NCBI GenBank assembly: GCA_035623855.1
Contig: DASPSQ010000005.1
Coordinates: 2,093 to 66,092, forward strand
Direction of reading: 5' to 3'
DNA from: Thermoplasmata archaeon
Lineage (GTDB): Archaea > Thermoplasmatota > Thermoplasmata > Lutacidiplasmatales > UBA184
Length of the DNA stretch: 64,000 nucleotides
Part shown: positions 1 to 64,000 of the stretch, piece after piece
Layout of the letters: every line of letters begins with the position of its first letter
Position numbering within the stretch: position 1 is the first letter of the stretch
The notes under the pieces: generated by a model
Databases searched by the model: none
Seen by the model: only the letters and a program-made list of their open reading frames with translations
Told to the model about the DNA's origin: nothing
Program-made: the position numbers and the translations under genes

Positions 1-1008
1 AAGACGTACGACCCGTACCCCATCAACATCCAGTCGGACACGTTCAGCTACCTGGGGCTACGCGGCTTCCTCGACGCGGCGTACCCGGACGCCACGATCC
101 AGTCGGAGTTCAATCAAATCCAGGGAATCGAGTACGGGTTCACGTACGGAGGGTTCATCCCCGAGTACATGGGAGACTACTATCCCACGAACATCACGTG
201 GCCAAACTACAACGTGACCTCGGGTCAGTTCGGTAACCCTTCGACGAACCCGTCGCAGGTCGGGTCGGCCGCGTGGTGGTGGGCACAGGTGACGTCCTCC
301 GGGTCGCAATTCTATGACCCGCAATTCGGATCGGGAGGCTACAGTTCGGCGAACCCGCTCCACGTCCCGGCACTGTACTTCCTGGGGGATCCGACCCACC
401 AATCGGTGCTGCAGCAGTGGAGCACCGAGGTCCAGAGCCTCACCGGCGGAGCGATCGTCTTCGACATCTTCCCCGTGGCCTCGGCTCTGGTCTTCTCGGA
501 GCTCCTGCCGGACGGCGGGACTCCGTGGGCGCTCTACTTCGATGCGTGGGAAGCGGACTACGCACAGCCGTACGACTACTGGGCGGCGTTCGGCGCGGCC
601 TCGGGGACGTATTCGGCCCCGAACACGTTCTACCTGACGTTCACCGAGGCGCAGTTCGACAACGCGGCGGTCTGTGGACACAGCGGCGTCTCGAGTTGGT
701 CGAACCTCACGTACTGGGCGAGCCAGCCGTACATCCCACAGGACTGCCAAGGGGTGGCGTATCTCGTCCTCCAGTACTGGGCGACCGTGGCGAACTCGAA
801 CCTGAACCTGGCGCAGGGGGCGCTCCAGTGGAACCGGATCTCGGCGGTCTACAACCTACTGAACCTCGCGGTGGACACGGACCAGATGAACACGTTCCAG
901 TTCGTCGGCCCGTGGATCAACCTCTCCACGCTGGACGCGAGCTCCCTCAACGGGTACCCGGGCGGCGAGGAGGTCTGGTACACCGTTCAGGGGAACGGAG
1001 TCAGCTAG
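1..1008 (+). CDS. Hypothetical Trp/Tyr/Asn-rich secreted or surface protein. The 5' end is truncated by the window edge: the frame is open from nt 1.
   Basis: Frame 1 is open from position 1 through the stop at 1006-1008. Composition is aromatic/Asn/Ser/Gly-rich with N-x-S/T sequons, typical of archaeal surface proteins. It is convergent with two downstream membrane/pilin-like genes. Confidence 0.45.
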   Translation, partial: KTYDPYPINIQSDTFSYLGLRGFLDAAYPDATIQSEFNQIQGIEYGFTYGGFIPEYMGDYYPTNITWPNYNVTSGQFGNPSTNPSQVGSAAWWWAQVTSSGSQFYDPQFGSGGYSSANPLHVPALYFLGDPTHQSVLQQWSTEVQSLTGGAIVFDIFPVASALVFSELLPDGGTPWALYFDAWEADYAQPYDYWAAFGAASGTYSAPNTFYLTFTEAQFDNAAVCGHSGVSSWSNLTYWASQPYIPQDCQGVAYLVLQYWATVANSNLNLAQGALQWNRISAVYNLLNLAVDTDQMNTFQFVGPWINLSTLDASSLNGYPGGEEVWYTVQGNGVS

Positions 1009-1032
1009 GTCGGGAAGCTGGTCATCGACTCC

Positions 1033-1049
1033 CGCCCTCGACGAGGGCG
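1033..1049 (+). terminator. Perfect 8-bp inverted repeat (cgccctcg-a-cgagggcg) 25 nt downstream of the stop of the first gene; it would most likely fold as a ~6-bp stem with a larger loop. It is followed by a pyrimidine-rich tract. Terminator-like hairpin.
   Basis: Direct reading of the sequence shows an exact reverse-complement stem. Confidence 0.25.
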
Positions 1050-1308
1050 AAACCCCTTCCTTCCACCCCGTGAGCCGGGGTCCGATTCCCTCCGGACGAG
1101 GCGACGTGCCGGAGTGCCACCGAACCATCTCACGGCCCAACTCGCGACGTGAACCCCTTCCTTGCCGGGCCGTGACGCGGAAGAGCTTCGTCACCGACGG
1201 CCGGGACCGCGCGCTGAGAGACCACCGTGAACTCGACTCGCTCTCGGCCCCGGCGACTAACGAGTCGTGCGAGGGCGACCTCGCGCGGTCTCCAAGCAGA
1301 GCGAGGGA

Positions 1309-1325
1309 CCGCCCGCCTCGGGCGG
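1309..1325 (-). terminator. Inverted repeat ccgcccg-cct-cgggcgg, 26 nt downstream of the stop of the minus-strand gene 1351..1905. Terminator-like hairpin.
   Basis: Exact 7-bp stem with a 3-nt loop, seen directly in the sequence. Confidence 0.25.
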
Positions 1326-1350
1326 CCGGACCTGGGGTCGGGAACCCCGA

Positions 1351-1905
1351 CTACGGAGGAGGCGCGTTCAGGGCGTCGAGGGTGATCAGGAGGACATAGG
1401 AAGCGTCGTTCGAAACGCTGGGGGCGTCCACGGCGACGTGAAACACGAAGTCGTCGACGCCGACCGGAGTGGTGGGAAGTGTCGGGACGGTGTACGCGAT
1501 CGAGAATGGAGAGTCGGCAGTCGCAGTGAAGATCGTCTTGTTCGAGGTCGCAAGGAGCGTGACCTGAACGGTGAAGACGCCCCCGGAAGGGACCTGGGCC
1601 GGTAGCCCGTCCTCGTCGGTCTCATTGATCGTGCTGTTCCCGAACCAGCCGTGGCCGTTGGAATCCGTTCCTTGCTCGATCGTCCACCGGACCTCGGTGA
1701 TGGTGACGGTCGGCTTCCCGGGTGTTGGCAGGACCAGCGTACCGAGGCCGATCAGGACCAGCAGCAGGATGACGAACGCCGCCATGATGACGATCCCGAT
1801 GCGCAGGAGGCCGACTCGACTTCGCCACCCTCGCCGACGGGGGGGTTGGCCGGCTCCGGACCCGGGACCGGAATCGCCCACCGTACTTGGGCCTCCCTCG
1901 TTCAC
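1351..1905 (-). CDS. Hypothetical membrane-anchored protein. It has an N-terminal Arg-rich segment followed by one hydrophobic helix and may carry a class-III/signal-anchor type signal.
   Basis: The N-terminus reads RRRGWRSRVGLLRIGIVIMAAFVILLLVLIGLGTLVL, followed by a Thr/Ser/Asn-rich beta-type ectodomain. It is adjacent to and co-directional with the pilin-like gene. Confidence 0.4.
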   Translation of the reverse strand: MNEGGPSTVGDSGPGSGAGQPPRRRGWRSRVGLLRIGIVIMAAFVILLLVLIGLGTLVLPTPGKPTVTITEVRWTIEQGTDSNGHGWFGNSTINETDEDGLPAQVPSGGVFTVQVTLLATSNKTIFTATADSPFSIAYTVPTLPTTPVGVDDFVFHVAVDAPSVSNDASYVLLITLDALNAPPP

Positions 1906-1916
1906 CCGCGACTCGA

Positions 1917-2831
1917 CTACAGGGGAGCGAGCGTAGCGACCGGGATCTCCGCCAGCACCGCGGACGGACTACCGGTGTAGGAGACGATAATCTTGCAGAT
2001 GGCGTCGTTGGAGAAGCACCAGGGCGGCGCGCCATGATAATCGTCGTAATCGAGCTGAGGGTGGCCGAGCGAGAACGGCGCGGGACAGTAGGAGGTAGGG
2101 TACCAGCTGTAACCCCCGAGGTCCGCCGCGACGCACAGGAACGTGACGGGGTACCCACCGTAGTGGAGGTAGAGGTAGAACGTGTCGCCAACGGTGAGGG
2201 ACGACTCGCCCGATCTCAGCGGATCGAAGAACCCCAGCCGGTTGTAGAGCGTTCCGTTCGCGGGAGTGAGACCTCTCACGAACGACCAACCCCCGGCATC
2301 AAAGTTCCCGCAGTACCCGAGGCTGGGCGCGTCCGGAGCGGGTTGGGTCGAGAGACCCGGGAACCACGTCATCGACGCGAGGGTCCCGCTGACGAGGGCT
2401 GTGGTGCCCCCGGCCGACGTGGAATTGTAGCAGATAAACGAGAACTGGACCTGATCGAGGGAAAGGGGAGCGGCAGAGGAGATCGATGAGACCACGATCT
2501 CGGTCGCATTCATCACCGAGAAGTTCCCCGTCGCGGTCTCGTAGCATTCCGCGTACCAATCATCGCTCCACGTTTGGTACTCGTCGGACGAGAGAGGATA
2601 GTCTGCAAGGGTGTATCCCGTCGGCTGACAGTCGGTAGGATCCCCCCACGCCGGGCTACTGCTCCCCGAACGGACCAAGAAATTCACAATGGGTGTCGAG
2701 GGCGGGGTGTAGATGCGGAAGCTCCAGAGGATCGCCCCGGCCACGATCGTGAGGCCGATCAACAGGATTGCGCCGATGATCTCCGCGACTCCTTTGTGGT
2801 GTCGGCGACGGCGCCAGTGACGAGAAGCCAT
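1917..2831 (-). CDS. Archaeal type-IV-pilin-like protein with a class III signal peptide. Alternative start at 2858.
   Basis: The N-terminus MASRHWRRRRHHKG|VAEIIGAILLIGLTIVAGAILW is a basic stretch followed by a Gly and a hydrophobic helix, which is typical of a prepilin peptidase (PibD/FlaK) substrate. The remainder is a Ser/Thr/Gly/Tyr-rich extracellular domain. A TAGATAT-like element lies ~25 nt upstream of the ATG at 2831. Confidence 0.45.
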   Translation of the reverse strand: MASRHWRRRRHHKGVAEIIGAILLIGLTIVAGAILWSFRIYTPPSTPIVNFLVRSGSSSPAWGDPTDCQPTGYTLADYPLSSDEYQTWSDDWYAECYETATGNFSVMNATEIVVSSISSAAPLSLDQVQFSFICYNSTSAGGTTALVSGTLASMTWFPGLSTQPAPDAPSLGYCGNFDAGGWSFVRGLTPANGTLYNRLGFFDPLRSGESSLTVGDTFYLYLHYGGYPVTFLCVAADLGGYSWYPTSYCPAPFSLGHPQLDYDDYHGAPPWCFSNDAICKIIVSYTGSPSAVLAEIPVATLAPL

Positions 2832-2968
2832 CCACTGTTGACTTCGTGGAAGGAGCATATCTAACTTACGTTTTCAGCCCGATCGCCTTCCAGGGAGCAG
2901 AACGGAAGCCGGGATCGTGGGACGGAGGGCGATGGGAGCCCCCCGTCCGGGAGGATCCGGGCCCTCCG

Positions 2969-4597
2969 CTAGCCCATGAACGGGCGACGCCAATCGTCGG
3001 GGAGAATCGCGCTCTCCTTGATGTTTCGCGGAGAGAGCCACCGGAGGAGGTTCAGCATCGAGCCGGCTTTGTCGTTCGTCCCGGATCTCCGGGCCCCCCC
3101 GAACGGCTGTCGGGAGACGATCGCGCCCGTCGGCTTGTCGTTGATGTAGAAGTTGCCGGCACTCCATCGAAGGACCCTCTCGGCTTCCGCAACAGCGGCC
3201 GTGTCCCGCCCGAAGACCGCTCCGGTCAGAGCGTACGGCGAGGTCGAACTGCAGAGCTCAAGGGTCTCCCCGTACTTCGCGTCGGGATAGACATATACGG
3301 TCAGGACGGGTCCAAAGATCTCTTCGGACATCAGCCTCCCTCCCGGGTCGAGGGAACGGATCACCGTCGGTCGGACGAACCATCCTTTGGAGGAGTCGTG
3401 CTCACCCCCGACCACAAACTGATACTCCTTCGGGTGCGCCGTCGCGAAGTCGAGGTAGTTCACGATGTTGCGGTACGCGGGTTCGTCGATGGCCGCGCCC
3501 AGGAGGTTCGAGAGTTCCTCGGTCGGTCCCATCGTCACCTTGGGGACTTCGACCTGCAGGATGCGCTCCATCTCCGGCCAGCGACTTTCGGGGATGTAGG
3601 CGCGAGAGCACGCCGAGCACTTCTGTCCCTGGTACTCGAACGCACCACGGATGAGGTTCATCGCCGTGCCTCGCGTCTCCGCCGAGGGATGCATGAAGAT
3701 GAAGTCCTTCCCTCCCGTCTCGCCGACGATCCGAGGAAAATTGCGGTACTTTTCGAGATTTTGTCCGACACGCTTCCAGATGCTCACGAGCGTATCGTAA
3801 CTCCCGGTGAAATGGACCCCGGCGAGGGCCGGGTGATCGAGCACCACGTTCGCGTCTCGGCTCTGGAACGGAACGAAGTTGATCACCCCGGGCGGGAGAC
3901 CCGCATCGACCAGAGTACGGAAAATCTCGAAATTCGAGAAGATCACCGATCGGGCCGGCTTCCACAGAGCGACGTTCCCGACCATCGCCGGGGCGGTGGG
4001 GAGATTGCCGGCGATGGAGTAGAAGTTGAACGGCGGGACGGCGAGGACGAATCCTTCGAGGGGTCGCCAATCGAAGCGGTTCGTCTCTCCCGGGTACTGG
4101 TACGGCTGCATCTCGTAGATCTGCCGGGTGAAGTACGCGTTGAAATTCCAGAAGTCCACCAGCTCCGCGAGGTCGATCTCCGCTTCGTACGGATTCTTCG
4201 AATGATTGAGCATGATCGCCGCGATATTCCGGGTCCGGCGGGGTCCCGCGAGCAGGGTCGCAGCCTTCTGGAAGACCGAGACCCGGTAGTACCAGTCCAT
4301 CTCGGCCCACTTCGCTTGAGCGGCCAGAGCGCTGTTGATCGCCGCACGGATCTCCTTCTCACCGGCGATGTGGGCCCGTGCGAGGATCGTGTGCGTATCG
4401 TGCGGGCAGTGAACGTCGACCAGGTTCCCCGACCGGACCGGGTTCCCGCCGATGACGAGCGGAATCTCGACGGTCTCCGTGCGCATCCGATCCAGCTCGC
4501 TCAGCAATCGCTCCCGATCCGGAGAGTTCGGCGCGTAGGATCGAATGGTATTGACGTCGTTCAGGGGCCGTTCCACGTTCCACGCCATGCAGCCCAT
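2969..4597 (-). CDS. 1-pyrroline-5-carboxylate dehydrogenase (L-glutamate gamma-semialdehyde dehydrogenase, ALDH superfamily). Alternative starts: ATG at 4588 and GTG at 4648.
   Basis: The ALDH fold is present, and the C-terminal FGGARRSGTNDKAG motif and overall P5CDH-like sequence (NFNAYF, GETGGKDF, EYQGQKCSA) match. It is adjacent to the proline dehydrogenase genes. Confidence 0.8.
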   Translation of the reverse strand: MGCMAWNVERPLNDVNTIRSYAPNSPDRERLLSELDRMRTETVEIPLVIGGNPVRSGNLVDVHCPHDTHTILARAHIAGEKEIRAAINSALAAQAKWAEMDWYYRVSVFQKAATLLAGPRRTRNIAAIMLNHSKNPYEAEIDLAELVDFWNFNAYFTRQIYEMQPYQYPGETNRFDWRPLEGFVLAVPPFNFYSIAGNLPTAPAMVGNVALWKPARSVIFSNFEIFRTLVDAGLPPGVINFVPFQSRDANVVLDHPALAGVHFTGSYDTLVSIWKRVGQNLEKYRNFPRIVGETGGKDFIFMHPSAETRGTAMNLIRGAFEYQGQKCSACSRAYIPESRWPEMERILQVEVPKVTMGPTEELSNLLGAAIDEPAYRNIVNYLDFATAHPKEYQFVVGGEHDSSKGWFVRPTVIRSLDPGGRLMSEEIFGPVLTVYVYPDAKYGETLELCSSTSPYALTGAVFGRDTAAVAEAERVLRWSAGNFYINDKPTGAIVSRQPFGGARRSGTNDKAGSMLNLLRWLSPRNIKESAILPDDWRRPFMG

Positions 4598-4782
4598 GAG
4601 TCGTCGAAATGTGCTAAATGTTACGGACTCCCTGCGAGCCGATATCACTTCGCAGTGAAAGGAAACGGGAGCGGCATCGGCGAACGCATTGCTCCCGGAC
4701 CTCTAAGGCAGTTCCGAGGGCGGTCCCGTCGAATCTTCTTGATGGCGGGTTAATCCCCGAGCCCCGTCTCGTATGGTTGACG

Positions 4783-6894
4783 ATGGAAGCCGAGTCGGCG
4801 GGCGGGCAGCATCGGATCACCTCGCATCCGGTTCTCGATATACCGGACCATCCCGCGATGGTCGAGTTCACGTTCGAGGGCCGACGACTCCGTGGCCGGG
4901 ACGCGGAGATGATCTCCTCGGCGCTCTTCGCCAACGGGATCCAGTGTTTCGGGCAGCACCCTCGGGACGGCTCCCCTCAGGGAATCTTCTGCGCGAACGG
5001 TCAATGCTCTCAATGTCTCGTCTTGGCCGACGGGATTCCCGTCAAAGCGTGCGTGACGGCCCTCCGGCCGGATATGGACGTCCTTCCTCTCAGCGCGTTG
5101 CCCACGTTGAAGGCGGACGACCAGCCCGTCCGCGGGCGAGGAGACACGCCGAAGGTCGAGACCGACGTGCTGATCATCGGCGGTGGGCCAGCGGGACTGA
5201 CCGCGGCGATCGAGCTCGGCCAGCATCGGGTGCCGACGATCCTCTGCGATGACAAGGCGACGCTCGGGGGAAAGCTCGGGCTCCAAACCCACAACTTCTT
5301 CGGCTCCGTTCGGGACTGTTACGCCGGTCAGCGCGGTCTCGAAATCGGCCGTCGGCTCGAGCACGATGCGCGGGCGGCGGAGTCGCTCGACGTCTGGCTC
5401 GATTCCCCGGTGGTCGGCGTGTTTTGCGACGGGTACGTGGGCGTGGTGCGGCAGGGCCGGTTCACGCTCGTGAGACCGAAGCGAATGCTGATCGCCGCGG
5501 GGGCGCGAGAGAAGATGCTCGCCTTTCCGGGGGCGGACCTCCCCGGAGTGTACGGTGCCGGGGCGTTCCAGACGCTCGTGAATCGGGATCTGATCCGCCC
5601 CTCCCAGCGGCTCTTCATCGTGGGGGGCGGGAACGTCGGCCTGATCGTTGCATACCAAGCCCTCCAGGCCGGTATTGACGTCGTCGGGCTGGTGGAAGTC
5701 CTCCCCCAGTGTGGGGGCTACAAGGTGCATCTCGACAAGATTCGCCGTCTCGGTGTCCCGGTATTCCCCTCCCACACGGTCGTCCGTGCTGAAGGTACGG
5801 CCCGCGTTGAACGGGTGATCGTCGCCCCCGTCGACGCGGAACTGCGTCCCCGGCCGGGCACGGAACGGGTCTTCGACGTCGACACGGTCCTCATCGCAGT
5901 GGGGCTCGCTCCGGTCAACGAGCTGTTCGAGGAGGGTCGACGTGCCGGGATCGGCGTCTACGCCGCAGGGGACGCGCACGAGATTGCGGAGGCGTCCGCG
6001 GCGATGTTCTCCGGAAAAATCATCGCTCGGACGATCCTCAAGGAGATGGGGTTTCCCGTCGAGGTTCCTGAAGAGTGGCGATCCACCCAGGCCATGCTCA
6101 GTTCCCATCCGGGCCCGATCATCGGCTCGTACCCGCCACCGGAAGGCAAACCCGTCTACCCGATCATCCGTTGTCCCCAGGAGATCCCGTGCAACCCCTG
6201 TACCGAGGCCTGCATCACCGGCGGGATCGTGATTCCCGAGGGAAACCTCCTCGGCCGGCCGCGACTCGTCGGAGACTGCGTCGGATGCCTCAAGTGCCTT
6301 GCCGTGTGCCCCGGACTCGCCATCTCCCTGGTCGACCGGCGCCACGACCCATCCGAACGCTTCGCGAGGGTGACGTTGGCTTGGGAGATGCCCGAGGGTC
6401 TCGTGAAACCTGGAATGGACGTACCGACGACCGGGGCCGACGGCGAACCCATTGGATCGGCTCGAGTGGTTCGGGTCCTCTCAGGTAAGGCGCTGAATCG
6501 TCGGCGGATGCTGGTGGTCGACGTCCCGACGGCCGAGGCGGACCGTGTGGCAGGAATCCGGATTCGCACGCCCGGGGAAGGAGCCCCGGTGGGGCTCCTC
6601 ACGCAGCCCTCGGACTCGGACGTGATTGTTTGCCGGTGTGAGCGGATCACCAAGGACGCAGTCCGGGAGTACATCCAAGCCACCGGCGCCCGCGACATCA
6701 ACGCGATCAAGGCGGGGCTGCGGTGCGGCATGGGCCCGTGCGGCGGGAAGACGTGCGGGGATCTGATCGGCCAGGTGTTCCGCGAGTTGGGGATTCCGAG
6801 GGCCGAGATCCAGCCCCCGGTCCGGCGGCCGTTCACCCAGGAGGTACCGCTCCGATCGTTCCTCGAGGAGGGAACCGATGAAGCCGGAGCATGA
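4783..6894 (+). CDS. L-proline dehydrogenase alpha-like subunit (opine/sarcosine oxidase alpha family), a multi-domain fusion: N-terminal [2Fe-2S] domain, FAD/NAD(P) pyridine-nucleotide-disulfide oxidoreductase domain, 2x[4Fe-4S] ferredoxin-like motif and a BFD-like [2Fe-2S] domain.
   Basis: Motifs include VEFTFEGRRL…CANGQCSQC; GxGxxG-type VLIIGGGPAGLTAA and IVGGGNVGL; CPQEIPCNPCTEAC…CVGCLKCLAVCP; and CRCERITKDAVREY…CGMGPCGGKTC. The ORF in the track starts at 4618, but I prefer the in-frame ATG at 4783. Confidence 0.7.
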   Translation: MEAESAGGQHRITSHPVLDIPDHPAMVEFTFEGRRLRGRDAEMISSALFANGIQCFGQHPRDGSPQGIFCANGQCSQCLVLADGIPVKACVTALRPDMDVLPLSALPTLKADDQPVRGRGDTPKVETDVLIIGGGPAGLTAAIELGQHRVPTILCDDKATLGGKLGLQTHNFFGSVRDCYAGQRGLEIGRRLEHDARAAESLDVWLDSPVVGVFCDGYVGVVRQGRFTLVRPKRMLIAAGAREKMLAFPGADLPGVYGAGAFQTLVNRDLIRPSQRLFIVGGGNVGLIVAYQALQAGIDVVGLVEVLPQCGGYKVHLDKIRRLGVPVFPSHTVVRAEGTARVERVIVAPVDAELRPRPGTERVFDVDTVLIAVGLAPVNELFEEGRRAGIGVYAAGDAHEIAEASAAMFSGKIIARTILKEMGFPVEVPEEWRSTQAMLSSHPGPIIGSYPPPEGKPVYPIIRCPQEIPCNPCTEACITGGIVIPEGNLLGRPRLVGDCVGCLKCLAVCPGLAISLVDRRHDPSERFARVTLAWEMPEGLVKPGMDVPTTGADGEPIGSARVVRVLSGKALNRRRMLVVDVPTAEADRVAGIRIRTPGEGAPVGLLTQPSDSDVIVCRCERITKDAVREYIQATGARDINAIKAGLRCGMGPCGGKTCGDLIGQVFRELGIPRAEIQPPVRRPFTQEVPLRSFLEEGTDEAGA

Positions 6895-8044
6895 TGCGAT
6901 CGTCATCGGAGCGGGCTCGGTGGGCAACCCGGCCGCGTATTTCCTCGCCCGAGAGGGCCTTCGTCCGCTCGTCCTCGACGAACTGTCCTCCTCTGGACAG
7001 GGTCAGAACAAGGCCGCGATCGGAGGGGTCCGTGCGACCCATTCGGATCCGGCCAAGATTCGACTGTGCCAAGAGAGCATCGAGATCTTCTCGACCTGGC
7101 AGGAGACGACCGGGACCAGCATCGGGTGGAAACGGGGAGGGTACTGTTTTCCAGCGTTCGACGAGAAGGTTGAATCGACGATCCAAGGCCTCCTTCCGAT
7201 TCAGAAGCGGTTCCGGCTCAACATCGATTGGGTCGACTCGAGCTCGATCCAACGGGTCGTTCCGGGGATCAACCCTCGGGGCTTGCGGGGCGGGACCTAC
7301 TCGCCAGATGATGGGCAGGCGAACCCACTCCTTGTCTCGGAGTCGTTCACGCACGAGGCAGTTCGTCTTGGGGCGACGTACCATTACCGGGAGCCTGTGA
7401 CGTCGTTGATCCGCGAGAATCATACGGTCGTTGGGGTCCGTACCCCGAAAGAGGAGTACCGAGCGAAGGTGGTCGTCATTGCCGCGGGCGCCCACGCGAG
7501 TCCGATCTGTGCCACCGTCGGCCTCGACCTTCCGGTGACCCCCGACAGCCACGAGGCAGGAATTTCGGCCCCGGTGGCCCCGTTCCTGGATCCGTTGGTC
7601 GTCGATCTCCGGCCCGGAGCCGAAGGTAAATCGAGCAACTTCTACTTCGGTCAGAATTCGGAGGGCCAGATCATCTTCTGCTACACTCCCCGGACTCCCA
7701 TCCTGGGCGAGAACCGGATCTCGACCTCCGAATTCATGCCGACGATCGCGGCCCGTCTCGTGGAGGTCATCCCGCGATTCAAGAATCTCACGATCCGCCG
7801 AATCTGGCGCGGGCTCTACCCGATGACCCCGGACGGAATCCCGATCGTCGGTAGGGCCCCCGGACTCGAGGGGTTGTATCTCGCGATCGGCATGTGCGGT
7901 CAGGGGTTCATGCTCGGACCCGGGGTCGGAAGGAGCCTCGCGTCGCTCATCGTGCACGGAAGGCCGTGCATCGACCCCGAGATCTTCGACTTGCTGAGTC
8001 CTTCCCGGGACCTAGGCAGGGGTAAGCGCGAGACCCTCAAGTGA
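6878..8044 (+). CDS. L-proline dehydrogenase beta subunit (FAD-dependent oxidoreductase, DAO/sarcosine oxidase beta family).
   Basis: The N-terminal dinucleotide-binding motif DAIVIGAGSVGNPAAYFLAREG is present and the fold is DAO-like. Its start overlaps the alpha-subunit stop by 17 nt, indicating translational coupling. Confidence 0.8.
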   Translation: MKPEHDAIVIGAGSVGNPAAYFLAREGLRPLVLDELSSSGQGQNKAAIGGVRATHSDPAKIRLCQESIEIFSTWQETTGTSIGWKRGGYCFPAFDEKVESTIQGLLPIQKRFRLNIDWVDSSSIQRVVPGINPRGLRGGTYSPDDGQANPLLVSESFTHEAVRLGATYHYREPVTSLIRENHTVVGVRTPKEEYRAKVVVIAAGAHASPICATVGLDLPVTPDSHEAGISAPVAPFLDPLVVDLRPGAEGKSSNFYFGQNSEGQIIFCYTPRTPILGENRISTSEFMPTIAARLVEVIPRFKNLTIRRIWRGLYPMTPDGIPIVGRAPGLEGLYLAIGMCGQGFMLGPGVGRSLASLIVHGRPCIDPEIFDLLSPSRDLGRGKRETLK

Positions 8045-8213
8045 TTCCCACGGTTGCGTCACCGTAGAACCAACCCGTCGGGCCGATACCGACGCCCCTT
8101 CCGAGGATCCCATCCATGCGCGGCGACCCGGATTCGTGCGGTGCACGGGGCGGATCCGAAGCGCACAGCCTACATCCTTCGCGAACTGTCCTCCTCGGGT
8201 AGATCGAGCGCCC

Positions 8214-8651
8214 ATGGACGCGGGTTCGAGGGGTCCGGAAGAGACAGCGAGGCACGGGATCGCGGAGGGAAGGTCCCGGGCGGGACCTTCGGCCATCCTT
8301 CGGAAGGCGTTCGGACCCCTTCTGGCGTATCACGTTCTGATTCTGGGTGGTGCGTTCCTCGTTGGCTGGGGAATCTCCGTCGGCTCCCGAGCGGGTCTCG
8401 TGATCGGGCTCGCGCTGATCGTCCTGGGAATCGGGGTCGAAGTCGCCGTGCTCGTGTGGTCGGCAGGTCTTACGATACGGAGCGCACGGACTCCGAGCTG
8501 GTCCCGACGGGAGGGGACCACACCGGGTCCGACGGGAATCGGTCCCAGCCTCTGCACCGGATGTGGCTGGTCCGGTTCAGTGGGTCGGTCGATCTGTCCT
8601 CGATGCGGAAAGGTCCTCATCCGGGGGGCGAAAGTCGCGGGCGGAGTCTAG
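8214..8651 (+). CDS. Hypothetical small membrane protein with a C-terminal zinc ribbon. Uncertain gene: the start is arbitrary and it overlaps the 3' end of the convergent GNAT gene.
   Basis: Two hydrophobic helices (LILGGAFLVGWGISVG, LVIGLALIVLGIGVEVAVLVW) are followed by CTGCGWSGSVGRSICPRCG. Many Arg-rich shadow ORFs occupy the same region. Confidence 0.3.
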   Translation: MDAGSRGPEETARHGIAEGRSRAGPSAILRKAFGPLLAYHVLILGGAFLVGWGISVGSRAGLVIGLALIVLGIGVEVAVLVWSAGLTIRSARTPSWSRREGTTPGPTGIGPSLCTGCGWSGSVGRSICPRCGKVLIRGAKVAGGV

Positions 8652-9404
8652 CACCCAACCCTCGACGCCCGCAAGGGGAACGAACCCCACCTTCTCGAGG
8701 ATCGGCCGGCTTGTCGTGTCGACTGCCTCGACCGTGAGGTATCGAGCCCCGGCCCTCCGGGCGAACTCGGCACGGACGCGCACGAGTTCGTGGTAGATCC
8801 CCCGGCGTTGGAACTTTGGCGCGGTGCCGCCACCGAACAGCCCGGCGAACGATCGGCCGGCGTCGCATTCCACCCGGCCTCCGGCCGCCGGTGACCCGTC
8901 CACGTACGCGACGAACACGCCGAAGTGCGGATCCAGGATTCGACTCCGGATCGACGCGAACGCCGCGGGATGTTCACGACCGAAGGCCGATCGGTCGACG
9001 GCCTCGAGGTCCTCGAGCCCAGCCTCATCCCGGACCTGGCGCACCTCGAGCCCCGGGATCCCGGGTCCCGATGGGATCGTGAAGCTCAGGTCGAAGACCA
9101 TGAGCGTCTCGTGCGGGTTGGGTCGAAATCCGCTCGCGGCAAGGCGTCGGGACAGCTCGTCGAGCCCATCGTGGGAATAGATCTTCCACTCCAACGGTGG
9201 TCCGCCTTCGGTCATCTCGTGGACCTCCGCAATGATCACGTGCACGATTTCGGAAGGACCGGGACGCGAGTAGAGGATCGTACGTTCGGCGGGGCCAACG
9301 AATCGGACCAGCGAACCCACGTTCTCCACCCGATACCCCTCCACGGGGGGAGGATTTCGTCGCATCTCCAGGTCAAAGCTGGCGAGCACAGTATCCCGAT
9401 CCAT
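8577..9404 (-). CDS. GNAT family N-acetyltransferase with an N-terminal extension.
   Basis: The C-terminal segment RRGIYHELVRVRAEFARRAGARYLTVEAVDTTSRPILEKVGF is a typical GNAT acetyl-CoA-binding region. The ATG at 9404 was chosen because the upstream 210 codons of the ORF track overlap the convergent GNAT gene and are Arg-rich. Confidence 0.55.
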   Translation of the reverse strand: MDRDTVLASFDLEMRRNPPPVEGYRVENVGSLVRFVGPAERTILYSRPGPSEIVHVIIAEVHEMTEGGPPLEWKIYSHDGLDELSRRLAASGFRPNPHETLMVFDLSFTIPSGPGIPGLEVRQVRDEAGLEDLEAVDRSAFGREHPAAFASIRSRILDPHFGVFVAYVDGSPAAGGRVECDAGRSFAGLFGGGTAPKFQRRGIYHELVRVRAEFARRAGARYLTVEAVDTTSRPILEKVGFVPLAGVEGWVLDSARDFRPPDEDLSASRTDRPTH

Positions 9405-9482
9405 CGGGGGTCCGACATAACGGGGGGGATATGAGGCGTGGGAGCTCGTCAAGGGTATGGCATCGGTGAGTGTGACGCTCGT

Positions 9483-10019
9483 ATGGGATTCGCCAAGCAC
9501 TCCGATTCCGATCCGTATTTTCTCCTCACGGAGCGACTTGGCTTCCGCTGTTGGTCGCTCGCCGATCTCCCCCTCGCGCGGTCTCTCTGGGGAGACGCTC
9601 GAGTGACGCGACTCATTGGCGGCCCGTTCTCCCCAGAAGCGATTCAGGACCGACTCGGGCGCGAGATCGAGACGATGCGTCTGCACGGGGTCCAGTACTG
9701 GCCGCTCTTCTTCCTCCCGACCGGAGAATTTGTTGGCGCAGCCGGACTGCGGCCCGACGATGGCGAACCACGAATCTACGAGCTTGGAGTCCACCTCCGG
9801 CCCGCCTTTTGGGGCCAGGGATTGGCCGCGGAGGCCGGCGGGGCCGTGATTCGATACGCGTTTGAACGGCTCCAGGCGAGAGGACTCGTCGCGGGCCACC
9901 ACCCAGAGAACGCTGCCTCCGGCCGAGTGCTGGAGAAGCTCGGGTTTCGCCGCGTCGGCCTCAAGTTCTATCCTCCGACCGGCTTGGACCACCCCTCCTA
10001 CCGACTGGATCCACCTTGA
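9483..10019 (+). CDS. GNAT family N-acetyltransferase, RimJ/RimL-like.
   Basis: Contains LLTERLGFRCW…YELGVHLRPAFWGQGLAAEA…HPENAASGRVLEKLGFRRVG. The track starts at 9438, but the internal ATG at 9483 gives a typical N-terminus. Confidence 0.6.
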   Translation: MGFAKHSDSDPYFLLTERLGFRCWSLADLPLARSLWGDARVTRLIGGPFSPEAIQDRLGREIETMRLHGVQYWPLFFLPTGEFVGAAGLRPDDGEPRIYELGVHLRPAFWGQGLAAEAGGAVIRYAFERLQARGLVAGHHPENAASGRVLEKLGFRRVGLKFYPPTGLDHPSYRLDPP

Positions 10020-10125
10020 GCCCAACCCATTGAGCCACCCCAAGGCTGGGGGGCCGGCTCCTCCCTTTCTCCCGCCGCATTAAGAGCCCGAGCGGCTGTC
10101 CGACGGGTGACGGGGGACCGATCCG

Positions 10126-10665
10126 GTGGCGGTCGAATCGAAACTCGGGGTGCGAATCGAACGCGACGCTCCCACCCGACTTCTTCCCTTTGAGAGATTC
10201 TTCCGAGGATTCCGCGACGTGCCCGCGATCCGGAAATTGTTCGGTCGGGAGGTGGACCATGTTCTGCGAAACCTCAAGGTGGAGTTTTTTTCGGCTCGAT
10301 TCGGATACATGGGGACGAGTGACGTCGATGGTCACCTGCTCGTGAGCACCCACCATCTGCACGACAGCGACTTTCGGACCCTCTACCTGGACGTGGTCCA
10401 CGAACTCTGTCACGTGGCCCAGTTCCGCAAGGGGAAACCGCTATTCTACCCGCGCTTGAACTACGTGGACGCTCCGTCCGAGATCGAGGCGTACCGGTTC
10501 ACGGTCCGGGAAGGTCGGCGAATCGCTATGACGGACCGACAGCTGATCGACTACCTCAAGGTAGAGTGGATCGACGACAAGGACCACCGCCGACTCGCGC
10601 GCCGCATGGGTCTCCTAGGAAAGGCTCGTCGCTCGCGCGCCCATCGGAGTCGCCTGCGCCGGTGA
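10126..10665 (+). CDS. Hypothetical protein with a HExxH motif; possibly a zinc metallopeptidase.
   Basis: The only recognisable signature is VVHELCHVAQF, and there is no other recognisable domain. The C-terminus is basic. Confidence 0.4.
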   Translation: MAVESKLGVRIERDAPTRLLPFERFFRGFRDVPAIRKLFGREVDHVLRNLKVEFFSARFGYMGTSDVDGHLLVSTHHLHDSDFRTLYLDVVHELCHVAQFRKGKPLFYPRLNYVDAPSEIEAYRFTVREGRRIAMTDRQLIDYLKVEWIDDKDHRRLARRMGLLGKARRSRAHRSRLRR

Positions 10666-10716
10666 GTTTCCTCCGGTACAACCGCCCACACTCCGTCCGG
10701 TCGCGTGGGCTCTCCT

Positions 10717-11172
10717 CTATCCGGAACGGGATGCCGGAGAGGGGGGAGGGGGGATTTCCCCCGGGTTGGTTTCCTTCTCGAACTCGTGCTCCTCCCACAT
10801 GTCGTAGGCGATCGCCACCGCGGCCATCTGGGTGATGATGGCCAGGGCGAACACCACGTGGAAGAACAGGATCACTTGGAAAATCGAGAGTCCAAGGATC
10901 GTAAAGGTCGAACCGACGTTGAACTCCAGCAGCAGTCCGAGGAACACCATCAGGATCGAAAACGCGAGGGTGACTCCTGCGATCCGTTTGACACGTCCAG
11001 GAACTCGGGTCACGACGAGATGTGTTCGGTTGGAATACGCAATCCCGACGATCAAGAGTCCCAGGACGAGGTGCACGTAGGGCACGATGAACGGCGGGTT
11101 CGGCCAGAGCCCCAGGAGGATTTCGAGAACAACGACCCAGATTGCGCCGTACAACGCGCTCCAGAGTCTCAT
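10717..11172 (-). CDS. Hypothetical integral membrane protein with 4 predicted TM helices.
   Basis: Four ~20-residue hydrophobic segments with short loops and an acidic, Pro-rich C-terminus. Confidence 0.5.
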   Translation of the reverse strand: MRLWSALYGAIWVVVLEILLGLWPNPPFIVPYVHLVLGLLIVGIAYSNRTHLVVTRVPGRVKRIAGVTLAFSILMVFLGLLLEFNVGSTFTILGLSIFQVILFFHVVFALAIITQMAAVAIAYDMWEEHEFEKETNPGEIPPPPSPASRSG

Positions 11173-11365
11173 TCGGATCGCTTCTCCCAGACCTCAGCCA
11201 GCCGGTGGTGCGGATTCTCAACAAACCACGTCCTCTCGAGCTATCTGGGATACGTCAATCGGAATCTACCGACCTGCGGAAGCGAGTCGCTCTTTGGACG
11301 TCGGGCGAGCCGGGCGGGCCTCGGACGACACCCGTATGGGGGCGGGCGGCTCTCGACCGCCGGCC

Positions 11366-12169
11366 ATGGAGCCGGTGGACGACGCCACTGCGCGGGAACT
11401 TGGGGAAACCCTGCCGGATGGGCCTCTGACCTTCGACTCTCGCTGCCTTCTCCTTCGCGGACTCGGAGACGCGTGGGTCGCGGGTCCGGTTCCCTCCTTC
11501 CGGGCAGCGATCATCCGGGATCGTTCCCAGCCCCGAGAACCTCGCGCATTTGGAGTGGATCCTCTCGAGATCTGGTCCATTCTCCGCGGGATCCAGGGCT
11601 GGGATTGTGTGAATTGCCCGACCGAGCTCGCAGGTCCATTGGCCGACGTACTCGGTCGCGAGATCTCACTCCCGACCAAACGGGTCGCGGACGTCTATCT
11701 CGTGCTCGAAGGACCGCCGGTGCGGTACGAACATCCTTGGGTGCGACGGCTCTCGGAGGACGACGTGGAACTGTTTGACGGCGCCCCCGAACCTCTCCGG
11801 CCCCTGGGGTACTCCTCCACTCTCGCTGCTCTCTCCGGAGGCATCGTGGCCGGGGCGGTGGCGGACAAGAAACTCCGGGGGATCGTCTCGATGACCGCTT
11901 CGTCGGAGACATACGCGAACCTCGCTGCCCATACCCTCGAGCCCTGGAGGCGCCAGGGCATCGGTACCGCCGCGACCTACCTCGTGGCCCGCGAGGCGCA
12001 GCTCCGGGGCCTCGACCCGGTGTGGAGTGCCGGGGAGGATAATCCCGCATCCTTGGGAGTCGCGCGGAAGCTCGGATTCCAGGAGGTCGGTCGAAGGGCG
12101 TACGTGGTAGTTCCCGGTCTTCAGAGAATCGGCGGGTTTCACCCTCCGTCGGACGCCAGGGATGCGTAG
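11366..12169 (+). CDS. GNAT family N-acetyltransferase (C-terminal GNAT domain).
   Basis: Contains WRRQGIGTAATYLVAREAQLRGLDPVWSAGEDNPASLGVARKLGF. The ORF track starts at 11087 and overlaps the convergent membrane gene, so the internal ATG at 11366 is preferred. Confidence 0.5.
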   Translation: MEPVDDATARELGETLPDGPLTFDSRCLLLRGLGDAWVAGPVPSFRAAIIRDRSQPREPRAFGVDPLEIWSILRGIQGWDCVNCPTELAGPLADVLGREISLPTKRVADVYLVLEGPPVRYEHPWVRRLSEDDVELFDGAPEPLRPLGYSSTLAALSGGIVAGAVADKKLRGIVSMTASSETYANLAAHTLEPWRRQGIGTAATYLVAREAQLRGLDPVWSAGEDNPASLGVARKLGFQEVGRRAYVVVPGLQRIGGFHPPSDARDA

Positions 12170-12213
12170 TCTTCTGGACTCGCCCCGTTCCCAAGCAACG
12201 GGCGAGTCCGTCG

Positions 12214-12828
12214 TCACGCTCGGAACCCGTACAGTCCGAGTTCCGCACGGCGGACCGGAGCGGTGCCCCTTCGGCGGGCCCGCCATCGAAGGGCCGCGCA
12301 CAGTCCCCCACCGGGACCGTGATCGGCGATCGCGACTCCCCCCGGCGGAAGGCGGGGATCGAGCCGACGGAACTCCCCGCGCGTCTCATCGTCGTCGTGG
12401 GGAACATCGTACACGAGGAGATCGATCCGTTCAAGTTCCTCGGTGAGAAGCGGAAGTACGTTTCGCTTGTTCCCGATCCGCAGGTCCCATCGCCGTCGCA
12501 ACGGGGCGGGGACCGCCCACCCCGACGCCCGACCTGGAGGGAGGGACCAGGACGCTTGCGGTCGGCGATGCTTCGACCGGCTCGGCCGTTCGAGCTTGGG
12601 AAGGTCGATGGAATGGAGCGTCCTGCGATTGTTGCGTTCAAGGGCCTGCAGGAGGTACGCCGACGATACTCCGGAGGAAACGCCCACCTCGATCAGGTGG
12701 GCGGGTCGCAGAAGTCGAACGAGTGCGTAGAGTTCGAAGGGAGCGTCGATCTCCACGTACGATTCGCGGCCTTCGGATTCGTGCTCGCGGCGCAGGTGCG
12801 AAAAGAGCCGCCGCTCGTGCCGATTCAC
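12214..12828 (-). CDS. Class I SAM-dependent methyltransferase (CmcI/TylF-like fold).
   Basis: A glycine-rich SAM motif LIEVGVSSGVSSAYL is followed by an acidic IDLLVYDVPHDDD motif. Confidence 0.5.
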   Translation of the reverse strand: MNRHERRLFSHLRREHESEGRESYVEIDAPFELYALVRLLRPAHLIEVGVSSGVSSAYLLQALERNNRRTLHSIDLPKLERPSRSKHRRPQASWSLPPGRASGWAVPAPLRRRWDLRIGNKRNVLPLLTEELERIDLLVYDVPHDDDETRGEFRRLDPRLPPGGVAIADHGPGGGLCAALRWRARRRGTAPVRRAELGLYGFRA

Positions 12829-12848
12829 GGGAACGTTCGGGGGCAGTC

Positions 12849-12856
12849 GTTATATC
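12849..12856. promoter_or_regulatory. AT-rich island (gttatatcgaattctattcatg) holding overlapping TATA-like elements for divergent transcription of the methyltransferase gene (minus) and the padR–ABC operon (plus).
   Basis: TTATAT sits 26-31 nt upstream of the padR ATG (12881), so the mRNA is probably leaderless. The reverse complement, GATATAA, sits ~25 nt upstream of the methyltransferase start (12828). This is the only strongly AT-rich stretch in several kb. Confidence 0.4.
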
Positions 12857-12880
12857 GAATTCTATTCATGTACCGTTACA

Positions 12881-13438
12881 ATGGTCGAACGCGGGCGACC
12901 CGGGCCGATGCCCGGGCGGATTCTCGGATTCTACGCGCTCTCCGTGATGGACGCAGAGGGACCACTCTACGGCTACATGCTCGCCGAGCGAGTCGCGGAT
13001 CGGACCGACGGGGCATGGCGCCCCGGAGCTGGAGCCATTTACCCGGCCCTCGAAGCGCTGACACGACGAAAACTGGCTCGGTCGACCTCGGAAGGTCGTC
13101 GACGTGTCTATCGCATTACCCCGGAGGGTCGGTCGGTCCTCCGAGAAGTCCGCAGGAACATGGCGTGGAGATTCCGCGGGGGACTGGACTTGAGTCGATT
13201 GTGGTCCGAGATTGCCGGCCTCGGGGACCCGGGGCGGTTCCTCATCGACAACGTGCGACACCGTCTCGACTCGGTGGTGAGCTACTTCGCCCGGAACGAC
13301 CGCATGAACCGGGAGACCCGAGCGTTGCGCGAGCAGTTCCGCGAAGAGCTCCGACTCGCCGAGATTCGGCTTCGGGCCGGGGAGACAGCTCGCCCCCGTC
13401 CTCGCGGCGGGCGGAACCGCAGGGGGGTGGGAGCGTGA
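12881..13438 (+). CDS. PadR family transcriptional regulator.
   Basis: Winged-helix PadR signature GYMLAERVADRTDGAWRPGAGAIYPALEALTRRKLA…RRRVYRITPEGR. The TGA stop overlaps the GTG start of the downstream ABC ATPase (GTGA). Confidence 0.7.
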   Translation: MVERGRPGPMPGRILGFYALSVMDAEGPLYGYMLAERVADRTDGAWRPGAGAIYPALEALTRRKLARSTSEGRRRVYRITPEGRSVLREVRRNMAWRFRGGLDLSRLWSEIAGLGDPGRFLIDNVRHRLDSVVSYFARNDRMNRETRALREQFREELRLAEIRLRAGETARPRPRGGRNRRGVGA

Positions 13439-14433
13439 ACGATGGGGTGGCGATCGAGACTCAGGACCTCTCGAAACGGTACGGTTCGACGACGAATGGT
13501 GTTCTCGCCCTCGACCGGGTGAATCTCTCCATCACGAAGGGCAGCGTCTTCGGCCTACTCGGACCAAACGGAGCCGGGAAGACCACGCTGATCAAAGTCC
13601 TGACCGGGATCAGCGACATCACCTCCGGGAATGCTAAGGTGGCGGGGTTTGACGTGCGCCGCGAGTCGCTCAAGGTACGCGCACGAATCGGATGGGTCGC
13701 GGCGGAGGTCATCCTCGACGACGACTTCAGCGCTTGGGAGAACCTCTGGCTCCAGGCCAAACTCCAGAACCTCACCGAATGGGAGGACCGAGCGCGGCAG
13801 CTCCTTCAGTACTTCTCGCTGCTCGACCGGAAGGACGAGCGCGTCAACCAGTACTCGACCGGCATGCGGAAGAAGCTCGAGATCGCGCTCGCCCTGCTTC
13901 ACCAGCCCGAGGTGATCTTCATGGACGAACCGACGATCGGGCTCGACGTCGGGACGCGCCGCATGCTCTGGGACATCGTCACCGGCGTCCACAAGGAGTT
14001 CGGGGTCACGGTGCTCCTCACGACGCACTACATCGAAGAGGCCGACGCACTCTGCGACCGGGTGGCCATCATCGACCAGGGTCGGATCATTGCCGAGGGA
14101 ACCCCCTCCGAGCTCAAAGCTCGTGTCAAAGCCGACCTCGTGCAGCTCGAAACCTCCGACGCATTCGATGTCAAGACCCTCCAGGCGATTGCCGGGGTCC
14201 AGGAGGTCCGCGCCCAAGGGAACGACTGGGTGATCCGCGTGGGATCCTCGGAAGAGTTCCTCCCCCGACTCCTTCGCACGATTCCGACGGAGCACATCCG
14301 GCGGATCAGCGTTGAAAAGCCAAGCCTCGAGATGGTCTTCCTGGACCTGACCGGGCGACGGATCGGCCAGGAGGAGGAGCCGATGCGGGACATCCGGAAG
14401 TTCTACATGCAGATGCGGAGGGCACGGCAATGA
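13435..14433 (+). CDS. ABC transporter ATP-binding protein.
   Basis: Walker A GPNGAGKTT, ABC signature YSTGMRKKLEIA, Walker B VIFMDEPTIGLD and H-loop TTHYIEE are all present. The GTG start at 13435 is in frame; the upstream 1.1 kb of the track ORF is shadow. Confidence 0.85.
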   Translation: MNDGVAIETQDLSKRYGSTTNGVLALDRVNLSITKGSVFGLLGPNGAGKTTLIKVLTGISDITSGNAKVAGFDVRRESLKVRARIGWVAAEVILDDDFSAWENLWLQAKLQNLTEWEDRARQLLQYFSLLDRKDERVNQYSTGMRKKLEIALALLHQPEVIFMDEPTIGLDVGTRRMLWDIVTGVHKEFGVTVLLTTHYIEEADALCDRVAIIDQGRIIAEGTPSELKARVKADLVQLETSDAFDVKTLQAIAGVQEVRAQGNDWVIRVGSSEEFLPRLLRTIPTEHIRRISVEKPSLEMVFLDLTGRRIGQEEEPMRDIRKFYMQMRRARQ

Positions 14434-15197
14434 GGAGTCAGTTTTGGGGCCTCTACGTGCGGGAAGTTCTCCGGACGTTCCGCAACCCGCTCGTCCTCTT
14501 GATCACGGTCGTGCAACCGTTCATGTGGCTCGCATTCTTCGGATCGAGCTTTGGCGCCGTGCCGAAGCAGGAGCTGGAGGCTCTGTTCGGCACGAGCAAC
14601 TACGTCCAGTTCCTGCTCCCGGGCGTGCTCTCGACGTCGATGCTCACCGTCGGGATGTTCGGGGCGATGAGCACGATTCAGGACAAGCGATTCGGATTCA
14701 TGAAGCGCATCTTGATCACCCCGACCTCGAAGGAGGTGATCTTCCTGTCGAAGGCGCTCGGCTCGGCCACGCGGGGACTCGTCCAGATCCCGGTCATGGT
14801 TGCGGCCGCGCTCGTGTTTGGCGTGCGGTTCGGGCTCAGTCCGCTCGAGTGGGCCGCATGGCTCCTCGCACTCCTCTGCCTCGCCATCGGGTTCTCAAGC
14901 GTCTTTCTCGCGGTGACCGCCTCGTCGACGGACTGGCAGACTCCGGGGGTCATCTCGAACTTCATCACGATGCCCTTGATGTTCGCGAGCAGCGCCCTCT
15001 TCTCGTCCTCCCAGTTCCCGTCGTGGATGCAGGCGATCGCGAAAGTCAATCCGGTCTCCTTCACGGCCCTCCTCGGCCGCAGTTTCGTGCTCGGGCGCGT
15101 GGTCGACTGGTCGTACCTCGGATACCTCGTGATCTTCGCGGTCGTGATGATCACGATCGGGTACTTCGTCTCCGCCCGGTGGCTCAAGGTGGAGTGA
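14430..15197 (+). CDS. ABC-2 type transporter permease.
   Basis: Six hydrophobic helices with an ABC-2 family layout. The ATG overlaps the ATPase stop (ATGA). Confidence 0.8.
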   Translation: MRSQFWGLYVREVLRTFRNPLVLLITVVQPFMWLAFFGSSFGAVPKQELEALFGTSNYVQFLLPGVLSTSMLTVGMFGAMSTIQDKRFGFMKRILITPTSKEVIFLSKALGSATRGLVQIPVMVAAALVFGVRFGLSPLEWAAWLLALLCLAIGFSSVFLAVTASSTDWQTPGVISNFITMPLMFASSALFSSSQFPSWMQAIAKVNPVSFTALLGRSFVLGRVVDWSYLGYLVIFAVVMITIGYFVSARWLKVE

Positions 15198-17598
15198 CGG
15201 GGGAGGCGGCGTCCACTCGGTAATCCCGTCCTTCCCACCGGCCCGCGAACGGCCAGTAGAAGGTGAACGTCCAGCTGCGGTCGACCGAGCCGAGGGGGGC
15301 CAGGTCCGCGTAGTGGAGCCCGATCCCGGTCTCGATCGAATCGAGATCGGACGTCGTCCCCCACGCGTCGTCGCTCGCGTGGAGTCGGAACGGCTGGCTC
15401 GCAATCACGCGCAGGGCCGCCTCCGGATCGACCACGCTGGGTTGTCGGGCGAACGTCCAGACCTCCCGAGCCGGCCGGTGGATCCGGCTTTCCCGGTAGC
15501 GCTCAGCGACCTCTGGGATCAGGTCGAAGACCTTTCGGTCCGCAGCCGATCTCAGGAGAGAAACGTACTCGGCGTGGGCCCAGAGGAGGGGCATGGCGGC
15601 CTCGGTCGGCCGACCGATCTCGAGGTGGATGGACGGCCGGTCGAGGGAGTCCCAGACCTGCTCGGACAGGAGTCCCGTCGAGGTCGCGAACCGCTCCATC
15701 GCCCGCAGATACGGGCCCGGGTCGTTCCCGAGCGCGAGCTCGTAGTGGCCCCGCTCGCCGGTGAGGAGCGGCCAGAGCCGGCCGATCCCCCAGTCCGCAT
15801 ACGGCCCGCCGTCCTCGCGCTCGCCGTAGCCATCGTGATTGTAGCGGTACCAGGCGGGGCCGAACGGCGTGTCGACGCGCAGGACCCGATCGACCACGTC
15901 GACGGAGTCGACGATGACCGTGTCGTTCGGACGACGGATCCCGAATCGAACGAGGTCGAGAAACCCGCTATCCACGATTTCGGAAGCAGGGAAGGTCGCC
16001 GAGGCGCCGGGAGGGACGTTCGGTAGCCGGACCCAGCCGAGGTCCGGCCCCTCGTCCGGGGTCGGATCGTCCACCGCCGCCGGTCGGACCCGGACGTAAT
16101 GGCGGGTGGTTCCCGGAACGAGGGTTCCCCGCTCGGTCACGGTCCAACGCTCGACGTGCGACTCGAGGAAGTCCGCGTACTCCTGGATGAAGTTCGCAGT
16201 ACGCGAATCGGAATGAAGTCGCGTAATGTGGGCCGCCGCCGTGAGCGCCGCGATGCTGGCCGCGAGCGTGGAGGGCGAGAACCCTCCGACCTCCTCCCAG
16301 CGGTCCTCCTGGGTCACGGGTCCGCGCTCGATGAGGAATCGCGCGGCACGCCGCACCATGGGAAACGGGTCGAACCCATCGAGCGCGCCGGCATGCCACA
16401 GGTGCCAGGAGAGCAGGATCGGCAATGCCACCTCGTCCAGTTGGACCCCCTGCCAGTACGGCGTACCGTCGACCCAGAAGTTCTGAGGAAATCCCCCGTC
16501 CGCGCGCTGACGGGTCGCGAGATAGACCAGAGCGCGTCGCGCCGGGTCCGGGTGCCCCGAGGCCAAGAGGGCGAGAGCCGAATGGACCATGTCCCGGGTC
16601 CAGACGAGATGGTATCCTCCGCGTTCCTCGTCCGACTTCGCCGCCCCCCACGGGATCGAGAGCGAGGCGATGAATGCGCCCGGAAAGATCTTGTCCTCGT
16701 GGGCGAGGAGGATCGACCGGCTGCCGCGGTAGAGCCGACCGCCGTCGTGCGAGTTCGCGCCGAGCGGGAGCTCGCTCGTCACAGGGCGGTTCCACTGGTC
16801 GACGAAGCGCCGGCGGTGGTTCTCGAACGGGGTGCTCAACGATTGGAACAACGAGGTCACCGCCGCGGCGACCGATTCGCCGAACGCGAGTCCGAGGGTA
16901 AACTGGGTCCGGCGGTGGACGGGTAACTCCCCGACGAGGGCGACGTTCCCATTCGGAGCCTGGTCAAACTCCCAGGTGAGCGCCCGATGCTGCGAGAGAT
17001 CCGTCCACGCGTCACTCGCCCCGACGTACCCCACCGACGCGCGGAGGAACGGCACGCTGGCCCCCAGCGCCACCGCGACCCCGTTCCGTTCCGCGGCCAG
17101 GATCGGCTGGCCCAGTACTTCGTACACCGCAGCGTTGTTCCCCCAGCCGCCACCATCGAGGTGGGGTGCGGCGAGCGCGAACAGCCGCAACTCCCGCTCG
17201 GGCCTGGTCCGCCGGAGCTCGAACCGGGTGTTCAATAGAAGGCAGGGAAGGTGCGGGTCCGAGAGGACGGTCTTGTGGATGCGGTACCGTCCCTCGGGAT
17301 CATCGCTCGTCACCTGATAGACGAGCGCGTGGTCCGTCGGCCGTTCCGTCACCGGAAGGAGGTGGCGCTTCTCCTCGTGGAAGAACGTCGCCCCATCCGT
17401 GACAAGGTACTCGAGGTCCCGGAGCTGAGGTCGGTCGATCCGAGGGTAATACGCCTCGGTGACGATCCCTCGCCACAGGGTATACCAGAGGCGCGAATCC
17501 GCCGAGTACGCGGTCCCCACCCCGTCCTTGTTACTGTGGGACCAGCGAGGCTCGATTCCCGGGCCGCCGAACGCGACACGGTCGCCGCGAGTATCCAT
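15184..17598 (-). CDS. Glucoamylase / glucodextranase (glycoside hydrolase family 15).
   Basis: GH15 catalytic-domain motifs are present (GGYHLVWTRDMVHSALALLASG, (alpha/alpha)6 barrel region) together with the N-terminal beta-sandwich of bacterial/archaeal glucoamylases. The ATG at 17598 (MDTRGDRVAFGGPGIEPRW) is preferred over the track start at 17826. Confidence 0.8.
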   Translation of the reverse strand: MDTRGDRVAFGGPGIEPRWSHSNKDGVGTAYSADSRLWYTLWRGIVTEAYYPRIDRPQLRDLEYLVTDGATFFHEEKRHLLPVTERPTDHALVYQVTSDDPEGRYRIHKTVLSDPHLPCLLLNTRFELRRTRPERELRLFALAAPHLDGGGWGNNAAVYEVLGQPILAAERNGVAVALGASVPFLRASVGYVGASDAWTDLSQHRALTWEFDQAPNGNVALVGELPVHRRTQFTLGLAFGESVAAAVTSLFQSLSTPFENHRRRFVDQWNRPVTSELPLGANSHDGGRLYRGSRSILLAHEDKIFPGAFIASLSIPWGAAKSDEERGGYHLVWTRDMVHSALALLASGHPDPARRALVYLATRQRADGGFPQNFWVDGTPYWQGVQLDEVALPILLSWHLWHAGALDGFDPFPMVRRAARFLIERGPVTQEDRWEEVGGFSPSTLAASIAALTAAAHITRLHSDSRTANFIQEYADFLESHVERWTVTERGTLVPGTTRHYVRVRPAAVDDPTPDEGPDLGWVRLPNVPPGASATFPASEIVDSGFLDLVRFGIRRPNDTVIVDSVDVVDRVLRVDTPFGPAWYRYNHDGYGEREDGGPYADWGIGRLWPLLTGERGHYELALGNDPGPYLRAMERFATSTGLLSEQVWDSLDRPSIHLEIGRPTEAAMPLLWAHAEYVSLLRSAADRKVFDLIPEVAERYRESRIHRPAREVWTFARQPSVVDPEAALRVIASQPFRLHASDDAWGTTSDLDSIETGIGLHYADLAPLGSVDRSWTFTFYWPFAGRWEGRDYRVDAASPVTPP

Positions 17599-17713
17599 CG
17601 TTCTTGGGCCTCCGCGCGATCCAGTGGATGGGAATCCAAGCTTGAGGTTTCTCGGTGGGAGTTCCACCCCAAACGTCCGCCGTGCTTTTCTCGCTCTCCG
17701 ATTGTCGGTTCGC

Positions 17714-18568
17714 GTGGACCTAGTCCTCTTCGCGGTGCTCGTGGTCCTGACCGGCATCGCCGCGGGCCTCGTCGGCTCGCTGACCGGTCTCGGGGGAGCG
17801 GTGGTCGTGATCCCGGTCCTGGTCATCGCGTTCGCCGTTCCGTTTCCCTACGCCGTGGGGACCGGCTTCCTCACGATCCTCGCGACGTCATCAACCACGG
17901 GCGCCGCGTACATCCGGGACCACCTAAGCGACCTGAGAATCGGAATGTTCCTTGAGATCGCGACCGTTCCGGGCGCGCTCCTCGGAGCCACCTTCACCGT
18001 ATTTCTCGTCCACGCGAATCTGTCGAACGCCCTCCTGATCGCCCTCGGGGCGATCCTGCTGGCGATCGTCCCCGGCACGTACGCCCGGCGGCACGTCGAG
18101 CTTCCGACCGGCGTCGTTCCCGACGCCCGATCGAAGCGCCTGGCCCTCGCCGGGGAGTACCACGATCTTGCGCTCGAGCGGGACGTCCGCTACGAGGCCG
18201 GCCGAACCCGTCCCGCGCTCGGGGTCATGTTCGGTGCGGGGGTGACCTCGGGGATGTTCGGGATCGGCGCGGGGGTGTTCAAGGTCCTGGCGCTCGAGCG
18301 GTATCTCGGCCTCCCGATGAAGGTCTCCACCGCGACGAGCAATTTCATGATGGGCGTCACGGCGGCAGCGGGAGCCGGTATCCTGCTCTCCGCCGGCTAC
18401 GTTAACCCGATCATCGGTGCTCCGGCCGCTCTCGGAACGGCCGCGGGCGCGTACATCGGGAGTAAGGTCCTGCCGGGCCTTCGCAACCAGACGGTGCGGT
18501 GGCTGTTCCTCCCGGTGATGATCGCCCTGGCGCTCGAAATCATCCTGCGCGGGTTGGGGCTTGCATGA
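17714..18568 (+). CDS. TauE/SafE family sulfite/anion exporter (DUF81). The start is uncertain; TTG at 17702 or GTG at 17714.
   Basis: Two-repeat membrane topology with the GLxGxGGG-like motifs LTGLGGAVVVIPVLV and MFGIGAGVFKV. The upstream part of the track ORF overlaps the glucoamylase gene. Confidence 0.65.
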   Translation: MDLVLFAVLVVLTGIAAGLVGSLTGLGGAVVVIPVLVIAFAVPFPYAVGTGFLTILATSSTTGAAYIRDHLSDLRIGMFLEIATVPGALLGATFTVFLVHANLSNALLIALGAILLAIVPGTYARRHVELPTGVVPDARSKRLALAGEYHDLALERDVRYEAGRTRPALGVMFGAGVTSGMFGIGAGVFKVLALERYLGLPMKVSTATSNFMMGVTAAAGAGILLSAGYVNPIIGAPAALGTAAGAYIGSKVLPGLRNQTVRWLFLPVMIALALEIILRGLGLA

Positions 18569-18990
18569 CCGCATCTTCGGCCCAGGGAACGACGGGCTCG
18601 GTTCCGCTCCGCCCCCTCCCGGTCGAGGCGTATCGGCGGATGTCGGTGGTCCTCCGGACGGGTCTCCTCGTTTCCCTCGTAATCCTCCTCGCGGGACTCA
18701 TCGCCTACCTCGTCGAACACGGCCTCGAGCCGTTCGGGACCGCGGTCTCGACCAATCCCATCCTGAACTACCTCTCCCTGGACGGTCTCGCCTCGGGGCT
18801 CGCCCACGGCGCGGTCGAGGCGTATCTGACCCTCGGCCTCCTCGTGCTCGTCGCGACGCCGATCTTGCGCGTCGCATCGGGATGGTACTATTTCCAGCGG
18901 GGCCGGGAGCGCTCGATGGCCGGGATCACGCTTACGGTGCTGGTTCTGCTCCTGGTCGGGATCCTTGTCCTGGGACCGCTTGTCCGGTGA
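18565..18990 (+). CDS. DUF1634-like membrane protein, the typical partner of TauE/SafE.
   Basis: Small protein with 3-4 TM helices. Its ATG overlaps the TauE stop (ATGA), and the gene order TauE–DUF1634 is conserved in many genomes. Confidence 0.5.
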   Translation: MTASSAQGTTGSVPLRPLPVEAYRRMSVVLRTGLLVSLVILLAGLIAYLVEHGLEPFGTAVSTNPILNYLSLDGLASGLAHGAVEAYLTLGLLVLVATPILRVASGWYYFQRGRERSMAGITLTVLVLLLVGILVLGPLVR

Positions 18991-19003
18991 CCCCGACCGG
19001 CGA

Positions 19004-20380
19004 TCACGTCGTCGAGCCAAGGGCCCGCAGCGCATCCTTCACCGCGGAGAGGCCGGTCTCCGCGAGCGCCCGCGCGCGGGCCGGGTCCTTGGACTCGGCG
19101 AAGACACGGAAGATCGGCTCGGTCCCGGAAGGACGCAACAAGACCCAGCCGCCATCGCGGTAGGCCTTCACGCCGTCGATCGTGACGATGCGGTCCGACT
19201 CCTTCGCGAACGCTTGGGTCACATGCGCCAAGACCTTCTCCCGCAGTTCCACCGGGCAGGCGACCTTCTCCTTGACCAGCGTGTACCGCGGGAGCTGGGC
19301 CAGAAGGTCGCCGAGCGCGGCCCCGTGGCGTGCGAGGAGGTCGAGGACTGCGGCGGCCGACATCGCCCCGTCGCGCGCGAGCTGATGCGCCGGGTAGATC
19401 AGTCCTCCGTTCTCCTCTCCTCCGAAGACCGCGCGACGCACCTGCATCTCGCGGGTCACGCTCGGCGAGCCGATCCGCGTGTAGACGACCTCTCCGCCGA
19501 GCGGGCGGACCGCGTCCTCGACAGACTGGGAAGTGGAGACGGGAGTGACCACCACGCCCCCGTGCGCGCGTTCGACCGCGTCTCGGGCCATCAGCGTCAG
19601 GATTTCCTCCCCGGGCACGTACCGGCCCGATCGATCGACGAAGACCGCGCGATCGGCATCGCCGTCGTGGGCGATCCCCAGATCGGCCCCGAGAGCCGGG
19701 ACCGCATGCGCGAGATCGCCGAGGTTCGCGGGGGTCGGTTCCGACAGGTGACCCGGAAAGGTCCCGTCCGCCTGGGCGTTCAACGTGATGACGCGACAAC
19801 CAAGCCGACGGAGAAGCATCGGACTCGTACCGCACGACGCGCCGTTGCCGCAGTCCAGGACCACGGTCGGGTGCCGCGCCGAGATCGCGGCGGCATCGAC
19901 CTGTCCGAGGATCGCCGTGACGTACTGGTGGGCTCCGGTGAGGTCGCAAGTGATCTCGCCGATCCTCGAGTACGGAAATCCCGAGGTGACCTCCCGATCG
20001 ACTCCGCGCTCGATCCCCTCCTCGAACGATCGGTCGACCTCGAGCCCGTCGGGGGCGATGCACTTGATGCCGTTGAACTCCGGTGGGTTGTGGGACGCCG
20101 TGATCACGACGCCCAGCTGCGCATGGAGACGGGGTACGAGGAACTGGATCGCCGGGGTTGGGAGTAAGCCGACCTCGACGACCCTGTGACCGCCCATCGC
20201 GAGGGTCCCGCTCGCGATGCGGGCGAACCCCGGGCTCGATGTCCGACTGTCCCAGCCGACGACAATCGGGGGTCCCGGCGCAACCATCGCTCCGATCGCG
20301 CCGACGACTCGGGTCACGAACGGCGCAGTCATCGTCTCGCCGACGACTTCCCGGATCCCGTTCGTTCCGAACAGTCGCAC
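19004..20380 (-). CDS. Phosphoglucosamine mutase / phosphomannomutase (alpha-D-phosphohexomutase family).
   Basis: Starts RLFGTNGIRE and contains the active-site motif TASHNPPEFNGIK, the metal-binding loop DGDADR and the sugar-binding motif GGEENGG. The in-frame GTG at 20380 is taken as start; upstream track ORF residues are an Arg/Pro-rich shadow. Confidence 0.8.
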   Translation of the reverse strand: MRLFGTNGIREVVGETMTAPFVTRVVGAIGAMVAPGPPIVVGWDSRTSSPGFARIASGTLAMGGHRVVEVGLLPTPAIQFLVPRLHAQLGVVITASHNPPEFNGIKCIAPDGLEVDRSFEEGIERGVDREVTSGFPYSRIGEITCDLTGAHQYVTAILGQVDAAAISARHPTVVLDCGNGASCGTSPMLLRRLGCRVITLNAQADGTFPGHLSEPTPANLGDLAHAVPALGADLGIAHDGDADRAVFVDRSGRYVPGEEILTLMARDAVERAHGGVVVTPVSTSQSVEDAVRPLGGEVVYTRIGSPSVTREMQVRRAVFGGEENGGLIYPAHQLARDGAMSAAAVLDLLARHGAALGDLLAQLPRYTLVKEKVACPVELREKVLAHVTQAFAKESDRIVTIDGVKAYRDGGWVLLRPSGTEPIFRVFAESKDPARARALAETGLSAVKDALRALGSTT

Positions 20381-20445
20381 GGTGCTCCCTCCGCGGGCCG
20401 AAGGGGGGCACCGGTATAAGAGGGACGGGCCACGGTCGAGCGTAA

Positions 20446-20946
20446 ATGCCCCGCCCCACCTCCGGGATCGTGGGCCCGCCCCGGTTCCTCGCCGACGAGA
20501 TGGTCGGCCGGCTCGCCCGGTACTTGCGATTCGTCGGCTGTGATACCGTGTATGCCCGGGGATGGACGGACGACGCGATTGTCGAGGTCTCCCGGCGTGA
20601 GAATCGCGTTCTCCTGACCCGGGACCGGGCCCTCGCCCGACGAACCTCCCGGGTCCTCCTCCTGACTGGCGTCCATCTCGTCGACCAGTGGAGGGCAGTG
20701 CGCGAGGCGTTCCCCGAAGTCCCTCAAGAGGTCGGGTTCGAGCGATGCACGGAGTGCAACGGTCGGCTTGCCTTGCACCGCGCACCCGAGGGGGGGCACC
20801 GTCCCTCCGGAGTCCCGTGGGAACGAGTCGCCCAAGGCCTCCCCCTCTACCGATGCGAGGAGTGCGGCCACATCTACTGGGAGGGGTCTCATGCGACACG
20901 CCTTCGAGCCCAGCTCCGGAAGTGGGCTGAGGAGGCGGAGGATTGA
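20446..20946 (+). CDS. Mut7-C RNase-domain protein (DUF82) with a C-terminal zinc ribbon.
   Basis: RFLADEMVGRLARYLRFVGCDTVY matches the Mut7-C N-terminal consensus. Paired cysteines CTECNG…CEECGH form the ribbon. Confidence 0.55.
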   Translation: MPRPTSGIVGPPRFLADEMVGRLARYLRFVGCDTVYARGWTDDAIVEVSRRENRVLLTRDRALARRTSRVLLLTGVHLVDQWRAVREAFPEVPQEVGFERCTECNGRLALHRAPEGGHRPSGVPWERVAQGLPLYRCEECGHIYWEGSHATRLRAQLRKWAEEAED

Positions 20947-21947
20947 TCCCTGGGTACGTCGAGCCCGTGGGAGAGGGCCAGGAACTGGCCCGACGTGAGA
21001 CGATCTCGGCCGCGGAAGCGCTCGGAGGTTCCGAAGGCGGTACCGCGCCGGAGTTCCCGTACCTCGTGAGTGTCGAGATCCCCGGCCTTCCCGAACTTGA
21101 ACGTCTCGCGGGCCGGCTCTCGTTGGCCCGTCGGTGCCTGGTACGCCTCGCTTCCGAGCCCGACATCGGTTCCCGCCTTGCGACGGAAGGCCGGACGGGC
21201 GGTTCGGCGGCGGTACGTCGTCTCGGCAGCCCCTCAGGATCCTCGGACCCCACGATCCTCGCCGCGGGCCGCCAATTCGTCGACGCGGGGGGTCGAATCG
21301 ATCTTCGCCATCCGCAGAGACGATTCTGGCTGGGACGGGATTCTACCGGGCGAGATTGGCTCTTCGAAGAGCGCGGGACGATCGATCGGGCCGCGATGAA
21401 CGAGCGCCGCATGCCCCGGCTCCCTTTCCGACGTCCCGTCAGCCTCCCTCCGCGCCTCGGACGGGCCGCGGCGAACCTCGCGCGCGTCCGAGAGGGGTCT
21501 CGGGTGCTCGATCCGTTCCTCGGCACCGGTGCCCTCCTCGCGGAGGCAGGGCTCCTGGGGGCCCATCTCTATGGGATCGACCGGGACCCGGAGATGGTCC
21601 GGGGCGCGTTACGGAACCTCGCCCACCTCGGGGTCGGGGCCGAAGAACTCATCGTGGGAGACGCGGCGGAGGTCGAGTTTGAGGATCCTCAAGTGCGGTT
21701 CGACGCGGTTCTCACGGATGCTCCGTACGGCCGTTCGTCGAGCACCGGAGGGGAGCCGGTCCGTCGGCTGGTCCAGCAAGTCGTTCCCCGCTGGGCGCAC
21801 CGACTTGCACCGGGGGGCCGAGTGGTCCTCATCGTCCCGAAAGGTTCTCCCGAGATGAGCGGGATCGGTCGACTCGTCGGGTGCCCCGCGCTACGGGTCC
21901 ACCGGAGCCTCACGCGGGAGTTTCGGGTCTACGAGCCGATCACGTGA
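20943..21947 (+). CDS. tRNA (guanine-N2)-methyltransferase, Trm11/TrmG10 family (THUMP domain plus class I methyltransferase).
   Basis: SAM motif VLDPFLGTGALLAEAG and catalytic motif VLTDAPYGRSS are present. The TTG start overlaps the Mut7-C stop. Confidence 0.65.
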   Translation: MIPGYVEPVGEGQELARRETISAAEALGGSEGGTAPEFPYLVSVEIPGLPELERLAGRLSLARRCLVRLASEPDIGSRLATEGRTGGSAAVRRLGSPSGSSDPTILAAGRQFVDAGGRIDLRHPQRRFWLGRDSTGRDWLFEERGTIDRAAMNERRMPRLPFRRPVSLPPRLGRAAANLARVREGSRVLDPFLGTGALLAEAGLLGAHLYGIDRDPEMVRGALRNLAHLGVGAEELIVGDAAEVEFEDPQVRFDAVLTDAPYGRSSSTGGEPVRRLVQQVVPRWAHRLAPGGRVVLIVPKGSPEMSGIGRLVGCPALRVHRSLTREFRVYEPIT

Positions 21948-23532
21948 ATTGGGCGGTGATCGTCGTCGATGCGGAGCCCGTGCCGGCCTCGGCGCAGTAC
22001 TGGTTGACGGAAAACGAGAGGACCGCCGCGCGCGCGGCCCCCGTGTTCGTATAGAGGAGGTGAACGGTCGCGGAATGATTGCCCGTCGCGTTCACGGTGA
22101 CGAAATCGGCACTCGGAAGGGTGACCGAACCTCCGGTCAGAGTGACCACTTTACCGTCCGGTAACGTGAGGCTCCACGTGGAATTCGCCGCCCAATCTTG
22201 AAAGCCCGCGCCGGTGAGATACACGGTCGTATTGTTCGGTCCGGTGACAGAAACGTTCGCGACCGACGCGCTCAGGAGGTAGCCGTGGGCCACGGGGTCT
22301 CCATTGTCGATCGTGACGGCGCTCGTGGCCCCCACCATCGCCCCGGGCGGAAGCGTTGAGGGATACCCGACGTTCGCCGAGAGCCCGACGGACCCTGGGG
22401 GGACCGCGAGAGGAACGACCACGAACCCCGAGACGAGGATCGCGAGCACCAGCCCGCCAATCGCGGCTCGTCGGCCTCCGAGGGGCGTGATGTCGTTGAG
22501 GGGCGGAGGGTGGCGCAATCCGAGGACGAAGACCAGGACGCCGAAGAGTAACCAGCCCGTATAGCCGGTGAAGAGGCCGAGGCCGAACAGAGTGATCACG
22601 ACCGCGTAGCTCACGAACCGTGTGCGGTCCCCGAAGAGGGCGCGGAAGACGTGCCCTCCGTCGAGCTGACCCGCGGGGAGGAGATTGATCGCCGTGACGA
22701 AGATCCCGACCCATCCCGCGAGCGCGAGGGGGCTCAGGCTCACGAGCGTCACCGGGACGAACAGCGACAAAAAGTCCCAGAAGAACGATCCGCCGATGAG
22801 CAGGTTCCCGTAGCTCGTCCCGAGAATCGACGGGCCGCAGTAGTTCGCCGGGAGAACCGGGGCATGGATCGAAAGGTAGAGTCCGACGAGCGCGATCGGG
22901 ATCGACGCGACGAATCCCGCGAGCGGCCCTGACGCCCCGATATCGAAGAGGGCCTTCTTGTCGGGGAACGGCTCGCGGATGCTCACGAACGCTCCGAGCG
23001 TTCCGAAGAGGAACGGGGGCGGGATCGGCATGAAGTACGGGAGCGACGCGTCCAGGTGGCGCCGACGGGCCATCACATAGTGCGCGGTCTCGTGGAGTCC
23101 GAGGATCGTCATGACGGGGAGCGAGAAGTACAGCGCCCCGTTCGCAACGTCCGTGGCCGTGATTGAGATCCCGCCGACATAGGTGAGGTAGATCAGCGAT
23201 CCTGCGAAGATCGTGGTCCCGAACGTGCCCGCGAGGAGAAGGATGTTGATCCAGATTCGCGACCGACCGACCCGGGGTTTTCGGACGACCTCGATGAAGT
23301 CCTCACCGGATTCGCGGCGCAGGAGCGGAATGTACCCGAGCGTCCAGAGCTCCTGCCGCAGCAGGTCGAACTTCTCGGCGAGGGTCGCACGGTCGGCGTG
23401 GATCGCGAGGAGGAGCGACTGGGGTCCGACGCGGGTCTCGTAGACGGGGAAGTGCGCGGCGACCGCCGCTCGGATCCGATCGAGCTCGGATCCGCCGGAG
23501 GACGGAAGGGGGCCGGCCGCCCCGCTGGCCAT
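21940..23532 (-). CDS. Site-2 protease family (peptidase M50) membrane metalloprotease with a C-terminal extracytoplasmic beta-rich domain.
   Basis: HExxH in a TM helix (LGLHETAHYVMARRRH), LDGG motif (NLLPAGQLDGGHV) and multiple TM segments. Confidence 0.75.
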   Translation of the reverse strand: MASGAAGPLPSSGGSELDRIRAAVAAHFPVYETRVGPQSLLLAIHADRATLAEKFDLLRQELWTLGYIPLLRRESGEDFIEVVRKPRVGRSRIWINILLLAGTFGTTIFAGSLIYLTYVGGISITATDVANGALYFSLPVMTILGLHETAHYVMARRRHLDASLPYFMPIPPPFLFGTLGAFVSIREPFPDKKALFDIGASGPLAGFVASIPIALVGLYLSIHAPVLPANYCGPSILGTSYGNLLIGGSFFWDFLSLFVPVTLVSLSPLALAGWVGIFVTAINLLPAGQLDGGHVFRALFGDRTRFVSYAVVITLFGLGLFTGYTGWLLFGVLVFVLGLRHPPPLNDITPLGGRRAAIGGLVLAILVSGFVVVPLAVPPGSVGLSANVGYPSTLPPGAMVGATSAVTIDNGDPVAHGYLLSASVANVSVTGPNNTTVYLTGAGFQDWAANSTWSLTLPDGKVVTLTGGSVTLPSADFVTVNATGNHSATVHLLYTNTGAARAAVLSFSVNQYCAEAGTGSASTTITAQFT

Positions 23533-23535
23533 CCG

Positions 23536-23925
23536 TCACGCTCCCGAGGGGGATTCGCCGGCCGTCTTGCGGAGACGCTTCGCGCGCTCCTTGGCGGAGT
23601 AGCCGGTTGCCTCCTCGAGGAACCGGTTGTATCGGGCGATCGTCTCTCGGGCGACGTCCTCCGGCACCTTGGGGTTCATGGAGACATTCACGCGGAGGTC
23701 CCGGCCGTTGGCCCGGACCGACAGTTGAGAGATCGCACCGTAGGTGGCACGCACCTCCTCGCCCGCCAACTCCACCGTGTCGAAGTGGGTTCGAAGGAGT
23801 CGCGCCAGCGCCTCCGCGCTCAGATTCGAACGGTGGCTCGGGCGCACGGGATAATCCTGCACGGCACCGCGTAAGACCGACGCACCGATTAAATCAGTAT
23901 CGGTCCGGTCGAAACCGCGAGTCAC
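23536..23925 (-). CDS. Hypothetical protein (129 aa), in an operon with the S2P protease.
   Basis: Balanced composition (not Arg-shadow-like), a basic C-terminal tail, and a start overlapping the upstream gene's stop. Confidence 0.4.
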   Translation of the reverse strand: MTRGFDRTDTDLIGASVLRGAVQDYPVRPSHRSNLSAEALARLLRTHFDTVELAGEEVRATYGAISQLSVRANGRDLRVNVSMNPKVPEDVARETIARYNRFLEEATGYSAKERAKRLRKTAGESPSGA

Positions 23926-24170
23926 ACGGTCTCGATTTCGATGAGGACGCGCAACCCTCGGAGCTGGTTCGTGACCTCATCGGAGAGGTCGAGGATCTGA
24001 TCTCGGGTCGGGGGACCCTGCCAATCGTACACGAAGTCGTAGTTGCCCTGCGTCGGGACGAACCCGCACGATCGCAGTCGGTCGGCCACCGACGAGGGTT
24101 TGGCCCCCTCGCTGTCGAACGTCACCCGGAGATACGTTTCCATTGTTCCGACACCACCGCTGGGGGCCAA
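23922..24170 (-). CDS. Hypothetical small protein (73-82 aa); the start is probably the ATG at 24143.
   Basis: Compact sequence METYLRVTFDSEGAKP…YDFVYDWQGPP with non-biased composition. It sits between the PPAT and downstream genes on the same strand. Confidence 0.35.
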   Translation of the reverse strand: MAPSGGVGTMETYLRVTFDSEGAKPSSVADRLRSCGFVPTQGNYDFVYDWQGPPTRDQILDLSDEVTNQLRGLRVLIEIETV

Positions 24171-24233
24171 AGGCCTTGCGCTGGTCGAGTCGAGAAGCGC
24201 GAGCGGCGCACCGTTCGTCGGCGCTCGGGAGCC

Positions 24234-25055
24234 CTACTCCGTGCTGGCGTTCCGTAGGCCCGGTCGCAGGAGTCGCACCATCGCGCTTCGGAGGGTCGCG
24301 GCGGATCCCGCTCGGACCCACCGGGGCCCCAATCCGATCTCGGGGGAAGACTCGGCAATCTCCCAATCCCCTCTTCGGTGCCGGGCGACCCCGATGCCGA
24401 GGTCCGACGCTTCCACGGCCTCTCGCGCGAGCGCTCGTGCGCGGGCGATCGCTCGGGGACCGCCGGTCCTGTCTGGCTCGACCGGGCGGATGCGTAGGAC
24501 GGCGGAGGGGAACACGCGGCGGATCGCCGCGCAGGCGGGGAGAGCGTCCCTCCGATCCGAGACCGCGAGCCCGATCTTCAGGGGAGCGACCCGACGGCCC
24601 TCGCGGTCGATCTCGAGCGAACGGATCCGACGCGAGCTGACCGGTCGGAGGTCGTCGGCGAGGACCACGGGGACCACCTCGAGAGGGATCGAACGGCGAC
24701 CGAGCCGCCGTCGCTCGGCATTCACCGCGCGTCCCCCCGAGCGGGTGTCCGCGGATACTACGAGGACGTCGACCCCCTCCTCGATCGACCGTCCGAACCG
24801 GTTCTCGAGCGGAACCACCCGGACCGTGCGCCTCGGGTAGTGCGCCTTCGCCCAACGAACGACCGCGCGTCGCCGCGTGGCGTACGGTTGCAGTCGGTCC
24901 GCGGCTGGCTTCGGGTGCTCGGCCAGGAACCGGTCGGTCGTGACCCCGATCGAGACTCGCAGTCCGGCATGGAAGGCGCGGTGGAGGAGCGCGGCGTGAC
25001 CGACGTGGAAGTGGTCGAACGTCCCGCCGAGGACCGCGTGGCGGTAGCGGGGCAC
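24234..25055 (-). CDS. Phosphopantetheine adenylyltransferase (archaeal-type cytidylyltransferase fold) with a ~120-aa C-terminal extension.
   Basis: N-terminal AVLGGTFDHFHVGHAALL (HxGH nucleotidyltransferase motif). The C-terminal extension is faintly reminiscent of the DUF84/Ham1-like NTPase fold (tentative). Confidence 0.65.
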   Translation of the reverse strand: MPRYRHAVLGGTFDHFHVGHAALLHRAFHAGLRVSIGVTTDRFLAEHPKPAADRLQPYATRRRAVVRWAKAHYPRRTVRVVPLENRFGRSIEEGVDVLVVSADTRSGGRAVNAERRRLGRRSIPLEVVPVVLADDLRPVSSRRIRSLEIDREGRRVAPLKIGLAVSDRRDALPACAAIRRVFPSAVLRIRPVEPDRTGGPRAIARARALAREAVEASDLGIGVARHRRGDWEIAESSPEIGLGPRWVRAGSAATLRSAMVRLLRPGLRNASTE

Positions 25056-25068
25056 CGAATCGGCCCCC

Positions 25069-25257
25069 CTAGACGAAGAGGCGGCTGACGAAGACGATCA
25101 ACAGAAGCGCGATCGCACCGTAGAGGAGGTAGGTGTACGTCCTCCGGCTCTGGAGCTGCTGCGCCCGCTTCTCTCGGCAGGCTTTGCTGCACGTTTCGGA
25201 GTCGATCGCACAGACCCGGCCGCAGACCTTGCAGTGCCGGTGGTCGTCCTCCACCAC
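25069..25257 (-). CDS. Small zinc-ribbon protein with a C-terminal TM helix (DUF2116-like).
   Basis: CKVCGRVCAIDSETCSKAC is followed by the hydrophobic LLYGAIALLLIVFVSRLFV. It is the last gene of the vWA–GTPase–coiled-coil operon. Confidence 0.4.
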   Translation of the reverse strand: MVEDDHRHCKVCGRVCAIDSETCSKACREKRAQQLQSRRTYTYLLYGAIALLLIVFVSRLFV

Positions 25258-25308
25258 GAGTACACCCGGAACGCCGGTCCCAGAATAGATTTGTGCCGGT
25301 TGGGCGGC

Positions 25309-28266
25309 TCAGCTGCGTCGAGGTCGACGCCGGGCGTCGCGGCTCGCCTCATCCGCCGACCCGTCGGGGGGCGCGATCGGATTCGGAGGATCCTCGCCGA
25401 GCGGGGCATACGCGACCGGGGTCCCGAGGTCGCTCGCGAGGAAGTCGTCCTGGGAGCGGTAGGAGTTCAAGCGCGACGGCCGCTGCGCGGGTCGCGGCCC
25501 CGTCAGGAGGTCGCCGGAGAGCTCTTCGGTTTCCTGGGAGAGCTGCTTCAACAGGTTGAGCCAGATCCGCCCCTGGTGGGCGATCGTCCCCTCGAGGCGG
25601 TCGCGCAGTTCGTTCGTCTGTTCGACGAGGTCGCCCTCGATCCGGCGCATCTCGCGGACCATCTCGCGGCGGATCTCCTTGAATCGAACCTCGGTCTCCT
25701 CAGAGATCGGTGCCCCCTTCTCGAGGTCGCCGACCTTGAGCCAGGTCTTCCGCAGGAGGGGGATCATCCGGTCGCTGAGGACCTGGATCCGTCGGTCGAG
25801 ATCCTCGAGGTCAGAGCGCAACCCGTTCTCGACCCGCTGGAGGTCAGCTTCCCGCTGGGCGAGTCGGGACTCGACGGTCTCGACACGGAGGAGGCCATCG
25901 TCCTGCGCCGCGCGCAGGCGGTTCTCCGCCTCCGCGATCTCCTTCGTCAGCGCGAGCTGCTGATCGGCACGAGCCGAGGCCACCGCCGGCGCGATTCGCT
26001 CCTTGATCGCCGCGTCGAACCGGCTCGGATCGACGGTCTTCGCGAGGGTCTGCTCGACCTCGGTCCGGAGCCGAGCCAGGAGCTCGACGTACTTGTCCCG
26101 CTCCTTCTCCTGGTTTTCGTTGAGCTTCTGCTCCACGAAGGCCTGGAGCCGGACCTGGAGGCCCGCGAGTGCTTCGGTCTGGGCGACCGAGAGCTCCGCG
26201 ACGCGCGCCTCCCGCTCGACCCCCAGGCGCTTTTCGACGCCGTTGACCCGCTCGTCGAGCGCCGCGGACGACCTCGACTGCAGGTCCGTGACCGCGGCCT
26301 TCAGCCGGGTCTCGACGTCCTTCGTCCGGCCGTCCACGAGGATCCCGAGCCTCTGCTCCAGATCCCGAACGTCCTTCGTCCGGCGCTGCTCGATCTCGGC
26401 CGCGTGGGCCTTCAGGAGGTCCCTCACGCGGGCCTCGATCTCCTCCCGGAGAGCGGTCCCTTGCTCCTTCGTCTCCGCCAGCTCGACCTCGAGTTGGGCA
26501 GCGAGCGCGGTCCGGAGCTCGTCCTCCCCGTGAGCGAATCCCGCCTTCGCCTCGTCGATCGACTGGCGGAGCTCTTCGCGGAGTCGCGCCGACCAGGCCT
26601 CCGTGGCGGATTGGACGGCCTGTCGGCTCTTCTCCGTCACCTCGGCGAGGGTCGGGTCGAGCTGGGCGTGGAGGTTCTTCTCGACCTGAGCGGAGACCGT
26701 CCCGGGGTCCAGGACCGGCCGGGACTCGACGGCGGCGATCCGCGCCCCGACGTCCGCCTGGACGCCCAGCATCCCGCGAGCGGACTGCTCGGTAGCTTCC
26801 CGGATCTTCGTGTCGACCGTCGCGAGGAGGCGGGCATCCCGCTGGGCCGCCTCGGTGGGGTCGGCGACCGGTTTCGGGAGCTCGGCGAGTCGCTGATCGA
26901 GGATCCGTCGGATTCGCGCGTCGAGGTCCGCGTCCCCCACCGGCACCGGGGCAACTGCGGCGGCGACCGACGCAGATCCCTCCGGCGGAGGCGACCCCGT
27001 TCGCAGGGAATTGTCATCGCTCACCGAGAGCGGGACCCCTGGAGTGCTGGAGGCCGGCAGGGCGATGTCCACCGGGCGCTGGAGCCACGGTGGATGCTGC
27101 GTCGTTCCGGGCGACGGGGCCGGCCCGGAGATCGGCTCCGGAGGAAGGGGGGCCTCGATGGCTCGGGGGATGGGGATCGACGGCTGAGCCTGAAGGTACT
27201 CGTTCGCCCGCTTGACCGCCTCTCCCGACATCGGGACGGAGCGGCCCTTCGGCTTCACGAGCAAGAGAGCGGCGGTTTCCATCGCGGTCCCGATCCGCCA
27301 CATCTCCTTGCGCCGATCGCGCCCGCCCTGGCCCTCGGCGTCCTGGATCTCCGCCTGCATCCGGGTGCCTTCCACCGCGTCGACGCGACGGGAGACCTCG
27401 GAGATCTTGGGGTCCTGATGATCCCGAACGTACTGGAGGACGAGCGGGAGGCTCTCGCGGGACCGAGTGGGGGTCGGTTTCGTGAGATCCCGCAACATGA
27501 CGGGGGCGGACCCCCAACTGTCGAGTCGCTTCGAGTGCCGCTCGCCCTGCGCTTCGCCTTTCGGCACGCGCATAACGGCGAGCGCGAGCGGAATCTGCTC
27601 GGTGAACTCGTGCGGGTTCACCTTCGCCTCGGGCAGGAAATACGGGAAGACGAGGAACGCACTGAGCGCGATCAGCGAGGTCGGGAGGAGCCGCACCATG
27701 TCGAGGACCACCTGGCTCGCCGACTCCCACTGCTCGGCGGCGACGACGACGACGGGTTCGGTGGTCCCGCGGTGGAACAGGAACCCCTCTCCGATGGCCT
27801 GGTACACCGACGCGTCCGGTTCGGCGGTGACCCGCGGGGGGCCCGATTTCCCTCCCATGCTCGCATGGGCCCGAAGGACCGCGGGACCGAACTCCCCGCT
27901 CTCGACCAGGTCCGCGGTCGAGAAGACGAGCGTTTTCATTCCGAGCCGAGGTCGATCCTCGGTGGAGAGGAACATCCGTCCGATGCATGTGTACCGGCCA
28001 TTGGCCGCCGGGTAAAGGAACAGATTCGGGTAGTACGAGAGCGGCTGCGACGGATCCGGATCCCAATAGTCGTGGGTGTCGGCGACGTTAACCGTCAGGT
28101 TGCCGATCATCCGGATCGCCTCCAGAGTCTCACGGCGCCCCGGGAATTCCTCGGGGATCGTCGTGTACCCCGGGCTTTCGGCCTCGTTGTCGACCTGGCG
28201 GCACCAGACGACGGAGATCGGGGCGAGGCCCGCGAGTGGCGCGCTCGCGGGTACCGCCGTCGACAT
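25309..28266 (-). CDS. Giant coiled-coil protein (985 aa). It has an N-terminal ~330-aa globular domain, a Pro-rich linker and a ~550-aa Ala/Glu/Arg/Leu-rich coiled-coil region.
   Basis: There are long heptad-like stretches (e.g. EELRQSIDEAKAGF…LEVELAETKEQGTALREEIEARVRDLLKAHAAEIEQRR…) and the linker PSIPIPRAIEAPLPPEPISGPAPSPGTT. The ATG is 4 nt after the upstream GTPase stop. Confidence 0.6.
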   Translation of the reverse strand: MSTAVPASAPLAGLAPISVVWCRQVDNEAESPGYTTIPEEFPGRRETLEAIRMIGNLTVNVADTHDYWDPDPSQPLSYYPNLFLYPAANGRYTCIGRMFLSTEDRPRLGMKTLVFSTADLVESGEFGPAVLRAHASMGGKSGPPRVTAEPDASVYQAIGEGFLFHRGTTEPVVVVAAEQWESASQVVLDMVRLLPTSLIALSAFLVFPYFLPEAKVNPHEFTEQIPLALAVMRVPKGEAQGERHSKRLDSWGSAPVMLRDLTKPTPTRSRESLPLVLQYVRDHQDPKISEVSRRVDAVEGTRMQAEIQDAEGQGGRDRRKEMWRIGTAMETAALLLVKPKGRSVPMSGEAVKRANEYLQAQPSIPIPRAIEAPLPPEPISGPAPSPGTTQHPPWLQRPVDIALPASSTPGVPLSVSDDNSLRTGSPPPEGSASVAAAVAPVPVGDADLDARIRRILDQRLAELPKPVADPTEAAQRDARLLATVDTKIREATEQSARGMLGVQADVGARIAAVESRPVLDPGTVSAQVEKNLHAQLDPTLAEVTEKSRQAVQSATEAWSARLREELRQSIDEAKAGFAHGEDELRTALAAQLEVELAETKEQGTALREEIEARVRDLLKAHAAEIEQRRTKDVRDLEQRLGILVDGRTKDVETRLKAAVTDLQSRSSAALDERVNGVEKRLGVEREARVAELSVAQTEALAGLQVRLQAFVEQKLNENQEKERDKYVELLARLRTEVEQTLAKTVDPSRFDAAIKERIAPAVASARADQQLALTKEIAEAENRLRAAQDDGLLRVETVESRLAQREADLQRVENGLRSDLEDLDRRIQVLSDRMIPLLRKTWLKVGDLEKGAPISEETEVRFKEIRREMVREMRRIEGDLVEQTNELRDRLEGTIAHQGRIWLNLLKQLSQETEELSGDLLTGPRPAQRPSRLNSYRSQDDFLASDLGTPVAYAPLGEDPPNPIAPPDGSADEASRDARRRPRRS

Positions 28267-28269
28267 CGC

Positions 28270-29436
28270 TTACTCCCCCTTGGTCGCGCGTCGTTCGAGA
28301 ACCCGCTCGCACGCGCGTGCGAGCGGAAGGGTGGTGTTGACCATGACCGGGACTCCCAGCGTCTGCGTCCCCACGTTCGGCGCTTCCTCTCCGGTCTCTC
28401 CGATGAACAGGGGGTGCCCTTCCCCGGTCGAAACGGCGCTCGACACGAGGAAGACGTCCTCCTTCATCGAGATTCCCCGGCCTTCCTGCGCGACCAGGAT
28501 CGTCCCCATCCCCGCTCCGTCCCGGCGCAGGAGAAAATCGACGGGGTCGAACGCGCTCCGGTAGGCGCGCTCGCGGATCGATTGCTCGATCTCGGAGTAG
28601 AACTCCTTCAGTTTGTCGGCCTTCGATACCGCGATCACGAGCGGGAGGTTCCGGGACTTCGCGTATCGGAAGACGCCGCGGGCGAGGTTCACCTGCTGGG
28701 CCTGATCCCGCAGGGATGGAAGCCCGGGGGAAAGGAGGAGGATCAGCGCGTCCGCGCCCGTGACGAACCGGCCGAGGAGGGTCAGTCCGCGCCGCCAGAG
28801 ATCCCGTCGGTCGGGGCGCCAGGAATCGAAGTGTGGAATCACCCGGCACGTCTTCTCGAGGACCTCCTCGTCCGGGGTCGACAGCCAGAGCCGATCGTAT
28901 GTGAAGTAGTCGGCGATGATCCCACCGGCCTCGTCGATCGTTTGCAGTTCCATGGGGCGGGAGCCGATCTCCCCGTTCGCCGCCCCATAGCGGAACCGCA
29001 TCTTCATCTCGACGAACTGATTGAATTTCGTCGGGAGAGGGTACTTCGTCAGGATCCCCTGGTCCTCGCGCCCAGCGCTCAGCTCGACCCAGAGCTTGCG
29101 GCGGTCCTCCATCGGGCGGTTGACGTAGTACCGGGTCGTTGTCTCGAGGCTTCCCTCGGGATCGGTCGGATCGGTGGTTTCGTACGTCGTCTCCTCGAGC
29201 GCGACGTCGTTCTCGAGGTCCCCGTAGAGCGGAAGGGTTCCGTTGTCCGCGCGCGACGGGATGTACAGGATCGGGAGATTCAATCCGAAATGTCCGGAAA
29301 GGAACCGAAAGTAAGTGGTCTTTCCCGACGCAGGGATGCCCACGACGGCCACGCGCGCGGAATCGCCGGACGGCTTCGCCTCACGCTTCGTCCCGGCTGC
29401 CCGACGTGTGCGGGTCGTGACCTTGACCTCGGGCAT
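28270..29436 (-). CDS. P-loop NTPase, putative GTPase.
   Basis: Walker A VAVVGIPASGKTTYF is present, and the candidate G4-like motif VSKADKL suggests guanine specificity. I recognise no close family. It is coupled to the vWA gene upstream and the coiled-coil gene downstream. Confidence 0.55.
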   Translation of the reverse strand: MPEVKVTTRTRRAAGTKREAKPSGDSARVAVVGIPASGKTTYFRFLSGHFGLNLPILYIPSRADNGTLPLYGDLENDVALEETTYETTDPTDPEGSLETTTRYYVNRPMEDRRKLWVELSAGREDQGILTKYPLPTKFNQFVEMKMRFRYGAANGEIGSRPMELQTIDEAGGIIADYFTYDRLWLSTPDEEVLEKTCRVIPHFDSWRPDRRDLWRRGLTLLGRFVTGADALILLLSPGLPSLRDQAQQVNLARGVFRYAKSRNLPLVIAVSKADKLKEFYSEIEQSIRERAYRSAFDPVDFLLRRDGAGMGTILVAQEGRGISMKEDVFLVSSAVSTGEGHPLFIGETGEEAPNVGTQTLGVPVMVNTTLPLARACERVLERRATKGE

Positions 29437-29448
29437 TTGGATCGACTC

Positions 29449-30957
29449 CTACCGCATCTCCGCTAGGCAGATCTCGATGAAATCCAGCGCGCCCTCGACC
29501 ACGGGGCCACCGGAGGCGAGCTCGAGGCGCGCATCCTGCAGGAGCCCGAAGATCTCCTCGACCGCGGCCTCGTGCTTGAGGGCCGCATCCTGAAGGTCGC
29601 CCTCCCCCGCGAGCCGCGTGAGCTGGTACGTCCCGCGAAGTTCCATGAGCTTGTCGAACAGGTCCATCAGGCGTTCCCGCGTCGTGGCATCACTTTGGCC
29701 CAACCCATGCTCGGTATTATCGATGAACTTAACGAGTGTCTCGGTCTCCTTGTCGTTCTGCATCCGGGCCTGAAGCATGGCAAGGCGCCTCACGATCGGC
29801 CCCTGGGACGGCTCGGGTAGCTTTTCTGCCTCCGCCCAGGCCTGAAGGAGAGCTCGCGCGGCCTCCACGACCGCGCGGCGCGCGAATTGTACGCGCGCTT
29901 CCCAGTAGAGACGGGTGACGGGTGGGAGCACGGCCTGCGACCTCGAGAGGAGTTCCAACGCGTGGTCGTACTCCCCCCGGACGTAGGCCTCGACGACCTC
30001 GCCGAGGGGGCCATAACGCTCTCGCAGGTAGGCCGGGGCACTCGCCGGCGTCCCTGACACCACGTCGACCTCGATTTCGGGAGCCTCCCGGTAGGCCGCC
30101 TCCGCCGCGGGACGCGGGGCGATGACCGCCGCACCCCGAATCCGCGAGACCGTCGCGTGTTGCTGCGGCTCTTTCAGCGCTCGGGCCGCGCTCGCGGCAC
30201 GGCGCGCGAGCTCCTCCGGGTGGAGCTCCTCGATCGGCTGATCCCCCTCGTACCCGACGTCCACGAACGCGTGGACCATCTGGGCGAAGAGCGCGGAACC
30301 AGTCGTGACCTCTTGGAAGCTGAACGGGGCCGGGACTCCGAGCAGCTGGGCGCGATCGGTGAGCTGCGCGAGGAATTGGTTCATGTGCCCGGCGTCGACG
30401 CCCTTGTCCCGTTCGTCGCCGTTTCCAATCCCGATCAGGCGGAAGGTCAGACGAGAGTTCGCGGGCAGTATGTACGGGATGAGGTCGATCTTACCGTTGG
30501 GCAGCGGAGCGTGGGAGGAGTTGCGGACGTCGAAGCGCTGGGATGCGTTGTCCCACCCGTCCGTGACGAGGACGAGGTTTCCCCGAACTCCTTCCACCCC
30601 CATCCGGAGAAGGTCGGCGCCCACGGCGATCGCGTCCCAGATCGCGGACCGGCCGCTCGGCGTGAGGAGGCTGATGAGGTTCTCGATGTACGGGAGGTTC
30701 TCCTTGTGGATTTCTCCCAGCGGGACCGGGACGCGGACCGTCTCGGTGAATGTGACGAGGCCGAACGGGTTGCCGGAGGTCGAGGCATCCTGAAGGATTC
30801 GGAACACCGCAGTTCGGGCGACTTCGATCTTCTGACGCTCCGGGGAGCCCGGTTGCGGCTCCGGCAGCGGAGCGAGCATGCTCTTCGAGAGATCGAGGAT
30901 CAGGACGTTCCGCTCCCGTTCGGGACCTGTCGTGGGTGAAGTAGAATCTTGAAGCAT
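29449..30957 (-). CDS. von Willebrand factor type A (vWA) domain protein with a C-terminal all-helical domain.
   Basis: MIDAS motif DLSKS (VLILDLSKSM), conserved LVTDGWDN and a Thr/Ser MIDAS partner. About 250 aa of helical region (TPR-like) follow. Confidence 0.65.
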   Translation of the reverse strand: MLQDSTSPTTGPERERNVLILDLSKSMLAPLPEPQPGSPERQKIEVARTAVFRILQDASTSGNPFGLVTFTETVRVPVPLGEIHKENLPYIENLISLLTPSGRSAIWDAIAVGADLLRMGVEGVRGNLVLVTDGWDNASQRFDVRNSSHAPLPNGKIDLIPYILPANSRLTFRLIGIGNGDERDKGVDAGHMNQFLAQLTDRAQLLGVPAPFSFQEVTTGSALFAQMVHAFVDVGYEGDQPIEELHPEELARRAASAARALKEPQQHATVSRIRGAAVIAPRPAAEAAYREAPEIEVDVVSGTPASAPAYLRERYGPLGEVVEAYVRGEYDHALELLSRSQAVLPPVTRLYWEARVQFARRAVVEAARALLQAWAEAEKLPEPSQGPIVRRLAMLQARMQNDKETETLVKFIDNTEHGLGQSDATTRERLMDLFDKLMELRGTYQLTRLAGEGDLQDAALKHEAAVEEIFGLLQDARLELASGGPVVEGALDFIEICLAEMR

Positions 30958-31248
30958 GCAGCGCGCCCCGCGGTCCGTCTAGACGTTTCCCGGGAACACG
31001 ACCCGGGAGCCTCCCCGAGCGGCTCCGCCCTGTCGCACATGAATATTCACCTCGGATAGGGTATTTGTGGCTTCCGCCGGATTCCTTGGCGCGCCGGCAG
31101 TCTGATGGGGCGTCGCGGCTCGTACCCGGACCCGTCCGGCGCGATCGCCGGGTCCTTCCCGAGCCCCCCGTCGCGAGGAAGAGGCTGCACTGGGGAACGC
31201 GGTCGCTCCCGAACCGAGGTCAAGCCGTCCTCGCCGAGCGCGAAGCCA

Positions 31249-31258
31249 AGGTTATAAC
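31249..31258 (+). promoter_or_regulatory. Palindromic TATA-like element ggttataacc 25-34 nt upstream of the S17e ATG.
   Basis: Perfect 10-bp palindrome containing TTATAA, in an otherwise GC-rich intergenic region. The spacing fits a leaderless archaeal promoter. Confidence 0.4.
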
Positions 31259-31282
31259 CGCGGCCCGGGTCCGCGCGCCCGC

Positions 31283-31507
31283 ATGGGCAGCATCCGCCAA
31301 ACGTACATCAAGCGGGTCGCGATCGAACTGATCCGCCACTACCCGAACGACTTTGGAGCGGATTTCGCCCACAACAAGCAGAAGGTGCTCGAGCTGACCG
31401 ACCTCGGCGTGGTCGTGGACGGGAAGATTCAGGTCGTCCACAAGAAGCTCGCCAACCGGATCGCCGGCTACGCGACCCGGTACATGAAGCGAAAGCGAGG
31501 GACCTAG
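31283..31507 (+). CDS. rps17e: 30S ribosomal protein S17e.
   Basis: MGSIRQTYIKRVAIELIRHYPNDFGADFAHNKQKVLELTD matches the S17e N-terminal consensus (MG.IR..IKR.A.EL…F..DF..NK). Confidence 0.85.
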   Translation: MGSIRQTYIKRVAIELIRHYPNDFGADFAHNKQKVLELTDLGVVVDGKIQVVHKKLANRIAGYATRYMKRKRGT

Positions 31508-31541
31508 ACTCTCCCTCGACAGGTCGCGCGACGTCCGGGAA

Positions 31542-32207
31542 TCACTCGAACACCCCGAAGCCATCCTGCAGGTGCACGATCTCGACGGGCGTGGTGGGCC
31601 GGCCCACGACGAACCCGCGTGAGTTCGCAACGAGGCACGCCCCGACGATCGGGACCCCGAAGTTGGCGGTCGAGCGGTGGACCGGGACGCCGAGACGCCG
31701 CTCGACAACCCCGACCTCGCGATCCGTTGCCTTCGGGTGGACGACGACCCCACGGTTGGTTGCGACCCCGGCCATCCCGACCGTCCCGAGCCCCGCGACC
31801 GTCCCTCGCTCCGCGGGGACGCCGAGCGCCCGGGAGATCTGCGCGACCGCCTCGGAGGAGAACTCCGGGTGCACGATCGCCCCGGCGTCATTCGCAAGGA
31901 TGTTGTTCCCCATCGCATTCTGGCGGTGTCGGACGACCGTCACCGGCCCGACGGACTCGAGCGTCCGGCGTTCGTCGGCGTCGACCTCCTCCCCAACCAC
32001 GACGCCCTTCGAGTTGGCGGCGACCATCGCACCGACGACCTCGCAGTCGAAGACGTTCGTCCGGACCACTCGGATCCGCAGGAGCCGCTCCACGTCCCGT
32101 TCGAGGGCCTGCGGCAGGGTCCACGGAGCGAGGCCGACCGTCTCGCCGACCCGCAGATAGACTCCAAGGTAGGGGCTACCGCCGAAAAGCCCCCGACCGA
32201 CCGGCAC
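31542..32207 (-). CDS. eif6: Translation initiation factor 6 (aIF6/eIF6).
   Basis: Five-fold pseudo-repeat with recurring G(S/T)..VGxxANSxGxVV motifs (ANSKGVVVG, ANDAGAIVHP, ATNRGVVVHP, ANSRGFVVG). The conserved position is right after L31e. Confidence 0.8.
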   Translation of the reverse strand: MPVGRGLFGGSPYLGVYLRVGETVGLAPWTLPQALERDVERLLRIRVVRTNVFDCEVVGAMVAANSKGVVVGEEVDADERRTLESVGPVTVVRHRQNAMGNNILANDAGAIVHPEFSSEAVAQISRALGVPAERGTVAGLGTVGMAGVATNRGVVVHPKATDREVGVVERRLGVPVHRSTANFGVPIVGACLVANSRGFVVGRPTTPVEIVHLQDGFGVFE

Positions 32208-32230
32208 GCCTGGCGTCTCCCGGGGGCCCG

Positions 32231-32527
32231 CTACTCGCTCTCGAGGATATCGACCTCGATCAGGCCGTCCTCGAAGCGGATCGCCTTGACCCGGACCTGC
32301 CGGGGGATGTGTTGGATTCCCCGTTCCCAGATGAGCTCGTTGAGCCGCGGGTCGATCCAGATGTCTTCCGGCTTCCCTTTCATGTGTCGCCCAACGAACC
32401 GGCGCACGGTCTCAAGGGCATGGCCGGCCCGCCGGCGGCGGGACGGCTGGTGCTGGCTCGGCCGCAGCGGGATCACGTACTCCCGTTCGAGTTCTTCAGC
32501 GCGGCGTGACGGGGTCTTCGCGGGCAT
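32231..32527 (-). CDS. rpl31e: 50S ribosomal protein L31e.
   Basis: EREYVIPLR…RRRAGHALETVRRFVGRHMK…IWIDPRLNELIWERGIQHIPRQVRVKA matches L31e. Confidence 0.85.
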   Translation of the reverse strand: MPAKTPSRRAEELEREYVIPLRPSQHQPSRRRRAGHALETVRRFVGRHMKGKPEDIWIDPRLNELIWERGIQHIPRQVRVKAIRFEDGLIEVDILESE

Positions 32528-32542
32528 CGATCTTCCCGTCCC

Positions 32543-32701
32543 TCACTTGTGGAGGTGACCTCGCTTCCACGTATGGCGCTTCGGATGGCGGGTGACCCGA
32601 CGACTGGTGCGTTGCATGACCCAGGCCGGGACCCGGCGATTCCCCTTCACGACCCGGAGCAGGCGAGTCTTCCGCGCGAGGCTCTTCCTTCGATTCGCCA
32701 T
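32543..32701 (-). CDS. rpl39e: 50S ribosomal protein L39e (52 aa). It is absent from the ORF track because it is shorter than 60 aa.
   Basis: Manual translation of the minus strand gives MANRRKSLARKTRLLRVVKGNRRVPAWVMQRTSRRVTRHPKRHTWKRGHLHK*, which matches the L39e consensus (KxLAKKxRLxxxxKQNRxVPxWV…RRxWRR). It sits between the PDCD5-like gene and L31e, as in other archaea. Confidence 0.8.
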   Translation of the reverse strand: MANRRKSLARKTRLLRVVKGNRRVPAWVMQRTSRRVTRHPKRHTWKRGHLHK

Positions 32702-32713
32702 GGGATCCTCGGT

Positions 32714-33073
32714 TCAACGGCGGGTGATCGTGATCTCCCGACGATCGGGCGCGATCCTTTCAAGGAGCGAGCGGAGCGTCGCGTCGTCGATCTGCCGCTG
32801 AATCCGTCCGCTCGCGGCGAGCGCGATCAGCTGCTGCTCCACGGAGGCTGCGACATCCGGCTTTGCGAGACGGATCCGGCCGAGCCGTTCGCGCGCCTCC
32901 GGAGTGAGGATCCGGCGGAGGATCTCGGAGCGTTCCGCGTCCCGCCGTGCCATCTCCGACTCTTGGGCGGCGTACGCTTGCGCCTGCGCTGCCTCCGACT
33001 GTTGCATCTCCTGGAGCTGCCGAACGCGTCGACGACGGAGCTCCGTGAGTTCGGGATCCTCTCCGTACGCCAT
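32714..33073 (-). CDS. Double-stranded-DNA-binding protein of the PDCD5/TFAR19 family (the archaeal protein conserved next to S19e).
   Basis: MAYGEDPELTELRRRRVRQLQEMQ…ILRRILTPEARERLGRIRLAKPDVAASVEQQLIALAASGRI. The ATG at 33073 was chosen because the upstream part of the track ORF overlaps S19e. Confidence 0.65.
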   Translation of the reverse strand: MAYGEDPELTELRRRRVRQLQEMQQSEAAQAQAYAAQESEMARRDAERSEILRRILTPEARERLGRIRLAKPDVAASVEQQLIALAASGRIQRQIDDATLRSLLERIAPDRREITITRR

Positions 33074-33111
33074 TCGACCGTTCCTCGCTCTTGGCTTAAC
33101 CCGTAGACACT

Positions 33112-33567
33112 CTAGAGATACTTGGCGAGTTCGGGCCGGTTCTCCGCGAGTCGCTTGAGAGCGTCCCGGGAGACCGTCATGAGGAGCTTCTCTCCGGCGG
33201 GGCTCAGTCGTCGTCCTTGCGTCTTGTACGGTTGGACCAGTCCGGCCTTCTCCAACTGGTGGATGATCTCGCGAAGGACCGCACGGGAACCGGTCCGGGC
33301 ATGATACGGCGCGCTCCCGCGGTCCCGTTTGCCACCGTAGTCCGCGCTGAGCCGAGAGACCCCGACGTGACCGCGGAGGTAGATCTTCCGCAGCACCGAA
33401 GCGCTCCGCAGGTACCACCAGTCCGTCTGCACCGGGGCGCGTTGCTTGTGGACCCCCGTTTTGACGAACGTTGCCCACGGAGGGGGTGCAACCGCTTGCC
33501 GACTCCTCAGTTCTGTAGCAAGCTGGGGGAGCAGAATCCCCGGTGGAACGTCGTTTGGGTGGCTCAT
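33112..33567 (-). CDS. rps19e: 30S ribosomal protein S19e.
   Basis: PPWATFVKTGVHKQRAPVQTDWWYLRSASVLRKIYLRGHVGVSRL…YGGKRDRGSAPYHARTGSRAVLREIIHQLEKAGLV is an S19e hallmark. The ATG at 33567 gives 151 aa. Confidence 0.85.
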   Translation of the reverse strand: MSHPNDVPPGILLPQLATELRSRQAVAPPPWATFVKTGVHKQRAPVQTDWWYLRSASVLRKIYLRGHVGVSRLSADYGGKRDRGSAPYHARTGSRAVLREIIHQLEKAGLVQPYKTQGRRLSPAGEKLLMTVSRDALKRLAENRPELAKYL

Positions 33568-33593
33568 GGAGCGGCGCGGCCACCCGGTGAGCC

Positions 33594-33602
33594 TATTTAA
33601 AA
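33594..33602 (-). promoter_or_regulatory. TATA box (TTTTAAATA on the minus strand) 27-35 nt upstream of the S19e ATG; promoter of the S19e–PDCD5–L39e–L31e–aIF6 operon.
   Basis: gcctatttaaaaccgg is the only AT-rich element in the 268-bp divergent intergenic region. The spacing fits a leaderless mRNA. Confidence 0.45.
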
Positions 33603-33835
33603 CCGGACCCTGGCGTTCGGCGAGCCGGGCGAGGAAGGACTGGCCGGGTCCCGGATCCTCGGAATCCCGGAGTGCGGCTCGAGGCCCGACGTCGGGAATC
33701 CAGGTACACCGTGCGTCGGGGTCGGCAGGGGCGGCCGAGCCCTTGCGTCTCTCCTCCAGGTGGCGACCCGGGGCCATCGCCTTAACTACCGGCCGTTCGT
33801 ATCGATTTGGCAACCCGCGTCCGGGCCGGTCCACG

Positions 33836-34444
33836 ATGACGGTTGCCGCTCTCATACTCGCTGCCGGCGAATCCAGCCGGTTCGAGGGCTATCCCAAAGC
33901 CCTCTTGACCGCCGGGCGTCGGTCCGCCGTCCGCCGACTCGCCGAGATCGCGATCGCTCAGCAATTCGACCCGATCGCGGTCGTTGTCGGGGCCCACAAG
34001 GGTCCGATTACCCACGAGCTTCGCGATCTCCCCGTGGAGATCGTGGATGCGGAGCAGTGGTACGAGGGCCGGACCGCGTCGATTCAGGCCGGGATCTCTG
34101 CCCTTCCTGACGACCGGGACATTCTCCTCTGGCCGATCGACCACCCGTTCGTCTCTCCCCGGACGGTTGAGACGCTCACGGCGCTCCTTTCCACCGATAT
34201 GATCGCCGTCTGGTACATCCCGACGTACGAGGGTAATGGCGGTCACCCGGTCCTCTGGCGGTCGGTGATCCGCCCGGACGTCCTCGACCTTCGGCCCGAC
34301 GCACCGGTTCGCTCGCTCCTTCCGGAATTTGGCCCCCAGGTCCGACGCGTACCCGTCGAGGATCCGGGAGTCGTCGCGAACGTCGACACCCCCGACGCCT
34401 ACCGTGACGCGTACGAGACCTGGCTCGCCCGAGGGGAGGAGTGA
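33836..34444 (+). CDS. MobA-like nucleotidyltransferase (MocA-type molybdenum cofactor cytidylyltransferase).
   Basis: AALILAAGESSRFEGYPKALL matches the MobA/MocA N-terminal NTP-transferase motif. It is the first gene of the molybdo-hydroxylase operon. Confidence 0.65.
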   Translation: MTVAALILAAGESSRFEGYPKALLTAGRRSAVRRLAEIAIAQQFDPIAVVVGAHKGPITHELRDLPVEIVDAEQWYEGRTASIQAGISALPDDRDILLWPIDHPFVSPRTVETLTALLSTDMIAVWYIPTYEGNGGHPVLWRSVIRPDVLDLRPDAPVRSLLPEFGPQVRRVPVEDPGVVANVDTPDAYRDAYETWLARGEE

Positions 34445-35289
34445 TGGACCGCCGTCTGACACGCGAAGCATTACGACTGATGGAATCCCACCAGCCGTTC
34501 GTGCGAGCGGCGGTGGTGAAGGCGGTCGGCTCGGTTCCCGGAAAGGTCGGCGCGACAATGATCGTGCGGTCGGACGGCTCGTATCTCGGGACGGTCGGAG
34601 GCGCCGCTCTCGAGGAGCAGGTCAAGTCACTCGCGATGGAGGCGTTCGAGACCCATCGGGGCGACCTCCACCATTTCGACCTCCAGGCATGGGCCCCGGG
34701 GGGCCTCCCCAGTCTCTGCGGCGGCTCGGTGGAGATCGCCGTCGAGTACGTTCCCGCCCGTCCGAACCTCCTTCTCTGGGGAGGCGGTCATGTTGCCCAG
34801 GCGCTCGCCGCGATCCTCCCGACCCTGGAGTTCGACTACAGCGTCGCGGACGATCGCCCGGAGTGGATCGGTGCGGATCGGTTCCCCCACGCCGACCGCC
34901 GGGAGGCGGTCTCCCCGGCTCGCATCTGGGAGATCTTCGATCCTCCGACGTTCACGCACCTCTACCTCCTCGGGTACGACGCAGCGAAGGACCTCGAGGT
35001 CCTTGCGAGCGCGATCGAGCGATTCCCCAACGCGATCGGACTGATCGCGAGCGCATCGAAACGCGAGCACATGTTCCAAGAGCTTCGCTCGCGAGGGGTA
35101 TCGCGGGAATCGCTCACCCGGGTCCGATCTCCCGTGGGGCTCGAGATCGGGGCCGAGACACCGGCCGAGATCGCTGTGAGCATCGTGGCCGAGATCGTAG
35201 CCGGGATGCACCCGGCCAAGGTACGTAGTCGTGCGCGTGGGGAATCCTCCACCCCCCGGGAGACCGATGCCGTCCCGCGATCTCCTTAA
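34441..35289 (+). CDS. XdhC/CoxI family molybdoenzyme maturation factor.
   Basis: XdhC N-terminal domain plus Rossmann-like C-terminal domain (LLLWGGGHVAQALAAI). The start overlaps the MocA stop. Confidence 0.7.
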   Translation: MMDRRLTREALRLMESHQPFVRAAVVKAVGSVPGKVGATMIVRSDGSYLGTVGGAALEEQVKSLAMEAFETHRGDLHHFDLQAWAPGGLPSLCGGSVEIAVEYVPARPNLLLWGGGHVAQALAAILPTLEFDYSVADDRPEWIGADRFPHADRREAVSPARIWEIFDPPTFTHLYLLGYDAAKDLEVLASAIERFPNAIGLIASASKREHMFQELRSRGVSRESLTRVRSPVGLEIGAETPAEIAVSIVAEIVAGMHPAKVRSRARGESSTPRETDAVPRSP

Positions 35290-35740
35290 CCTCCGGCTGA
35301 ACGGCCATCCCGTCTCGGTGGCGTGCGAGCCCGCACGGATCCTTCTGGACCTACTGAGAGAGGATCTCGGCCTCACCGGCACGAAGCGGGGTTGCGACCT
35401 CGGGACATGCGGGTGCTGCACCGTCCTCCTCGATGGGCGTCCGACCCTGAGCTGTCTCACGCTCGCGCGTCTCACGGACGGCCGCGCGATCGAGACGATC
35501 GAGGGCCTGACCCCTCCCCGGGGACTTTCGCCGGTGCAACGCGCGTTCGTCGAGCGTGGAGCGACCCAGTGCGGGTTTTGCACCCCGGGCTTCGTGGTGA
35601 CCGCGACGGCCCTCCTTTCCCGAGAGCCGCATCCGAGTCGCTCCGAGATCGAGCGCGCGATCGCGGGGAACCTCTGCCGGTGCACGGGGTACACCAAGAT
35701 CATTGAGGCGATCGAGGCCGCTTCGCGGGAGACCCCCTGA
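35267..35740 (+). CDS. Xanthine dehydrogenase family small subunit, [2Fe-2S]-binding (CoxS/CutS-like).
   Basis: Plant-type ferredoxin motif CDLGTCGCC and a second-cluster motif CGFCTPG…CRCTGY. ATG at 35267 (MPSRDLLNLRLNGHPV). Confidence 0.85.
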   Translation: MPSRDLLNLRLNGHPVSVACEPARILLDLLREDLGLTGTKRGCDLGTCGCCTVLLDGRPTLSCLTLARLTDGRAIETIEGLTPPRGLSPVQRAFVERGATQCGFCTPGFVVTATALLSREPHPSRSEIERAIAGNLCRCTGYTKIIEAIEAASRETP

Positions 35741-38061
35741 TGGCTTCCACGGCCGGCCCGTATCGCCTCCTCGGCGGATCGATCCCGTACGTGGAGGGAC
35801 CCCTCAAGGTCACTGGCCGGGCCGAGTACACGGACGACATCCGCCGGCCGGGGATGCTCGTCGGCCGTCTCCTTCGCAGCCCGTGGCCCCATGCACGCCT
35901 CACGTCCCTCGACGTGAGCGCGGCCCGAGCGTGTCCGGGGGTGTTTGCCGTGCTGACGGGTGAACGGTACCCGATCCCGTTCGGGGTCCTCCCGATCACG
36001 CACGACGAGACCGCGATCGCGGTCGGGAAGGCGCGATACATCGGCGACATCATCGCCGCCGTCGCCGCGCAGGACGAGCGGACCGCCGAGAAGGCCCTTG
36101 CGCTCATCCGGGCGGAGGTCGAGCCGCTCCCGGAGTACTCCGATCCGCGGGTCGGGACGTCGAAGGTCGCCGAGCCAATCCACTCTCGCGGCCTTCAGGG
36201 GTCGAACATTCAGAAGGAGGTCGTCCAGCACTTCGGCGACGTCGACGCGGCGTTCGCGCGCGCTAGGTTCACCGCCCGGGTCCGTGCGACGTTCGCGGGA
36301 GTGACCCACGCGTTCACGGAGCCGATGGCGACCGTTGCCGAGGCGACGCCGGATGGTCGGCTCACCGTCTGGAGCGCCACCCAGGTCCCCCACTACCTCC
36401 ATCGGGCGCTTTCGGAGGTCCTGGGGCTCCCCCTCCACCGGATCCGGGTCATCAAGCCCGAGGTCGGCGGGGGGTTCGGCGGGAAATCCGATCCTCTTCC
36501 GCACGAGATCGTCTGCGCCGCGCTCGCGATCGAGACCGGCCGGCCGGTCAAGATCCTGTTCGACCGCGAGGACGTCTTCTACACGAACCACGGCCGCCAT
36601 CCGACCCAGAACGACGTGCGCATCGCCGCGGACGCGGAGGGGAACCTCCTCGGGTACGACATCGAGGCGCTGATCGATGGCGGCGCGTGGAGCTCGTTCG
36701 GAACCGTTACCACGTACTACAACGGCGTCCTCGCGATCGGGCCATATCGCGTGCCCAACTTCCGCTACAAGGGCCGTCGGGTCTACACGACGAAGCCCCC
36801 CTCTGGGGCGATGCGCGCCCACGGGGGCACGAACATCCGCTACTCGATCGAGGTCGCGATCGACGAGCTCGCCGAGGCGATCGGCGTCGATCCGTTCGAC
36901 CTTCGCGCGAAGAACGCCCTCCCCCCGAACTCGAAGACGGTCAACGAGTTCCGGATCACCTCGACGTCGTTCCTCAAGTGCCTCTCCGCCGCCCGGTCGG
37001 CGAGCGGCTGGGCGGAGAAGTTCCGACGGCTGCCGTTCGGTCGAGGCGTCGGACTCGGCTGCGGCTTCTACATCTCGGGATCGAACAGCCCGATCCACTT
37101 CACGCCGAAGATGCCCCAGTCGACCGTCCACCTCAAGGTCGACATGGACGGCGGCATCGCCGTCCACTCGATGCAGGCGGATATCGGGCAGGGGTCGAAC
37201 ACGCTACTCGCGGCGATCATCGCGGAGGTGCTCGGGGTCGACCTCGAGCGCGTGCACGTCCAGCGCGTCGATTCCGATGTGAGCCCGATCGACGTCGGGT
37301 CGTATTCGAGCCGAGTGACGTTCATGATGGGGAACGCGGCCCGTGCGGCGGCGGAGGAGCTCAAGGGCCGGCTGATCGCCGCGGCAGCGGAGATCCTCGA
37401 GCGCCCCCCCGGCGAGATCGAGGTGGGCCAGGAGCGTTTCCACCTCGTGGGTGCGCCGGACCGCTCGGTCTCGTTCCTCGACACGCTCCATCGGGCGATG
37501 GAGCGGTCCGGTGCCCTCACCGCGTCCGGCTCGTTCCAGACCCAGCCGATCGGAGGGACGTTCAAGGGGGCCCGGGCCGGCACGGCGCCGGCGTACTCGT
37601 TCGCAGCGTACGTCGCCGAGGTCGAGGTCGATGTCGAGACCGGCGAATTCCACGTCCCCAAGATTTGGGCGGCGTTCGATTGCGGTCGGCCCTTGAACCG
37701 GCTGGCGGTCGAGGGGCAGATCCAGGGGTCGATCCACATGGGCCTCGGCCAGGTGATGGGCGAGTCGATGAACTACCGGGGTTCGCGCCTGTTCAACCCG
37801 TCGCTTCTGGAGTACAAGATCCCGATGCCCCAGCAGATGCCGGAGGTCGAAATCCTGCTCGTGGGGGACGACGACCCCGAGGGACCGTTTGGGGCGAAGG
37901 AGGCCGGCGAGGGGCCGCTGATCGCCACGCTCCCGGCGGTGGGGAATGCCCTCTACGATGCGATCGGAGTGCGGTTCACCGAGCTCCCGATCACCCCGGA
38001 TCGCGTGGTGCGAGCCCTCGAAGTGCGGCTGAAGGAGGGGCGTCCCTGGAAGGGCGCCTAG
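35740..38061 (+). CDS. Xanthine dehydrogenase family molybdopterin-binding large subunit (CoxL/aldehyde oxidoreductase-like).
   Basis: Typical MoCo-subunit motifs (GGGFGGK, MPQSTVHLKVD…ADIGQGSNT, FGAKEAGEGPL). Its ATG shares a nucleotide with the small-subunit stop (TGATG). Confidence 0.85.
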   Translation: MASTAGPYRLLGGSIPYVEGPLKVTGRAEYTDDIRRPGMLVGRLLRSPWPHARLTSLDVSAARACPGVFAVLTGERYPIPFGVLPITHDETAIAVGKARYIGDIIAAVAAQDERTAEKALALIRAEVEPLPEYSDPRVGTSKVAEPIHSRGLQGSNIQKEVVQHFGDVDAAFARARFTARVRATFAGVTHAFTEPMATVAEATPDGRLTVWSATQVPHYLHRALSEVLGLPLHRIRVIKPEVGGGFGGKSDPLPHEIVCAALAIETGRPVKILFDREDVFYTNHGRHPTQNDVRIAADAEGNLLGYDIEALIDGGAWSSFGTVTTYYNGVLAIGPYRVPNFRYKGRRVYTTKPPSGAMRAHGGTNIRYSIEVAIDELAEAIGVDPFDLRAKNALPPNSKTVNEFRITSTSFLKCLSAARSASGWAEKFRRLPFGRGVGLGCGFYISGSNSPIHFTPKMPQSTVHLKVDMDGGIAVHSMQADIGQGSNTLLAAIIAEVLGVDLERVHVQRVDSDVSPIDVGSYSSRVTFMMGNAARAAAEELKGRLIAAAAEILERPPGEIEVGQERFHLVGAPDRSVSFLDTLHRAMERSGALTASGSFQTQPIGGTFKGARAGTAPAYSFAAYVAEVEVDVETGEFHVPKIWAAFDCGRPLNRLAVEGQIQGSIHMGLGQVMGESMNYRGSRLFNPSLLEYKIPMPQQMPEVEILLVGDDDPEGPFGAKEAGEGPLIATLPAVGNALYDAIGVRFTELPITPDRVVRALEVRLKEGRPWKGA

Positions 38062-38067
38062 CGGACG

Positions 38068-39051
38068 ATGCACCTGGATCCGTTCGAGCTCCACCAGCCG
38101 ACGACCGTCGACGAGACGGTCCGGATCGCCGGCGAGCTCGCCGGTCGGTTCGACTTCCTCGCCGGGGGGACCGACCTCTTACCGAATTACAAAATGCACA
38201 TTAATCTCAAACCCCACCTCGTCGCCCTCGACCGGGTCCCCGAGCTCTCCGGTCACTCGCTCACCCGCCTCGGGGCGATGGAACGGCTCGGGCGGCTCGA
38301 AGACGACCCCGCGTTCCTCGCGGCATATCCGGGCATCGCCGACGCGCTCGCGGACCTTGCGACCCCTCTCGTTCGCGCCAGCGGAACGGTCGGGGGGAAC
38401 CTCCTGGTCGAGACGCGGTGCTTCTTCTTCAACCAGAGCTACTTCTGGCGCGCGAGCCTCGGGTTCTGTCTCAAGGCGGACGGGGACCGCTGCCACGTCG
38501 TGCCGCAGAAAGAACGGTGCTACGCGACGTTCTCCGGGGATCTCGCGCCGCCGCTCCTTGCGCTCGACGCGACGGTCGAGCTGGCCGGCCGCGATGGACG
38601 GCGCACCATCCCGCTCGCCGATCTCTATGATGTCGGGGGCGACGGGATCCACCGTCTCCACCTTCGCCCGGGCGAGCTCCTCGTCTCCGTCGGGTTCCCT
38701 CGAAGTGCTGCAGGGCAGCGGGCCCGGTACAAGAAGCTCCGTGTCCGGCCGTCGTTCGACTTCCCCGAACTCGGGGTTGCCGTCGCGGGTCATTGGACCG
38801 CGGACCGTGTCGACCACCTCCGCCTCGCGATCGGCGGAATCGAGACGTACCCCCATCGGTTTGATGAGCTCACGGATGCTCTAGTAGGTGGCCCGCTCTC
38901 GGAGGCGAAGGTCTCTCTGCTCGCGGAGGAAGTCACGAGGCGGCTCCGCCCCGTCCACAACACGTTCCTCCCTCCGGACTATCGGCGCCGGATGATTGGG
39001 GTCCTCGTGCGTCGTGCGCTCATGGAGTCTCGGGAGGGCCGGACCTCATGA
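38068..39051 (+). CDS. Xanthine dehydrogenase family FAD-binding medium subunit (CoxM-like) with a 4-Cys [4Fe-4S]-type insertion.
   Basis: FAD-binding fold (FLAGGTDLLP, GTVGGNL) plus the insertion ETRC-x15-C-x7-C-x8-C (residues ~118-151). Confidence 0.8.
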   Translation: MHLDPFELHQPTTVDETVRIAGELAGRFDFLAGGTDLLPNYKMHINLKPHLVALDRVPELSGHSLTRLGAMERLGRLEDDPAFLAAYPGIADALADLATPLVRASGTVGGNLLVETRCFFFNQSYFWRASLGFCLKADGDRCHVVPQKERCYATFSGDLAPPLLALDATVELAGRDGRRTIPLADLYDVGGDGIHRLHLRPGELLVSVGFPRSAAGQRARYKKLRVRPSFDFPELGVAVAGHWTADRVDHLRLAIGGIETYPHRFDELTDALVGGPLSEAKVSLLAEEVTRRLRPVHNTFLPPDYRRRMIGVLVRRALMESREGRTS

Positions 39052-39524
39052 CCCGACCACCCGAGTTCGCTCTCGTGCCGATCCGGGACCTCCATGCGCA
39101 CGAGCAATTCCAGGACGACTGCGTCGTCGCGCTCATGGAGGAGCTCCGCCGCGCCGGCGTCATGAACGAGCCGATCTGGGTCTCGCGCGACTCGCTCGTG
39201 ATCCTGAACGGTCACCACCGGGTCGAGGCGATGCGGCGGATGGGGGCCAGCCGAATGCCCGCGTGGCTCTTCGAGTACGAGTCCGAAGTTGTGAGTCTGG
39301 AGCCGTGGCGCCCGGGGCCTCCCATCCCGAAGGCCGAGGTCATCCGTCGTGGGGTCAGTGGCCATCTCTTCCCGCCGAAGACGACGCGCCACAAGATCCA
39401 GGTCGAGCTTCCGCCGCACCCCACCTCGCTTGCCGACCTTCTCGCGCCGGAGCGCGGACTGGTCTACCCAATGGGTCCTCGGTCGTCCCGGCGGCGGAGC
39501 CCCAGGGCGTCGCGCTCGGAATAG
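39048..39524 (+). CDS. ParB/sulfiredoxin-like N-terminal-domain protein, translationally coupled to the FAD subunit gene.
   Basis: ILNGHHRVEAMRRMG resembles the ParB-N/Srx fold core. The ATGA overlap with the upstream stop supports expression. The C-terminal ~60 nt overlap the convergent purN. Confidence 0.45.
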   Translation: MTRPPEFALVPIRDLHAHEQFQDDCVVALMEELRRAGVMNEPIWVSRDSLVILNGHHRVEAMRRMGASRMPAWLFEYESEVVSLEPWRPGPPIPKAEVIRRGVSGHLFPPKTTRHKIQVELPPHPTSLADLLAPERGLVYPMGPRSSRRRSPRASRSE

Positions 39525-40150
39525 GGAAGGGAGAGAGATCCGTCCGCGAACTGTCGGATCGTGTCGGCGAGGAGTTCGACCTCGACCGGATGGAGTCGTG
39601 CGCGCAACGACTCCGCAGTGTCGCCGGGGAGGACCGGAATACGCCGTTGCGCGAGGATCAGCCCCCCATCGACCGCCGTGGTGACAAGGTGAACCGTCGC
39701 GCCGGTTTCAGAATCTCCCGACGCGAGGACGGCCTCGTGGACGTGGGCCCCGTACATCCCGTGGCCTCCGTACCGCGGGAGGAGCGCGGGGTGGATGTTG
39801 ATCACACGACCCTTCCACCGTTCGATCCACGACGGGGGCAGGATCTTGAGGAAGCCGGCAAGGACCACGAGCTCGACGCCCCGCGATTCGAGCTCCGCGG
39901 TCACCCGTTCGGACCAGGCGTCCACCGGCGCGTCCCGCGACGCGACGACCACGCTCGAAAGACCCCGGCGGGCGGCCTTCTCGAGCGCCCCGATCCCCGG
40001 TCGGTTCGCAAGCACGAGGGCGATCCGAGCCGGAAGCGTTCCGTTCGCCGCCAGTTCCGCGAGCGCATCGAGGGTCGTCCCCTCCCCCGAGACCAGGATC
40101 GCGATCGGGAGGGGTCCGATTCGTTTCCCAGGGACCGGGTTCCCGGACAT
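39464..40150 (-). CDS. purN: Phosphoribosylglycinamide formyltransferase.
   Basis: IAILVSGEGTTLDAL, VVLAGFLKIL, INIHPALLPRYGGHGMYG and HLVTTAVDGG are all PurN signatures. Confidence 0.8.
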   Translation of the reverse strand: MSGNPVPGKRIGPLPIAILVSGEGTTLDALAELAANGTLPARIALVLANRPGIGALEKAARRGLSSVVVASRDAPVDAWSERVTAELESRGVELVVLAGFLKILPPSWIERWKGRVINIHPALLPRYGGHGMYGAHVHEAVLASGDSETGATVHLVTTAVDGGLILAQRRIPVLPGDTAESLRARLHPVEVELLADTIRQFADGSLSLPYSERDALGLRRRDDRGPIG

Positions 40151-41532
40151 CAGAAGAGGGTCGACGAGGTGAACCGGAACGACCGGACGGCCGCGGCGGG
40201 TGTCGTCGCCGCGGCGGTCGCGCGCTCGGCGGGATACGTCCGTCGCTCGCGACCGAGCTGGGTGATGCCCCGGAGCATCGTGAGGACGCTTTCAGTGAAG
40301 CGAAGGTTGCGGACGGGGCCGACGACCTCGCCCCGATCGATCTTGTACGTGCCGTCCCGCGTCATGCCGGTGATGATTCCCTTCCCCGGGTCGACGATCC
40401 GCACGTAATGGAATCGCGTCACGAGGAGACCGCGGCGCGTCGACCGGATGAGTTCCTCCTCGCTCGCGTCCCCCGGAGCCAGGAGGATCCGTGTCGGCTC
40501 GGGGCCGTACGCGCCGAACGGAGCCTCCGGTGGAAGGGCATGGCCGGTGAGCCGACGGCCCATCCGGCCCGCGGTCACGAGATCGGTGACCGCCTCGCCG
40601 GCGACCCCGTGGTCGACCAGGGGGAATCGGTGGGTCCAGGTTCCCTCGTTGTCGATCGCGAACGGGATGGTCGCGGGCGATCGCGGATCGTCCACAAGCT
40701 GGACGAACTCGGGGGCGATGCGCTTGCCGCGGGAATGGGCGAGGCAGCTCCAACCCTCGAGCTCGCCGAAGCCGGCAAACCCGAGGGTTCCGAGGAACTC
40801 GAGAGCCTCCGCCATCGCGGGCCCGCGCAGGACTACGCGGTACGCTCCCGGCTCGACCGGTTGGGGCTCGGTCCGAGCGACGCGCTCGGCCGCCTCTTGG
40901 CCGAGTCGTTCCGCCCCGAGCCGCCGGTAGTCCCAGTGGCCTCCCTCGGACCATCCCGACACCGGGGGATCCTGATCGGGTCGATCGACCAGCACGCTCG
41001 CCTGAGCCGAGGAAAGGGCGTCGGACCGATCGAGACCGGAGGAGTTGACGACCCTCAAGCGTTCGGACCCTACGATCACCACACCGGCCACCCGGGCCCC
41101 CGGAGCACCGTCCCGGGCGGCGGCGAGGATCCGCGCGGCGATCTCGGTCGCACGCTCCGGCGAGAGATCGGCGGTCGGCTCGGAAAACGGCACGCCGGTC
41201 CGTCCCCGTCCGCCGTCCGGTGGGAAGCCGGGGAACTTCGGTTCCACCGGTGCCACCCGGGCGAGCGAGCGCGCCGCGTCCCGGACCGCCGCGAGGCCGT
41301 CCGCCGAGACATCGACGGTTGTCGCGGTGCCGAGGCGACCGTCTTCGGCAACGCGGAACGACACGTGCGTCGAGCGCTCGAGGTGGGGTTGGTGGATCCG
41401 GCCGTTCGCGAACCGGATCGTGGTCCACGATCGTCGCGCGATCCGGACGTCCGCGGTCACCCCGGACGGGAGTGTTCCGAGGGCATCCGTGACCGGGTCC
41501 CTCCGACGGGAACGGGAGCCGGGCACGATCAT
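40150..41532 (-). CDS. TldD/PmbA family metalloprotease, PmbA(TldE)-like partner.
   Basis: TldD/PmbA fold signatures. It is coupled by a 4-nt overlap to the upstream TldD gene. Confidence 0.65.
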   Translation of the reverse strand: MIVPGSRSRRRDPVTDALGTLPSGVTADVRIARRSWTTIRFANGRIHQPHLERSTHVSFRVAEDGRLGTATTVDVSADGLAAVRDAARSLARVAPVEPKFPGFPPDGGRGRTGVPFSEPTADLSPERATEIAARILAAARDGAPGARVAGVVIVGSERLRVVNSSGLDRSDALSSAQASVLVDRPDQDPPVSGWSEGGHWDYRRLGAERLGQEAAERVARTEPQPVEPGAYRVVLRGPAMAEALEFLGTLGFAGFGELEGWSCLAHSRGKRIAPEFVQLVDDPRSPATIPFAIDNEGTWTHRFPLVDHGVAGEAVTDLVTAGRMGRRLTGHALPPEAPFGAYGPEPTRILLAPGDASEEELIRSTRRGLLVTRFHYVRIVDPGKGIITGMTRDGTYKIDRGEVVGPVRNLRFTESVLTMLRGITQLGRERRTYPAERATAAATTPAAAVRSFRFTSSTLF

Positions 41533-42980
41533 CCTCCTCGGACCGAGACGTTCCGGAACCGCGCGACCGGCGCCCCGTGGCTCACGCGCGCGATCTGGCC
41601 CGGCTGACCCTTGCCGCAGTTCGGTACTCCCCAGAGGTGCCAGGTGGTCGCATTCCCGACGGCGTCCATCGAGCTCCAGAACGTCGGGCCCATCCCCGCG
41701 TAGATCGGGTTGCGGACGATCTCGCCGAGCTCGCCGCGGACGATCCGTCGGCCGATCTCGGTCCCGAATTGGAAATTCAATCGCTTGTCGTCGATCGACC
41801 AGGAGCGATTCGTCTCGAGGTACACTCCGTCCGTGACGTCGCGCAGGACCTCCTCCAGACTGAGGTCCCCCGGCAGGAGGTCCACGTTGGTCATCCGGAC
41901 GAGCGGCGCCCGGTCGGCCCCATCCGCCCTCGCCGTGCCACCGGATCGTGGGAGGCCGAGCTCCGCCGCCGATTCTCGGGACGAAAGAACCCCCACGAGC
42001 GTCCCCCGGTCGATGATCGGCAGGCGCTGGCCGGGAACCCCTTCGTCGTCCCAGCCAAACGTGCCGAGACCGCCCGGTTCGGTCGCGTCCGCCACCACGT
42101 TCATCGCGTTGCTCCCGTACCGGAGCGATCCGATCCGCGCCGCCGGGACCCAGCTCGTTCCCGCGTACGCGGCCTCGCTGCCAAAGATTCGATCGAGCTC
42201 CACCGCGTGACCCACACTTTCATGGACCTGCAGGCCGAGCTGGTCCGATCCCAGAACGAGCGTCATGGTCCCCGTCGGACAGACGGGCGCGTCGAGAAGC
42301 GTGGCCGCTTCTTCTCCGACCCGCTCGGCCCGCTCGACCAGCGCAAGCGATTCGACGAACTCGAACCCCGCCTGTCGGAAGTCCCCGCCAAACGACGTGG
42401 GGGCGCTCCTCCGCTGCACGTTCGAGCCCCGGACTGCGGTCGCGCTGATCCCTGCGCCCACGTGAACGATCCGAGAGCTGAACGACCCGCCCTCCGTCGA
42501 CCCGAACGTCTTCGTCTCGTCCCAGGCCTGAAACGTCGCGACGCCCGTCTTGATCTCCCGGCGGACATGGAGCCGGGACTCCGCCTCCGACAAGAGCCCC
42601 ACGATCGTTTCGCGCGGGACCTCGAAGGGGTCCGTTTTGAGGGGAGTGGAGTACCGCCCCTCTCGCGGAGGCGGATCGTCCGTGACTTTGAGACGGCCCG
42701 GGGCCGATCGGCCCGCGGCCCGGGCGAGGCGAACCGCCGTCCGGGCCGCCTCTCGTGCGGCGGCCGGGCTCAATTCCGACGTACCCGCGAACCCCCACGC
42801 CTGATCGGTCCGAACGCGCACACCGATGGACTCGCTCCGAGCATCCGTCAGCGCGTGCGCTTGGCCGTCCCGGATCGCGAGGTGGAGCGTTCGCTGAGGA
42901 GCGACGATCCGGACGTCCGCGTACCGGACGCCCGCCGCTTCCGCCACAGACAGTGCGATGCGGGCAAGGTCCTCCGCCAC
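41529..42980 (-). CDS. tldD: TldD family metalloprotease.
   Basis: HExxxH-type motif VHESVGHAVELD and GxC…C region, typical of TldD. Confidence 0.75.
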   Translation of the reverse strand: MAEDLARIALSVAEAAGVRYADVRIVAPQRTLHLAIRDGQAHALTDARSESIGVRVRTDQAWGFAGTSELSPAAAREAARTAVRLARAAGRSAPGRLKVTDDPPPREGRYSTPLKTDPFEVPRETIVGLLSEAESRLHVRREIKTGVATFQAWDETKTFGSTEGGSFSSRIVHVGAGISATAVRGSNVQRRSAPTSFGGDFRQAGFEFVESLALVERAERVGEEAATLLDAPVCPTGTMTLVLGSDQLGLQVHESVGHAVELDRIFGSEAAYAGTSWVPAARIGSLRYGSNAMNVVADATEPGGLGTFGWDDEGVPGQRLPIIDRGTLVGVLSSRESAAELGLPRSGGTARADGADRAPLVRMTNVDLLPGDLSLEEVLRDVTDGVYLETNRSWSIDDKRLNFQFGTEIGRRIVRGELGEIVRNPIYAGMGPTFWSSMDAVGNATTWHLWGVPNCGKGQPGQIARVSHGAPVARFRNVSVRGG

Positions 42981-43270
42981 GGTGCCCTCCCCGGCCCAGG
43001 GAGTCGACCGGCCGCTTAACCTTCACCCGGAGACGCTCGCGATGCCTCGTCGACCGTGTCCGGCGGCAGCACTGCGCTTTCCGCCTTCCGCGAGCAAGCG
43101 CTGCGGCCCCCGGTTCTGGCACGTCGGTCTCGTGGACCTCGCGGCCGGGACGGCACCCCCCGAATCTTCCGGCCCTCCCTCCCGTAGAGCCCGTTCGAGG
43201 GAATCCGCCTCCGAACACTCCGGACGAACGGCAGATAAGCACCCCCGCGGTCCGCTCCTACGATCCCAAG

Positions 43271-43990
43271 ATGTCGGACGCACGCTGGGAAACGGTAGAC
43301 CACTATATCGAACATCTTCTGGTTCGGCGCGACGCCGGAATGGAGGCTGCGCTGCGCGAAAGTGCTGCTGCCGGGCTCCCGACGATTCAGGTGAGTCCTC
43401 TGCAGGGTAAGTCCCTCCAGCTCCTGGTGGCGAGCCTCGGAGTTCGGCGGGTACTCGAGATCGGCACCCTGGGAGAGTACAGCGCGATCTGGATGGCACG
43501 GGCGTTACCCAGCCACGGTCGGATCGTGACGCTGGAGGCCGATCCTCGCCACGCTGAAGTGGCACGCTCGAACTTCGCCCGGGCACGCGTCTCCGAAAAG
43601 ATCGAGGTGCGGGTGGGCCCTGCGCTAAAGACCCTGCCCGACCTCGCTCGGGAGGGAGGGGAACCGTTCGACCTCGTGTTCATCGACGCCGACAAACCGA
43701 ACACCGCGGCGTACTTCGACTGGGCGATGCGCCTGGCCCGCCCCGGCGCGGTCATTGTGGTCGACAACGTCGTCCGGCAGGGAGCGCTTGCGGACCCCTC
43801 GAACCCCGATTCGAGTGTTCGGGGGATGCGCCGGTTCCTGGAGCGGGTCGCTGCCGAGCCACGGGCGGAAGGAACGGTCGTTCAGACGGTAGGGGCCAAG
43901 GGGTACGATGGGTTCGCGCTCGTGCGCGTAGCGCCGCCGACTCCATCGCCGGCCGAGTCCGACGAATCGAAAAGACCCCGCGTCCGGTGA
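43271..43990 (+). CDS. Class I SAM-dependent O-methyltransferase (family 3, caffeoyl-CoA OMT-like).
   Basis: VLEIGTLGEYSAIWMA (SAM motif I) and FDLVFIDADK. ATG at 43271; the upstream track ORF residues are an Arg/Pro-rich shadow. Confidence 0.7.
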   Translation: MSDARWETVDHYIEHLLVRRDAGMEAALRESAAAGLPTIQVSPLQGKSLQLLVASLGVRRVLEIGTLGEYSAIWMARALPSHGRIVTLEADPRHAEVARSNFARARVSEKIEVRVGPALKTLPDLAREGGEPFDLVFIDADKPNTAAYFDWAMRLARPGAVIVVDNVVRQGALADPSNPDSSVRGMRRFLERVAAEPRAEGTVVQTVGAKGYDGFALVRVAPPTPSPAESDESKRPRVR

Positions 43991-44033
43991 ACGGATCGGG
44001 AAGTGGGGACCCGCTCCGTTTCCGGCCGGCCCG

Positions 44034-44507
44034 GTGATTCCGTCGATCGAGCAATGGACTTTACCGCTCGGTGAGTACCGCCGGTTCGGAGGAACCGTGG
44101 ATCCTCAAGAGCGGGCGCGCAAGGAACACGAGCGGGTCATGAAGGCCCGCGAGCGGCTCAAGTTCCGTGTTTACGCTGCCGCCCGGTCGGCGGTGCTTGC
44201 GACCGAGTTCTTCCGCTCCCACTCCGAGCTCTACGAGCCCGAGATTGTCGTCAACGTGTACGCCCCGTACGTCGACGTGAATGCGTCGTTGACGGAAGGG
44301 CAGGTCCGCCTACTGCCCGTGAACGGACGTTCCCGCGAACTGACCCGGTTCGCCGAGGAGCTGCGGGTGGGTCTTCAGCGGGCAGCGACGTCGCTCGGTC
44401 TTGAATTCACCGAGGACCTGAGCCGCTATGGGGGCTCCCAACCGGTCATGCTGGTGGACGTGCCGTGCGGGATCCACGCGATCCTTCTCCGACATGGGCC
44501 GGAGTAG
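44034..44507 (+). CDS. Hypothetical protein (157 aa).
   Basis: ORF with balanced composition and no domain I can recognise. It is convergent with tfb. Confidence 0.35.
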   Translation: MIPSIEQWTLPLGEYRRFGGTVDPQERARKEHERVMKARERLKFRVYAAARSAVLATEFFRSHSELYEPEIVVNVYAPYVDVNASLTEGQVRLLPVNGRSRELTRFAEELRVGLQRAATSLGLEFTEDLSRYGGSQPVMLVDVPCGIHAILLRHGPE

Positions 44508-44559
44508 GGAATCCGTACCCCGTCGGTCCGGACCTTCCGATCGAACGAGCCGACACCGC

Positions 44560-45531
44560 TCAGAGCATCACACGCAAGTTCAGCTTCTCGGTGAGCTCCT
44601 TGTACCGGTTCCGGATGGTCACCTCGGTGACCCCCGCGACCTCGGCGACCTCGCGCTGGGTGCGCCGCTCGCCGCACTGGACGCTCGCGATGTAGATCGC
44701 GGCGGCCGCGACCCCCGTGGGCCCGCGACCGCTCGTCAGCTCGCGCTCCGTCGCGTCCTTGAGGATCTCGTTCGCCCGGGTCTGGATCTCGCCCTTGAGC
44801 TTGAGCTCGGAGCAGAACCGCTGGATGTAATCCTGCGGCCGCGTGGGCATGAGCTTCAGCTGAAGCTCGCGCGTCATGAACCGGTAGGTCCGGCCGATCT
44901 CCTTGCGGCCGATGTGCGACTTGGAGGCGATCTCGTCGAGCGTGCGTGGCACGTTGCACTGGCGGCAGCTACCGTAGAGGGACGCCGCGACGACCCCCTC
45001 GATAGAGCGGCCGCGGATCAGGTTGCGGTTGACGGCTTTCCGGTAGATCATCGCAGCGGTCTCGCGGACGTTCCGGGGGAGCGCCATCCCGGAGGCGATC
45101 CGGTCGAGCTCGGCAAGGGCGAACGCGAGGTTCCGTTCGGTGGCGTTGGAGACCCGGATCCGTCGCTGCCATTTCCTCAGCCGATAGAGCTGCGCACGGT
45201 TGCGAGTCGGGATCGACTTGCCGTACGGATCGCGGTTCTTCCAGCCGATCTCCGTGGAAAGGCCCTTGTCGTGGATCGTGAGGGTCGTCGGGGCGCCGGT
45301 GCGCGCGCGCTTCTCCCCCTGTTCCGCGTCGAACGCCCGCCAGTCGGGGCCCTGGTCGATCATCGACTCTTCGAGAACGAGCCCACACTCGTCGCAGACG
45401 AGTTCGCCCCGCTCGTAGTCCCGCGTGAGGTGGGTCGATCCACAGCTCGTGCAGCGCGTGGGGACCACGAGGTCCTCAGCCCGGGAGGGGCCTTTCTCGG
45501 GCTCGGTGGGAGGAGCTTCCTCGTTGTGCAT
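44560..45531 (-). CDS. tfb: Transcription initiation factor IIB (TFB).
   Basis: N-terminal Zn ribbon CTSCGS…CDECG, B-reader/linker and two cyclin-like repeats ([18 protein letters not shown]…, [17 protein letters not shown]…). ATG at 45531. Confidence 0.9.
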
Positions 45532-45544
45532 CGCCGCCTCGACG

Positions 45545-45814
45545 TCAGGACTCCCGAACGAGTGAACTCCCGAGGAGGGCGAGGCCCTCGGCAGGGGAAG
45601 GCATGCGACGGGGTCGCACGGAGAGGTAGGGCCGGGCGACCGGACCGAAGACCCGAACGACGCGCCCGCGAAGAATTCCGCGCGAGTCTCGGACCGGCGT
45701 TCCCTCGGGAACGGCCTCCGGGCCACTCGAGCGGACCGTAAGAAGTCCGTTCGGCGTCACGGAGAGTATCATACCGAGGTCGCGCGCTGTCGTGGGACCA
45801 CCGGCTCTCGGCAA
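45545..45814 (-). CDS. gar1: H/ACA ribonucleoprotein complex subunit Gar1.
   Basis: LGMILSV…LTVRS…[31 protein letters not shown] matches the Gar1 beta-barrel consensus (…VxDVFGPVxxPYxxVxP). It lies 13 nt upstream of tfb on the same strand. Confidence 0.65.
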
Positions 45815-45838
45815 GGGGTATAAACGACTTGCGATATG

Positions 45839-45845
45839 TATTTAA
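45839..45845 (-). promoter_or_regulatory. TATA box (TTAAATA on the minus strand) ~25-31 nt upstream of the gar1 ATG; promoter of the gar1–tfb operon.
   Basis: gatatgtatttaagcg is an AT-rich element in a GC-rich context. The spacing is consistent with a leaderless transcript. Confidence 0.4.
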
Positions 45846-45848
45846 GCG

Positions 45849-46955
45849 TTACGCACGAGGTCGAGGGCGGGTCCGAGCGCGATTCGGTACGGGCAGGCCG
45901 TCCGGGTCCACCTCGGAATCGGCCCCGTTCGATAGCTCGGGGGGAACGTACGGCACGTAGTACGACGGGCTCATCTCGGTGGGCACGGGCCGCTCCTCCC
46001 CTTTCTCCTGCTCGACCGGGACGGCTCCCTCCTCGGTGCTCGGCGCGGTGGTCGGCGCCTCCGCCCCTTCCGAAGCGGGAGCTCGACGGGTCGCGAGCGG
46101 CGGACCTTCCGTCGCCCGTTTGCGCTCCCCGGCCAGTTGCGTGACTTCGGCCCAGAGGGCCTCGATCTCCTCTTCCGGGGTACCGTAGCGTCGCTCCTCG
46201 CTGATCGCGGCCCGGACCTGCGCCATGAGGCGCGCGGCGCTCTGCGCGTTCTGAGCCTTCGTCTTGATCCGCTGGATCCGACGCGCGAGGTTGCGCGCCT
46301 CGAGCAGGATCTCGGCCTCCTCCTCCTGCGGAGTGACCGCCGGGAGCGCGGGGGCGCGGGGGATGCGCACGACCGCACGCCGGCACTCGACGAGACGCTG
46401 GGCGGCCGTGGGGATGTTCTGGTCCTGGACCGCCTGCAGGAGCCGCGCGAAGACGCGGGTCACGTCGCTGACGTCTTCGCCGCGGTCCCGGGCCTGGCGC
46501 ATCGACACACCGAGCTGTTGCGCCTCCTGCACGACAAATTTCGGGATCGCGTCGTTGAGAACCGCGAGGGCGAGCGACGCGCTCGCCGCGGCCTTCTGGA
46601 GCGAGCCCATGCTGAGCGGCTCGTCCTTGAGCCGCTGCCGGGGGTTCCCGACGCGGCGATCGAGGTGCACGACGTCCACTCCGATCGATTCCGCGACCGA
46701 CCGGAGCTCGTCCGCGCGGCGGAGAAGCTCGCGGACCCAGGTCCAATCCGGCCGGACCCGGGCGAGCAGCGCCTCCCCTCGCTTCACGACGAGGTTCGCC
46801 TCGCTCTGCTGCCCTCCACGGATCGCCTCCTCGTACGCCGCCGAGATTTGGTCCGTCGGGAACGGGAGGCCCTCCGACTCGAGGACGTGACCCTGCTCGA
46901 CGAGCGCGTCGAGCCGTGCCTTCCATGGGTCCGCCGGCCGGTTCTCGGGCTTCAC
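45849..46955 (-). CDS. Hypothetical coiled-coil protein (368 aa) with an acidic/Pro-rich C-terminus.
   Basis: Long helical, Ala/Arg/Glu/Gln-rich segments with no domain I can recognise. It starts 4 nt after the upstream gene's stop. Confidence 0.45.
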   Translation of the reverse strand: MKPENRPADPWKARLDALVEQGHVLESEGLPFPTDQISAAYEEAIRGGQQSEANLVVKRGEALLARVRPDWTWVRELLRRADELRSVAESIGVDVVHLDRRVGNPRQRLKDEPLSMGSLQKAAASASLALAVLNDAIPKFVVQEAQQLGVSMRQARDRGEDVSDVTRVFARLLQAVQDQNIPTAAQRLVECRRAVVRIPRAPALPAVTPQEEEAEILLEARNLARRIQRIKTKAQNAQSAARLMAQVRAAISEERRYGTPEEEIEALWAEVTQLAGERKRATEGPPLATRRAPASEGAEAPTTAPSTEEGAVPVEQEKGEERPVPTEMSPSYYVPYVPPELSNGADSEVDPDGLPVPNRARTRPRPRA

Positions 46956-46958
46956 GGC

Positions 46959-48200
46959 CTAGGACCCCTGCACATCGGCGGACAGCATTCGCATCAGCCG
47001 GCTCAACGTCAAGTCCGCCTCTTTCAGCTGCCGCGCCCGGAGCAGTTCGGTCGCCTCGCGGATCTGGATCGCGGCGTCGTGCGCCGTCTCGCTGTCCGGA
47101 GGGAGCGTTCGTACCCGACCCGCGAGCGTCCGAGCCTTCTTGAGGAGACGGTCGAGCATCGCCTCCTCCGACTCCGCTGGTTCGGGTGGCGCGGGAGGAG
47201 CCGGCGGGGGTGGCGCGGTCTTCTTCTCGAGCTCGAGAAGCTCCGCCCGAAGGTCCCGGACGCTCTGGACGGCCTCCGAGAGGCGGCCCTTCTTGAGGTG
47301 ACGGGTCGCCTCCAAGTGGAGGCGCCGGGCGGCGGCGCTCACCGAGGAGTCGTCCGGGTATTTGCTCAACGCCGCTTCGTGGCGCGCGAGCTCCGTCTCG
47401 AGCGAGGACGGGATCGCCTCGTGGAGCAGCATCAACGTCTGGGCCGCTTCCTCGGCGATCCGGTCGAGCGCGTCCTCCGAGAGGGACGGTCCCGCGATGT
47501 GGTCGCGAATCGCCTCGATCTCGCTCGAGATTTCTCCCAGAGGGAATCCGAGCTCTTCGGCCTCGGCGCGGAGCCCCTGGATCTGCGAGAGGAGCCCCTG
47601 GAGGCCCTTCCAATCGGCTTCGAACTGGCCGATCCGCTGCTCGGCGGCGACGAGGAGGTTCGCCGCCTCCTCCCGCTCACCGGAATCGATCGCGCCGTTG
47701 AGCTCGGCCAGGTCTCCGCCGAGGGCGAAGTGGACCCCGGTCTTCTCGAGGGCGGACCGCCGATCGGCGAGCAGCTGCGCGCGGGTCCGAAGGACTTCAT
47801 CCGTCTGCGTCTCGAGCCGCTGCTGGGCCGATCGGAGGATGTCGAGCGCTTCCGCGACGCGTCCCTCGGCTTCGCTCAGAGCCGCCTCGCAAAGCTCCGC
47901 GGTGACATCCGGCCCCGGACCGAGCCCGCGGACGAGGTCCATCTTGGAGCGAAGGTCGCGGCTGATCGCCGCGTTCAGTTCCTCCTCCGCGGACAGAGGA
48001 ACTGCCGCGGGTGTTGGACGGGGCTCAACGGCTGCGACCGGTCCGTCCGCGACCAAACTGTCGGTCTCCTCGTCCGAGATCGATCGAAGCCCCTCGATCG
48101 CGAGCGCCGTCGGAAAGCCACAGACCGAGCAATGCACGGCGGTCGACGCGATGGGCTGCTCGCAGATCGGACAACTCGACGGCACGGGCGACCTGTTCAC
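46959..48200 (-). CDS. Hypothetical protein with an N-terminal zinc ribbon followed by a long coiled-coil region and a PPPPAPPAPP linker.
   Basis: CPICEQPIASTAVHCSVCGF at the N-terminus, followed by ~350 aa of Leu/Ala/Glu-rich helix. Confidence 0.5.
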   Translation of the reverse strand: MNRSPVPSSCPICEQPIASTAVHCSVCGFPTALAIEGLRSISDEETDSLVADGPVAAVEPRPTPAAVPLSAEEELNAAISRDLRSKMDLVRGLGPGPDVTAELCEAALSEAEGRVAEALDILRSAQQRLETQTDEVLRTRAQLLADRRSALEKTGVHFALGGDLAELNGAIDSGEREEAANLLVAAEQRIGQFEADWKGLQGLLSQIQGLRAEAEELGFPLGEISSEIEAIRDHIAGPSLSEDALDRIAEEAAQTLMLLHEAIPSSLETELARHEAALSKYPDDSSVSAAARRLHLEATRHLKKGRLSEAVQSVRDLRAELLELEKKTAPPPPAPPAPPEPAESEEAMLDRLLKKARTLAGRVRTLPPDSETAHDAAIQIREATELLRARQLKEADLTLSRLMRMLSADVQGS

Positions 48201-48276
48201 TCTGGAAAGCGATGGGCCTGCCCTTAAGGACTTCTCCCGAGGGTCCTCCCGGTTCCCCCGAGACGCCGGCCGACGA

Positions 48277-48582
48277 TCACCCGCCGCTGAACGTGGAGAT
48301 CACGATCAGCCGCATCGGTCGGTCGATCGGGGTGTCGAGGGGGATCGGCGATTCCTCGAGGAGAACCGCGCTTCCTTCGGGCGGAAGGCCGGCCGAATGG
48401 AGCGCGGCCCGGACTTGCGTCCCGGCCGGGACACGGATCCGCCGGCGTCGCACGGACGCCCCGCGGGTCACTTCGAGCACGACGGAGATCACCGGAGGAG
48501 AGGAGGCGCTGAGGGGGAGAGTCTCCGGCGGCCGGGGATCGCCCGACGCGTCCTTTGAACTCCCGCGATGCATACGCATCAC
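48277..48582 (-). CDS. MoaD/ThiS-family ubiquitin-like small protein (SAMP-like) with a C-terminal Gly-Gly. The N-terminal start is uncertain.
   Basis: The C-terminal half, VRVPAGTQVRAALHSAGLPPEGSAVLLEESPIPLDTPIDRPMRLIVISTFSGG*, follows the MoaD/ThiS beta-grasp pattern (…AVNxExV…LxDGDxVxIxPPxSGG). The N-terminal ~30 aa are low-complexity. Confidence 0.45.
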   Translation of the reverse strand: MMRMHRGSSKDASGDPRPPETLPLSASSPPVISVVLEVTRGASVRRRRIRVPAGTQVRAALHSAGLPPEGSAVLLEESPIPLDTPIDRPMRLIVISTFSGG

Positions 48583-48611
48583 CAGATCTCGAATCTGGCG
48601 CCTTGGCCGAG

Positions 48612-49682
48612 CTAGGCTACCTCAGCACCCGACGGGGCGAGTTGCGGCGGCCTTTTTCGTTTTGTGGTCGGGTCCTGGGGACGGTTCGGGTCGGCCGCCG
48701 CCAGCGAGGCCTTCAGCCGGCCGATGGCATCCGCCGGGTACGGGTCGACACCGCTCCGGTGGGCGAGGACGAGGCTCACCTGGTCGCCCAGGGCGACCCC
48801 GGCGATCAGCGCCTCGAGTCGATCTTCGGCGTCGAGCAGGACCGGGATCGCCCGGGCGCCCCGGGCGGCGAGGAGCTTCTGGAGGTAGTGAAGCCGGGTC
48901 CGAAGTCCCGCCGGGGCCTCCGACCACTCGAGAAGCAGCGCGGCGGTCCGCGTCCCGTCGGTCCGGCGGATCGCGTCCCACGCGACGATCGAGTTATGGA
49001 AGACCTCGGGGACCTCGTCGAACGCCGCGAGGCGCTTTGCGTTCTCCTCAATCTGCGTCTTCCAGCGACGCGCGAGGGCGAGGAACGAACTCTCCGCATA
49101 GACGAACGGGAACCGGTCGCCCACCTTTGCCGCGATCGACGCAGCCGGACCCCGCGCGTGGGCGATCGAGCCCATTCGGGACCGTACGTGCTCGGAGATC
49201 CGTGCGACGCGCACCTCGTTGGATTCGGGAAACCATGGGTCGAGGAGCCCGAGGATCCCGCCGAGAAGATGACCGACCGCCGCGCGCGGGGGGTGGCCCG
49301 ATGGGACCAGCAGGACCGGGACGTCCTCTTTCGCGGCACGCTCGGCGAGCTCCCCTCCCGACGCGATGACCGTCCGGTGGGCTCCGATCTTCCGGGCCGT
49401 TTGGAATGCTTGGAGGGTCTCCCAGGTGTCGCCGGAGTAGCTGATGAGGATGACGTGGGCTCGGCTATCGAGACCGTGCGGCAGCTCCGGCGACCGGACG
49501 ACCGTCAGCATCGCCGGGGTCTCCGCCTCGACCACGCCCCGCACGAGGTCCGCGGCGATCGCCGAACCCCCCATCCCGACCGCGACGATGGGCGATGCAC
49601 CTCGTGCCGGCCGCGCGAGCTCGAGGCCGGCGGCGAAGCCCTCGCGCAGCGCGGTCGGGAGGTTCGCAACGAGCGAGCGCAT
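48612..49682 (-). CDS. Bifunctional phosphoglucose/phosphomannose isomerase (SIS domain, archaeal PGI/PMI family).
   Basis: SIS motifs VAVGMGGSAIAADL and ILISYSGDTWETL, and a second SIS-like half. The ATG at 49682 is preferred over the track start. Confidence 0.7.
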   Translation of the reverse strand: MRSLVANLPTALREGFAAGLELARPARGASPIVAVGMGGSAIAADLVRGVVEAETPAMLTVVRSPELPHGLDSRAHVILISYSGDTWETLQAFQTARKIGAHRTVIASGGELAERAAKEDVPVLLVPSGHPPRAAVGHLLGGILGLLDPWFPESNEVRVARISEHVRSRMGSIAHARGPAASIAAKVGDRFPFVYAESSFLALARRWKTQIEENAKRLAAFDEVPEVFHNSIVAWDAIRRTDGTRTAALLLEWSEAPAGLRTRLHYLQKLLAARGARAIPVLLDAEDRLEALIAGVALGDQVSLVLAHRSGVDPYPADAIGRLKASLAAADPNRPQDPTTKRKRPPQLAPSGAEVA

Positions 49683-49852
49683 CCGGGTCAGCCCGTCCGG
49701 CTCCCTTCTCTCCACGGCGCTCGGGGGCCAGCGCGGGGTCATATGGGTTACGGGGAGAGTACGGCCGAATTCGCAGAAACTTCAAGAGGCCCCCCCTCCC
49801 ATCTTCGACCTAGCGAGCAACGTTCACTTCGAACGCGCTGAGAGGAGTCTCC

Positions 49853-52066
49853 GTGGCGACCCCGACCGCACATGCGCCGCCGACGGAGGCACGCGTGTCG
49901 ACCGGCAATCGGGATCTCGACAGCATGCTCGAAGGCGGCCTGGTGGCCCGTCGCCCGTACCTCGTCGTCGGCCCGTCGGGGACCGGCAAGACCACGCTCG
50001 CCCTTCAGTTCCTGTGCGAAGGGATTCGGAACCACGAGCGGGCCCTTCTCGTCACCATCGAAGAGCCGCCGAACGAAGCCCGCCTCAACCACCCCGGGCT
50101 CTCCCCCGAGCTCGAACGGGTTGACGTCTTTGACGCGATCCCGGACATCATGCGGTACGAGCGGGTCCCGTTCAAGGACATCGCGTCGGTCCGCTACGCG
50201 CAGCCGTTCGCGGCCGTACCTCTGTCGATCCGTCAGTCGCCCGAGCTCTCGTCGGTGGAGGTGACCCTCGCCGCGCTCGAGCAGATGCTCCGGACCGAAG
50301 TCCTGCGCAAGGGGTACTCGAGGGTCGCGATCGATTCGCTCACGGCGCTTCAGTACTTTTGCATGAAAGGCTTCGAACCGGTCGCAGGCGCCCAGACGTT
50401 CCTGCGGTTCCTGTCCGACCTGCGGGTCACCACGATCATCACCGTCGAATCCCCCCTCGAGGACGTCGAGACCCCCGAGCGAGCCCTCGCGCGCGGGGAG
50501 ATCCGGCTCTTCCGCTGGGAGCACGAGAACCGAACCGTGCGCGCGATCGGAGTCGAGAAATTCCGGGGAAGTCCGCACGACGTCCGGCTGCATCCGTACC
50601 GGATCGGTCCCCATGGGCTCGACATCAATCTCGAGCTGACGATCTCGCGGGACACCCGCCAGATCATCGAGCCGGCTCCTCCTGCGTTCGCGATCGCGAC
50701 CCCGACGCCGATTCCGCTCGAGGAGGTCATCTCTCCGGTCGACCCCCTCGCCGAGGAGGTGCGGGACCTCGTCCTGGTCGGGGCGGACCTCGGTCCAGTG
50801 CGGACCGAGATCGAGGCCGCTCTGGGCGCGCTTGCCGCCGGCGACATCGAGCGCTCCCGAGGCCACATGTCGCGAGCCACCTCGCAAGTGATCGCGCTCT
50901 CCGCCGCGATTCCCCCCTCGCCCGAGACGGAGGTCCAGCGTCCGGTGGAGGTCGAGGAGGCGTTCCAGCGTCTCGTCCAGCGGGGAGAGTCCGCGAGGGC
51001 GGGGTTCCCGCCCACCCGGCTCCCTCCCCCGCGAGTCCTGGAGGTCGAGCTCGAGTGGGTGCTCTCCCTGATTCCCCCTGCGGCGGTTCCCTCCGAAGCC
51101 GAACCGGCCGAAGCAGTCATCCCGATCGCGGAGGGACCCGCCCTCGAACTCATCCCGGAGGCGGAGGTCGTCGCCGAGGCGGCTCCGGCCGCCGGGGCCG
51201 AGCCACCTCTCCCGAGTGTCGAGGAGCCCCCCATCGCGGTGACCGTGGAAGCTCAGATTCCGAAAGAGTCCGCCTCGGAAGAGCCCAGGGAGCCGACCCC
51301 TCCGCCGATTCCGACCCCTGCGGCAGAGCCGGCTCCAACTCCCACAGAGCCTCAGCCTCCGACAGTTCCAGAACCGCCGACGGTCCCTGTGACCTCACCA
51401 CGCTACCCCGCCCCTCCCGAACCACCCTCTCGCCCCCCCGTTGCGGCACCCCCTGAGCCCACGCGAGTCCTCCACGCTACGGGGGCTGCCCGCCCAGCGG
51501 AGCCCCCGGCCCCGCCAAGAGCCGAGGAGCCACGGCCTCCGTTGCCGTCCTTCGAAGTCGCCGCAGAGAAACCCACGAAAGCCCCCGGACACGGCGGCGG
51601 CTCCCGGGGCACCGGGACCCTCGTGTCGACCGGGCGGGCGCACGCACCCCGTCTCTCGTCCACCCCGGGCGGCCCTCGGCTACCCGCCACAGGGACCGTG
51701 CCGACCGGCGGAGCCGCGGAGGTTCAGAGTCCGACAACTCCAGGGGCTCCATCGAAGCGGAGGAAGAAGCCGACACCGGCCGTGCGAAAGAAGCCGGTCT
51801 CGACTGCCGTCCGCTCCGAACCCGTCCACGTTCCGCATGCAGCGCCGACCCCGCCTCCTCTCCCCGGTAGCCACACGCTCCACCCGCCCGAGGTTCCCTT
51901 GCCCCCGACCTCGCCGCCGCGGGCCAAGAAACGGACGGCCCGGAAACGCAAGGCGCCGACCGCGACGGGGGAGAGTGCGGGACCGCTTCGAGGGGCGGAA
52001 TCCTCCTCTGACGCCCACTCCACGGATTCCCCGGCTCTAGATCCCGAGCCGAAGGAGGGTGCGTGA
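49853..52066 (+). CDS. KaiC-like RecA-superfamily ATPase (single KaiC/RadA-paralog domain, ~250 aa) fused to a ~480-aa Pro/Ala/Glu-rich disordered tail with basic clusters.
   Basis: NRDLDSMLEGGLVARRPYLVVGPSGTGKTTLALQFL is the KaiC/RadA-like Walker A region; a Walker B-like VAIDSL follows. The tail carries PTPT/PEPP repeats and KRRKKPTPAVRKKP / RAKKRTARKRKAP basic patches. GTG start with an AGGAG 6-10 nt upstream. Confidence 0.65.
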   Translation: MATPTAHAPPTEARVSTGNRDLDSMLEGGLVARRPYLVVGPSGTGKTTLALQFLCEGIRNHERALLVTIEEPPNEARLNHPGLSPELERVDVFDAIPDIMRYERVPFKDIASVRYAQPFAAVPLSIRQSPELSSVEVTLAALEQMLRTEVLRKGYSRVAIDSLTALQYFCMKGFEPVAGAQTFLRFLSDLRVTTIITVESPLEDVETPERALARGEIRLFRWEHENRTVRAIGVEKFRGSPHDVRLHPYRIGPHGLDINLELTISRDTRQIIEPAPPAFAIATPTPIPLEEVISPVDPLAEEVRDLVLVGADLGPVRTEIEAALGALAAGDIERSRGHMSRATSQVIALSAAIPPSPETEVQRPVEVEEAFQRLVQRGESARAGFPPTRLPPPRVLEVELEWVLSLIPPAAVPSEAEPAEAVIPIAEGPALELIPEAEVVAEAAPAAGAEPPLPSVEEPPIAVTVEAQIPKESASEEPREPTPPPIPTPAAEPAPTPTEPQPPTVPEPPTVPVTSPRYPAPPEPPSRPPVAAPPEPTRVLHATGAARPAEPPAPPRAEEPRPPLPSFEVAAEKPTKAPGHGGGSRGTGTLVSTGRAHAPRLSSTPGGPRLPATGTVPTGGAAEVQSPTTPGAPSKRRKKPTPAVRKKPVSTAVRSEPVHVPHAAPTPPPLPGSHTLHPPEVPLPPTSPPRAKKRTARKRKAPTATGESAGPLRGAESSSDAHSTDSPALDPEPKEGA

Positions 52067-52842
52067 GCGCCTCCGACCTCCTTTCGGAGCACCGCGTGCC
52101 GACCGGGATCCCCGGCCTCGACCGGATGCTCGGGGGTGGGTTGGTCGCGGGCCGGCCGTACCTCGTGACGGGAGGCACCGGCAGCGGCAAGACCCTCCTC
52201 GGGCTCACGTTCCTTCTGGAGGGTCTGAAGCGAGGGGAGGAGGTCCTCCTTGTCGCGGTCGACGAGCCCCCGAGCGAGATCATCGAGAACGTCCAGTCGT
52301 TCGGCTGGGACCTCTCTTCGGTGAAAACCCTCGAGGCGAATCCCGGCACGCATGCGATCAAGCGGAACGTCGCGGTGCAGGAGATCCGCACGATGACCGA
52401 CCTGAAGTCGATGCGCGACCTCTCCCAGGAAGTAAAGCGGCCGGCCGACCTCGAGGACATCTCGATCCAGTCGATCCAGCTCAAGCTGCGTCAGCAGATG
52501 ACGACCCTGCCGTTCCGCCGGGTCCTGGTCGATTCGATCACGTCGGTCCGCCGGTTCGCGATCAAATCGTCGGTCGACCCTCAGGCCGAACGGACCGAGA
52601 TCCAGTCACTGCTCCGATTCCTCTCGGAGGCGGGGGTGACGACCCTCATCACCGCGACCCCGAGCGACCCGGCGTTGCTGACGCCCGAGGAGATCCTCAC
52701 GCGGGGCGAGATCCTCCTCACCCGCAAGTGGGTCGGAGACCGCTCGGTACGCCAGCTCAAGATCGTACGGATGCGCGGCTGCGCCCACGATCCGGAGCGT
52801 CGCCCGTTCGTCATCACCCCGCAGGGCATCGTCGTCGCCTAA
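52063..52842 (+). CDS. KaiC-like RecA-superfamily ATPase (single domain, 259 aa).
   Basis: GIPGLDRMLGGGLVAGRPYLVTGGTGSGKTLLGLTFL, Walker B VLVDSITS. The GTG start overlaps the upstream stop (GTGA). Confidence 0.7.
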   Translation: MSASDLLSEHRVPTGIPGLDRMLGGGLVAGRPYLVTGGTGSGKTLLGLTFLLEGLKRGEEVLLVAVDEPPSEIIENVQSFGWDLSSVKTLEANPGTHAIKRNVAVQEIRTMTDLKSMRDLSQEVKRPADLEDISIQSIQLKLRQQMTTLPFRRVLVDSITSVRRFAIKSSVDPQAERTEIQSLLRFLSEAGVTTLITATPSDPALLTPEEILTRGEILLTRKWVGDRSVRQLKIVRMRGCAHDPERRPFVITPQGIVVA

Positions 52843-52865
52843 CCGCGACCCGCGCGGAGTACGTA

Positions 52866-53393
52866 ATGGGCGGAGGCCGGTTCGGCCTCGCCGTGGCGTT
52901 CTGGCTCGTGAAGGAGGAACCCCGGCACTACTCGTGGACTGACCTCGAGCGGGAGGGAGGTACCGAGTGGGATGGAGTCCACAACGCTCTGGCGCTGCGG
53001 AACCTGAAATCGATGGGGGCGGGGGACCGGGCGATCTTCTACCATTCCGGCGATGAGCGCTCGTGCATCGGGATTCTGGAGGTCGTCGGTTCCCCGCATC
53101 CCGACCCCCGCGACGCGCGGGGCTCGTGGTCGGTCGAGGTGCGGCCGGTTCGACCCCTGCGCCGACCGATCCCTCTCGCGGAGGTGAAGGCCGACCCGGC
53201 GCTCCTTGGGTTCGATCTGATTCGTCTCGGGCGTCTCTCGGTCGTCGCGGTGTCGGACGACCAGTGGGCCCGTCTGCTCGCCCACGAGGACGCCACTCCG
53301 GTTCCGGCCCGGCCGGCTACGGAAGCGCGCGCGGGTCGCGCGCGACGTAGCGCGCGACGTCGGAGACCGCGCGCGGCGCGGCGTAGACGCTGA
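52866..53393 (+). CDS. EVE (PUA-like) domain protein with an Arg-rich C-terminal tail.
   Basis: FWLVKEEPRHYSWTDLEREGGTEWDGVHNALALRNLKSMGAGDRAIFYHSGDERSCIGILEVVGSPHPD matches the EVE/PF01878 consensus (WLxKxEPxxYSxxDL…WDGVRN…MKxGDxxxFYHS). It lies 24 nt after the second KaiC-like gene. Confidence 0.6.
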   Translation: MGGGRFGLAVAFWLVKEEPRHYSWTDLEREGGTEWDGVHNALALRNLKSMGAGDRAIFYHSGDERSCIGILEVVGSPHPDPRDARGSWSVEVRPVRPLRRPIPLAEVKADPALLGFDLIRLGRLSVVAVSDDQWARLLAHEDATPVPARPATEARAGRARRSARRRRPRAARRRR

Positions 53394-54579
53394 CGGCCCA
53401 CTCGGATGGAGGTCGGGCGGCGAGCGTTCGCCACGGACTCGGCCGTCGGAAGGGAAAGAGCGTTCCCTCCCCTGTGAGGAGCCCGATCTCCCCCCAATCA
53501 TCCTCCGGAGCGTCCCGGGTGTCGAGCATCGCGAGGTCGATCAGCACCGAGCCCGCGGGCCGACGGACGCCGGACGCGATTTCGTCCTCGAGCGCGCGCC
53601 GCTCGGCCGGTCGACCGAGGAGCCGCTCCCACCGGGCCCGGGTTGGCCCTGGAAGAGTCGTCCAACCGAAGGCACGCTTGTAGAGGCGCCGCTCCAAGAG
53701 CCCCCGGGCAAGCGCCTCGCTCAGTCCCCCGGCTCCCTGGAGGCGGTCCAGGAACTCGCCGTCCGTTCGGCCGAACAGCGGCCGGGCGGATTCGGGATAT
53801 CCCGGCATCCGTTCCACGGCCGCCTGCGCCATCATCTCGGCCGCGCGGACGGTCTTGTGAAAGTACACGGATGTGTACATGAGCGCTCGACCCACAAGGA
53901 ACCCCTCGACGGCGCTCCGACCCTTCTCGGCGAACGCGAGCCGCCCCCCGGCCGCCCGGACTGTGTCGAGGAGCCGAACGGCGTCGATCGCCCCGTGCGC
54001 GACCCCGGTGTAGTACGCGTCCCGCTGGAGGTAGTCGATCCGGTCCGCATCGATCGGGCCGTGGAGGATCTGGCGAAGGAGAGGGGGACCGCGCGTAGAC
54101 CGACGGGGATCGATCAGGTCCGCCACGTCGCGGGGGTCGAGGCGGAATCGGGAGAGGACGGCCGGGACCTCCGGATGCTCCCACGGACCCTCCGATTCGG
54201 TTCCCTCGATGCGGGCCCGGGAGAGCGTCTCGTGCCCGAATCCGAGCACCTCGCGCATCGGTGAATCGAGGGTGTGGGAGAAGGGACCGTGGCCGACGTC
54301 ATGGAGGAGCGAACCCGCCGCGACCCGGGACGCGTCGCTCGCGGGGAGATCTAGGCGGGCCGCCATCTCGCTCGCGACCCAGTAGGTTCCGAGCGAATGT
54401 TCGAGCCGCGTGTGATTCGCTCCGGGGAAGACGAGATGGGCGAATCCCGTCTGGCGAATGCCCCAGAGACGTTGGAATTCCGGCGTACTGACCAGCGCGA
54501 GGGCGACACCGTCGAGTCGGATCGGGCCGTGGACCGGGTCGAAGATCGACTTGTGGTGGGAACGGGCCCGAGACCGCAT
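53317..54579 (-). CDS. HD-domain phosphohydrolase (dGTPase-like, COG1078-type).
   Basis: HTRLEHSLGT, LLHDVGHGPFSH, DADRIDYLQRDAYYTG. The 3' end overlaps the EVE gene tail by 77 nt (convergent). Confidence 0.7.
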   Translation of the reverse strand: MRSRARSHHKSIFDPVHGPIRLDGVALALVSTPEFQRLWGIRQTGFAHLVFPGANHTRLEHSLGTYWVASEMAARLDLPASDASRVAAGSLLHDVGHGPFSHTLDSPMREVLGFGHETLSRARIEGTESEGPWEHPEVPAVLSRFRLDPRDVADLIDPRRSTRGPPLLRQILHGPIDADRIDYLQRDAYYTGVAHGAIDAVRLLDTVRAAGGRLAFAEKGRSAVEGFLVGRALMYTSVYFHKTVRAAEMMAQAAVERMPGYPESARPLFGRTDGEFLDRLQGAGGLSEALARGLLERRLYKRAFGWTTLPGPTRARWERLLGRPAERRALEDEIASGVRRPAGSVLIDLAMLDTRDAPEDDWGEIGLLTGEGTLFPFRRPSPWRTLAARPPSEWAVSVYAAPRAVSDVARYVARDPRALP

Positions 54580-54686
54580 CGCGACCTCGGCCCGACCGCG
54601 CCCAGGAAATAAACGGGTTTCCGGGGGCCGGACGATTTCCTCTGGTTCCGAACGTATTTACGCGAGGGGACCGTCCGGTCGCGGGC

Positions 54687-57600
54687 ATGGCCGAGGACGA
54701 CTCCGCACCGGTGGCGAAGGCACCGACCGGCACCGACCCCATCGAGGAGATCCGCCGCCAGTTCCAAGAGGTGCATGCGGCGGAGGCTCGCCCGGACCGG
54801 GCCCGGTACCTGAGCAGTCTCAAGGGGTTCTTCGCCACGGTCGAAGCCCACTCGAAGGAACTCGGCCCCGCCGCAAGCGAAATCGCGCCGATGCTTGCCG
54901 ACGTGGCACTTGCGTTCTCGCGCGCCTCCCACCCGGATCTCGCCCGGCGTGCTGTCGATCTCGGCCTGGAGTTCTCCCCGGGCTCGTCCGCCCTCTTGCA
55001 TCACAAGGCGCTTCTCCTGCTCGGCCAGAACCAGGACCTTCCTCAGGTTCTGACGCTGGTCGATAGGGCGCTCGAAGGGAACCCGAACGACAAAGGTATC
55101 TGGGCGACCCGAGGGGACGTGCTCCGCCTCCAGGGTCGTGCGCCGGAGGCGGTGGAATCGTACCTTCACGCGCAACAGCTCGATGCGTCCTCCACCCAGT
55201 ACGTCGACAAGGCCCTCAAGCTGGCCCCCCACGACCCTCACACGTTGCGCGCGAAGCTCGACCTCGCGCGAGCGTTGGGTGGAGACGTCCGTGCGCTCGC
55301 GGCCTGTGATGAACTGCTTGCGATGAATCCGGACGACCTGGAGCTGGTCCGTGCGAGGGCCGAACTCCTGGCAGCGCTGGGTCGCGGCGCCGACGCACTC
55401 GAGCCGATCCAACGGGTACGGGCGGCCCACCCGGACGACGCCCGCGCTGCACTCTTCCACGCTCGGCTACTGTACCAGCTCGGCCAGGACGAGGAGGCCC
55501 AAGCGATTTCAAAGTCCATCATCGAGGCGCCGACCCCGCCGGAGCCCGCGGCGCTCGAAGAGCTCGCGCACCTCACGGAGCCGAAGACCCCCGAGCTCGC
55601 GCTGGCGGCCCGGGAGCGCCTGCAAGCGGTCGACTCGCGGAACGTCCAGAACCTTTTGGATCTGCGGGCCCTCGCGATGCGGCTCGAACGGCCCGAGCCG
55701 GCCCTCAAAGCGTGCCAGGCGATCCTCGCCGCGCACCCACAGAACCTGGAGGCGATGCGAGGGATCGCTGAGATCGAGCTCGCCGAGGGACATCACGACG
55801 CGGCGCTCGAGGCGTATCGGGACCTTCTGAAAGCCCACCCCCACGCGCTGAGCGAGTCGAGGAAGGGCCTCGAGGCGGCGCGGGAGGCGAACCGGCCGGA
55901 TCTCGTCCGGGAGTTCGCCCAGGCGATCCTGGTCGAGGAGCCGAACGATCTCGCCGCCCAGCTCGGGCTCGCCCGGGCATTCTCGAGCGCGGGCGACGCG
56001 GAGGGGGCGATCAAGGCGTACGACGCGCTACTCGAGGCGCATCCGGGAGAGCTCCCGTACCTTCTGGAGAAGAAGGAGATGGTCGCCCGGACGAACGACC
56101 CCGGCAAGCTCGCCCCCGTTCTGGACGAGCTGTTCCGACTCGACCCGACGCGCACGGATGTCGCGATCGAGCGGGGGAACCTCTTCCTCTCGCTCGCGTA
56201 CGACCGCGCGGAGGGTTCTGCGGAGCGGGACCAGGCGGCGCGGACCGCGCTCGTTTCCTACGAACGGGCATCGAGCGATCCCGACGCCGTGGACGTCGCG
56301 GAGCTCGGGGTCGCCCGAGCCTCGCGTCTCGTGAACGATCACGATCGTGCGATCCGCGCCTACGAGGCGTTCCTCGCCCGGGAACCGAACCACATGCGGA
56401 ACGACATCCTCAAGGAGCTCGGCCACGCGCTTAGAGAGACCGGTCGGTACTCGGAGGCCGCCGAGGCGTACGGGCGGGCGATCGGGGGTGGCCTCGAGGA
56501 CTCCGATCTCTTCTGGGGCGCGGTCGATGTCCTCGCGCTCCTGAACCAGGACGCTCGGGCCCTTCAGCTGCTCGAGCTCCTCTTGCGACGCGAGCCCGCG
56601 AATCCGCTGTACCTCCGCAAGCGGGGTCAGCTCCTCCTCAAGGCGGGCCGCCGTTCCGAGGCGCTCAGCACGCTCCAAGAAGCCGTGCAGGCCGCACACG
56701 GCGATCCCCACTCGTACTTCGAGGTCGCGGAAGCACTGCGCGCCCAGGGCGCCTACGCCGATGCGCTGACGTACTACCGGCAGGGCCTCGGGATCGATCC
56801 GAAGAACCGGCACGGCCGGCTCGCGCTCGCCGAGACCCTCCAGCTCGCCGGCCAGTACTCGGAGGTCCCGGGAATCGTCGACCCGCTCCTCAACGAAGAG
56901 CCGAACGACCTTGCGGCCTGGAAGGTCCGGGGCGATGCCCTTCGGGCCCTCGGTCGACCCGCCGAGGTGCTGTACTCGCTCCGCGCCATCCTCCTCCTGG
57001 AACCCGACAACGGCCCAGCACTGCTCGAGAAGTACCGTCTCCACACCGAGATGAACGAGACGAAGGAGGCGTTCGAGACTCTGAGCCACCTGTTGTCCAC
57101 CACTGCCCCCGAGGCCCAGGACGCGACCCTCCACCTCGAACGGGGAGACCTCGCGGCAAGCCTCGGATTGACCGAGGAAGCGAACGTGTCGTACGAGCAC
57201 GCCGCTCAGATCGATCCGGCGTACCGTACCGAGATCGCGATCCGACGGGCGCGCCTTCGCCTGACCGCCGGGAGGCCCGACCTCGCGCTCGAAGTCCTGG
57301 ACGAGGGACTGAAGGCCGCCCCCGCAGGCGCGCCGCCGAACATCGGGGCGCTCCTCCTGCGCGCGGAGATCTTGGGGGCGCTCGAGCGACCGGCCGAGGC
57401 GCGGGCCGCCTATGAGGAGGTCCGCCAGCGGGAGCCGAAGTCACCTCTAGCGCTCGCGGGAATCGCTCGGTCGATGCTCGAGGAGGGCCAACACGCCGAG
57501 GCGGCCGAGTTCCTCCGGACCGCGATCCCGCAGGCCCCTCCCCAGGAGTCCCTCTACCTCCTCCTCGGCGAAGCGGAGAGCGGTCTCGGCCACCTCGACA

Positions 57601-59351
57601 AGGCCAGCGAAGCCGTGCGCAAGGGCGTCGAGGTCCTACCGAAGAGCGTCGCGCTCTGGGCCCGGGAAGGCGAGCTCGGCGTCGCCCGCCAGGCCTGGGC
57701 CGACGCGGCGGGTGCGTACGCCCACGCGCTCGCCCTCACGCCGAGCGCGGTCGACGTCCTTCTGCGGGCGGGCTACGTCGCGGAGAAGCTCGAGCACCCG
57801 AACGAGGCGCTCGCGCTCTACGATCGCGCGACCGAGGCGGATCCGAAGAGCGTGGCCGCATGGACGAGCCGGGGCCTCGCGCTCATTGCGACCGGGCGGC
57901 CGGCCGACGCCGTCGCGAGCTTCGATCGTGCGCTCGCGCTCGACTCGGACTACGCTCCCGCAAAGGACGGGAAGAAGGTCGCGATCCAGAAAACGAAGGA
58001 CGCCGAAGTCCAGCGCTACGGCCGGGAAGCCCTCCTGCTCGAGGCGCGCCTCAACCGGACCGTCGCGAAGAACGATCTCTTCGTCACCCTCCACGTCCCG
58101 TACGAGTTCCTGGATGCGGTGCTCGCGGCGATCAGCCGGACGGTCAAGATCAACCTCGACCGTCTCGATTCCGCCGAGATCCGTGACCTCGAGAGCGCCT
58201 CGTACCACCTCATCACCTCTGCCCTCGAGCACCGCCCTCCCGGGATCGAGCGTCGGGGGTTCACCCTTGCCGACGTGGCGGTCCTCTCACCCCCCACGTA
58301 TACGCTTGACCAGGTGGAACGGCTCTTCAGCTACCTGCGGGCGGTTCTCGAGGCCGATCTGCGACCGGAGAATCTCGCCCTCACTCCGGACGTCGAGGAG
58401 CTCGCGCGCCAGGCGCTCGTCCTCCCGCCGGAGCAGCGAACGCTCTTCCAGATCGTGAAGAACCTCCGAGTCGGGCTGTACAAGGCGCGCCTCATCAAGG
58501 CCGTCGAGGAGGCCGGTGCGGCCGTCCATGCCCCGCTCCCGTCGCTCGACCTCGGCGCCTTCTCGCCGGAGTTCCGCACCGCCGGCGCACCCGAAGCAGC
58601 TCCGGAGAGTACGGTCCTCATCGAGGCCGCGGCGGTCGTTCCACCCGTCGCTGAGGCCGAGGTTGTCGTCGCTCCAGCCCCGACCGCGGGGGATTGGAGT
58701 GCGGCCCCCGAGCCGGCGGTCCCCGGACCCGCCCCCGCTGTCTCCCGGGGCGAACCGGCCCAGATGCGCTGCGTGGGATGCGGAGGGATCGCGGCGGTCC
58801 GCCATTCCTGCGGGGCCCCGCTCTGCCAGCACTGCATCGGTCAATTCCCGAACTGTCCAAAATGCGGGGAACCGGTCTCCGCGCTCACGACCCGACCCAT
58901 GGCGGGCGTCGTCGTCCAGTCGCCCCGCGCAAAGCCGGCCACCCGGCCCGCCTCCGCTCTCGGGAGCCTGAAGGGAGTGTTCCAGCGCTCCAAGCCCCCC
59001 GCGCCGAAGCCCGAGGGACCCTCGAAGCCCTCCGTCGCACGTCCGGCCGCTCCGACAAAGCCGGCGCCCCGTCCTTCGGCACCCCCTCCGCGTCCGCGGG
59101 AAGGGAGCGCCCCGAGCGCTCCCGGACCCAAGGGAGCGGCCCCGTCCTCTTCCGCCAAGCCCCCCGCGCTACCGGGCAAGACCGCGACCGCTGGAGCTCA
59201 GCCCCCTGGAACTCCACCGGGTAAGGCCGCCGCTACCGCTCCCGGTCCTGAAACTCCCCCAGCGAAGCCTGGAGCGACCGGCCCACCGTCGGGTCCGCCG
59301 GCAGGGGCCCATCCAAAGCGGGAGAAGAAGGACGACGAACCGAGGCTGTAG
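54687..59351 (+). CDS. Giant TPR-repeat protein (1554 aa) with a C-terminal zinc-ribbon/treble-clef module and a Pro/Ala-rich tail.
   Basis: About 30 or more Ala/Leu-rich TPR-like repeats (e.g. AEAYGRAIG…, ALALYDRATEADPKSVAAWTSRGLAL). Near the C-terminus: CVGCGGIAAVRHSCGAPLCQHCIGQFPNCPKCGEP. Confidence 0.7.
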   Translation: MAEDDSAPVAKAPTGTDPIEEIRRQFQEVHAAEARPDRARYLSSLKGFFATVEAHSKELGPAASEIAPMLADVALAFSRASHPDLARRAVDLGLEFSPGSSALLHHKALLLLGQNQDLPQVLTLVDRALEGNPNDKGIWATRGDVLRLQGRAPEAVESYLHAQQLDASSTQYVDKALKLAPHDPHTLRAKLDLARALGGDVRALAACDELLAMNPDDLELVRARAELLAALGRGADALEPIQRVRAAHPDDARAALFHARLLYQLGQDEEAQAISKSIIEAPTPPEPAALEELAHLTEPKTPELALAARERLQAVDSRNVQNLLDLRALAMRLERPEPALKACQAILAAHPQNLEAMRGIAEIELAEGHHDAALEAYRDLLKAHPHALSESRKGLEAAREANRPDLVREFAQAILVEEPNDLAAQLGLARAFSSAGDAEGAIKAYDALLEAHPGELPYLLEKKEMVARTNDPGKLAPVLDELFRLDPTRTDVAIERGNLFLSLAYDRAEGSAERDQAARTALVSYERASSDPDAVDVAELGVARASRLVNDHDRAIRAYEAFLAREPNHMRNDILKELGHALRETGRYSEAAEAYGRAIGGGLEDSDLFWGAVDVLALLNQDARALQLLELLLRREPANPLYLRKRGQLLLKAGRRSEALSTLQEAVQAAHGDPHSYFEVAEALRAQGAYADALTYYRQGLGIDPKNRHGRLALAETLQLAGQYSEVPGIVDPLLNEEPNDLAAWKVRGDALRALGRPAEVLYSLRAILLLEPDNGPALLEKYRLHTEMNETKEAFETLSHLLSTTAPEAQDATLHLERGDLAASLGLTEEANVSYEHAAQIDPAYRTEIAIRRARLRLTAGRPDLALEVLDEGLKAAPAGAPPNIGALLLRAEILGALERPAEARAAYEEVRQREPKSPLALAGIARSMLEEGQHAEAAEFLRTAIPQAPPQESLYLLLGEAESGLGHLDKASEAVRKGVEVLPKSVALWAREGELGVARQAWADAAGAYAHALALTPSAVDVLLRAGYVAEKLEHPNEALALYDRATEADPKSVAAWTSRGLALIATGRPADAVASFDRALALDSDYAPAKDGKKVAIQKTKDAEVQRYGREALLLEARLNRTVAKNDLFVTLHVPYEFLDAVLAAISRTVKINLDRLDSAEIRDLESASYHLITSALEHRPPGIERRGFTLADVAVLSPPTYTLDQVERLFSYLRAVLEADLRPENLALTPDVEELARQALVLPPEQRTLFQIVKNLRVGLYKARLIKAVEEAGAAVHAPLPSLDLGAFSPEFRTAGAPEAAPESTVLIEAAAVVPPVAEAEVVVAPAPTAGDWSAAPEPAVPGPAPAVSRGEPAQMRCVGCGGIAAVRHSCGAPLCQHCIGQFPNCPKCGEPVSALTTRPMAGVVVQSPRAKPATRPASALGSLKGVFQRSKPPAPKPEGPSKPSVARPAAPTKPAPRPSAPPPRPREGSAPSAPGPKGAAPSSSAKPPALPGKTATAGAQPPGTPPGKAAATAPGPETPPAKPGATGPPSGPPAGAHPKREKKDDEPRL

Positions 59352-59458
59352 GCATCTCCGTCCTCTATCGCCTGGGCCGCGAGGGCTCTAAGACGAAACG
59401 CCTGGCAGGTCCAAGACCCGGGATGGTCCGAACGGGCCAAACCCTGGGCCTCACTCTC

Positions 59459-59463
59459 TTATA
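59459..59463 (+). promoter_or_regulatory. TATA-like element (cTTATAg) ~33 nt upstream of the 59496 ATG, followed by the T-rich tgcatttttcg.
   Basis: AT-rich patch in a 144-bp intergenic region. Confidence 0.3.
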
Positions 59464-59495
59464 GTCGCCCTGCATTTTTCGTTGGGTCGATCTCC

Positions 59496-60047
59496 ATGGC
59501 AACCAGCTCACCGACGCTCCAACCGGTGCGAACGAAGTGGAGCGCGCCTCTGATCACCGCCCTCTTTCTGGTCGTCGCGGTGCTCGTCTTTGCCGGGATC
59601 TACCTCTCCGTCACTTCGGACCACGGATTCTGGGCGCTGATCGCGATCGGCGTCCTGTCACTGATCTTCTCGGGCGGCGCGTACCTGATGGAATCGGTCT
59701 CGCGTCAGCCGACCGCCCAGCGATCGCTCGCCTGGGGGTTCTTCGGGATGGGGTTCGCGGTCCTCCTTCTCACGATCGGACTCGGTCCGACATATGGGGT
59801 CCTCTCGACCATGGGGATGATCTGGGGCCTGGTCATCGTCCTCGTGGCCCTGATCATCGCGGTCGCACTCATCGCCTGGCGCGTCCGGGCGGTCCGGGCG
59901 ACGCAGAACCTCGAGGTCTCCCGATCCGCCTGGCGGAGCGAGCCGCCTACCTCGGCGTTCTCGTACGCCGCGGCGAACTCCCCGAGCGTTCCCGCCACGG
60001 CCCCGCCGCCTCCTTCGAACCCGCCCCAACCCCCGCGGAGCCCGTAA
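59496..60047 (+). CDS. Hypothetical integral membrane protein (4 TM helices) with a Pro-rich C-terminus.
   Basis: Four clear hydrophobic helices. It is the first gene of a tight four-gene cluster. Confidence 0.5.
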   Translation: MATSSPTLQPVRTKWSAPLITALFLVVAVLVFAGIYLSVTSDHGFWALIAIGVLSLIFSGGAYLMESVSRQPTAQRSLAWGFFGMGFAVLLLTIGLGPTYGVLSTMGMIWGLVIVLVALIIAVALIAWRVRAVRATQNLEVSRSAWRSEPPTSAFSYAAANSPSVPATAPPPPSNPPQPPRSP

Positions 60048-60048
60048 G

Positions 60049-60765
60049 ATGGCCGCCAATCCAGCTCCTCCGTCCCCCCCGGCTGTGCCCCCCGCCACCG
60101 GAGCGGCGTTGACGTGCCCGAAGTGCGGAGCGGTCGCGCCTCCGAACTCCCGGTACTGCAACGCGTGCGGCTCGTCGCTCTTCACCCAGGGCGGCAGTTC
60201 GACCGGGACCCAGGCTCCGGCGAATGCGCCACCGGTCGACCTTCGCGAGAAGGTCGAAAGCGACCGGGGGACCCTGAAGCGGCTGCAGCTGCTCATCCCC
60301 GGCTACCGCGGCTACCGCCAGGGGGAGGACATCCGAGAGGCGGACAGCTTCCTTCGCATTCAGGTGGCGGACAAGGTCAGGAACGCGCGAACGACCGTCG
60401 AGAACGCCCGGACGGCCCTCACGAACTCGAACCAGTTCCAGGCGCTCTACGACCTTGCGCCGTTGATCTCGGACCTCTGGCGGTTCGAAGGCGAGGTGCG
60501 CAACGCCGAACAGGGGTACACCGGAATCTCGGCCGCGGTCCGGATCAACCCGCAGCAGCTCGATCGGCTGTACGAATACGACTACGGGTTCGTCCTGGCG
60601 GCGGATACCCTGAGCCAGACGATCGCCCCTCTTCCGTCGGTCGCGGGCGGTTCGGACGGGGCGAAGACCAGCGCCCTGCTCGCCACGGCCCGGGGCCAGC
60701 TGAACCAGCTCGAGCAGGCATTCAAGGCGCGCATCCAGGTCATCGAAGGAATTCGGATCTCGTAG
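60049..60765 (+). CDS. Zinc-ribbon protein with a C-terminal ~180-aa helical domain.
   Basis: CPKCGAVAPPNSRYCNACG at the N-terminus. It starts 2 nt after the upstream stop. Confidence 0.5.
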   Translation: MAANPAPPSPPAVPPATGAALTCPKCGAVAPPNSRYCNACGSSLFTQGGSSTGTQAPANAPPVDLREKVESDRGTLKRLQLLIPGYRGYRQGEDIREADSFLRIQVADKVRNARTTVENARTALTNSNQFQALYDLAPLISDLWRFEGEVRNAEQGYTGISAAVRINPQQLDRLYEYDYGFVLAADTLSQTIAPLPSVAGGSDGAKTSALLATARGQLNQLEQAFKARIQVIEGIRIS

Positions 60766-60782
60766 GAAGATGGAGTAGAACG

Positions 60783-61943
60783 ATGGTCACCAACAACCCG
60801 ATACCGGCGACCGGCGGCAGCCTCATCGGCGCGACGACGATCAACTGGGAGGACGCCTACAAGGGGAACAACGTGATGTGGCGCGTCCCGCGCAACATCC
60901 GTCTGAACGACAACGTGGTCGTCCGCCAGGACGAGACCGCGGTCTTCTACCGGGATGGAAAGGTCCTCGCCTACCTCGATAAACCGGACCGCTACGCGCT
61001 CACGAGCTTGAACGCGCCGATCGTGGGCGGGCTCGTTCGCGCCCTGAGCGGGGTACGACAGGAGGCGGAGGTCTACTACCTCCAGCGCCGGATCTTCGAC
61101 GGGAAGTTCGGGAGCACCGAGCCGTACGTCTTCCGGGATCCGGACTTCGGCCTGGTCCAGCTCCGCGTCTTCGGCAGCTACCGCTGGCGGGTCGGAGCCC
61201 CGGACAATTTCATCAACCAGTTCGTCGGAACGTTCGGCGCGGTCTCGACGCCGGACGTCGAGAACCGCCTGCGCGACCAGATGGTCCTCCTGGTCTACAA
61301 CACCCTCGGCAAGATGAAGGACCAGGGGATGAAGGTCACCGACCTCGCGACCTCGCTCACGACGATCGAGCAGGCGATCCTCGGATTCGCCCCGCAGCAC
61401 TTCAGCCCGCTCGGGGTCGAGGTCAACCAGGTCCAAGGGCTCTCGATCAACCTCCCGGACGATGTCCAGGCGGCCGTGAACGAACGGTCGAAGATGGGTG
61501 TCCTCGGCGTGAACTACATGCAGTACCAGGCGGGCCAGGCGATGGTGGACGCGGCCAAGAACCCGTCCGGCGGCGCCGGCGCGATGGCCGGCGCAGGTGT
61601 CGGGCTCGGTGCGGGTCTGGGAATGGGGTACGGAATGACCGGCCAGATGTCCGGGATGTACGGCCCCGGCCCGGCGACCCCGTGCCCGAAGTGCGGCACG
61701 CTGGTTCCGGCGGGCAACCGATTCTGTCCGGGCTGCGGGAGCCCGATGGGCGGTGGACCTCCAGCCGCGACCGGGGCGCCGTGCCCGAAATGCGGGCAGC
61801 CGGCGCCCGCGGGCGTGAAGTTCTGCCCGAACTGCGGTGCCTCTCTTGCCCCGGCGCCTCCCCGCAAGTGCCCGAAGTGCAACCAGGACGTCCCGGCGAC
61901 GAGCAAGTTCTGCCCGAGCTGTGGCACCGCGATGACCGGCTGA
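60783..61943 (+). CDS. SPFH/Band-7-like domain protein with three C-terminal zinc ribbons (COG4260/YdjI-like architecture).
   Basis: N-terminal ~230-aa beta/alpha domain (WRVPRNIRLNDNVVVRQDETAVFYRDGKVLAYLDKPDRYALTS…), then CPKCGTLVPAGNRFCPGCG, CPKCGQPAPAGVKFCPNCG and CPKCNQDVPATSKFCPSCG. The SPFH assignment is from pattern recognition and is not verified. Confidence 0.5.
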   Translation: MVTNNPIPATGGSLIGATTINWEDAYKGNNVMWRVPRNIRLNDNVVVRQDETAVFYRDGKVLAYLDKPDRYALTSLNAPIVGGLVRALSGVRQEAEVYYLQRRIFDGKFGSTEPYVFRDPDFGLVQLRVFGSYRWRVGAPDNFINQFVGTFGAVSTPDVENRLRDQMVLLVYNTLGKMKDQGMKVTDLATSLTTIEQAILGFAPQHFSPLGVEVNQVQGLSINLPDDVQAAVNERSKMGVLGVNYMQYQAGQAMVDAAKNPSGGAGAMAGAGVGLGAGLGMGYGMTGQMSGMYGPGPATPCPKCGTLVPAGNRFCPGCGSPMGGGPPAATGAPCPKCGQPAPAGVKFCPNCGASLAPAPPRKCPKCNQDVPATSKFCPSCGTAMTG

Positions 61944-61987
61944 GTTGCTCGAGATTCCAGTAGAACGGTAGGGGGATCGAAACGGAC

Positions 61988-62968
61988 ATGTTCTGCACCA
62001 AGTGTGGCGCGACCCTTCCGGACGACGCCGTCTTCTGCTCGAAGTGCGGCACCCGGACCGGTGCGGGCGCTGGAGCGGGCGGTCCCGCCCCGTCCGCCGC
62101 CCCCGCCGCGGGAGGTGCCCCGACGCTCGGGGCCGCCGGTGTGCAGGAGCTGAAATGTCCGTCCTGCGGCGCTCCGATCCACCCGACCTTCGGCGAGACC
62201 GTCATCTCGTGCGACTATTGCGGCGGATCCGTCACGCTCGGCGGGCAGGGATGGAAGGAGATCAACAAGCACACGATGCTCTCCCTCAAGGTCAGCGACC
62301 CCCAGGCGGCCCTCAAGGTCGTCCACGGCTGGATCGACGAGGGGTTCTTCCATCGCCACGATTTCGAGGAGTCGAAGATCCTCGAGACGAAGCTCACGTA
62401 CGTTCCGTTCTGGATCATGCCGGTCTCCGCGTCGACGACGTTCACCTACCAGGCCGTCGCGACGAGCGTCGGCGCGACTGCCGGGACGATCGCCGCCGGC
62501 GCGCTCCTCGGCAACGCGCTCGGCGGTCGTCGCGGAGGGTTCACCGTCGTCCCGATCATGGCCGGCCCGGTCGTGAACCCGAACCGCTCGGACACGATCA
62601 CGGGCCAATACGAGTACCCCGTGATCGCCGTCAAGGCGATGACGACGTACCAGCCGAGGGACTACGCGTTCGGGCTCGGCGAGCGGACGTTCTTCGACAA
62701 GAAGACGATCCCAGGGGGGACGACGATCCTGAACGGCGATCTGAGCGAGGATGCCGCCAAGGGGTCGGCGCGCGCCTACGTCCAACAGCTCCAGGCCGAC
62801 GCGGCGCACAAGAAGCACAGCACCTGCTCGAACCTCAAGAGCGAGATCAACGTCGGCGACGCGGAGCTCCTCCACGCCCCGATCTGGGAGTTCAAGCTCG
62901 AGCACAAGGGCCAGCGCCAGACGATCATCGTGGACGGGAACGGCGGACGGGTGATCCGGACCGTCTAG
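61988..62968 (+). CDS. Double zinc-ribbon protein with a C-terminal ~250-aa domain (YdjG-like architecture).
   Basis: CTKCGATLPDDAVFCSKCG and CPSCGAPIHPTFGETVISCDYCGG, followed by a mixed alpha/beta domain. Confidence 0.5.
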   Translation: MFCTKCGATLPDDAVFCSKCGTRTGAGAGAGGPAPSAAPAAGGAPTLGAAGVQELKCPSCGAPIHPTFGETVISCDYCGGSVTLGGQGWKEINKHTMLSLKVSDPQAALKVVHGWIDEGFFHRHDFEESKILETKLTYVPFWIMPVSASTTFTYQAVATSVGATAGTIAAGALLGNALGGRRGGFTVVPIMAGPVVNPNRSDTITGQYEYPVIAVKAMTTYQPRDYAFGLGERTFFDKKTIPGGTTILNGDLSEDAAKGSARAYVQQLQADAAHKKHSTCSNLKSEINVGDAELLHAPIWEFKLEHKGQRQTIIVDGNGGRVIRTV

Positions 62969-63026
62969 ACCCACGTTTCACGTGGCGGCCCTCCTTTAAG
63001 AACCCCCTGCTTCCTCAAATCACCGG

Positions 63027-64000
63027 ATGGCGCGCCGGGCGCCGAAAAGTCTCCGCCCGACCGTCGCGTCCGCCGCGGGCCTCCTGGCGGTCGCGCTGGT
63101 CGCGGTCCTCTTGCTCCCTCTCGGGACGACGGTCAGCTCGACGGTCCACGCACAGTTCCACGTCCCTCAGGGGCCCGCATCCGCCACCGAGCCGCGTACT
63201 GGAAGCGTGGCCCCACCTGCGACCGCTCATCGAGGATCCACCCGCGAGCTACCGGACAGCGCTCCAGTGAACCCGTCCGCCGGGTCGTTGTTCCGAACGG
63301 TCTTCCCGAACTACAACACGACGACCTCGTTCAACTTCCCCGGAACGGTCTGGGATTGGCAGGTCGGCACTCCCGCATTCATCCCGTCGACAAACTCGCT
63401 CTGGCTCCCGACGCGCGCCGTTCCGGCCGTCGGGGGACCGCTGCCCTTGATCGCGCCCGTTGTGGTCTACAGCGAGACGCTCGAGACGTTCACCGGCGTG
63501 GTCCCATCCGTTCAGAATTCCTCTGCGCTTCTCTACGACCCGTCGAATGGCCTCGTCTATTCCGCGGAGTCGTTCAACAACACGGTGGTAGCCGTAAGTG
63601 CGAGTTCCGGCGGCTGGGTCCAAACGTTCCCCGTCGGAACCGATCCTACTGCTCTCGCTCTCGACCCGCATTCGAGCCTTCTCTATGTGGCCAACACCGG
63701 GTCGACCAACCTCACCGCGATCAACTGCTCGACGTCCATGATCTGGAATTCAAGCATCATGACCGGCCCATCGCCTCGAGCCCTCGCCTTCGATCCGTTC
63801 AATCAACAACTTTTCGTGGCGGATGGCGGGGACCCGTGGATATACGACGTGAACACGACGACGAATGCGTCAGCGAAGTACGCAGCAGTCGCCCCCAATC
63901 CCCTTGACCTCGCCTTCTCTGCTTCGGGCCAATGGCTGGCAGTAACGAGTTCATCGGGAAGTAGAGTCACCTTCCTAAACACGACCCTGCCAATACCTGC
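63027..64000 (+). CDS. Secreted YVTN-family beta-propeller repeat protein. The 3' end is truncated by the window edge, and the gene is not in the ORF track.
   Basis: Manual translation from the ATG at 63027 is open to the window end. An N-terminal signal/TM segment (LLAVALVAVLLLPLG) is followed by repeats such as LYDPSNGLVYSAESFNNTVVAV, ALDPHSSLLYVANTGSTNLTAI and AFDPFNQQLFVADGG. Confidence 0.5.
   Translation, partial: MARRAPKSLRPTVASAAGLLAVALVAVLLLPLGTTVSSTVHAQFHVPQGPASATEPRTGSVAPPATAHRGSTRELPDSAPVNPSAGSLFRTVFPNYNTTTSFNFPGTVWDWQVGTPAFIPSTNSLWLPTRAVPAVGGPLPLIAPVVVYSETLETFTGVVPSVQNSSALLYDPSNGLVYSAESFNNTVVAVSASSGGWVQTFPVGTDPTALALDPHSSLLYVANTGSTNLTAINCSTSMIWNSSIMTGPSPRALAFDPFNQQLFVADGGDPWIYDVNTTTNASAKYAAVAPNPLDLAFSASGQWLAVTSSSGSRVTFLNTTLPIP

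What the first reader, a model, noticed from the sequence alone, without database searches (positions are those of the whole stretch)
45849..48582. MoaD/ThiS-like Gly-Gly ubiquitin-like gene upstream of two coiled-coil proteins, one with a zinc ribbon
The small ORF ends …RLIVISTFSGG*, the hallmark C-terminus of ThiS/MoaD/SAMP sulfur-carrier or ubiquitin-like modifiers. No E1 (MoeB/ThiF), molybdopterin synthase or thiamine gene is adjacent. Instead it sits directly upstream (same strand) of a Zn-ribbon + coiled-coil protein and a second coiled-coil protein, which themselves lie just upstream of gar1–tfb. This may be an orphan Ubl used as a protein modifier (SAMP-like), linked to structural coiled-coil proteins.
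Basis: partly seen in the sequence, partly recalled or inferred. Interest (0 to 1): 0.55.

Follow-up and report, generated by a model that had tools for sequence, protein, structure and literature searches.

The report
Ubiquitin-like gene starting inside a tRNA
The small Gly-Gly gene is a real ubiquitin-like sulfur-carrier gene, but in this soil archaeal order its reading frame appears to start inside a working, intron-containing serine tRNA gene, while its link to the two neighbouring helical proteins is only conserved gene order.

Summary
The ORF ending …TFSGG* is real. It is conserved in more than 160 relatives. Residues 31-101 model as a beta-grasp (pLDDT 92-98), closest to TtuB, SAMP2 and MoaD/ThiS. 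No E1, JAMM, MoaE or ThiG gene lies in the 64 kb window.

It supplies the first ~25 codons of the ORF.

Evidence that translation starts inside the tRNA:
- In 160 of 161 distinct relatives, an ATG in the tRNA variable arm is in frame with the Ubl and the frame stays open.
- All length changes (at least 13 events in the spacer; intron 33 or 30 nt) are multiples of three.
- Most species have no start codon between the tRNA and beta-strand 1.
- The one out-of-frame relative has its own ATG there.
- Outgroups have an intron-less tRNA-Ser followed by a Ubl with its own start.

This rests on comparative evidence only; there are no expression data.

The two "coiled-coil" genes are paralogous, lineage-specific helical-bundle proteins, one with a zinc ribbon. 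They are translationally coupled and have their own conserved promoter. A functional link to the Ubl is not shown.

The parts
48507..48626 (-). tRNA-Ser(CGA) gene, class II with a long variable arm, interrupted by an intron. Exon 1 is 48554-48626 and exon 2 is 48507-48520. The anticodon CGA is at 48589-48591.
   Evidence: Rfam tRNA scores 25.7 bits in E-value mode only. ARAGORN finds tRNA-Ser(cga) after in-silico intron removal, and does so for 58 of 58 distinct relatives. The exons are almost invariant (four variable positions) across 57 distinct same-length sequences. Outgroups carry an intron-less orthologue that ARAGORN finds directly.
48521..48553 (-). 33-nt tRNA intron in the T-loop, between tRNA nucleotides 59 and 60. 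It sits in a bulge-helix-bulge-like fold and equals 11 in-frame codons of the Ubl ORF.
   Evidence: Alifold consensus and pair counts. The 3-nt bulges AAG and ANU flank a 3-bp-plus-mismatch helix; this was read from the alignment by eye. The length is 33 nt in every genome locus that could be measured (62 of 62). In metagenome sequences it is 33 nt in 96 and 30 nt in 3.
48277..48579 (-). Ubl ORF, long form of 100 codons from the ATG at 48577-48579. A second in-frame ATG is at 48571-48573 and a GTG at 48580-48582. The stop TGA is at 48277-48279.
   Evidence: The variable-arm ATG is in frame and the frame is open in 62 of 62 genome loci and 98 of 99 metagenome sequences. All indels lie in the tRNA-to-beta1 spacer and are multiples of 3. 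An SD-like GGTGAT lies 4 nt upstream of the second ATG (sequence).
48280..48492 (-). Beta-grasp core of the Ubl, 71 codons. NCBI's annotation starts it at GTG 48490-48492. It ends FSGG.
   Evidence: AF2 model: residues 31-101 have pLDDT 92-98 with E-E-H-E-E-E topology. Foldseek matches MoaD2 6jc0, TtuB 5ztb/5gha, SUMO and Caldiarchaeum ubiquitin. A PDB profile search gives TtuB, SAMP2, PF1061 and MoaD2/ThiS as the top 7 hits. Pfam SAMP2 is hit by 23 of 30 relatives.
48651..48666 (-). A-rich BRE/TATA-like element (CACAAAACGAAAAAGG), 25-40 nt upstream of the tRNA 5' end and inside the 3' end of the PGI ORF. It is the putative promoter of the tRNA-Ubl unit.
   Evidence: An equivalent 'GGAAAgg..cAAAT/cTAAAg' element sits at the same distance in nearly all relatives. 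Its function is inferred.
48221..48238 (-). Conserved BRE/TATA-like element (GGGAGAAGTCCTTAAGGG; family consensus cGAAAGGGaTTAAGGgcg), about 40 nt upstream of the CC1 GTG start.
   Evidence: Right-aligned intergenic regions of about 60 loci. Its function is inferred.
46959..48185 (-). CC1: a 408-aa protein with an N-terminal zinc ribbon (Cys5, Cys8, Cys19, Cys22; nt 48120-48173), a disordered linker, then about 340 residues of helical bundles.
   Evidence: Invariant Cys and His residues. AF2 mean pLDDT 84.6. No PDB fold or sequence match. The family has only 110 representatives among 1.84 billion proteins, all named 'hypothetical'. The conserved start GTGCCGTCCAGCTG reads MPSSC.
45849..46955 (-). 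CC2: a 368-aa paralogue of the CC1 core, with a variable C-terminal tail of about 90 residues that carries a VPYVPPE motif and a basic end. It is translationally coupled to CC1.
   Evidence: BLASTP of CC1 125-378 against CC2 4-250 gives E=2e-7. Conservation profile. The junction has GAGG-type SD motifs, TAG/TGA/TAA stops, variable frames and ATGA overlaps.
45833..45845 (-). TATA box (CTTAAATACATAT) between the CC2 stop and Gar1. It marks the start of the separate Gar1-TFB unit.
   Evidence: Sequence. An AT-rich element like this stands out in a genome of about 68% GC. Its function is inferred.
44560..45771 (-). Gar1 (45545-45771) and TFB (44560-45531), the downstream neighbours. They are context only.
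   Evidence: NCBIfam Gar1 and TFIIB hits.

Best explanation
**What the locus holds.** There are three transcription units.

**Unit 1: tRNA-Ser(CGA) plus a beta-grasp protein.**
- The protein is a small SAMP2/TtuB/ThiS-class beta-grasp with a free C-terminal Gly-Gly.
- By analogy with that class, an E1-like enzyme encoded elsewhere would adenylate it. It would then serve as a thiocarboxylate sulfur carrier, as a lysine modifier, or both. This function is inferred.
- The tRNA-then-Ubl arrangement is ancestral. Outgroup Thermoplasmata have an intron-less tRNA-Ser(CGA), then 13-93 nt, then a Ubl with its own start codon.
- In the order that contains this window (probably Lutacidiplasmatales, also called UBA184 or TMEG), three things changed: the Ubl lost its own start, the spacer shrank to 5-17 nt, and the tRNA acquired a T-loop intron of 33 nt (11 codons).
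- The reading frame now opens at an AUG in the tRNA variable arm, preceded by an SD-like GGUGAU. It runs through the T arm, the intron and the 3' acceptor strand into the Ubl. The product is about 100 aa with a disordered N-terminal tail of about 30 residues.
- The start inside the tRNA is inferred from comparative constraints, not shown directly.
- A further inference is that each primary transcript has one of two fates. Maturation by RNase P, tRNase Z and the splicing endonuclease yields the tRNA and destroys the message. Translation before or instead of processing yields the Ubl.

**Unit 2: CC1-CC2.** This is a translationally coupled pair of lineage-specific paralogues with their own promoter. 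CC1 has a zinc ribbon plus helical bundles. Their function is unknown, and a heterodimeric scaffold is only a guess.

**Unit 3: Gar1-TFB.**
For: **Identity of the Ubl**
- Invariant ...SGG* and 11 invariant residues in 30 sequences.
- The PDB profile search returns only sulfur-carrier or Ubl beta-grasps as its top 7 hits: TtuB E=1.2e-3, then SAMP2, PF1061, Hvo SAMP2 and MoaD2/ThiS.
- AF2 core pLDDT is 92-98 and the N-terminal 30 residues score 47-67.
- Foldseek matches MoaD2, TtuB (29% identity), SUMO and archaeal ubiquitin.
- Pfam SAMP2 is hit by 23 of 30 relatives and ThiS by 9 of 30. The outgroup orthologue in L070 passes both gathering cut-offs.

**tRNA**.

**Start inside the tRNA**
1. The variable-arm ATG is in frame with an open frame in 62 of 62 genome loci and 98 of 99 further metagenome sequences.
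2. All length variation among 62 ORFs lies in the spacer between the tRNA 3' end and beta1. There are five length classes and at least 13 changes on an NJ tree, all multiples of 3. The intron is 33 nt or 30 nt, never another length.
3. Only about 10 of 59 loci have an in-frame ATG/GTG/TTG between the tRNA end and beta1. About 10 have none within 90 nt. On a rooted tree such starts are sporadic and absent from the earliest branches.
4. The single out-of-frame relative, L094, has its own ATG exactly at beta1.
5. Five outgroup loci have an intron-less tRNA, no ATG in the variable arm, and a Ubl with its own start.
6. Every ingroup sequence keeps at least one ATG in the arm.

**Promoters and units**.

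**CC1/CC2 coupling and paralogy**.
Against: **Against a start inside the tRNA**
- There are no expression data of any kind: no transcript ends, ribosome footprints or peptides.
- The proposed SD and AUG lie in the anticodon stem and variable-arm hairpin of a stable tRNA fold. tRNA maturation would cut the message, so efficient translation is not obviously possible.
- This particular genome does have a GTG at 48490-48492 just before beta1, which NCBI's annotation uses (P0006, 71 aa). The short form is therefore possible here.
- The intron shows no codon-position signature.
- Depletion of stop codons in frame 0 is weak evidence in T-poor sequence. It is 0 of 59, against 7 and 4 of 59 in the other two frames.
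- The sequences are phylogenetically related, so counts overstate independence.
- An internal promoter in the tRNA gene cannot be excluded.

**Against the function assigned to the Ubl**
- The window protein itself scores below the Pfam and NCBIfam cut-offs: 18 bits against 27, and 14 against 70.
- No E1 was found, so the chemistry is inferred from family resemblance only.
Confidence: 0.6

Rival explanations
1. Conventional arrangement. The Ubl is an independent CDS of about 71 aa that starts just after the tRNA (GTG 48490-48492 here). It is released from a tRNA-mRNA co-transcript by tRNase Z, as in the outgroups. The in-frame continuity with the tRNA is a by-product of the scarcity of stop codons in high-GC DNA. 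Species without ATG/GTG/TTG would then use unusual start codons.
For: - A GTG is present at the right place in this window, and NCBI calls a 71-aa protein.
- The outgroups use exactly this arrangement.
- The N-terminal extension is predicted to be disordered and is variable wherever the tRNA does not fix it.
- The stop-depletion signal is weak.
Against: - The GTG is not conserved. About 49 of 59 loci have no canonical start that would leave beta1 intact, including the deepest ingroup branches.
- At least 13 spacer indels are all multiples of 3, in a segment this model treats as non-coding.
- 160 of 161 sequences are in frame, and the only exception has its own ATG.
Confidence: 0.22
2. The Ubl is a SAMP-like modifier functionally tied to the two helical proteins, either as their modifier or as part of one machine, and is expressed with them as an operon.
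For: - The Ubl-then-CC gene order holds in all ingroup loci where both genes could be located, and in 5 outgroup loci.
- In L070 the called CC gene starts 4 nt after the Ubl stop.
Against: - A conserved promoter-like element lies between the Ubl and CC1 in the ingroup.
- Insertions between the two genes occur in L041 and L068.
- The whole 10-kb neighbourhood is syntenic, so adjacency carries little specific information.
- No E1, E2-like or JAMM gene is in the cluster.
- There is no co-occurrence outside one lineage to test the link.
Confidence: 0.12
3. The Ubl is simply the organism's MoaD (small subunit of molybdopterin synthase) or a generic sulfur carrier, with no role in modifying proteins. 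This concerns function only and is compatible with either gene architecture.
For: - The best Foldseek hit is mycobacterial MoaD2.
- ThiS/MoaD Pfam hits occur in 9 of 30 relatives.
- The window encodes a molybdenum hydroxylase cluster with XdhC, so Moco synthesis is needed.
Against: - No MoaE or other Moco biosynthesis gene is adjacent.
- Sequence profiles favour SAMP2 and TtuB over MoaD.
- The core is 70 aa, the size of SAMP2, ThiS or TtuB. MoaD is typically 80-90 aa (general knowledge).
Confidence: 0.25
4. The ORF is a spurious high-GC open frame.
For: The genome is about 68% GC and full of long shadow ORFs.
Against: The sequence shows amino-acid-level conservation with invariant residues and a GG end in more than 160 sequences, and it gives a confident beta-grasp model.
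Confidence: 0.01

Closest known systems
SAMP2 (Haloferax volcanii, Pyrococcus furiosus) and eukaryotic Urm1
   Same: All are small beta-grasps of about 66-70 aa with a C-terminal Gly-Gly. The best Pfam family is SAMP2 (PF21965), and PDB profile hits include 5lda_B, 4hrs and 2l32. In H. volcanii, SAMP2 with the E1 UbaA and NcsA serves both wobble-uridine tRNA thiolation and protein conjugation (PMC4048286).
   Different: Sequence similarity is marginal, and the window protein is below the curated cut-offs. No UbaA, NcsA or JAMM gene was seen in the window. The gene is fused in frame to a tRNA gene and encodes an N-terminal tail of about 30 residues. I know of no report of this for SAMP2 or Urm1.
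TtuB (Thermus thermophilus sulfur carrier for s2T54 that also forms conjugates)
   Same: It is the top PDB sequence-profile hit (5ztb_E, E=1.2e-3) and the closest by identity in Foldseek (29%). The alignment runs through the terminal GG.
   Different: TtuB is bacterial and works with TtuA and TtuC. No TtuA-like gene is in the window. Any role in tRNA thiolation here is speculative.
tRNA-mRNA co-transcripts (for example the E. coli thrU-tyrU-glyT-thrT-tufB operon, and mitochondrial tRNA punctuation; my own knowledge)
   Same: A protein-coding message is made from a tRNA promoter and sits directly 3' of a tRNA. The outgroup loci look exactly like this.
   Different: In those systems processing releases an intact ORF. 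In the ingroup the start codon and about 25 codons lie inside the tRNA, so tRNA maturation and translation of the same molecule exclude each other.
Dual-function RNAs (tmRNA; bacterial sRNAs that also encode small proteins, reviewed in PMC12612679)
   Same: One transcript carries both a structured non-coding function and a translated reading frame.
   Different: In this locus the non-coding part is a standard elongator tRNA that must be cut out and spliced. The coding part is a full domain protein downstream. I found no described case of an ORF that starts in a tRNA variable arm and reads through a tRNA intron.
Archaeal non-canonical tRNA introns (Thermoproteales, ARMAN, Korarchaeum; PMC4033280)
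   Same: The intron lies outside position 37/38, sits in a bulge-helix-bulge-like fold, and is missed by standard tRNA finders.
   Different: It occurs in Thermoplasmata. By my own knowledge, the characterised Thermoplasma splicing endonuclease is an alpha2 homodimer; PMC4033280 states that Korarchaeum is the only alpha2-type archaeon known to have non-canonical introns. Its length is fixed at 33 nt (rarely 30 nt) across an order while its sequence varies freely. That fits a reading-frame constraint.

Membership tests
ThiS/MoaD/SAMP/TtuB beta-grasp sulfur carriers and ubiquitin-like modifiers | Beta-grasp fold | tested here: met
   In the AF2 model built from a 30-sequence alignment, residues 31-101 have pLDDT 92-98 with a strand-strand-helix-strand-strand-strand order. 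Foldseek finds 58 PDB matches at E<=1e-3; all 50 listed hits contain a ubiquitin-like/beta-grasp domain.
ThiS/MoaD/SAMP/TtuB beta-grasp sulfur carriers and ubiquitin-like modifiers | Gly-Gly as the last two residues, directly before the stop | tested here: met
   ...TFSGG* in the window. S99, G100 and G101 are invariant in 30 of 30 sequences. In the metagenome set, 98 of 99 in-frame ORFs end in GG, and the exception, L094, ends in GG in its own frame.
ThiS/MoaD/SAMP/TtuB beta-grasp sulfur carriers and ubiquitin-like modifiers | Score above the curated family HMM cut-off (Pfam PF21965 SAMP2 or PF02597 ThiS; NCBIfam NF041919) | tested here: inconclusive
   The window protein scores 18 bits against a cut-off of 27 for SAMP2, and 14 bits against 70 for NCBIfam SAMP2. 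SAMP2 is hit at E<=0.01 by 23 of 30 relatives and ThiS by 9 of 30. The outgroup orthologue in L070 passes both Pfam cut-offs, at 28.1 and 24.3 bits.
ThiS/MoaD/SAMP/TtuB beta-grasp sulfur carriers and ubiquitin-like modifiers | A cognate E1-like adenylating enzyme (UbaA/MoeB/ThiF/TtuC) in the genome | not testable with these tools
   None lies in the 64 kb window. The rest of the genome could not be read.
SAMP-type protein modifier (sampylation) | Isopeptide conjugates to target lysines, and a JAMM/HvJAMM1-type desampylase | not testable with these tools
   No JAMM domain is in the window. Conjugation needs experiments.
MoaD (small subunit of molybdopterin synthase) | Association with MoaE or the Moco biosynthesis genes | tested here: not met
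   No MoaE or MoaA/B/C gene is in the window or in the ±6-10 kb flanks of related loci. This does not exclude a MoaE gene elsewhere.
Archaeal intron-containing tRNA | A canonical cloverleaf with the correct class II features after intron removal | tested here: met
   Removing tRNA positions 74-106 gives ARAGORN tRNA-Ser(cga) in 58 of 58 distinct sequences. The mature length is 87 nt. The T-loop reads TTCAAAT.
Archaeal intron-containing tRNA | A bulge-helix-bulge motif at the exon-intron junctions | tested here: inconclusive
   The alignment fits h-B-H-B-h'. The T stem is the outer helix, the 3-nt bulges are AAG and ANU, and the inner helix G75-C100, C77-G98, G78-C97 is supported in 53-57 of 57 sequences. 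The central helix has only 2-3 pairs plus an A·G mismatch, a register I read by eye. Cleavage was not tested.
Long coiled-coil / SMC-like structural proteins (as suggested for CC1 and CC2) | Long uninterrupted coiled-coil arms, with ATPase head motifs for SMC or SbcC | tested here: not met
   The AF2 model shows 12 helices of 12-42 residues packed as antiparallel bundles. There is no P-loop or ABC family hit. The only matches are weak low-complexity ones: ASRP at E=1.6e-3 and FIMAH. There is no PDB fold hit below E=0.8.
Zinc-ribbon domain (CC1 N-terminus) | Two CxxC knuckles that are conserved | tested here: met
   C5, C8, C19 and C22 (and H18) are invariant in 35 sequences and are kept in the outgroup homologues. 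Pfam zinc-ribbon hits are only weak.

The most novel reading that the evidence does not exclude
A functional elongator tRNA gene doubles as the translation start region of a protein gene. In Lutacidiplasmatales, the primary transcript of tRNA-Ser(CGA) would be a bifunctional RNA. One fate is maturation into tRNA. The other is translation from an AUG in the variable arm, through an in-frame 33-nt tRNA intron, into a ubiquitin-like sulfur carrier. The T-loop intron may have been acquired, and held at a multiple of three, to delay tRNA folding and processing. That would couple Ubl output to pre-tRNA flux.
Probability: 0.45. Interest if true: 0.85.

Novelty: new variant of a known kind. Interest (0 to 1): 0.66.

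Why it matters
The Ubl itself is one more member of a known class. Its gene architecture is the interesting part.

**What would be new**
- If translation really starts inside the tRNA, this would be a conserved, order-wide case of a protein reading frame overprinted on a working tRNA gene and on a tRNA intron.
- tRNA maturation and mRNA function would then compete for the same molecule.
- I found no precedent in the searched literature.

**What it would offer**
- A natural system to study competition between ribosomes and RNase P, tRNase Z and the splicing endonuclease in archaea.
- A possible selective reason for a non-canonical tRNA intron of fixed length.

**Practical consequences for annotation**
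- Standard tRNA finders miss this tRNA-Ser(CGA).
- Gene callers disagree on the Ubl, giving either about 70 or about 100 aa.
- tRNA-aware pipelines may trim or drop the Ubl in species that have no downstream start codon.

**Testable prediction**
- The peptide DASGDPRPPETLPLSASSPPVISVVLEVTR, or its equivalents in other species, should appear in soil or peat metaproteomes.

The CC1/CC2 pair is a compact, well-folded family specific to Thermoplasmata with no known relatives. It is worth noting but remains unexplained.

Tried and rejected
**Readings considered and rejected**
- Stop-codon readthrough or pyrrolysine at the in-frame TAG between CC1 and CC2. Relatives use TAG, TGA or TAA, with variable frames and ATGA overlaps, preceded by GAGG-type SD motifs. 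This is ordinary translational coupling.
- CC1-CC2 as one 774/793-aa gene, as in L001/L061. Rejected as probable compensating indel errors in a long-read assembly, because the junction translates as out-of-frame-looking sequence.

**Searches that found nothing useful**
- ARAGORN and Rfam gathering mode on the raw window: no tRNA. E-value mode and in-silico splicing were needed.
- Looking up the window's own contig through P0006: not on record.
- Identity of CC1: the PDB sequence profile gave only a spurious bS20 hit. Foldseek against PDB gave nothing below E=0.8. Pfam gave only weak FIMAH, YfdX and zinc-ribbon hits, and nothing for the five outgroup CC homologues.
- The sigma-70 promoter and intrinsic terminator scan found nothing and does not apply to archaea.
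- Literature searches for an ORF starting within a tRNA gene, for tRNA-like elements, and for dual-function tRNA precursors found no precedent. The Lutacidiplasmatales paper does not mention a Ubl.

**Tests that were uninformative or weak**
- Codon-position GC and variability in the intron: RNA structure dominates.
- Stop-codon depletion in frame 0: in the expected direction but weak.
- Absence of the GTG+TTG combination in the variable arm: suggestive, but TTG arose in a single clade, so the test has little power.

- Searching the genome for an E1 or JAMM gene.

Full report
**1. The observation**

The window is about 68% GC. It comes from a Thermoplasmata MAG: the Ubl core is 99% identical to NCBI protein VEK13_02720. 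The related loci include UBA184 and the Lutacidiplasmatales MAGs AcS1-45 and SubAcS13-64. That order is described as about 69% GC with genomes of about 2.1 Mb (PMC9287336).

The minus strand carries, in order:
- a bifunctional PGI/PMI gene (48612-49742);
- the ORF in question (48277-48582, ...RLIVISTFSGG*);
- a 408/413-aa protein (46959-48185/48200);
- a 368-aa protein (45849-46955);
- Gar1 and TFB.

Pfam scans of about 55 ORFs across the window found no ThiF-type E1, JAMM, MoaE or ThiG. The descriptive part of the finding therefore holds.

**2. The Ubl is real and belongs to the ThiS/MoaD/SAMP class**

- A database search gave 142 homologues.
- An alignment of 30 shows invariant R40, G54, E69, G70, V73, P81, L82, D83, S99, G100 and G101.
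- A profile search of PDB sequences returned beta-grasp sulfur carriers or modifiers as its seven best hits, aligned through the terminal GG: TtuB, P. furiosus SAMP2, PF1061, H. volcanii SAMP2 and MoaD2/ThiS.
- AlphaFold2 gives a confident beta-grasp for residues 31-101 (pLDDT 92-98) and a low-confidence N-terminal 30 residues.
- Foldseek matches MoaD2, TtuB (29% identity), SUMO and Caldiarchaeum ubiquitin.
- The window protein is below the curated HMM cut-offs. However, 23 of 30 relatives hit Pfam SAMP2, and an outgroup orthologue passes the SAMP2 and ThiS thresholds.

**3.

In the alignment, the N-terminal 'extension' shows two nearly invariant blocks, MHRGSSK and LPLSAS, around a variable stretch. 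At the DNA level this is a tRNA.
- Positions 48626-48507 (-) read as acceptor stem, D arm, anticodon arm (CGA), long variable arm and T arm, with an insertion in the T-loop.
- ARAGORN and Rfam at gathering thresholds find nothing. Rfam in E-value mode gives tRNA at 25.7 bits.
- Deleting about 33 nt makes ARAGORN call tRNA-Ser(cga).
- With the intron defined as tRNA positions 74-106 (window 48553-48521, between nucleotides 59 and 60), all 58 distinct relatives give tRNA-Ser(CGA).
- The exons are almost invariant (four variable positions), while the intron varies and keeps an internal helix.
- The junctions fit a bulge-helix-bulge-like arrangement with a weak central helix. That register is my reading of the alignment.
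- Non-canonical tRNA introns are known mainly from Thermoproteales, ARMAN and Korarchaeum (PMC4033280).

**4. Evidence that the reading frame really starts in the tRNA**

I fetched 64 loci from distinct GTDB species through CC1, so the sample is not biased by how the Ubl ORF was called.

(a) Frame and length.
- In all 62 distinct loci, an ATG of the variable arm (tRNA positions 48-50 and/or 54-56) is in frame with the Ubl, and the frame is open.
- The T arm plus intron is always 58 nt.
- The distance from the tRNA 3' end to the Ubl stop is 218, 221, 224, 227 or 230 nt.

(b) Where the length changes fall.
- Aligning the 62 full ORFs puts every gap in the segment between the tRNA 3' end and beta-strand 1.
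- On an NJ tree this length changed at least 13 times, always by multiples of three.
- If the spacer were untranslated, that outcome would be very unlikely. It is about (1/3)^13 under a crude neutral model.

(c) Lack of a downstream start.
- Only about 10 of 59 loci have an in-frame ATG, GTG or TTG between the tRNA and beta1.
- About 10 loci have none within 90 nt.
- On a tree rooted with outgroups, such codons are sporadic GTG valine codons. A real ATG occurs in only one subclade, and the earliest ingroup branches have none.
- The Ubl core is nonetheless under clear purifying selection in all of them.

(d) Independent replication.
- A metagenome scan with a 19-mer spanning the variable arm and T arm gave 99 distinct sequences with enough downstream DNA, 88 of them new.
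- 98 are in frame and open through to ...GG*.
- The intron is 33 nt in 96 and 30 nt in 3.

(e) A natural control.
- The single out-of-frame sequence, L094, has its own ATG exactly at beta1 (MIEVTIELARG...TFSGG).

(f) Outgroups.
- Five more distant Thermoplasmata loci (L066, L068-L071) have an intron-less tRNA-Ser(CGA) that ARAGORN finds directly.
- They have no ATG in the variable arm, a spacer of 13-93 nt, and a 75-80-aa Ubl with its own start.

Together these results indicate that the tRNA-then-Ubl pairing is ancestral. The ingroup then moved the start codon into the tRNA and lost the original one.

An SD-like GGTGAT lies 4 nt before the second ATG. SD use in this lineage is suggested by the GAGG motifs before CC2.

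Weaker or uninformative tests:
- There is no codon periodicity in the intron.
- Frame 0 has no stops in 59 of 59 loci, against stops in 7 and 4 of 59 for the other two frames.

**5. Transcription units**

- A conserved A-rich BRE/TATA-like element lies about 25-40 nt upstream of the tRNA in nearly all loci. In the window it is 48651-48666, inside the PGI 3' end, and the PGI stop codon falls in the tRNA D-loop.
- There is no room for a promoter between the tRNA and the Ubl.
- A very well conserved 'cGAAAGGGaTTAAGGgcg' element lies about 40 nt upstream of the conserved GTG start of CC1 (MPSSC...). In the window it is 48221-48238.
- A TATA box, CTTAAATACATAT, follows the CC2 stop.

The locus therefore reads as [tRNA-Ser + Ubl], [CC1-CC2] and [Gar1-TFB]. 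Promoter function is inferred from conservation and position only.

**6. The two 'coiled-coil' proteins**

- CC1 has four invariant cysteines (CxxC-x10-CxxC) and about 100 invariant positions in 35 sequences.
- Its AF2 model (mean pLDDT 84.6) has a small zinc-ribbon region, a disordered linker, and 12 helices packed as antiparallel bundles.
- There is no significant PDB fold match and no PDB sequence match.
- CC2 is a paralogue of the CC1 core (E=2e-7 over about 250 residues). It has a variable tail with a short VPYVPPE motif.
- The CC1/CC2 junction varies in stop codon, spacing and frame, and carries SD-like motifs. The two genes are translationally coupled, and the in-frame TAG in this window is incidental.
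- An exhaustive profile search of 1.84 billion representatives found only 110 relatives: CC1-type, CC2-type and a third, shorter group. All ten I looked up were either named 'hypothetical' or carried no name; the named ones came from Thermoplasmata or Euryarchaeota MAGs.
- Outgroups carry a single 447-544-aa homologue that matches both CC1 and CC2. The pair therefore arose by duplication or fission.
- Their function remains unknown.

**7. Is the Ubl linked to CC1/CC2?**

The gene order is conserved in the ingroup and the outgroups. So is the whole block KaiC | PGI | tRNA | Ubl | CC | Gar1 | TFB | TldD/PmbA. A promoter-like element separates the Ubl from CC1. Insertions between the two are tolerated in L041 and L068. 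I therefore treat the link as unproven, with a probability of about 0.1.

**8. Most likely mechanism**

Shown by computation:
- the fold class and the GG terminus;
- the tRNA and its intron;
- the frame and length constraints;
- the absence of alternative start codons;
- the ancestral arrangement in the outgroups.

Inferred:
- Transcription starts from the tRNA promoter.
- Translation starts at the variable-arm AUG on unprocessed or partly processed precursor, giving a protein of about 100 aa with a disordered tail.
- tRNA maturation and translation exclude each other on a given molecule.
- An E1 encoded elsewhere activates the Ubl for sulfur transfer and/or conjugation, as for SAMP2 with UbaA and NcsA (PMC4048286).

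Speculative:
- The intron, fixed at a multiple of three, slows tRNA maturation and so permits translation.
- A role in tRNA thiolation would make the tRNA linkage meaningful.

**9. Novelty and score**

As a protein, this is a new member of a known class. As a gene, an ORF that starts in a tRNA variable arm and reads through a tRNA intron, conserved across an archaeal order, has no precedent that I could find. The nearest concepts are tRNA-mRNA co-transcripts, tmRNA and dual-function sRNAs (PMC12612679).

The evidence is comparative but internally consistent. It was replicated on an independent sample and comes with a natural control. It makes a sharp prediction for proteomics. I rate overall interest at 0.66 and put about 0.6 on the embedded start being real.

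Noticed in passing
window 48612-48626 (-): The PGI/PMI ORF runs 15 nt into the tRNA-Ser gene, and its TAG stop lies in the tRNA D-loop. The putative tRNA promoter lies inside the PGI 3' coding end.
   Followed up: partly
L001 10349-12730 and L061 (OY970259.1): In this long-read MAG, CC1 and CC2 appear as one 793-aa ORF. The junction translates as Arg/Pro-rich sequence that looks out of frame. Two compensating indel errors are more likely than a true fusion.
   Followed up: partly
window 25309-30957 (-): Three consecutive genes: a 985-aa and a 388-aa protein with no Pfam hit at all, next to a von Willebrand A-domain protein (29449-30957). This may be an uncharacterised system.
   Followed up: no
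window 49853-52842 (+): Two adjacent KaiC/RecA-like ATPase genes lie divergent from PGI, and the arrangement is syntenic in all relatives. The first encodes 737 aa with a Pro-rich tail of about 450 residues. The second encodes 259 aa.
   Followed up: no
window 54687-59351 (+): A 1554-aa protein made almost entirely of TPR repeats. An HD-domain protein lies just upstream on the opposite strand (53317-54579).
   Followed up: no
L068 3772-5142; L041 between the Ubl and CC1: A 456-aa DDE-transposase-like gene in L068 and an insertion of about 0.9 kb in L041 sit between the Ubl and the CC gene. The adjacency is therefore not obligatory.
   Followed up: partly
proteins P0314, P0315, P0319, P0326 and similar: A third family of shorter proteins (about 190-280 aa) from Thermoplasmata MAGs matches only positions 253-367 of the CC1 profile. 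This suggests a shared helical module used in other proteins.
   Followed up: no
window 46137-48227 (+): A 696-aa ORF antisense to CC1/CC2 is a high-GC shadow frame (GC1 0.86, GC3 0.75), not a gene. It shows how misleading long ORFs are in this genome.
   Followed up: partly
window 34441-39051 (+): A molybdenum hydroxylase cluster of the xanthine/CO dehydrogenase type: XdhC, a 2Fe-2S subunit, a molybdopterin-binding subunit and an FAD subunit. The organism must therefore make Moco and needs a MoaD-type carrier somewhere.
   Followed up: no
window 60049-60765 and 61988-62968 (+): Two more proteins with N-terminal zinc ribbons (Zn_Ribbon_1/DZR) lie nearby. I did not test whether they are related to CC1.
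   Followed up: no

What the first reader, a model, noticed from the sequence alone, without database searches (positions are those of the whole stretch)
59496..62968. Four-gene membrane/Zn-ribbon/SPFH cluster resembling the PspA-associated YdjGHI module, but without PspA
The gene order is: 4-TM membrane protein; Zn-ribbon + helical protein; a protein with an N-terminal SPFH/Band-7-like domain and three C-terminal zinc ribbons (the COG4260/YdjI-type architecture); a double-Zn-ribbon protein (YdjG-like architecture). Intergenic gaps are 1-44 nt. In Bacillus, YdjG/YdjH/YdjI recruit PspA (IM30/ESCRT-III-like) to the membrane. An archaeal counterpart with a different first gene and no pspA in this window would be an unusual membrane-stress or membrane-remodelling module.
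Basis: partly seen in the sequence, partly recalled or inferred. Interest (0 to 1): 0.7.

Follow-up and report, generated by a model that had tools for sequence, protein, structure and literature searches.

The report
Archaeal SPFH–zinc-ribbon membrane gene module
Four adjacent genes in an uncultured Thermoplasmata archaeon contain a conserved three-gene core, two genes of which are related to the bacterial membrane-stress proteins YdjI and YdjG and the third of which is an undescribed helical protein; nobody has characterised this archaeal version.

Summary
Four same-strand genes lie at 59496-62968 with gaps of 1, 17 and 44 nt:
- G1: a 4-TM protein.
- G2: a Zn-ribbon plus a four-helix bundle.
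- G3: a soluble SPFH protein (Pfam Band_7_1, E 1e-32) with three Zn-ribbons.
- G4: two Zn-ribbons plus an alpha/beta core.

G3 is YdjI/SamI-type. G4 belongs to the YdjG/SamG family, because its distant bacterial relatives have the YdjG layout and sit next to TPM (YdjH-type) or Band_7_1 genes. There is no TPM/YdjH equivalent and no PspA.

G1 is not part of the conserved unit; it occurs only in the close clade. The conserved unit is G2-G3-G4, found in that order in 54 of 80 species-level archaeal genomes (Thermoplasmatota and Thaumarchaeota), with no other conserved neighbour.

G2 belongs to a large family with no Pfam model. It is distantly related to the Leptospira LIMLP_15305 family and unrelated to PspA.

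Archaeal G4 lacks the bacterial C-terminal TM helix and instead carries a Gly/Ala/Met-rich, moderately hydrophobic insertion.

Most likely this is a PspA-independent, SPFH-based assembly on the cytoplasmic face of the membrane. The function is inferred, not shown. I rate it a new variant of a known kind.

The parts
59459..59464 (+). TATA-like hexamer TTATAG, 37 nt upstream of the G1 start codon; candidate archaeal promoter of the operon
   Evidence: Read directly from the sequence. Inference only, because the promoter tool covers sigma-70 promoters only.
59496..60047 (+). G1: 183-aa integral membrane protein with four TM segments and a Pro-rich cytoplasmic tail; a clade-specific first gene
   Evidence: GC3 is 0.86. 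Four segments have KD19 of 2.0-3.2. No Pfam, NCBIfam or PADLOC family matches. Homologues occur in only 25 of 80 loci, all in the close Thermoplasmata clade.
60049..60765 (+). G2: 238 aa. N-terminal Zn-ribbon (DNA 60115-60180), a disordered Ser/Gly/Thr/Pro linker, then a conserved domain of about 175 aa ending in a four-helix bundle (DNA 60238-60762)
   Evidence: Pfam Zn_Ribbon_1 matches at 3.5e-6. AlphaFold gives mean pLDDT 71, mostly 84-94 in the bundle helices. The family has 1350 clusters and no Pfam domain. All 17 diverse members hit NCBIfam NF047596 LIMLP_15305, best E 3e-13, well below the curated cutoff. Conserved motifs are LKKLQLLIPGxRGYRxxEDxRxAD and QGYxGI...LYEYDYxF.
60783..61943 (+). 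G3: 386-aa soluble SPFH protein. Band_7_1 domain (DNA 60882-61502), Gly/Ala/Met-rich low-complexity linker (about 61566-61676), three Zn-ribbons (61683-61934)
   Evidence: PF13421 matches at 1.2e-32 and there are 3 Zn_Ribbon_1 stretches. No hydrophobic segment is present; KD19 maximum is 1.20. It is 61-63% identical to the Thermoplasmatales and Thaumarchaeota orthologues. No PDB relative is found by sequence.
61988..62968 (+). G4: 326-aa YdjG/SamG-family protein. Zn-ribbon 1 (61994-62047), Zn-ribbon 2 (62156-62221), alpha/beta core (62240-62965) interrupted by a Gly/Ala-rich, moderately hydrophobic insertion (62450-62581). No C-terminal TM.
62971..62985 (+). Perfect inverted repeat CCACGT-TTC-ACGTGG three bases after the G4 stop codon; possible 3' end or terminator hairpin of the operon
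   Evidence: Read directly from the sequence. No terminator-like site on the + strand lies inside the cluster. Inference.

Best explanation
G1-G4 form one operon of a Thermoplasmata archaeon. Its conserved functional unit is the triad G2-G3-G4.

G3 is a soluble SPFH scaffold of the YdjI/SamI type. G4 is the archaeal form of YdjG/SamG. G2 is a four-helix-bundle partner found with them in archaea.

Proposed mechanism (inferred):
- G4 sits at the cytoplasmic face of the membrane. It is held there by its Gly/Ala/Met-rich hydrophobic insertion, which replaces the bacterial C-terminal TM helix. In this clade the 4-TM protein G1 adds to the anchoring.
- G4 docks oligomers of the SPFH protein G3.
- G2 binds the G3/G4 assembly as an adaptor or regulator.
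- One Zn-ribbon type (CxxC-x7-12-[FY]CxxCG) is carried on flexible linkers by all three proteins. It acts as a shared docking or clustering element.
- The result is a sub-membrane SPFH platform that monitors or organises the membrane without an operon-encoded PspA/ESCRT-III effector. This resembles the PspA-independent regulatory role reported for SamGHI in Bacillus subtilis.

Shown here: gene structure, domain content, the homologies of G3 and G4, the conservation and self-containment of the triad, and the absence of PspA and TPM nearby.

Inferred: membrane location of G3/G4, physical interaction, the role of the ribbons, and the physiological output.
For: Operon structure:
- The four genes are co-directional with gaps of 1, 17 and 44 nt and high GC3.
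- No + strand terminator-like site lies inside the cluster.

G3:
- Band_7_1 matches at 1.2e-32, there are 3 Zn-ribbons, and there is no hydrophobic segment.
- This is the layout described for YdjI: soluble, SPFH, low-complexity region plus Zn finger (PMC8581546; PMC11237479).

G4:
- Whole-library phmmer links it to bacterial proteins with two ribbons, the same core and a TM.
- Those proteins neighbour TPM_phosphatase genes or a Band_7_1 gene.

Triad:
- G2-G3-G4 occur in this order in 54 of 80 genomes across Thermoplasmata, Thermoplasmatales and Thaumarchaeota/Nitrososphaerales.
- No other neighbour is conserved.
- A very distant version, L093, keeps ZnR-G2, SPFH+ZnR and two G4-like genes that carry TM helices.

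Other points:
- Within the 64-kb window, the five ribbons of this type all lie in G2, G3 and G4.
- The G4 insertion and the lack of a C-terminal TM hold across the archaeal loci where the motif search could be applied.
- A PspA-independent role for SamGHI is reported in bioRxiv 10.64898/2026.02.06.704340.
Against: - No experiment or structure shows that any of these archaeal proteins is at the membrane or that they interact.
- In most triad loci there is no integral membrane protein at all.
- The G4 insertion is only marginally hydrophobic, with KD19 of 1.1-1.66. The complex could therefore be cytosolic.
- The G4 structure model is poor (pLDDT 60), and Foldseek finds no significant match.
- 22 genomes carry G4 with no adjacent G2 or G3, so G4 can act, or be encoded, apart from the others.
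Confidence: 0.5

Rival explanations
1. The triad is a membrane recruiter for an ESCRT-III-superfamily protein (PspA, CdvB or the minimal Thermoplasmata ESCRT-III) encoded elsewhere in the genome. It would work as YdjGHI does for PspA in Bacillus.
For: - YdjI is required to bring PspA to the membrane (PMC8581546).
- An SPFH + coiled-coil + Zn-ribbon protein is a component of Methanobacteriales ESCRT loci. Thermoplasmata and TACK archaea carry reduced ESCRT systems, with no CdvA in Thermoplasmata (PMC11188069).
- The triad was found in exactly these two groups: Thermoplasmatota and Thaumarchaeota.
Against: - No PspA-like ORF was found in the window or in the 84 related loci. This search was seeded with an E. 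coli PspA sequence recalled from memory, so it is weak evidence.
- No gene family is conserved next to the triad.
- No PspA_IM30 or Snf7 hit appeared in the window.
- The taxonomic match may come from keeping only the 80 best of 229 hits.
Confidence: 0.2
2. The triad is a cytosolic, Zn- or redox-responsive assembly and has no membrane role. The six Cys4 ribbons and the Gly/Ala/Met-rich low-complexity segments would drive reversible clustering.
For: - G2, G3 and G4 have no clear TM segment.
- Most triad loci lack any membrane protein gene.
- Low-complexity G/A/M segments occur in both G3 and G4.
- There are 24 ribbon cysteines across the three proteins.
Against: - SPFH proteins characterised so far act at membranes.
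- Distant G4 relatives carry real TM helices.
- In this clade a 4-TM gene abuts G2, separated by 1 nt.
Confidence: 0.12
3. G3 is an SPFH cage that regulates a membrane protease, as in HflK/C-FtsH or stomatin-NfeD. The PepSY/cystatin-like core of G4 would act as a protease-binding or inhibitory element.
For: - SPFH proteins often partner with proteases.
Against: - No protease gene lies in the operon or is conserved nearby.
- G3 has no TM anchor and no long coiled coil of the kind that builds HflK/C-type cages.
- The G4 fold assignment is weak.
Confidence: 0.08
4. The cluster is an anti-virus or abortive-infection system. The G2 four-helix bundle would be a membrane-disrupting effector of the MLKL or CC-NLR kind, held in check by the SPFH protein.
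Against: - These are generic up-down helical bundles at 5-11% identity. Designed helical repeats score highest.
- PADLOC gives no hit for G1-G4, and PHROGs gives none beyond Zn-ribbons and one marginal G2 hit at E 0.003.
- The genes are highly conserved (G3 62-76% identical across phyla).
- They are flanked by housekeeping genes, unlike defence islands.
Confidence: 0.04

Closest known systems
Bacillus subtilis pspA-ydjGHI (renamed pspA-samGHI) operon
   Same: - A soluble Band_7_1 SPFH protein with a low-complexity segment and C-terminal Zn-ribbon(s) (YdjI/SamI matches G3).
- A protein with two N-terminal Zn-ribbons and a YpeB/PepSY-like core (YdjG/SamG matches G4).
- The two genes are adjacent in one operon.
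   Different: - No pspA and no TPM-domain YdjH.
- G4 has no C-terminal TM; it carries an internal Gly/Ala/Met-rich insertion instead.
- G3 has three ribbons rather than one.
- There is an extra conserved partner, G2 (four-helix bundle, LIMLP_15305-like), and a clade-specific 4-TM gene, G1.
- Gene order is SPFH then YdjG-like, the reverse of the Bacillus order.
- The hosts are archaea.
Bacterial YdjG-like/TPM and Band_7_1/YdjG-like gene pairs (Eubacterium, Treponema and metagenomic loci L085, L088, L089)
   Same: - They show that the G4-family protein travels with SPFH or TPM partners without PspA.
- In Treponema the order Band_7_1 then G4-like is the same as G3 then G4.
   Different: - No G2-like gene was detected in these loci (hmmsearch with the A5 profile).
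- The G4-like proteins carry C-terminal TM helices.
- Identity to G4 is only about 29-36% over the matched stretches.
SPFH + coiled-coil + Zn-ribbon protein of Methanobacteriales 'Meth_adaptin' ESCRT loci (Makarova et al. 2024, PMC11188069)
   Same: An archaeal SPFH protein fused to a Zn-ribbon, discussed in the paper in relation to YdjI and ESCRT-III.
   Different: - That protein is encoded next to Vps4, ESCRT-III and adaptin-like genes and has a coiled coil.
- The triad here has no ESCRT neighbour in any locus examined, and G3 has no long coiled coil.
- The sequences were not compared directly.
NCBIfam NF047596, LIMLP_15305 family protein (Leptospira), for G2
   Same: A full-length match of the roughly 175-aa helical domain (profile positions 11-172 of 175) for all 17 diverse G2 homologues, with best E 3e-13.
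   Different: - Scores of about 42 bits are far below the family cutoff of 210, so G2 is a distant relative and not a member.
- The Leptospira family has no known function, and I could not examine its gene context.
Classical membrane-anchored SPFH systems (HflK/C-FtsH, stomatin-NfeD, flotillin-YqiJ/YuaF)
   Same: An SPFH domain is present (Band_7 PF01145 also matches weakly, 3e-5).
   Different: - No TM segment or hairpin, and no long coiled-coil wall.
- No protease, NfeD or YqiJ partner gene.

Membership tests
SPFH, Band_7_1 subfamily (PF13421; YdjI/SamI type), for G3 | Match to PF13421 above the gathering score | tested here: met
   113.7 bits against a cutoff of 24, E 1.2e-32, profile positions 3-211 of 211.
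SPFH, Band_7_1 subfamily (PF13421; YdjI/SamI type), for G3 | Soluble: no TM helix or membrane hairpin | tested here: met
   The KD19 maximum is 1.20 and no segment reaches 1.6.
SPFH, Band_7_1 subfamily (PF13421; YdjI/SamI type), for G3 | Low-complexity segment followed by C-terminal Zn-ribbon(s) | tested here: met
   A Gly/Ala/Met-rich stretch at residues 262-298 is followed by three Zn_Ribbon_1 stretches. This is conserved as 2-3 ribbons in nearly all orthologues scored.
SPFH, Band_7_1 subfamily (PF13421; YdjI/SamI type), for G3 | Membrane localisation that depends on YdjG/YdjH-type partners; higher-order oligomer | not testable with these tools
   This needs localisation or biochemical data.
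YdjG/SamG family, for G4 | Two N-terminal Zn-ribbons | tested here: met
   C3/C6/C17/C20 and C57/C60/C75/C78 are invariant. Pfam DZR matches at 6.5e-9.
YdjG/SamG family, for G4 | Sequence homology to bacterial proteins of YdjG architecture that neighbour a TPM (YdjH-type) gene | tested here: met
   P0356 and P0361 match at E 1e-10 and 3e-10 in a search of 1.8 billion proteins. Both are followed by a TPM_phosphatase gene. The B. subtilis YdjG sequence itself was not available.
YdjG/SamG family, for G4 | Core domain of YpeB/PepSY (NTF2-like) fold | tested here: inconclusive
YdjG/SamG family, for G4 | C-terminal transmembrane segment | tested here: not met
   The tail after the last conserved motif is about 27 aa with KD19 below 1.4 in all archaeal loci scored. 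The only hydrophobic stretch is the internal insertion, KD19 1.53.
pspA-ydjGHI / SamGHI system (whole operon) | pspA (PspA_IM30) gene in the operon | tested here: not met
   No PspA_IM30 or Snf7 hit among the window genes scanned. hhalign of the G2 family against PspA gives 0.4% probability. jackhmmer finds nothing in 84 loci. In both of these the PspA sequence was recalled from memory.
pspA-ydjGHI / SamGHI system (whole operon) | TPM-domain membrane protein (YdjH/SamH) | tested here: not met
   G1 has no TPM_phosphatase match, and none was found in the window genes scanned or in the genes called on the source contig.
pspA-ydjGHI / SamGHI system (whole operon) | Adjacent SPFH (Band_7_1) and YdjG-like genes | tested here: met
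   G3 and G4 are 44 nt apart. They are adjacent in 57 of 80 genomes.
PspA / ESCRT-III superfamily, for G2 | Sequence or fold similarity to PspA, Vipp1 or Snf7 | tested here: not met
NCBIfam NF047596 LIMLP_15305 family, for G2 | Score above the curated cutoff (210 bits) | tested here: not met
   41-43 bits for G2. All 17 homologues match full-length at E down to 3e-13. This makes G2 a homologous domain, not a member of the equivalog.
Known anti-phage defence systems (PADLOC) | Match of any of the four proteins to a PADLOC model | tested here: not met
   0 families for G1-G4 at E up to 0.01.

The most novel reading that the evidence does not exclude
The G2-G3-G4 triad is an old, self-contained archaeal SPFH machine with its own dedicated helical partner, G2. 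It would act as the missing membrane adaptor for the reduced ESCRT-III systems of Thermoplasmatota, which lack CdvA, and for those of TACK archaea. If so, the SPFH/ESCRT-III partnership seen in Bacillus (YdjI-PspA) would be much older than Firmicutes and would date to early prokaryotic evolution.
Probability: 0.15. Interest if true: 0.8.

Novelty: new variant of a known kind. Interest (0 to 1): 0.55.

Why it matters
SPFH proteins organise membranes in all domains of life. The soluble Band_7_1 branch has been studied experimentally only in Bacillus subtilis, and always alongside PspA.

This analysis shows that the SPFH/YdjG-like pair is widespread in archaea. There it occurs without PspA or the TPM protein, has a different membrane-attachment solution, and has a third, undescribed partner family: about 1350 clusters at 90% identity, with no Pfam model.

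This gives three things:
- A defined three-protein target for studying how wall-less or S-layer archaea monitor or organise their membranes.
- A test of whether PspA is an add-on to an older SPFH sensor.
- A candidate link between SPFH proteins and the reduced ESCRT systems of Thermoplasmatota and Thaumarchaeota.

It also supplies annotation for thousands of proteins now labelled only 'zinc ribbon domain-containing' or 'hypothetical'.

Tried and rejected
G2 as a divergent PspA/ESCRT-III: rejected.
- No Pfam hit at E up to 5 for 17 members.
- The PDB profile search was empty.
- hhalign against PspA gave 0.4%.

G1 as a YdjH equivalent: rejected. It has no TPM match and is restricted to one clade.

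A defence system: PADLOC and PHROGs gave nothing beyond Zn-ribbon matches and one marginal G2 hit (phrog_6126, E 0.003).

The upstream 1554-aa TPR protein as part of the conserved module: it is syntenic only in the close clade (20 of 80 loci). No flanking family is conserved across distant triad loci.

Searches that led nowhere:
- tRNA and Rfam scans of the window found nothing.
- The search for related loci with the very diverse alignment A3 failed for lack of conserved stretches. A narrower alignment, A4, worked.
- The afdb50 fold library was unavailable.
- PDB sequence searches for G3 found nothing.
- The literature on LIMLP_15305 gave only a table entry.
- Searches for PF13421, Band_7_1 and COG4260 found almost no literature.
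- Foldseek of the G4 model against the PDB gave no significant hit.
- My first GC3-based gene caller merged G2 and G3 into one wrong-frame ORF, 60114-61943. A frame-specific GC3 check corrected this.

Full report
**Source and setting**

The window is archaeal. It encodes TFIIB, ribosomal protein L31e and eIF-6. G3 is encoded identically on an 80.8-kb ENA metagenome contig and on three shorter contigs. G4 is identical to an NCBI entry labelled 'MAG: Thermoplasmata archaeon'. GC content is 63-71%. No tRNA or Rfam family was found.

**Checking the observation**

- Third-position GC is 0.86, 0.87, 0.90 and 0.91.
- The gaps are 1, 17 and 44 nt.
- A TATA-like TTATAG lies 37 nt upstream of the G1 ATG. 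A perfect 6-bp inverted repeat follows the G4 stop codon.
- No terminator-like site on the + strand lies inside the cluster. The scan is built for bacteria, so this is weak evidence.

**Anatomy of the four proteins**

G1 (183 aa) has four hydrophobic segments with KD19 peaks of 2.0-3.2, followed by a Pro-rich tail. No family matches it.

G2 (238 aa) has one Zn-ribbon at residues 23-44 and a disordered linker.
- AlphaFold predicts four long helices forming a bundle at 95-236. Mean pLDDT is 71, mostly 84-94 in the helices, with a dip at the 157-167 loop.

G3 (386 aa) matches Band_7_1 (PF13421) at 1.2e-32 over residues 34-240.
- A Gly/Ala/Met-rich low-complexity stretch follows, then three Zn-ribbons.
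- It has no hydrophobic segment.

G4 (326 aa) has two Zn-ribbons and then an alpha/beta core.
- A 44-residue Gly/Ala-rich insertion splits the core. Its hydropathy (KD19 1.53) is just under the usual TM threshold.
- There is no C-terminal hydrophobic tail.

Within the 64-kb window, the motif CxxC-x7-12-[FY]CxxCG occurs five times. All five are in G2, G3 (three copies) and G4 ribbon 1. The second G4 ribbon is a different type, and it is the one conserved throughout the wider G4 family.

**What G4 is**

G4 has hundreds of homologues at 64% identity or more in Thermoplasmata MAGs.
- An exhaustive phmmer search of 1.84 billion representatives found 846 clusters at E up to 1e-3 and 116 at E up to 1e-10.
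- Distant members keep ribbon 2 and the core. They lack the insertion, and many end in one or more TM helices.
- Bacterial members have two ribbons, the core and a C-terminal TM (P0350, P0379). One cluster is annotated 'TFIIB-type zinc ribbon-containing protein [Eubacterium sp.]'.

The gene contexts of these bacterial relatives are informative.
- In two unrelated bacterial loci the G4-like gene is followed directly by a TPM_phosphatase gene.
- In a Treponema contig it is preceded directly by a Band_7_1 gene.

Published work describes B. subtilis YdjG as two Zn-ribbons, a YpeB-related NTF2-like domain and a TM segment. It describes YdjH as a TPM-domain membrane protein and YdjI as Band-7 plus a C-terminal Zn-ribbon (PMC11237479; PMC8581546). 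On this basis G4 belongs to the YdjG/SamG family.

The fold evidence is only suggestive.
- The model has pLDDT 60, and Foldseek finds nothing significant.

The archaeal branch differs from the bacterial one in a defining feature. It has no C-terminal TM. Instead it carries a 65-100-residue Gly/Ala/Met-rich insertion in every archaeal locus where the motif search could be applied.

**What G2 is**

G2 homologues are also highly conserved in Thermoplasmata.
- A profile of 17 diverse helical domains (A5) finds 1350 clusters, none with a Pfam domain on the helical part.
- All 17 match NCBIfam NF047596 (LIMLP_15305 family, Leptospira) over the full length. The best E is 3e-13 and scores are far below the family cutoff.

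I found no link to PspA, ESCRT-III or any other described family.
- Pfam at E up to 5 gave nothing consistent.
- The PDB profile search was empty.
- hhalign against E. coli PspA gave 0.4%. I recalled that PspA sequence from memory, so this is weak evidence.

The N-terminal Zn-ribbon of G2 is present only in the close clade and in the distant locus L093. Elsewhere G2 is a bare protein of about 180 aa.

**Conservation of the cluster**

I scanned one genome per species (GTDB) with a G4 alignment. This returned 229 relatives, of which the best 80 loci were kept. I searched their ORFs with the four proteins and with profiles.
- 54 loci have G2-G3-G4 adjacent and in this order.
- 3 more have G3-G4 with the upstream part cut off by the contig end.
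- 22 have G4 alone, and 1 is cut at G4.

The triad carriers are labelled Thermoplasmata, Thermoplasmatales, Thermoplasmataceae and Thaumarchaeota/Nitrososphaerales. One is labelled 'Thermoplasmatales archaeon AK 2', without a MAG tag.

The G4-alone loci are mostly Bathyarchaeia, some Nitrososphaerota and one Methanomassiliicoccales. In a Bathyarchaeia locus, G4 sits beside rpl37ae and exosome genes.

G1 occurs in 25 loci and the upstream TPR protein in 20. All of these are in the close clade, L005-L032.

In distant triad loci the flanks are unrelated housekeeping genes: Drg GTPase, an M32 carboxypeptidase-like gene and TrpRS-like genes in L043, and an ATPase-TPR protein in L062. Clustering the flanking ORFs of 28 distant loci found no family conserved beyond sub-clades.

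Pairwise identity among the window, a Thermoplasmatales genome and a Thaumarchaeota MAG is 36-41% for G2, 62-76% for G3 and 44-57% for G4. G3 is therefore the most constrained.

A much more distant locus, L093 (GC 0.50), keeps the same logic. It has ZnR + G2-like (A5 profile 1e-26), then Band_7_1 + ribbons, then two G4-like paralogues that both end in TM helices. The bacterial loci examined contain no G2-like ORF.

**Absence of PspA and YdjH**

No PspA_IM30, Snf7 or TPM_phosphatase hit appeared in the window genes scanned or among the genes called on the source contig downstream of the window. A PspA-seeded jackhmmer search over all ORFs of the window and 84 loci found nothing (seed recalled from memory). 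A 64-kb window cannot show that these genes are absent from the genome.

**Mechanism**

The homologies show an SPFH protein of the soluble YdjI/SamI type encoded next to a YdjG/SamG-type protein.
- In B. subtilis, YdjG and YdjH anchor YdjI at the membrane and YdjI recruits PspA.
- A 2026 preprint reports that SamI also restrains SamGH signalling, and that this role does not need PspA.

I infer that in archaea G4 docks G3 oligomers at the cytoplasmic face of the membrane. The hydrophobic insertion, and G1 in this clade, would replace the bacterial TM anchor. G2 would be a dedicated adaptor or regulator. The shared ribbon type would act as a common docking element.

I put this at about 0.5. The weakest step is membrane association, because most triad loci encode no integral membrane protein and the insertion is only marginally hydrophobic.

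**Rivals**

- A recruiter for an ESCRT-III or PspA protein encoded elsewhere (0.2). Makarova et al. 2024 found an SPFH + Zn-ribbon protein in Methanobacteriales ESCRT loci. They also note that Thermoplasmata have a minimal ESCRT system without CdvA.
- A cytosolic Zn- or redox-responsive assembly (0.12).
- A protease-regulating SPFH cage (0.08).
- A defence system with a pore-forming four-helix bundle (0.04).

**Comparison and novelty**

The closest known system is pspA-ydjGHI (SamGHI). This cluster shares two of its four components.
- It fails two defining features of the system: pspA and the TPM protein.
- It fails one defining feature of YdjG: the C-terminal TM.
- It adds a conserved partner of an undescribed family.

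The PSP surveys I read describe the ydj-type association only for Firmicutes, and neither mentions this archaeal triad. Literature searches for the Band_7_1 family returned almost nothing. I therefore classify it as a new variant of a known kind, of moderate interest. Its function is still inferred.

Noticed in passing
window 54687-59351 (+): A 1554-aa TPR-repeat protein lies directly upstream, 144 nt from G1. Near its C-terminus it has a Cys-rich segment (MRCVGCGG...CQHCIGQFPNCPKCGEPV), followed by a long Pro/Ala-rich tail that resembles the Pro-rich tail of G1. It is syntenic with the cluster in 20 close-clade loci and in none of the distant ones. L062 has an unrelated ATPase-TPR protein at the same position.
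   Followed up: partly
window 25309-30957 (-): Three consecutive genes: a 985-aa protein with a globular N-terminal part and a very long coiled coil (no Pfam hit), a 389-aa P-loop protein (GIPASGKT motif, no Pfam hit), and a 503-aa vWA-domain protein. This may be an uncharacterised NTPase, vWA and coiled-coil system.
   Followed up: no
window 49853-52842 (+): Two adjacent KaiC-like ATPase genes (PF06745). The first is 737 aa and has a long Pro-rich C-terminal extension. An EVE-domain gene and a divergently oriented HD-domain gene follow.
   Followed up: no
window 45849-48299 (-): Two adjacent genes of 369 and 446 aa with good coding statistics and no Pfam match at E up to 1e-4.
   Followed up: no
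L045 7001-8065 and about 20 similar loci (Bathyarchaeia, some Nitrososphaerota, L069 Methanomassiliicoccales): G4 homologues at 39-42% identity, with an even longer Gly-rich insertion of about 100 aa, occur with no adjacent G2 or G3. In L045 the gene lies beside rpl37ae, Rrp41/42/4-like and SBDS-like genes. I could not check whether G2 and G3 are encoded elsewhere in these genomes.
   Followed up: partly
L093 3250-7108: A distant version of the module from NCBI assembly GCA_040961035.1 (GC 0.50). It has ZnR + G2-like, then Band_7_1 + ribbons, then two tandem G4-like paralogues that each end in TM helices. This suggests the TM-anchored form is ancestral and that the insertion-bearing, TM-less form is derived.
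   Followed up: partly
L062 5825-6991 versus L043 5770-6966: The G3 orthologues of a Thermoplasmatales genome and a Thaumarchaeota MAG are 76% identical. That is closer than either is to the Thermoplasmata window (62-63%). It hints at transfer of the triad between phyla, or at very strong constraint.
   Followed up: no
L046, L056, L065: Contigs assigned to bacterial MAGs (Limnocylindrales, Actinomycetes, Acidiferrales) carry archaeal-type G4 genes at 40-44% identity to the query. Mis-binned archaeal contigs are the likely explanation.
   Followed up: no
window 62971-62985: A perfect palindrome, CCACGT-TTC-ACGTGG, lies three bases after the G4 stop codon. A TTTAAG follows at 62995-63000, ahead of the next gene, a PKD-domain protein starting at 63027.
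   Followed up: no
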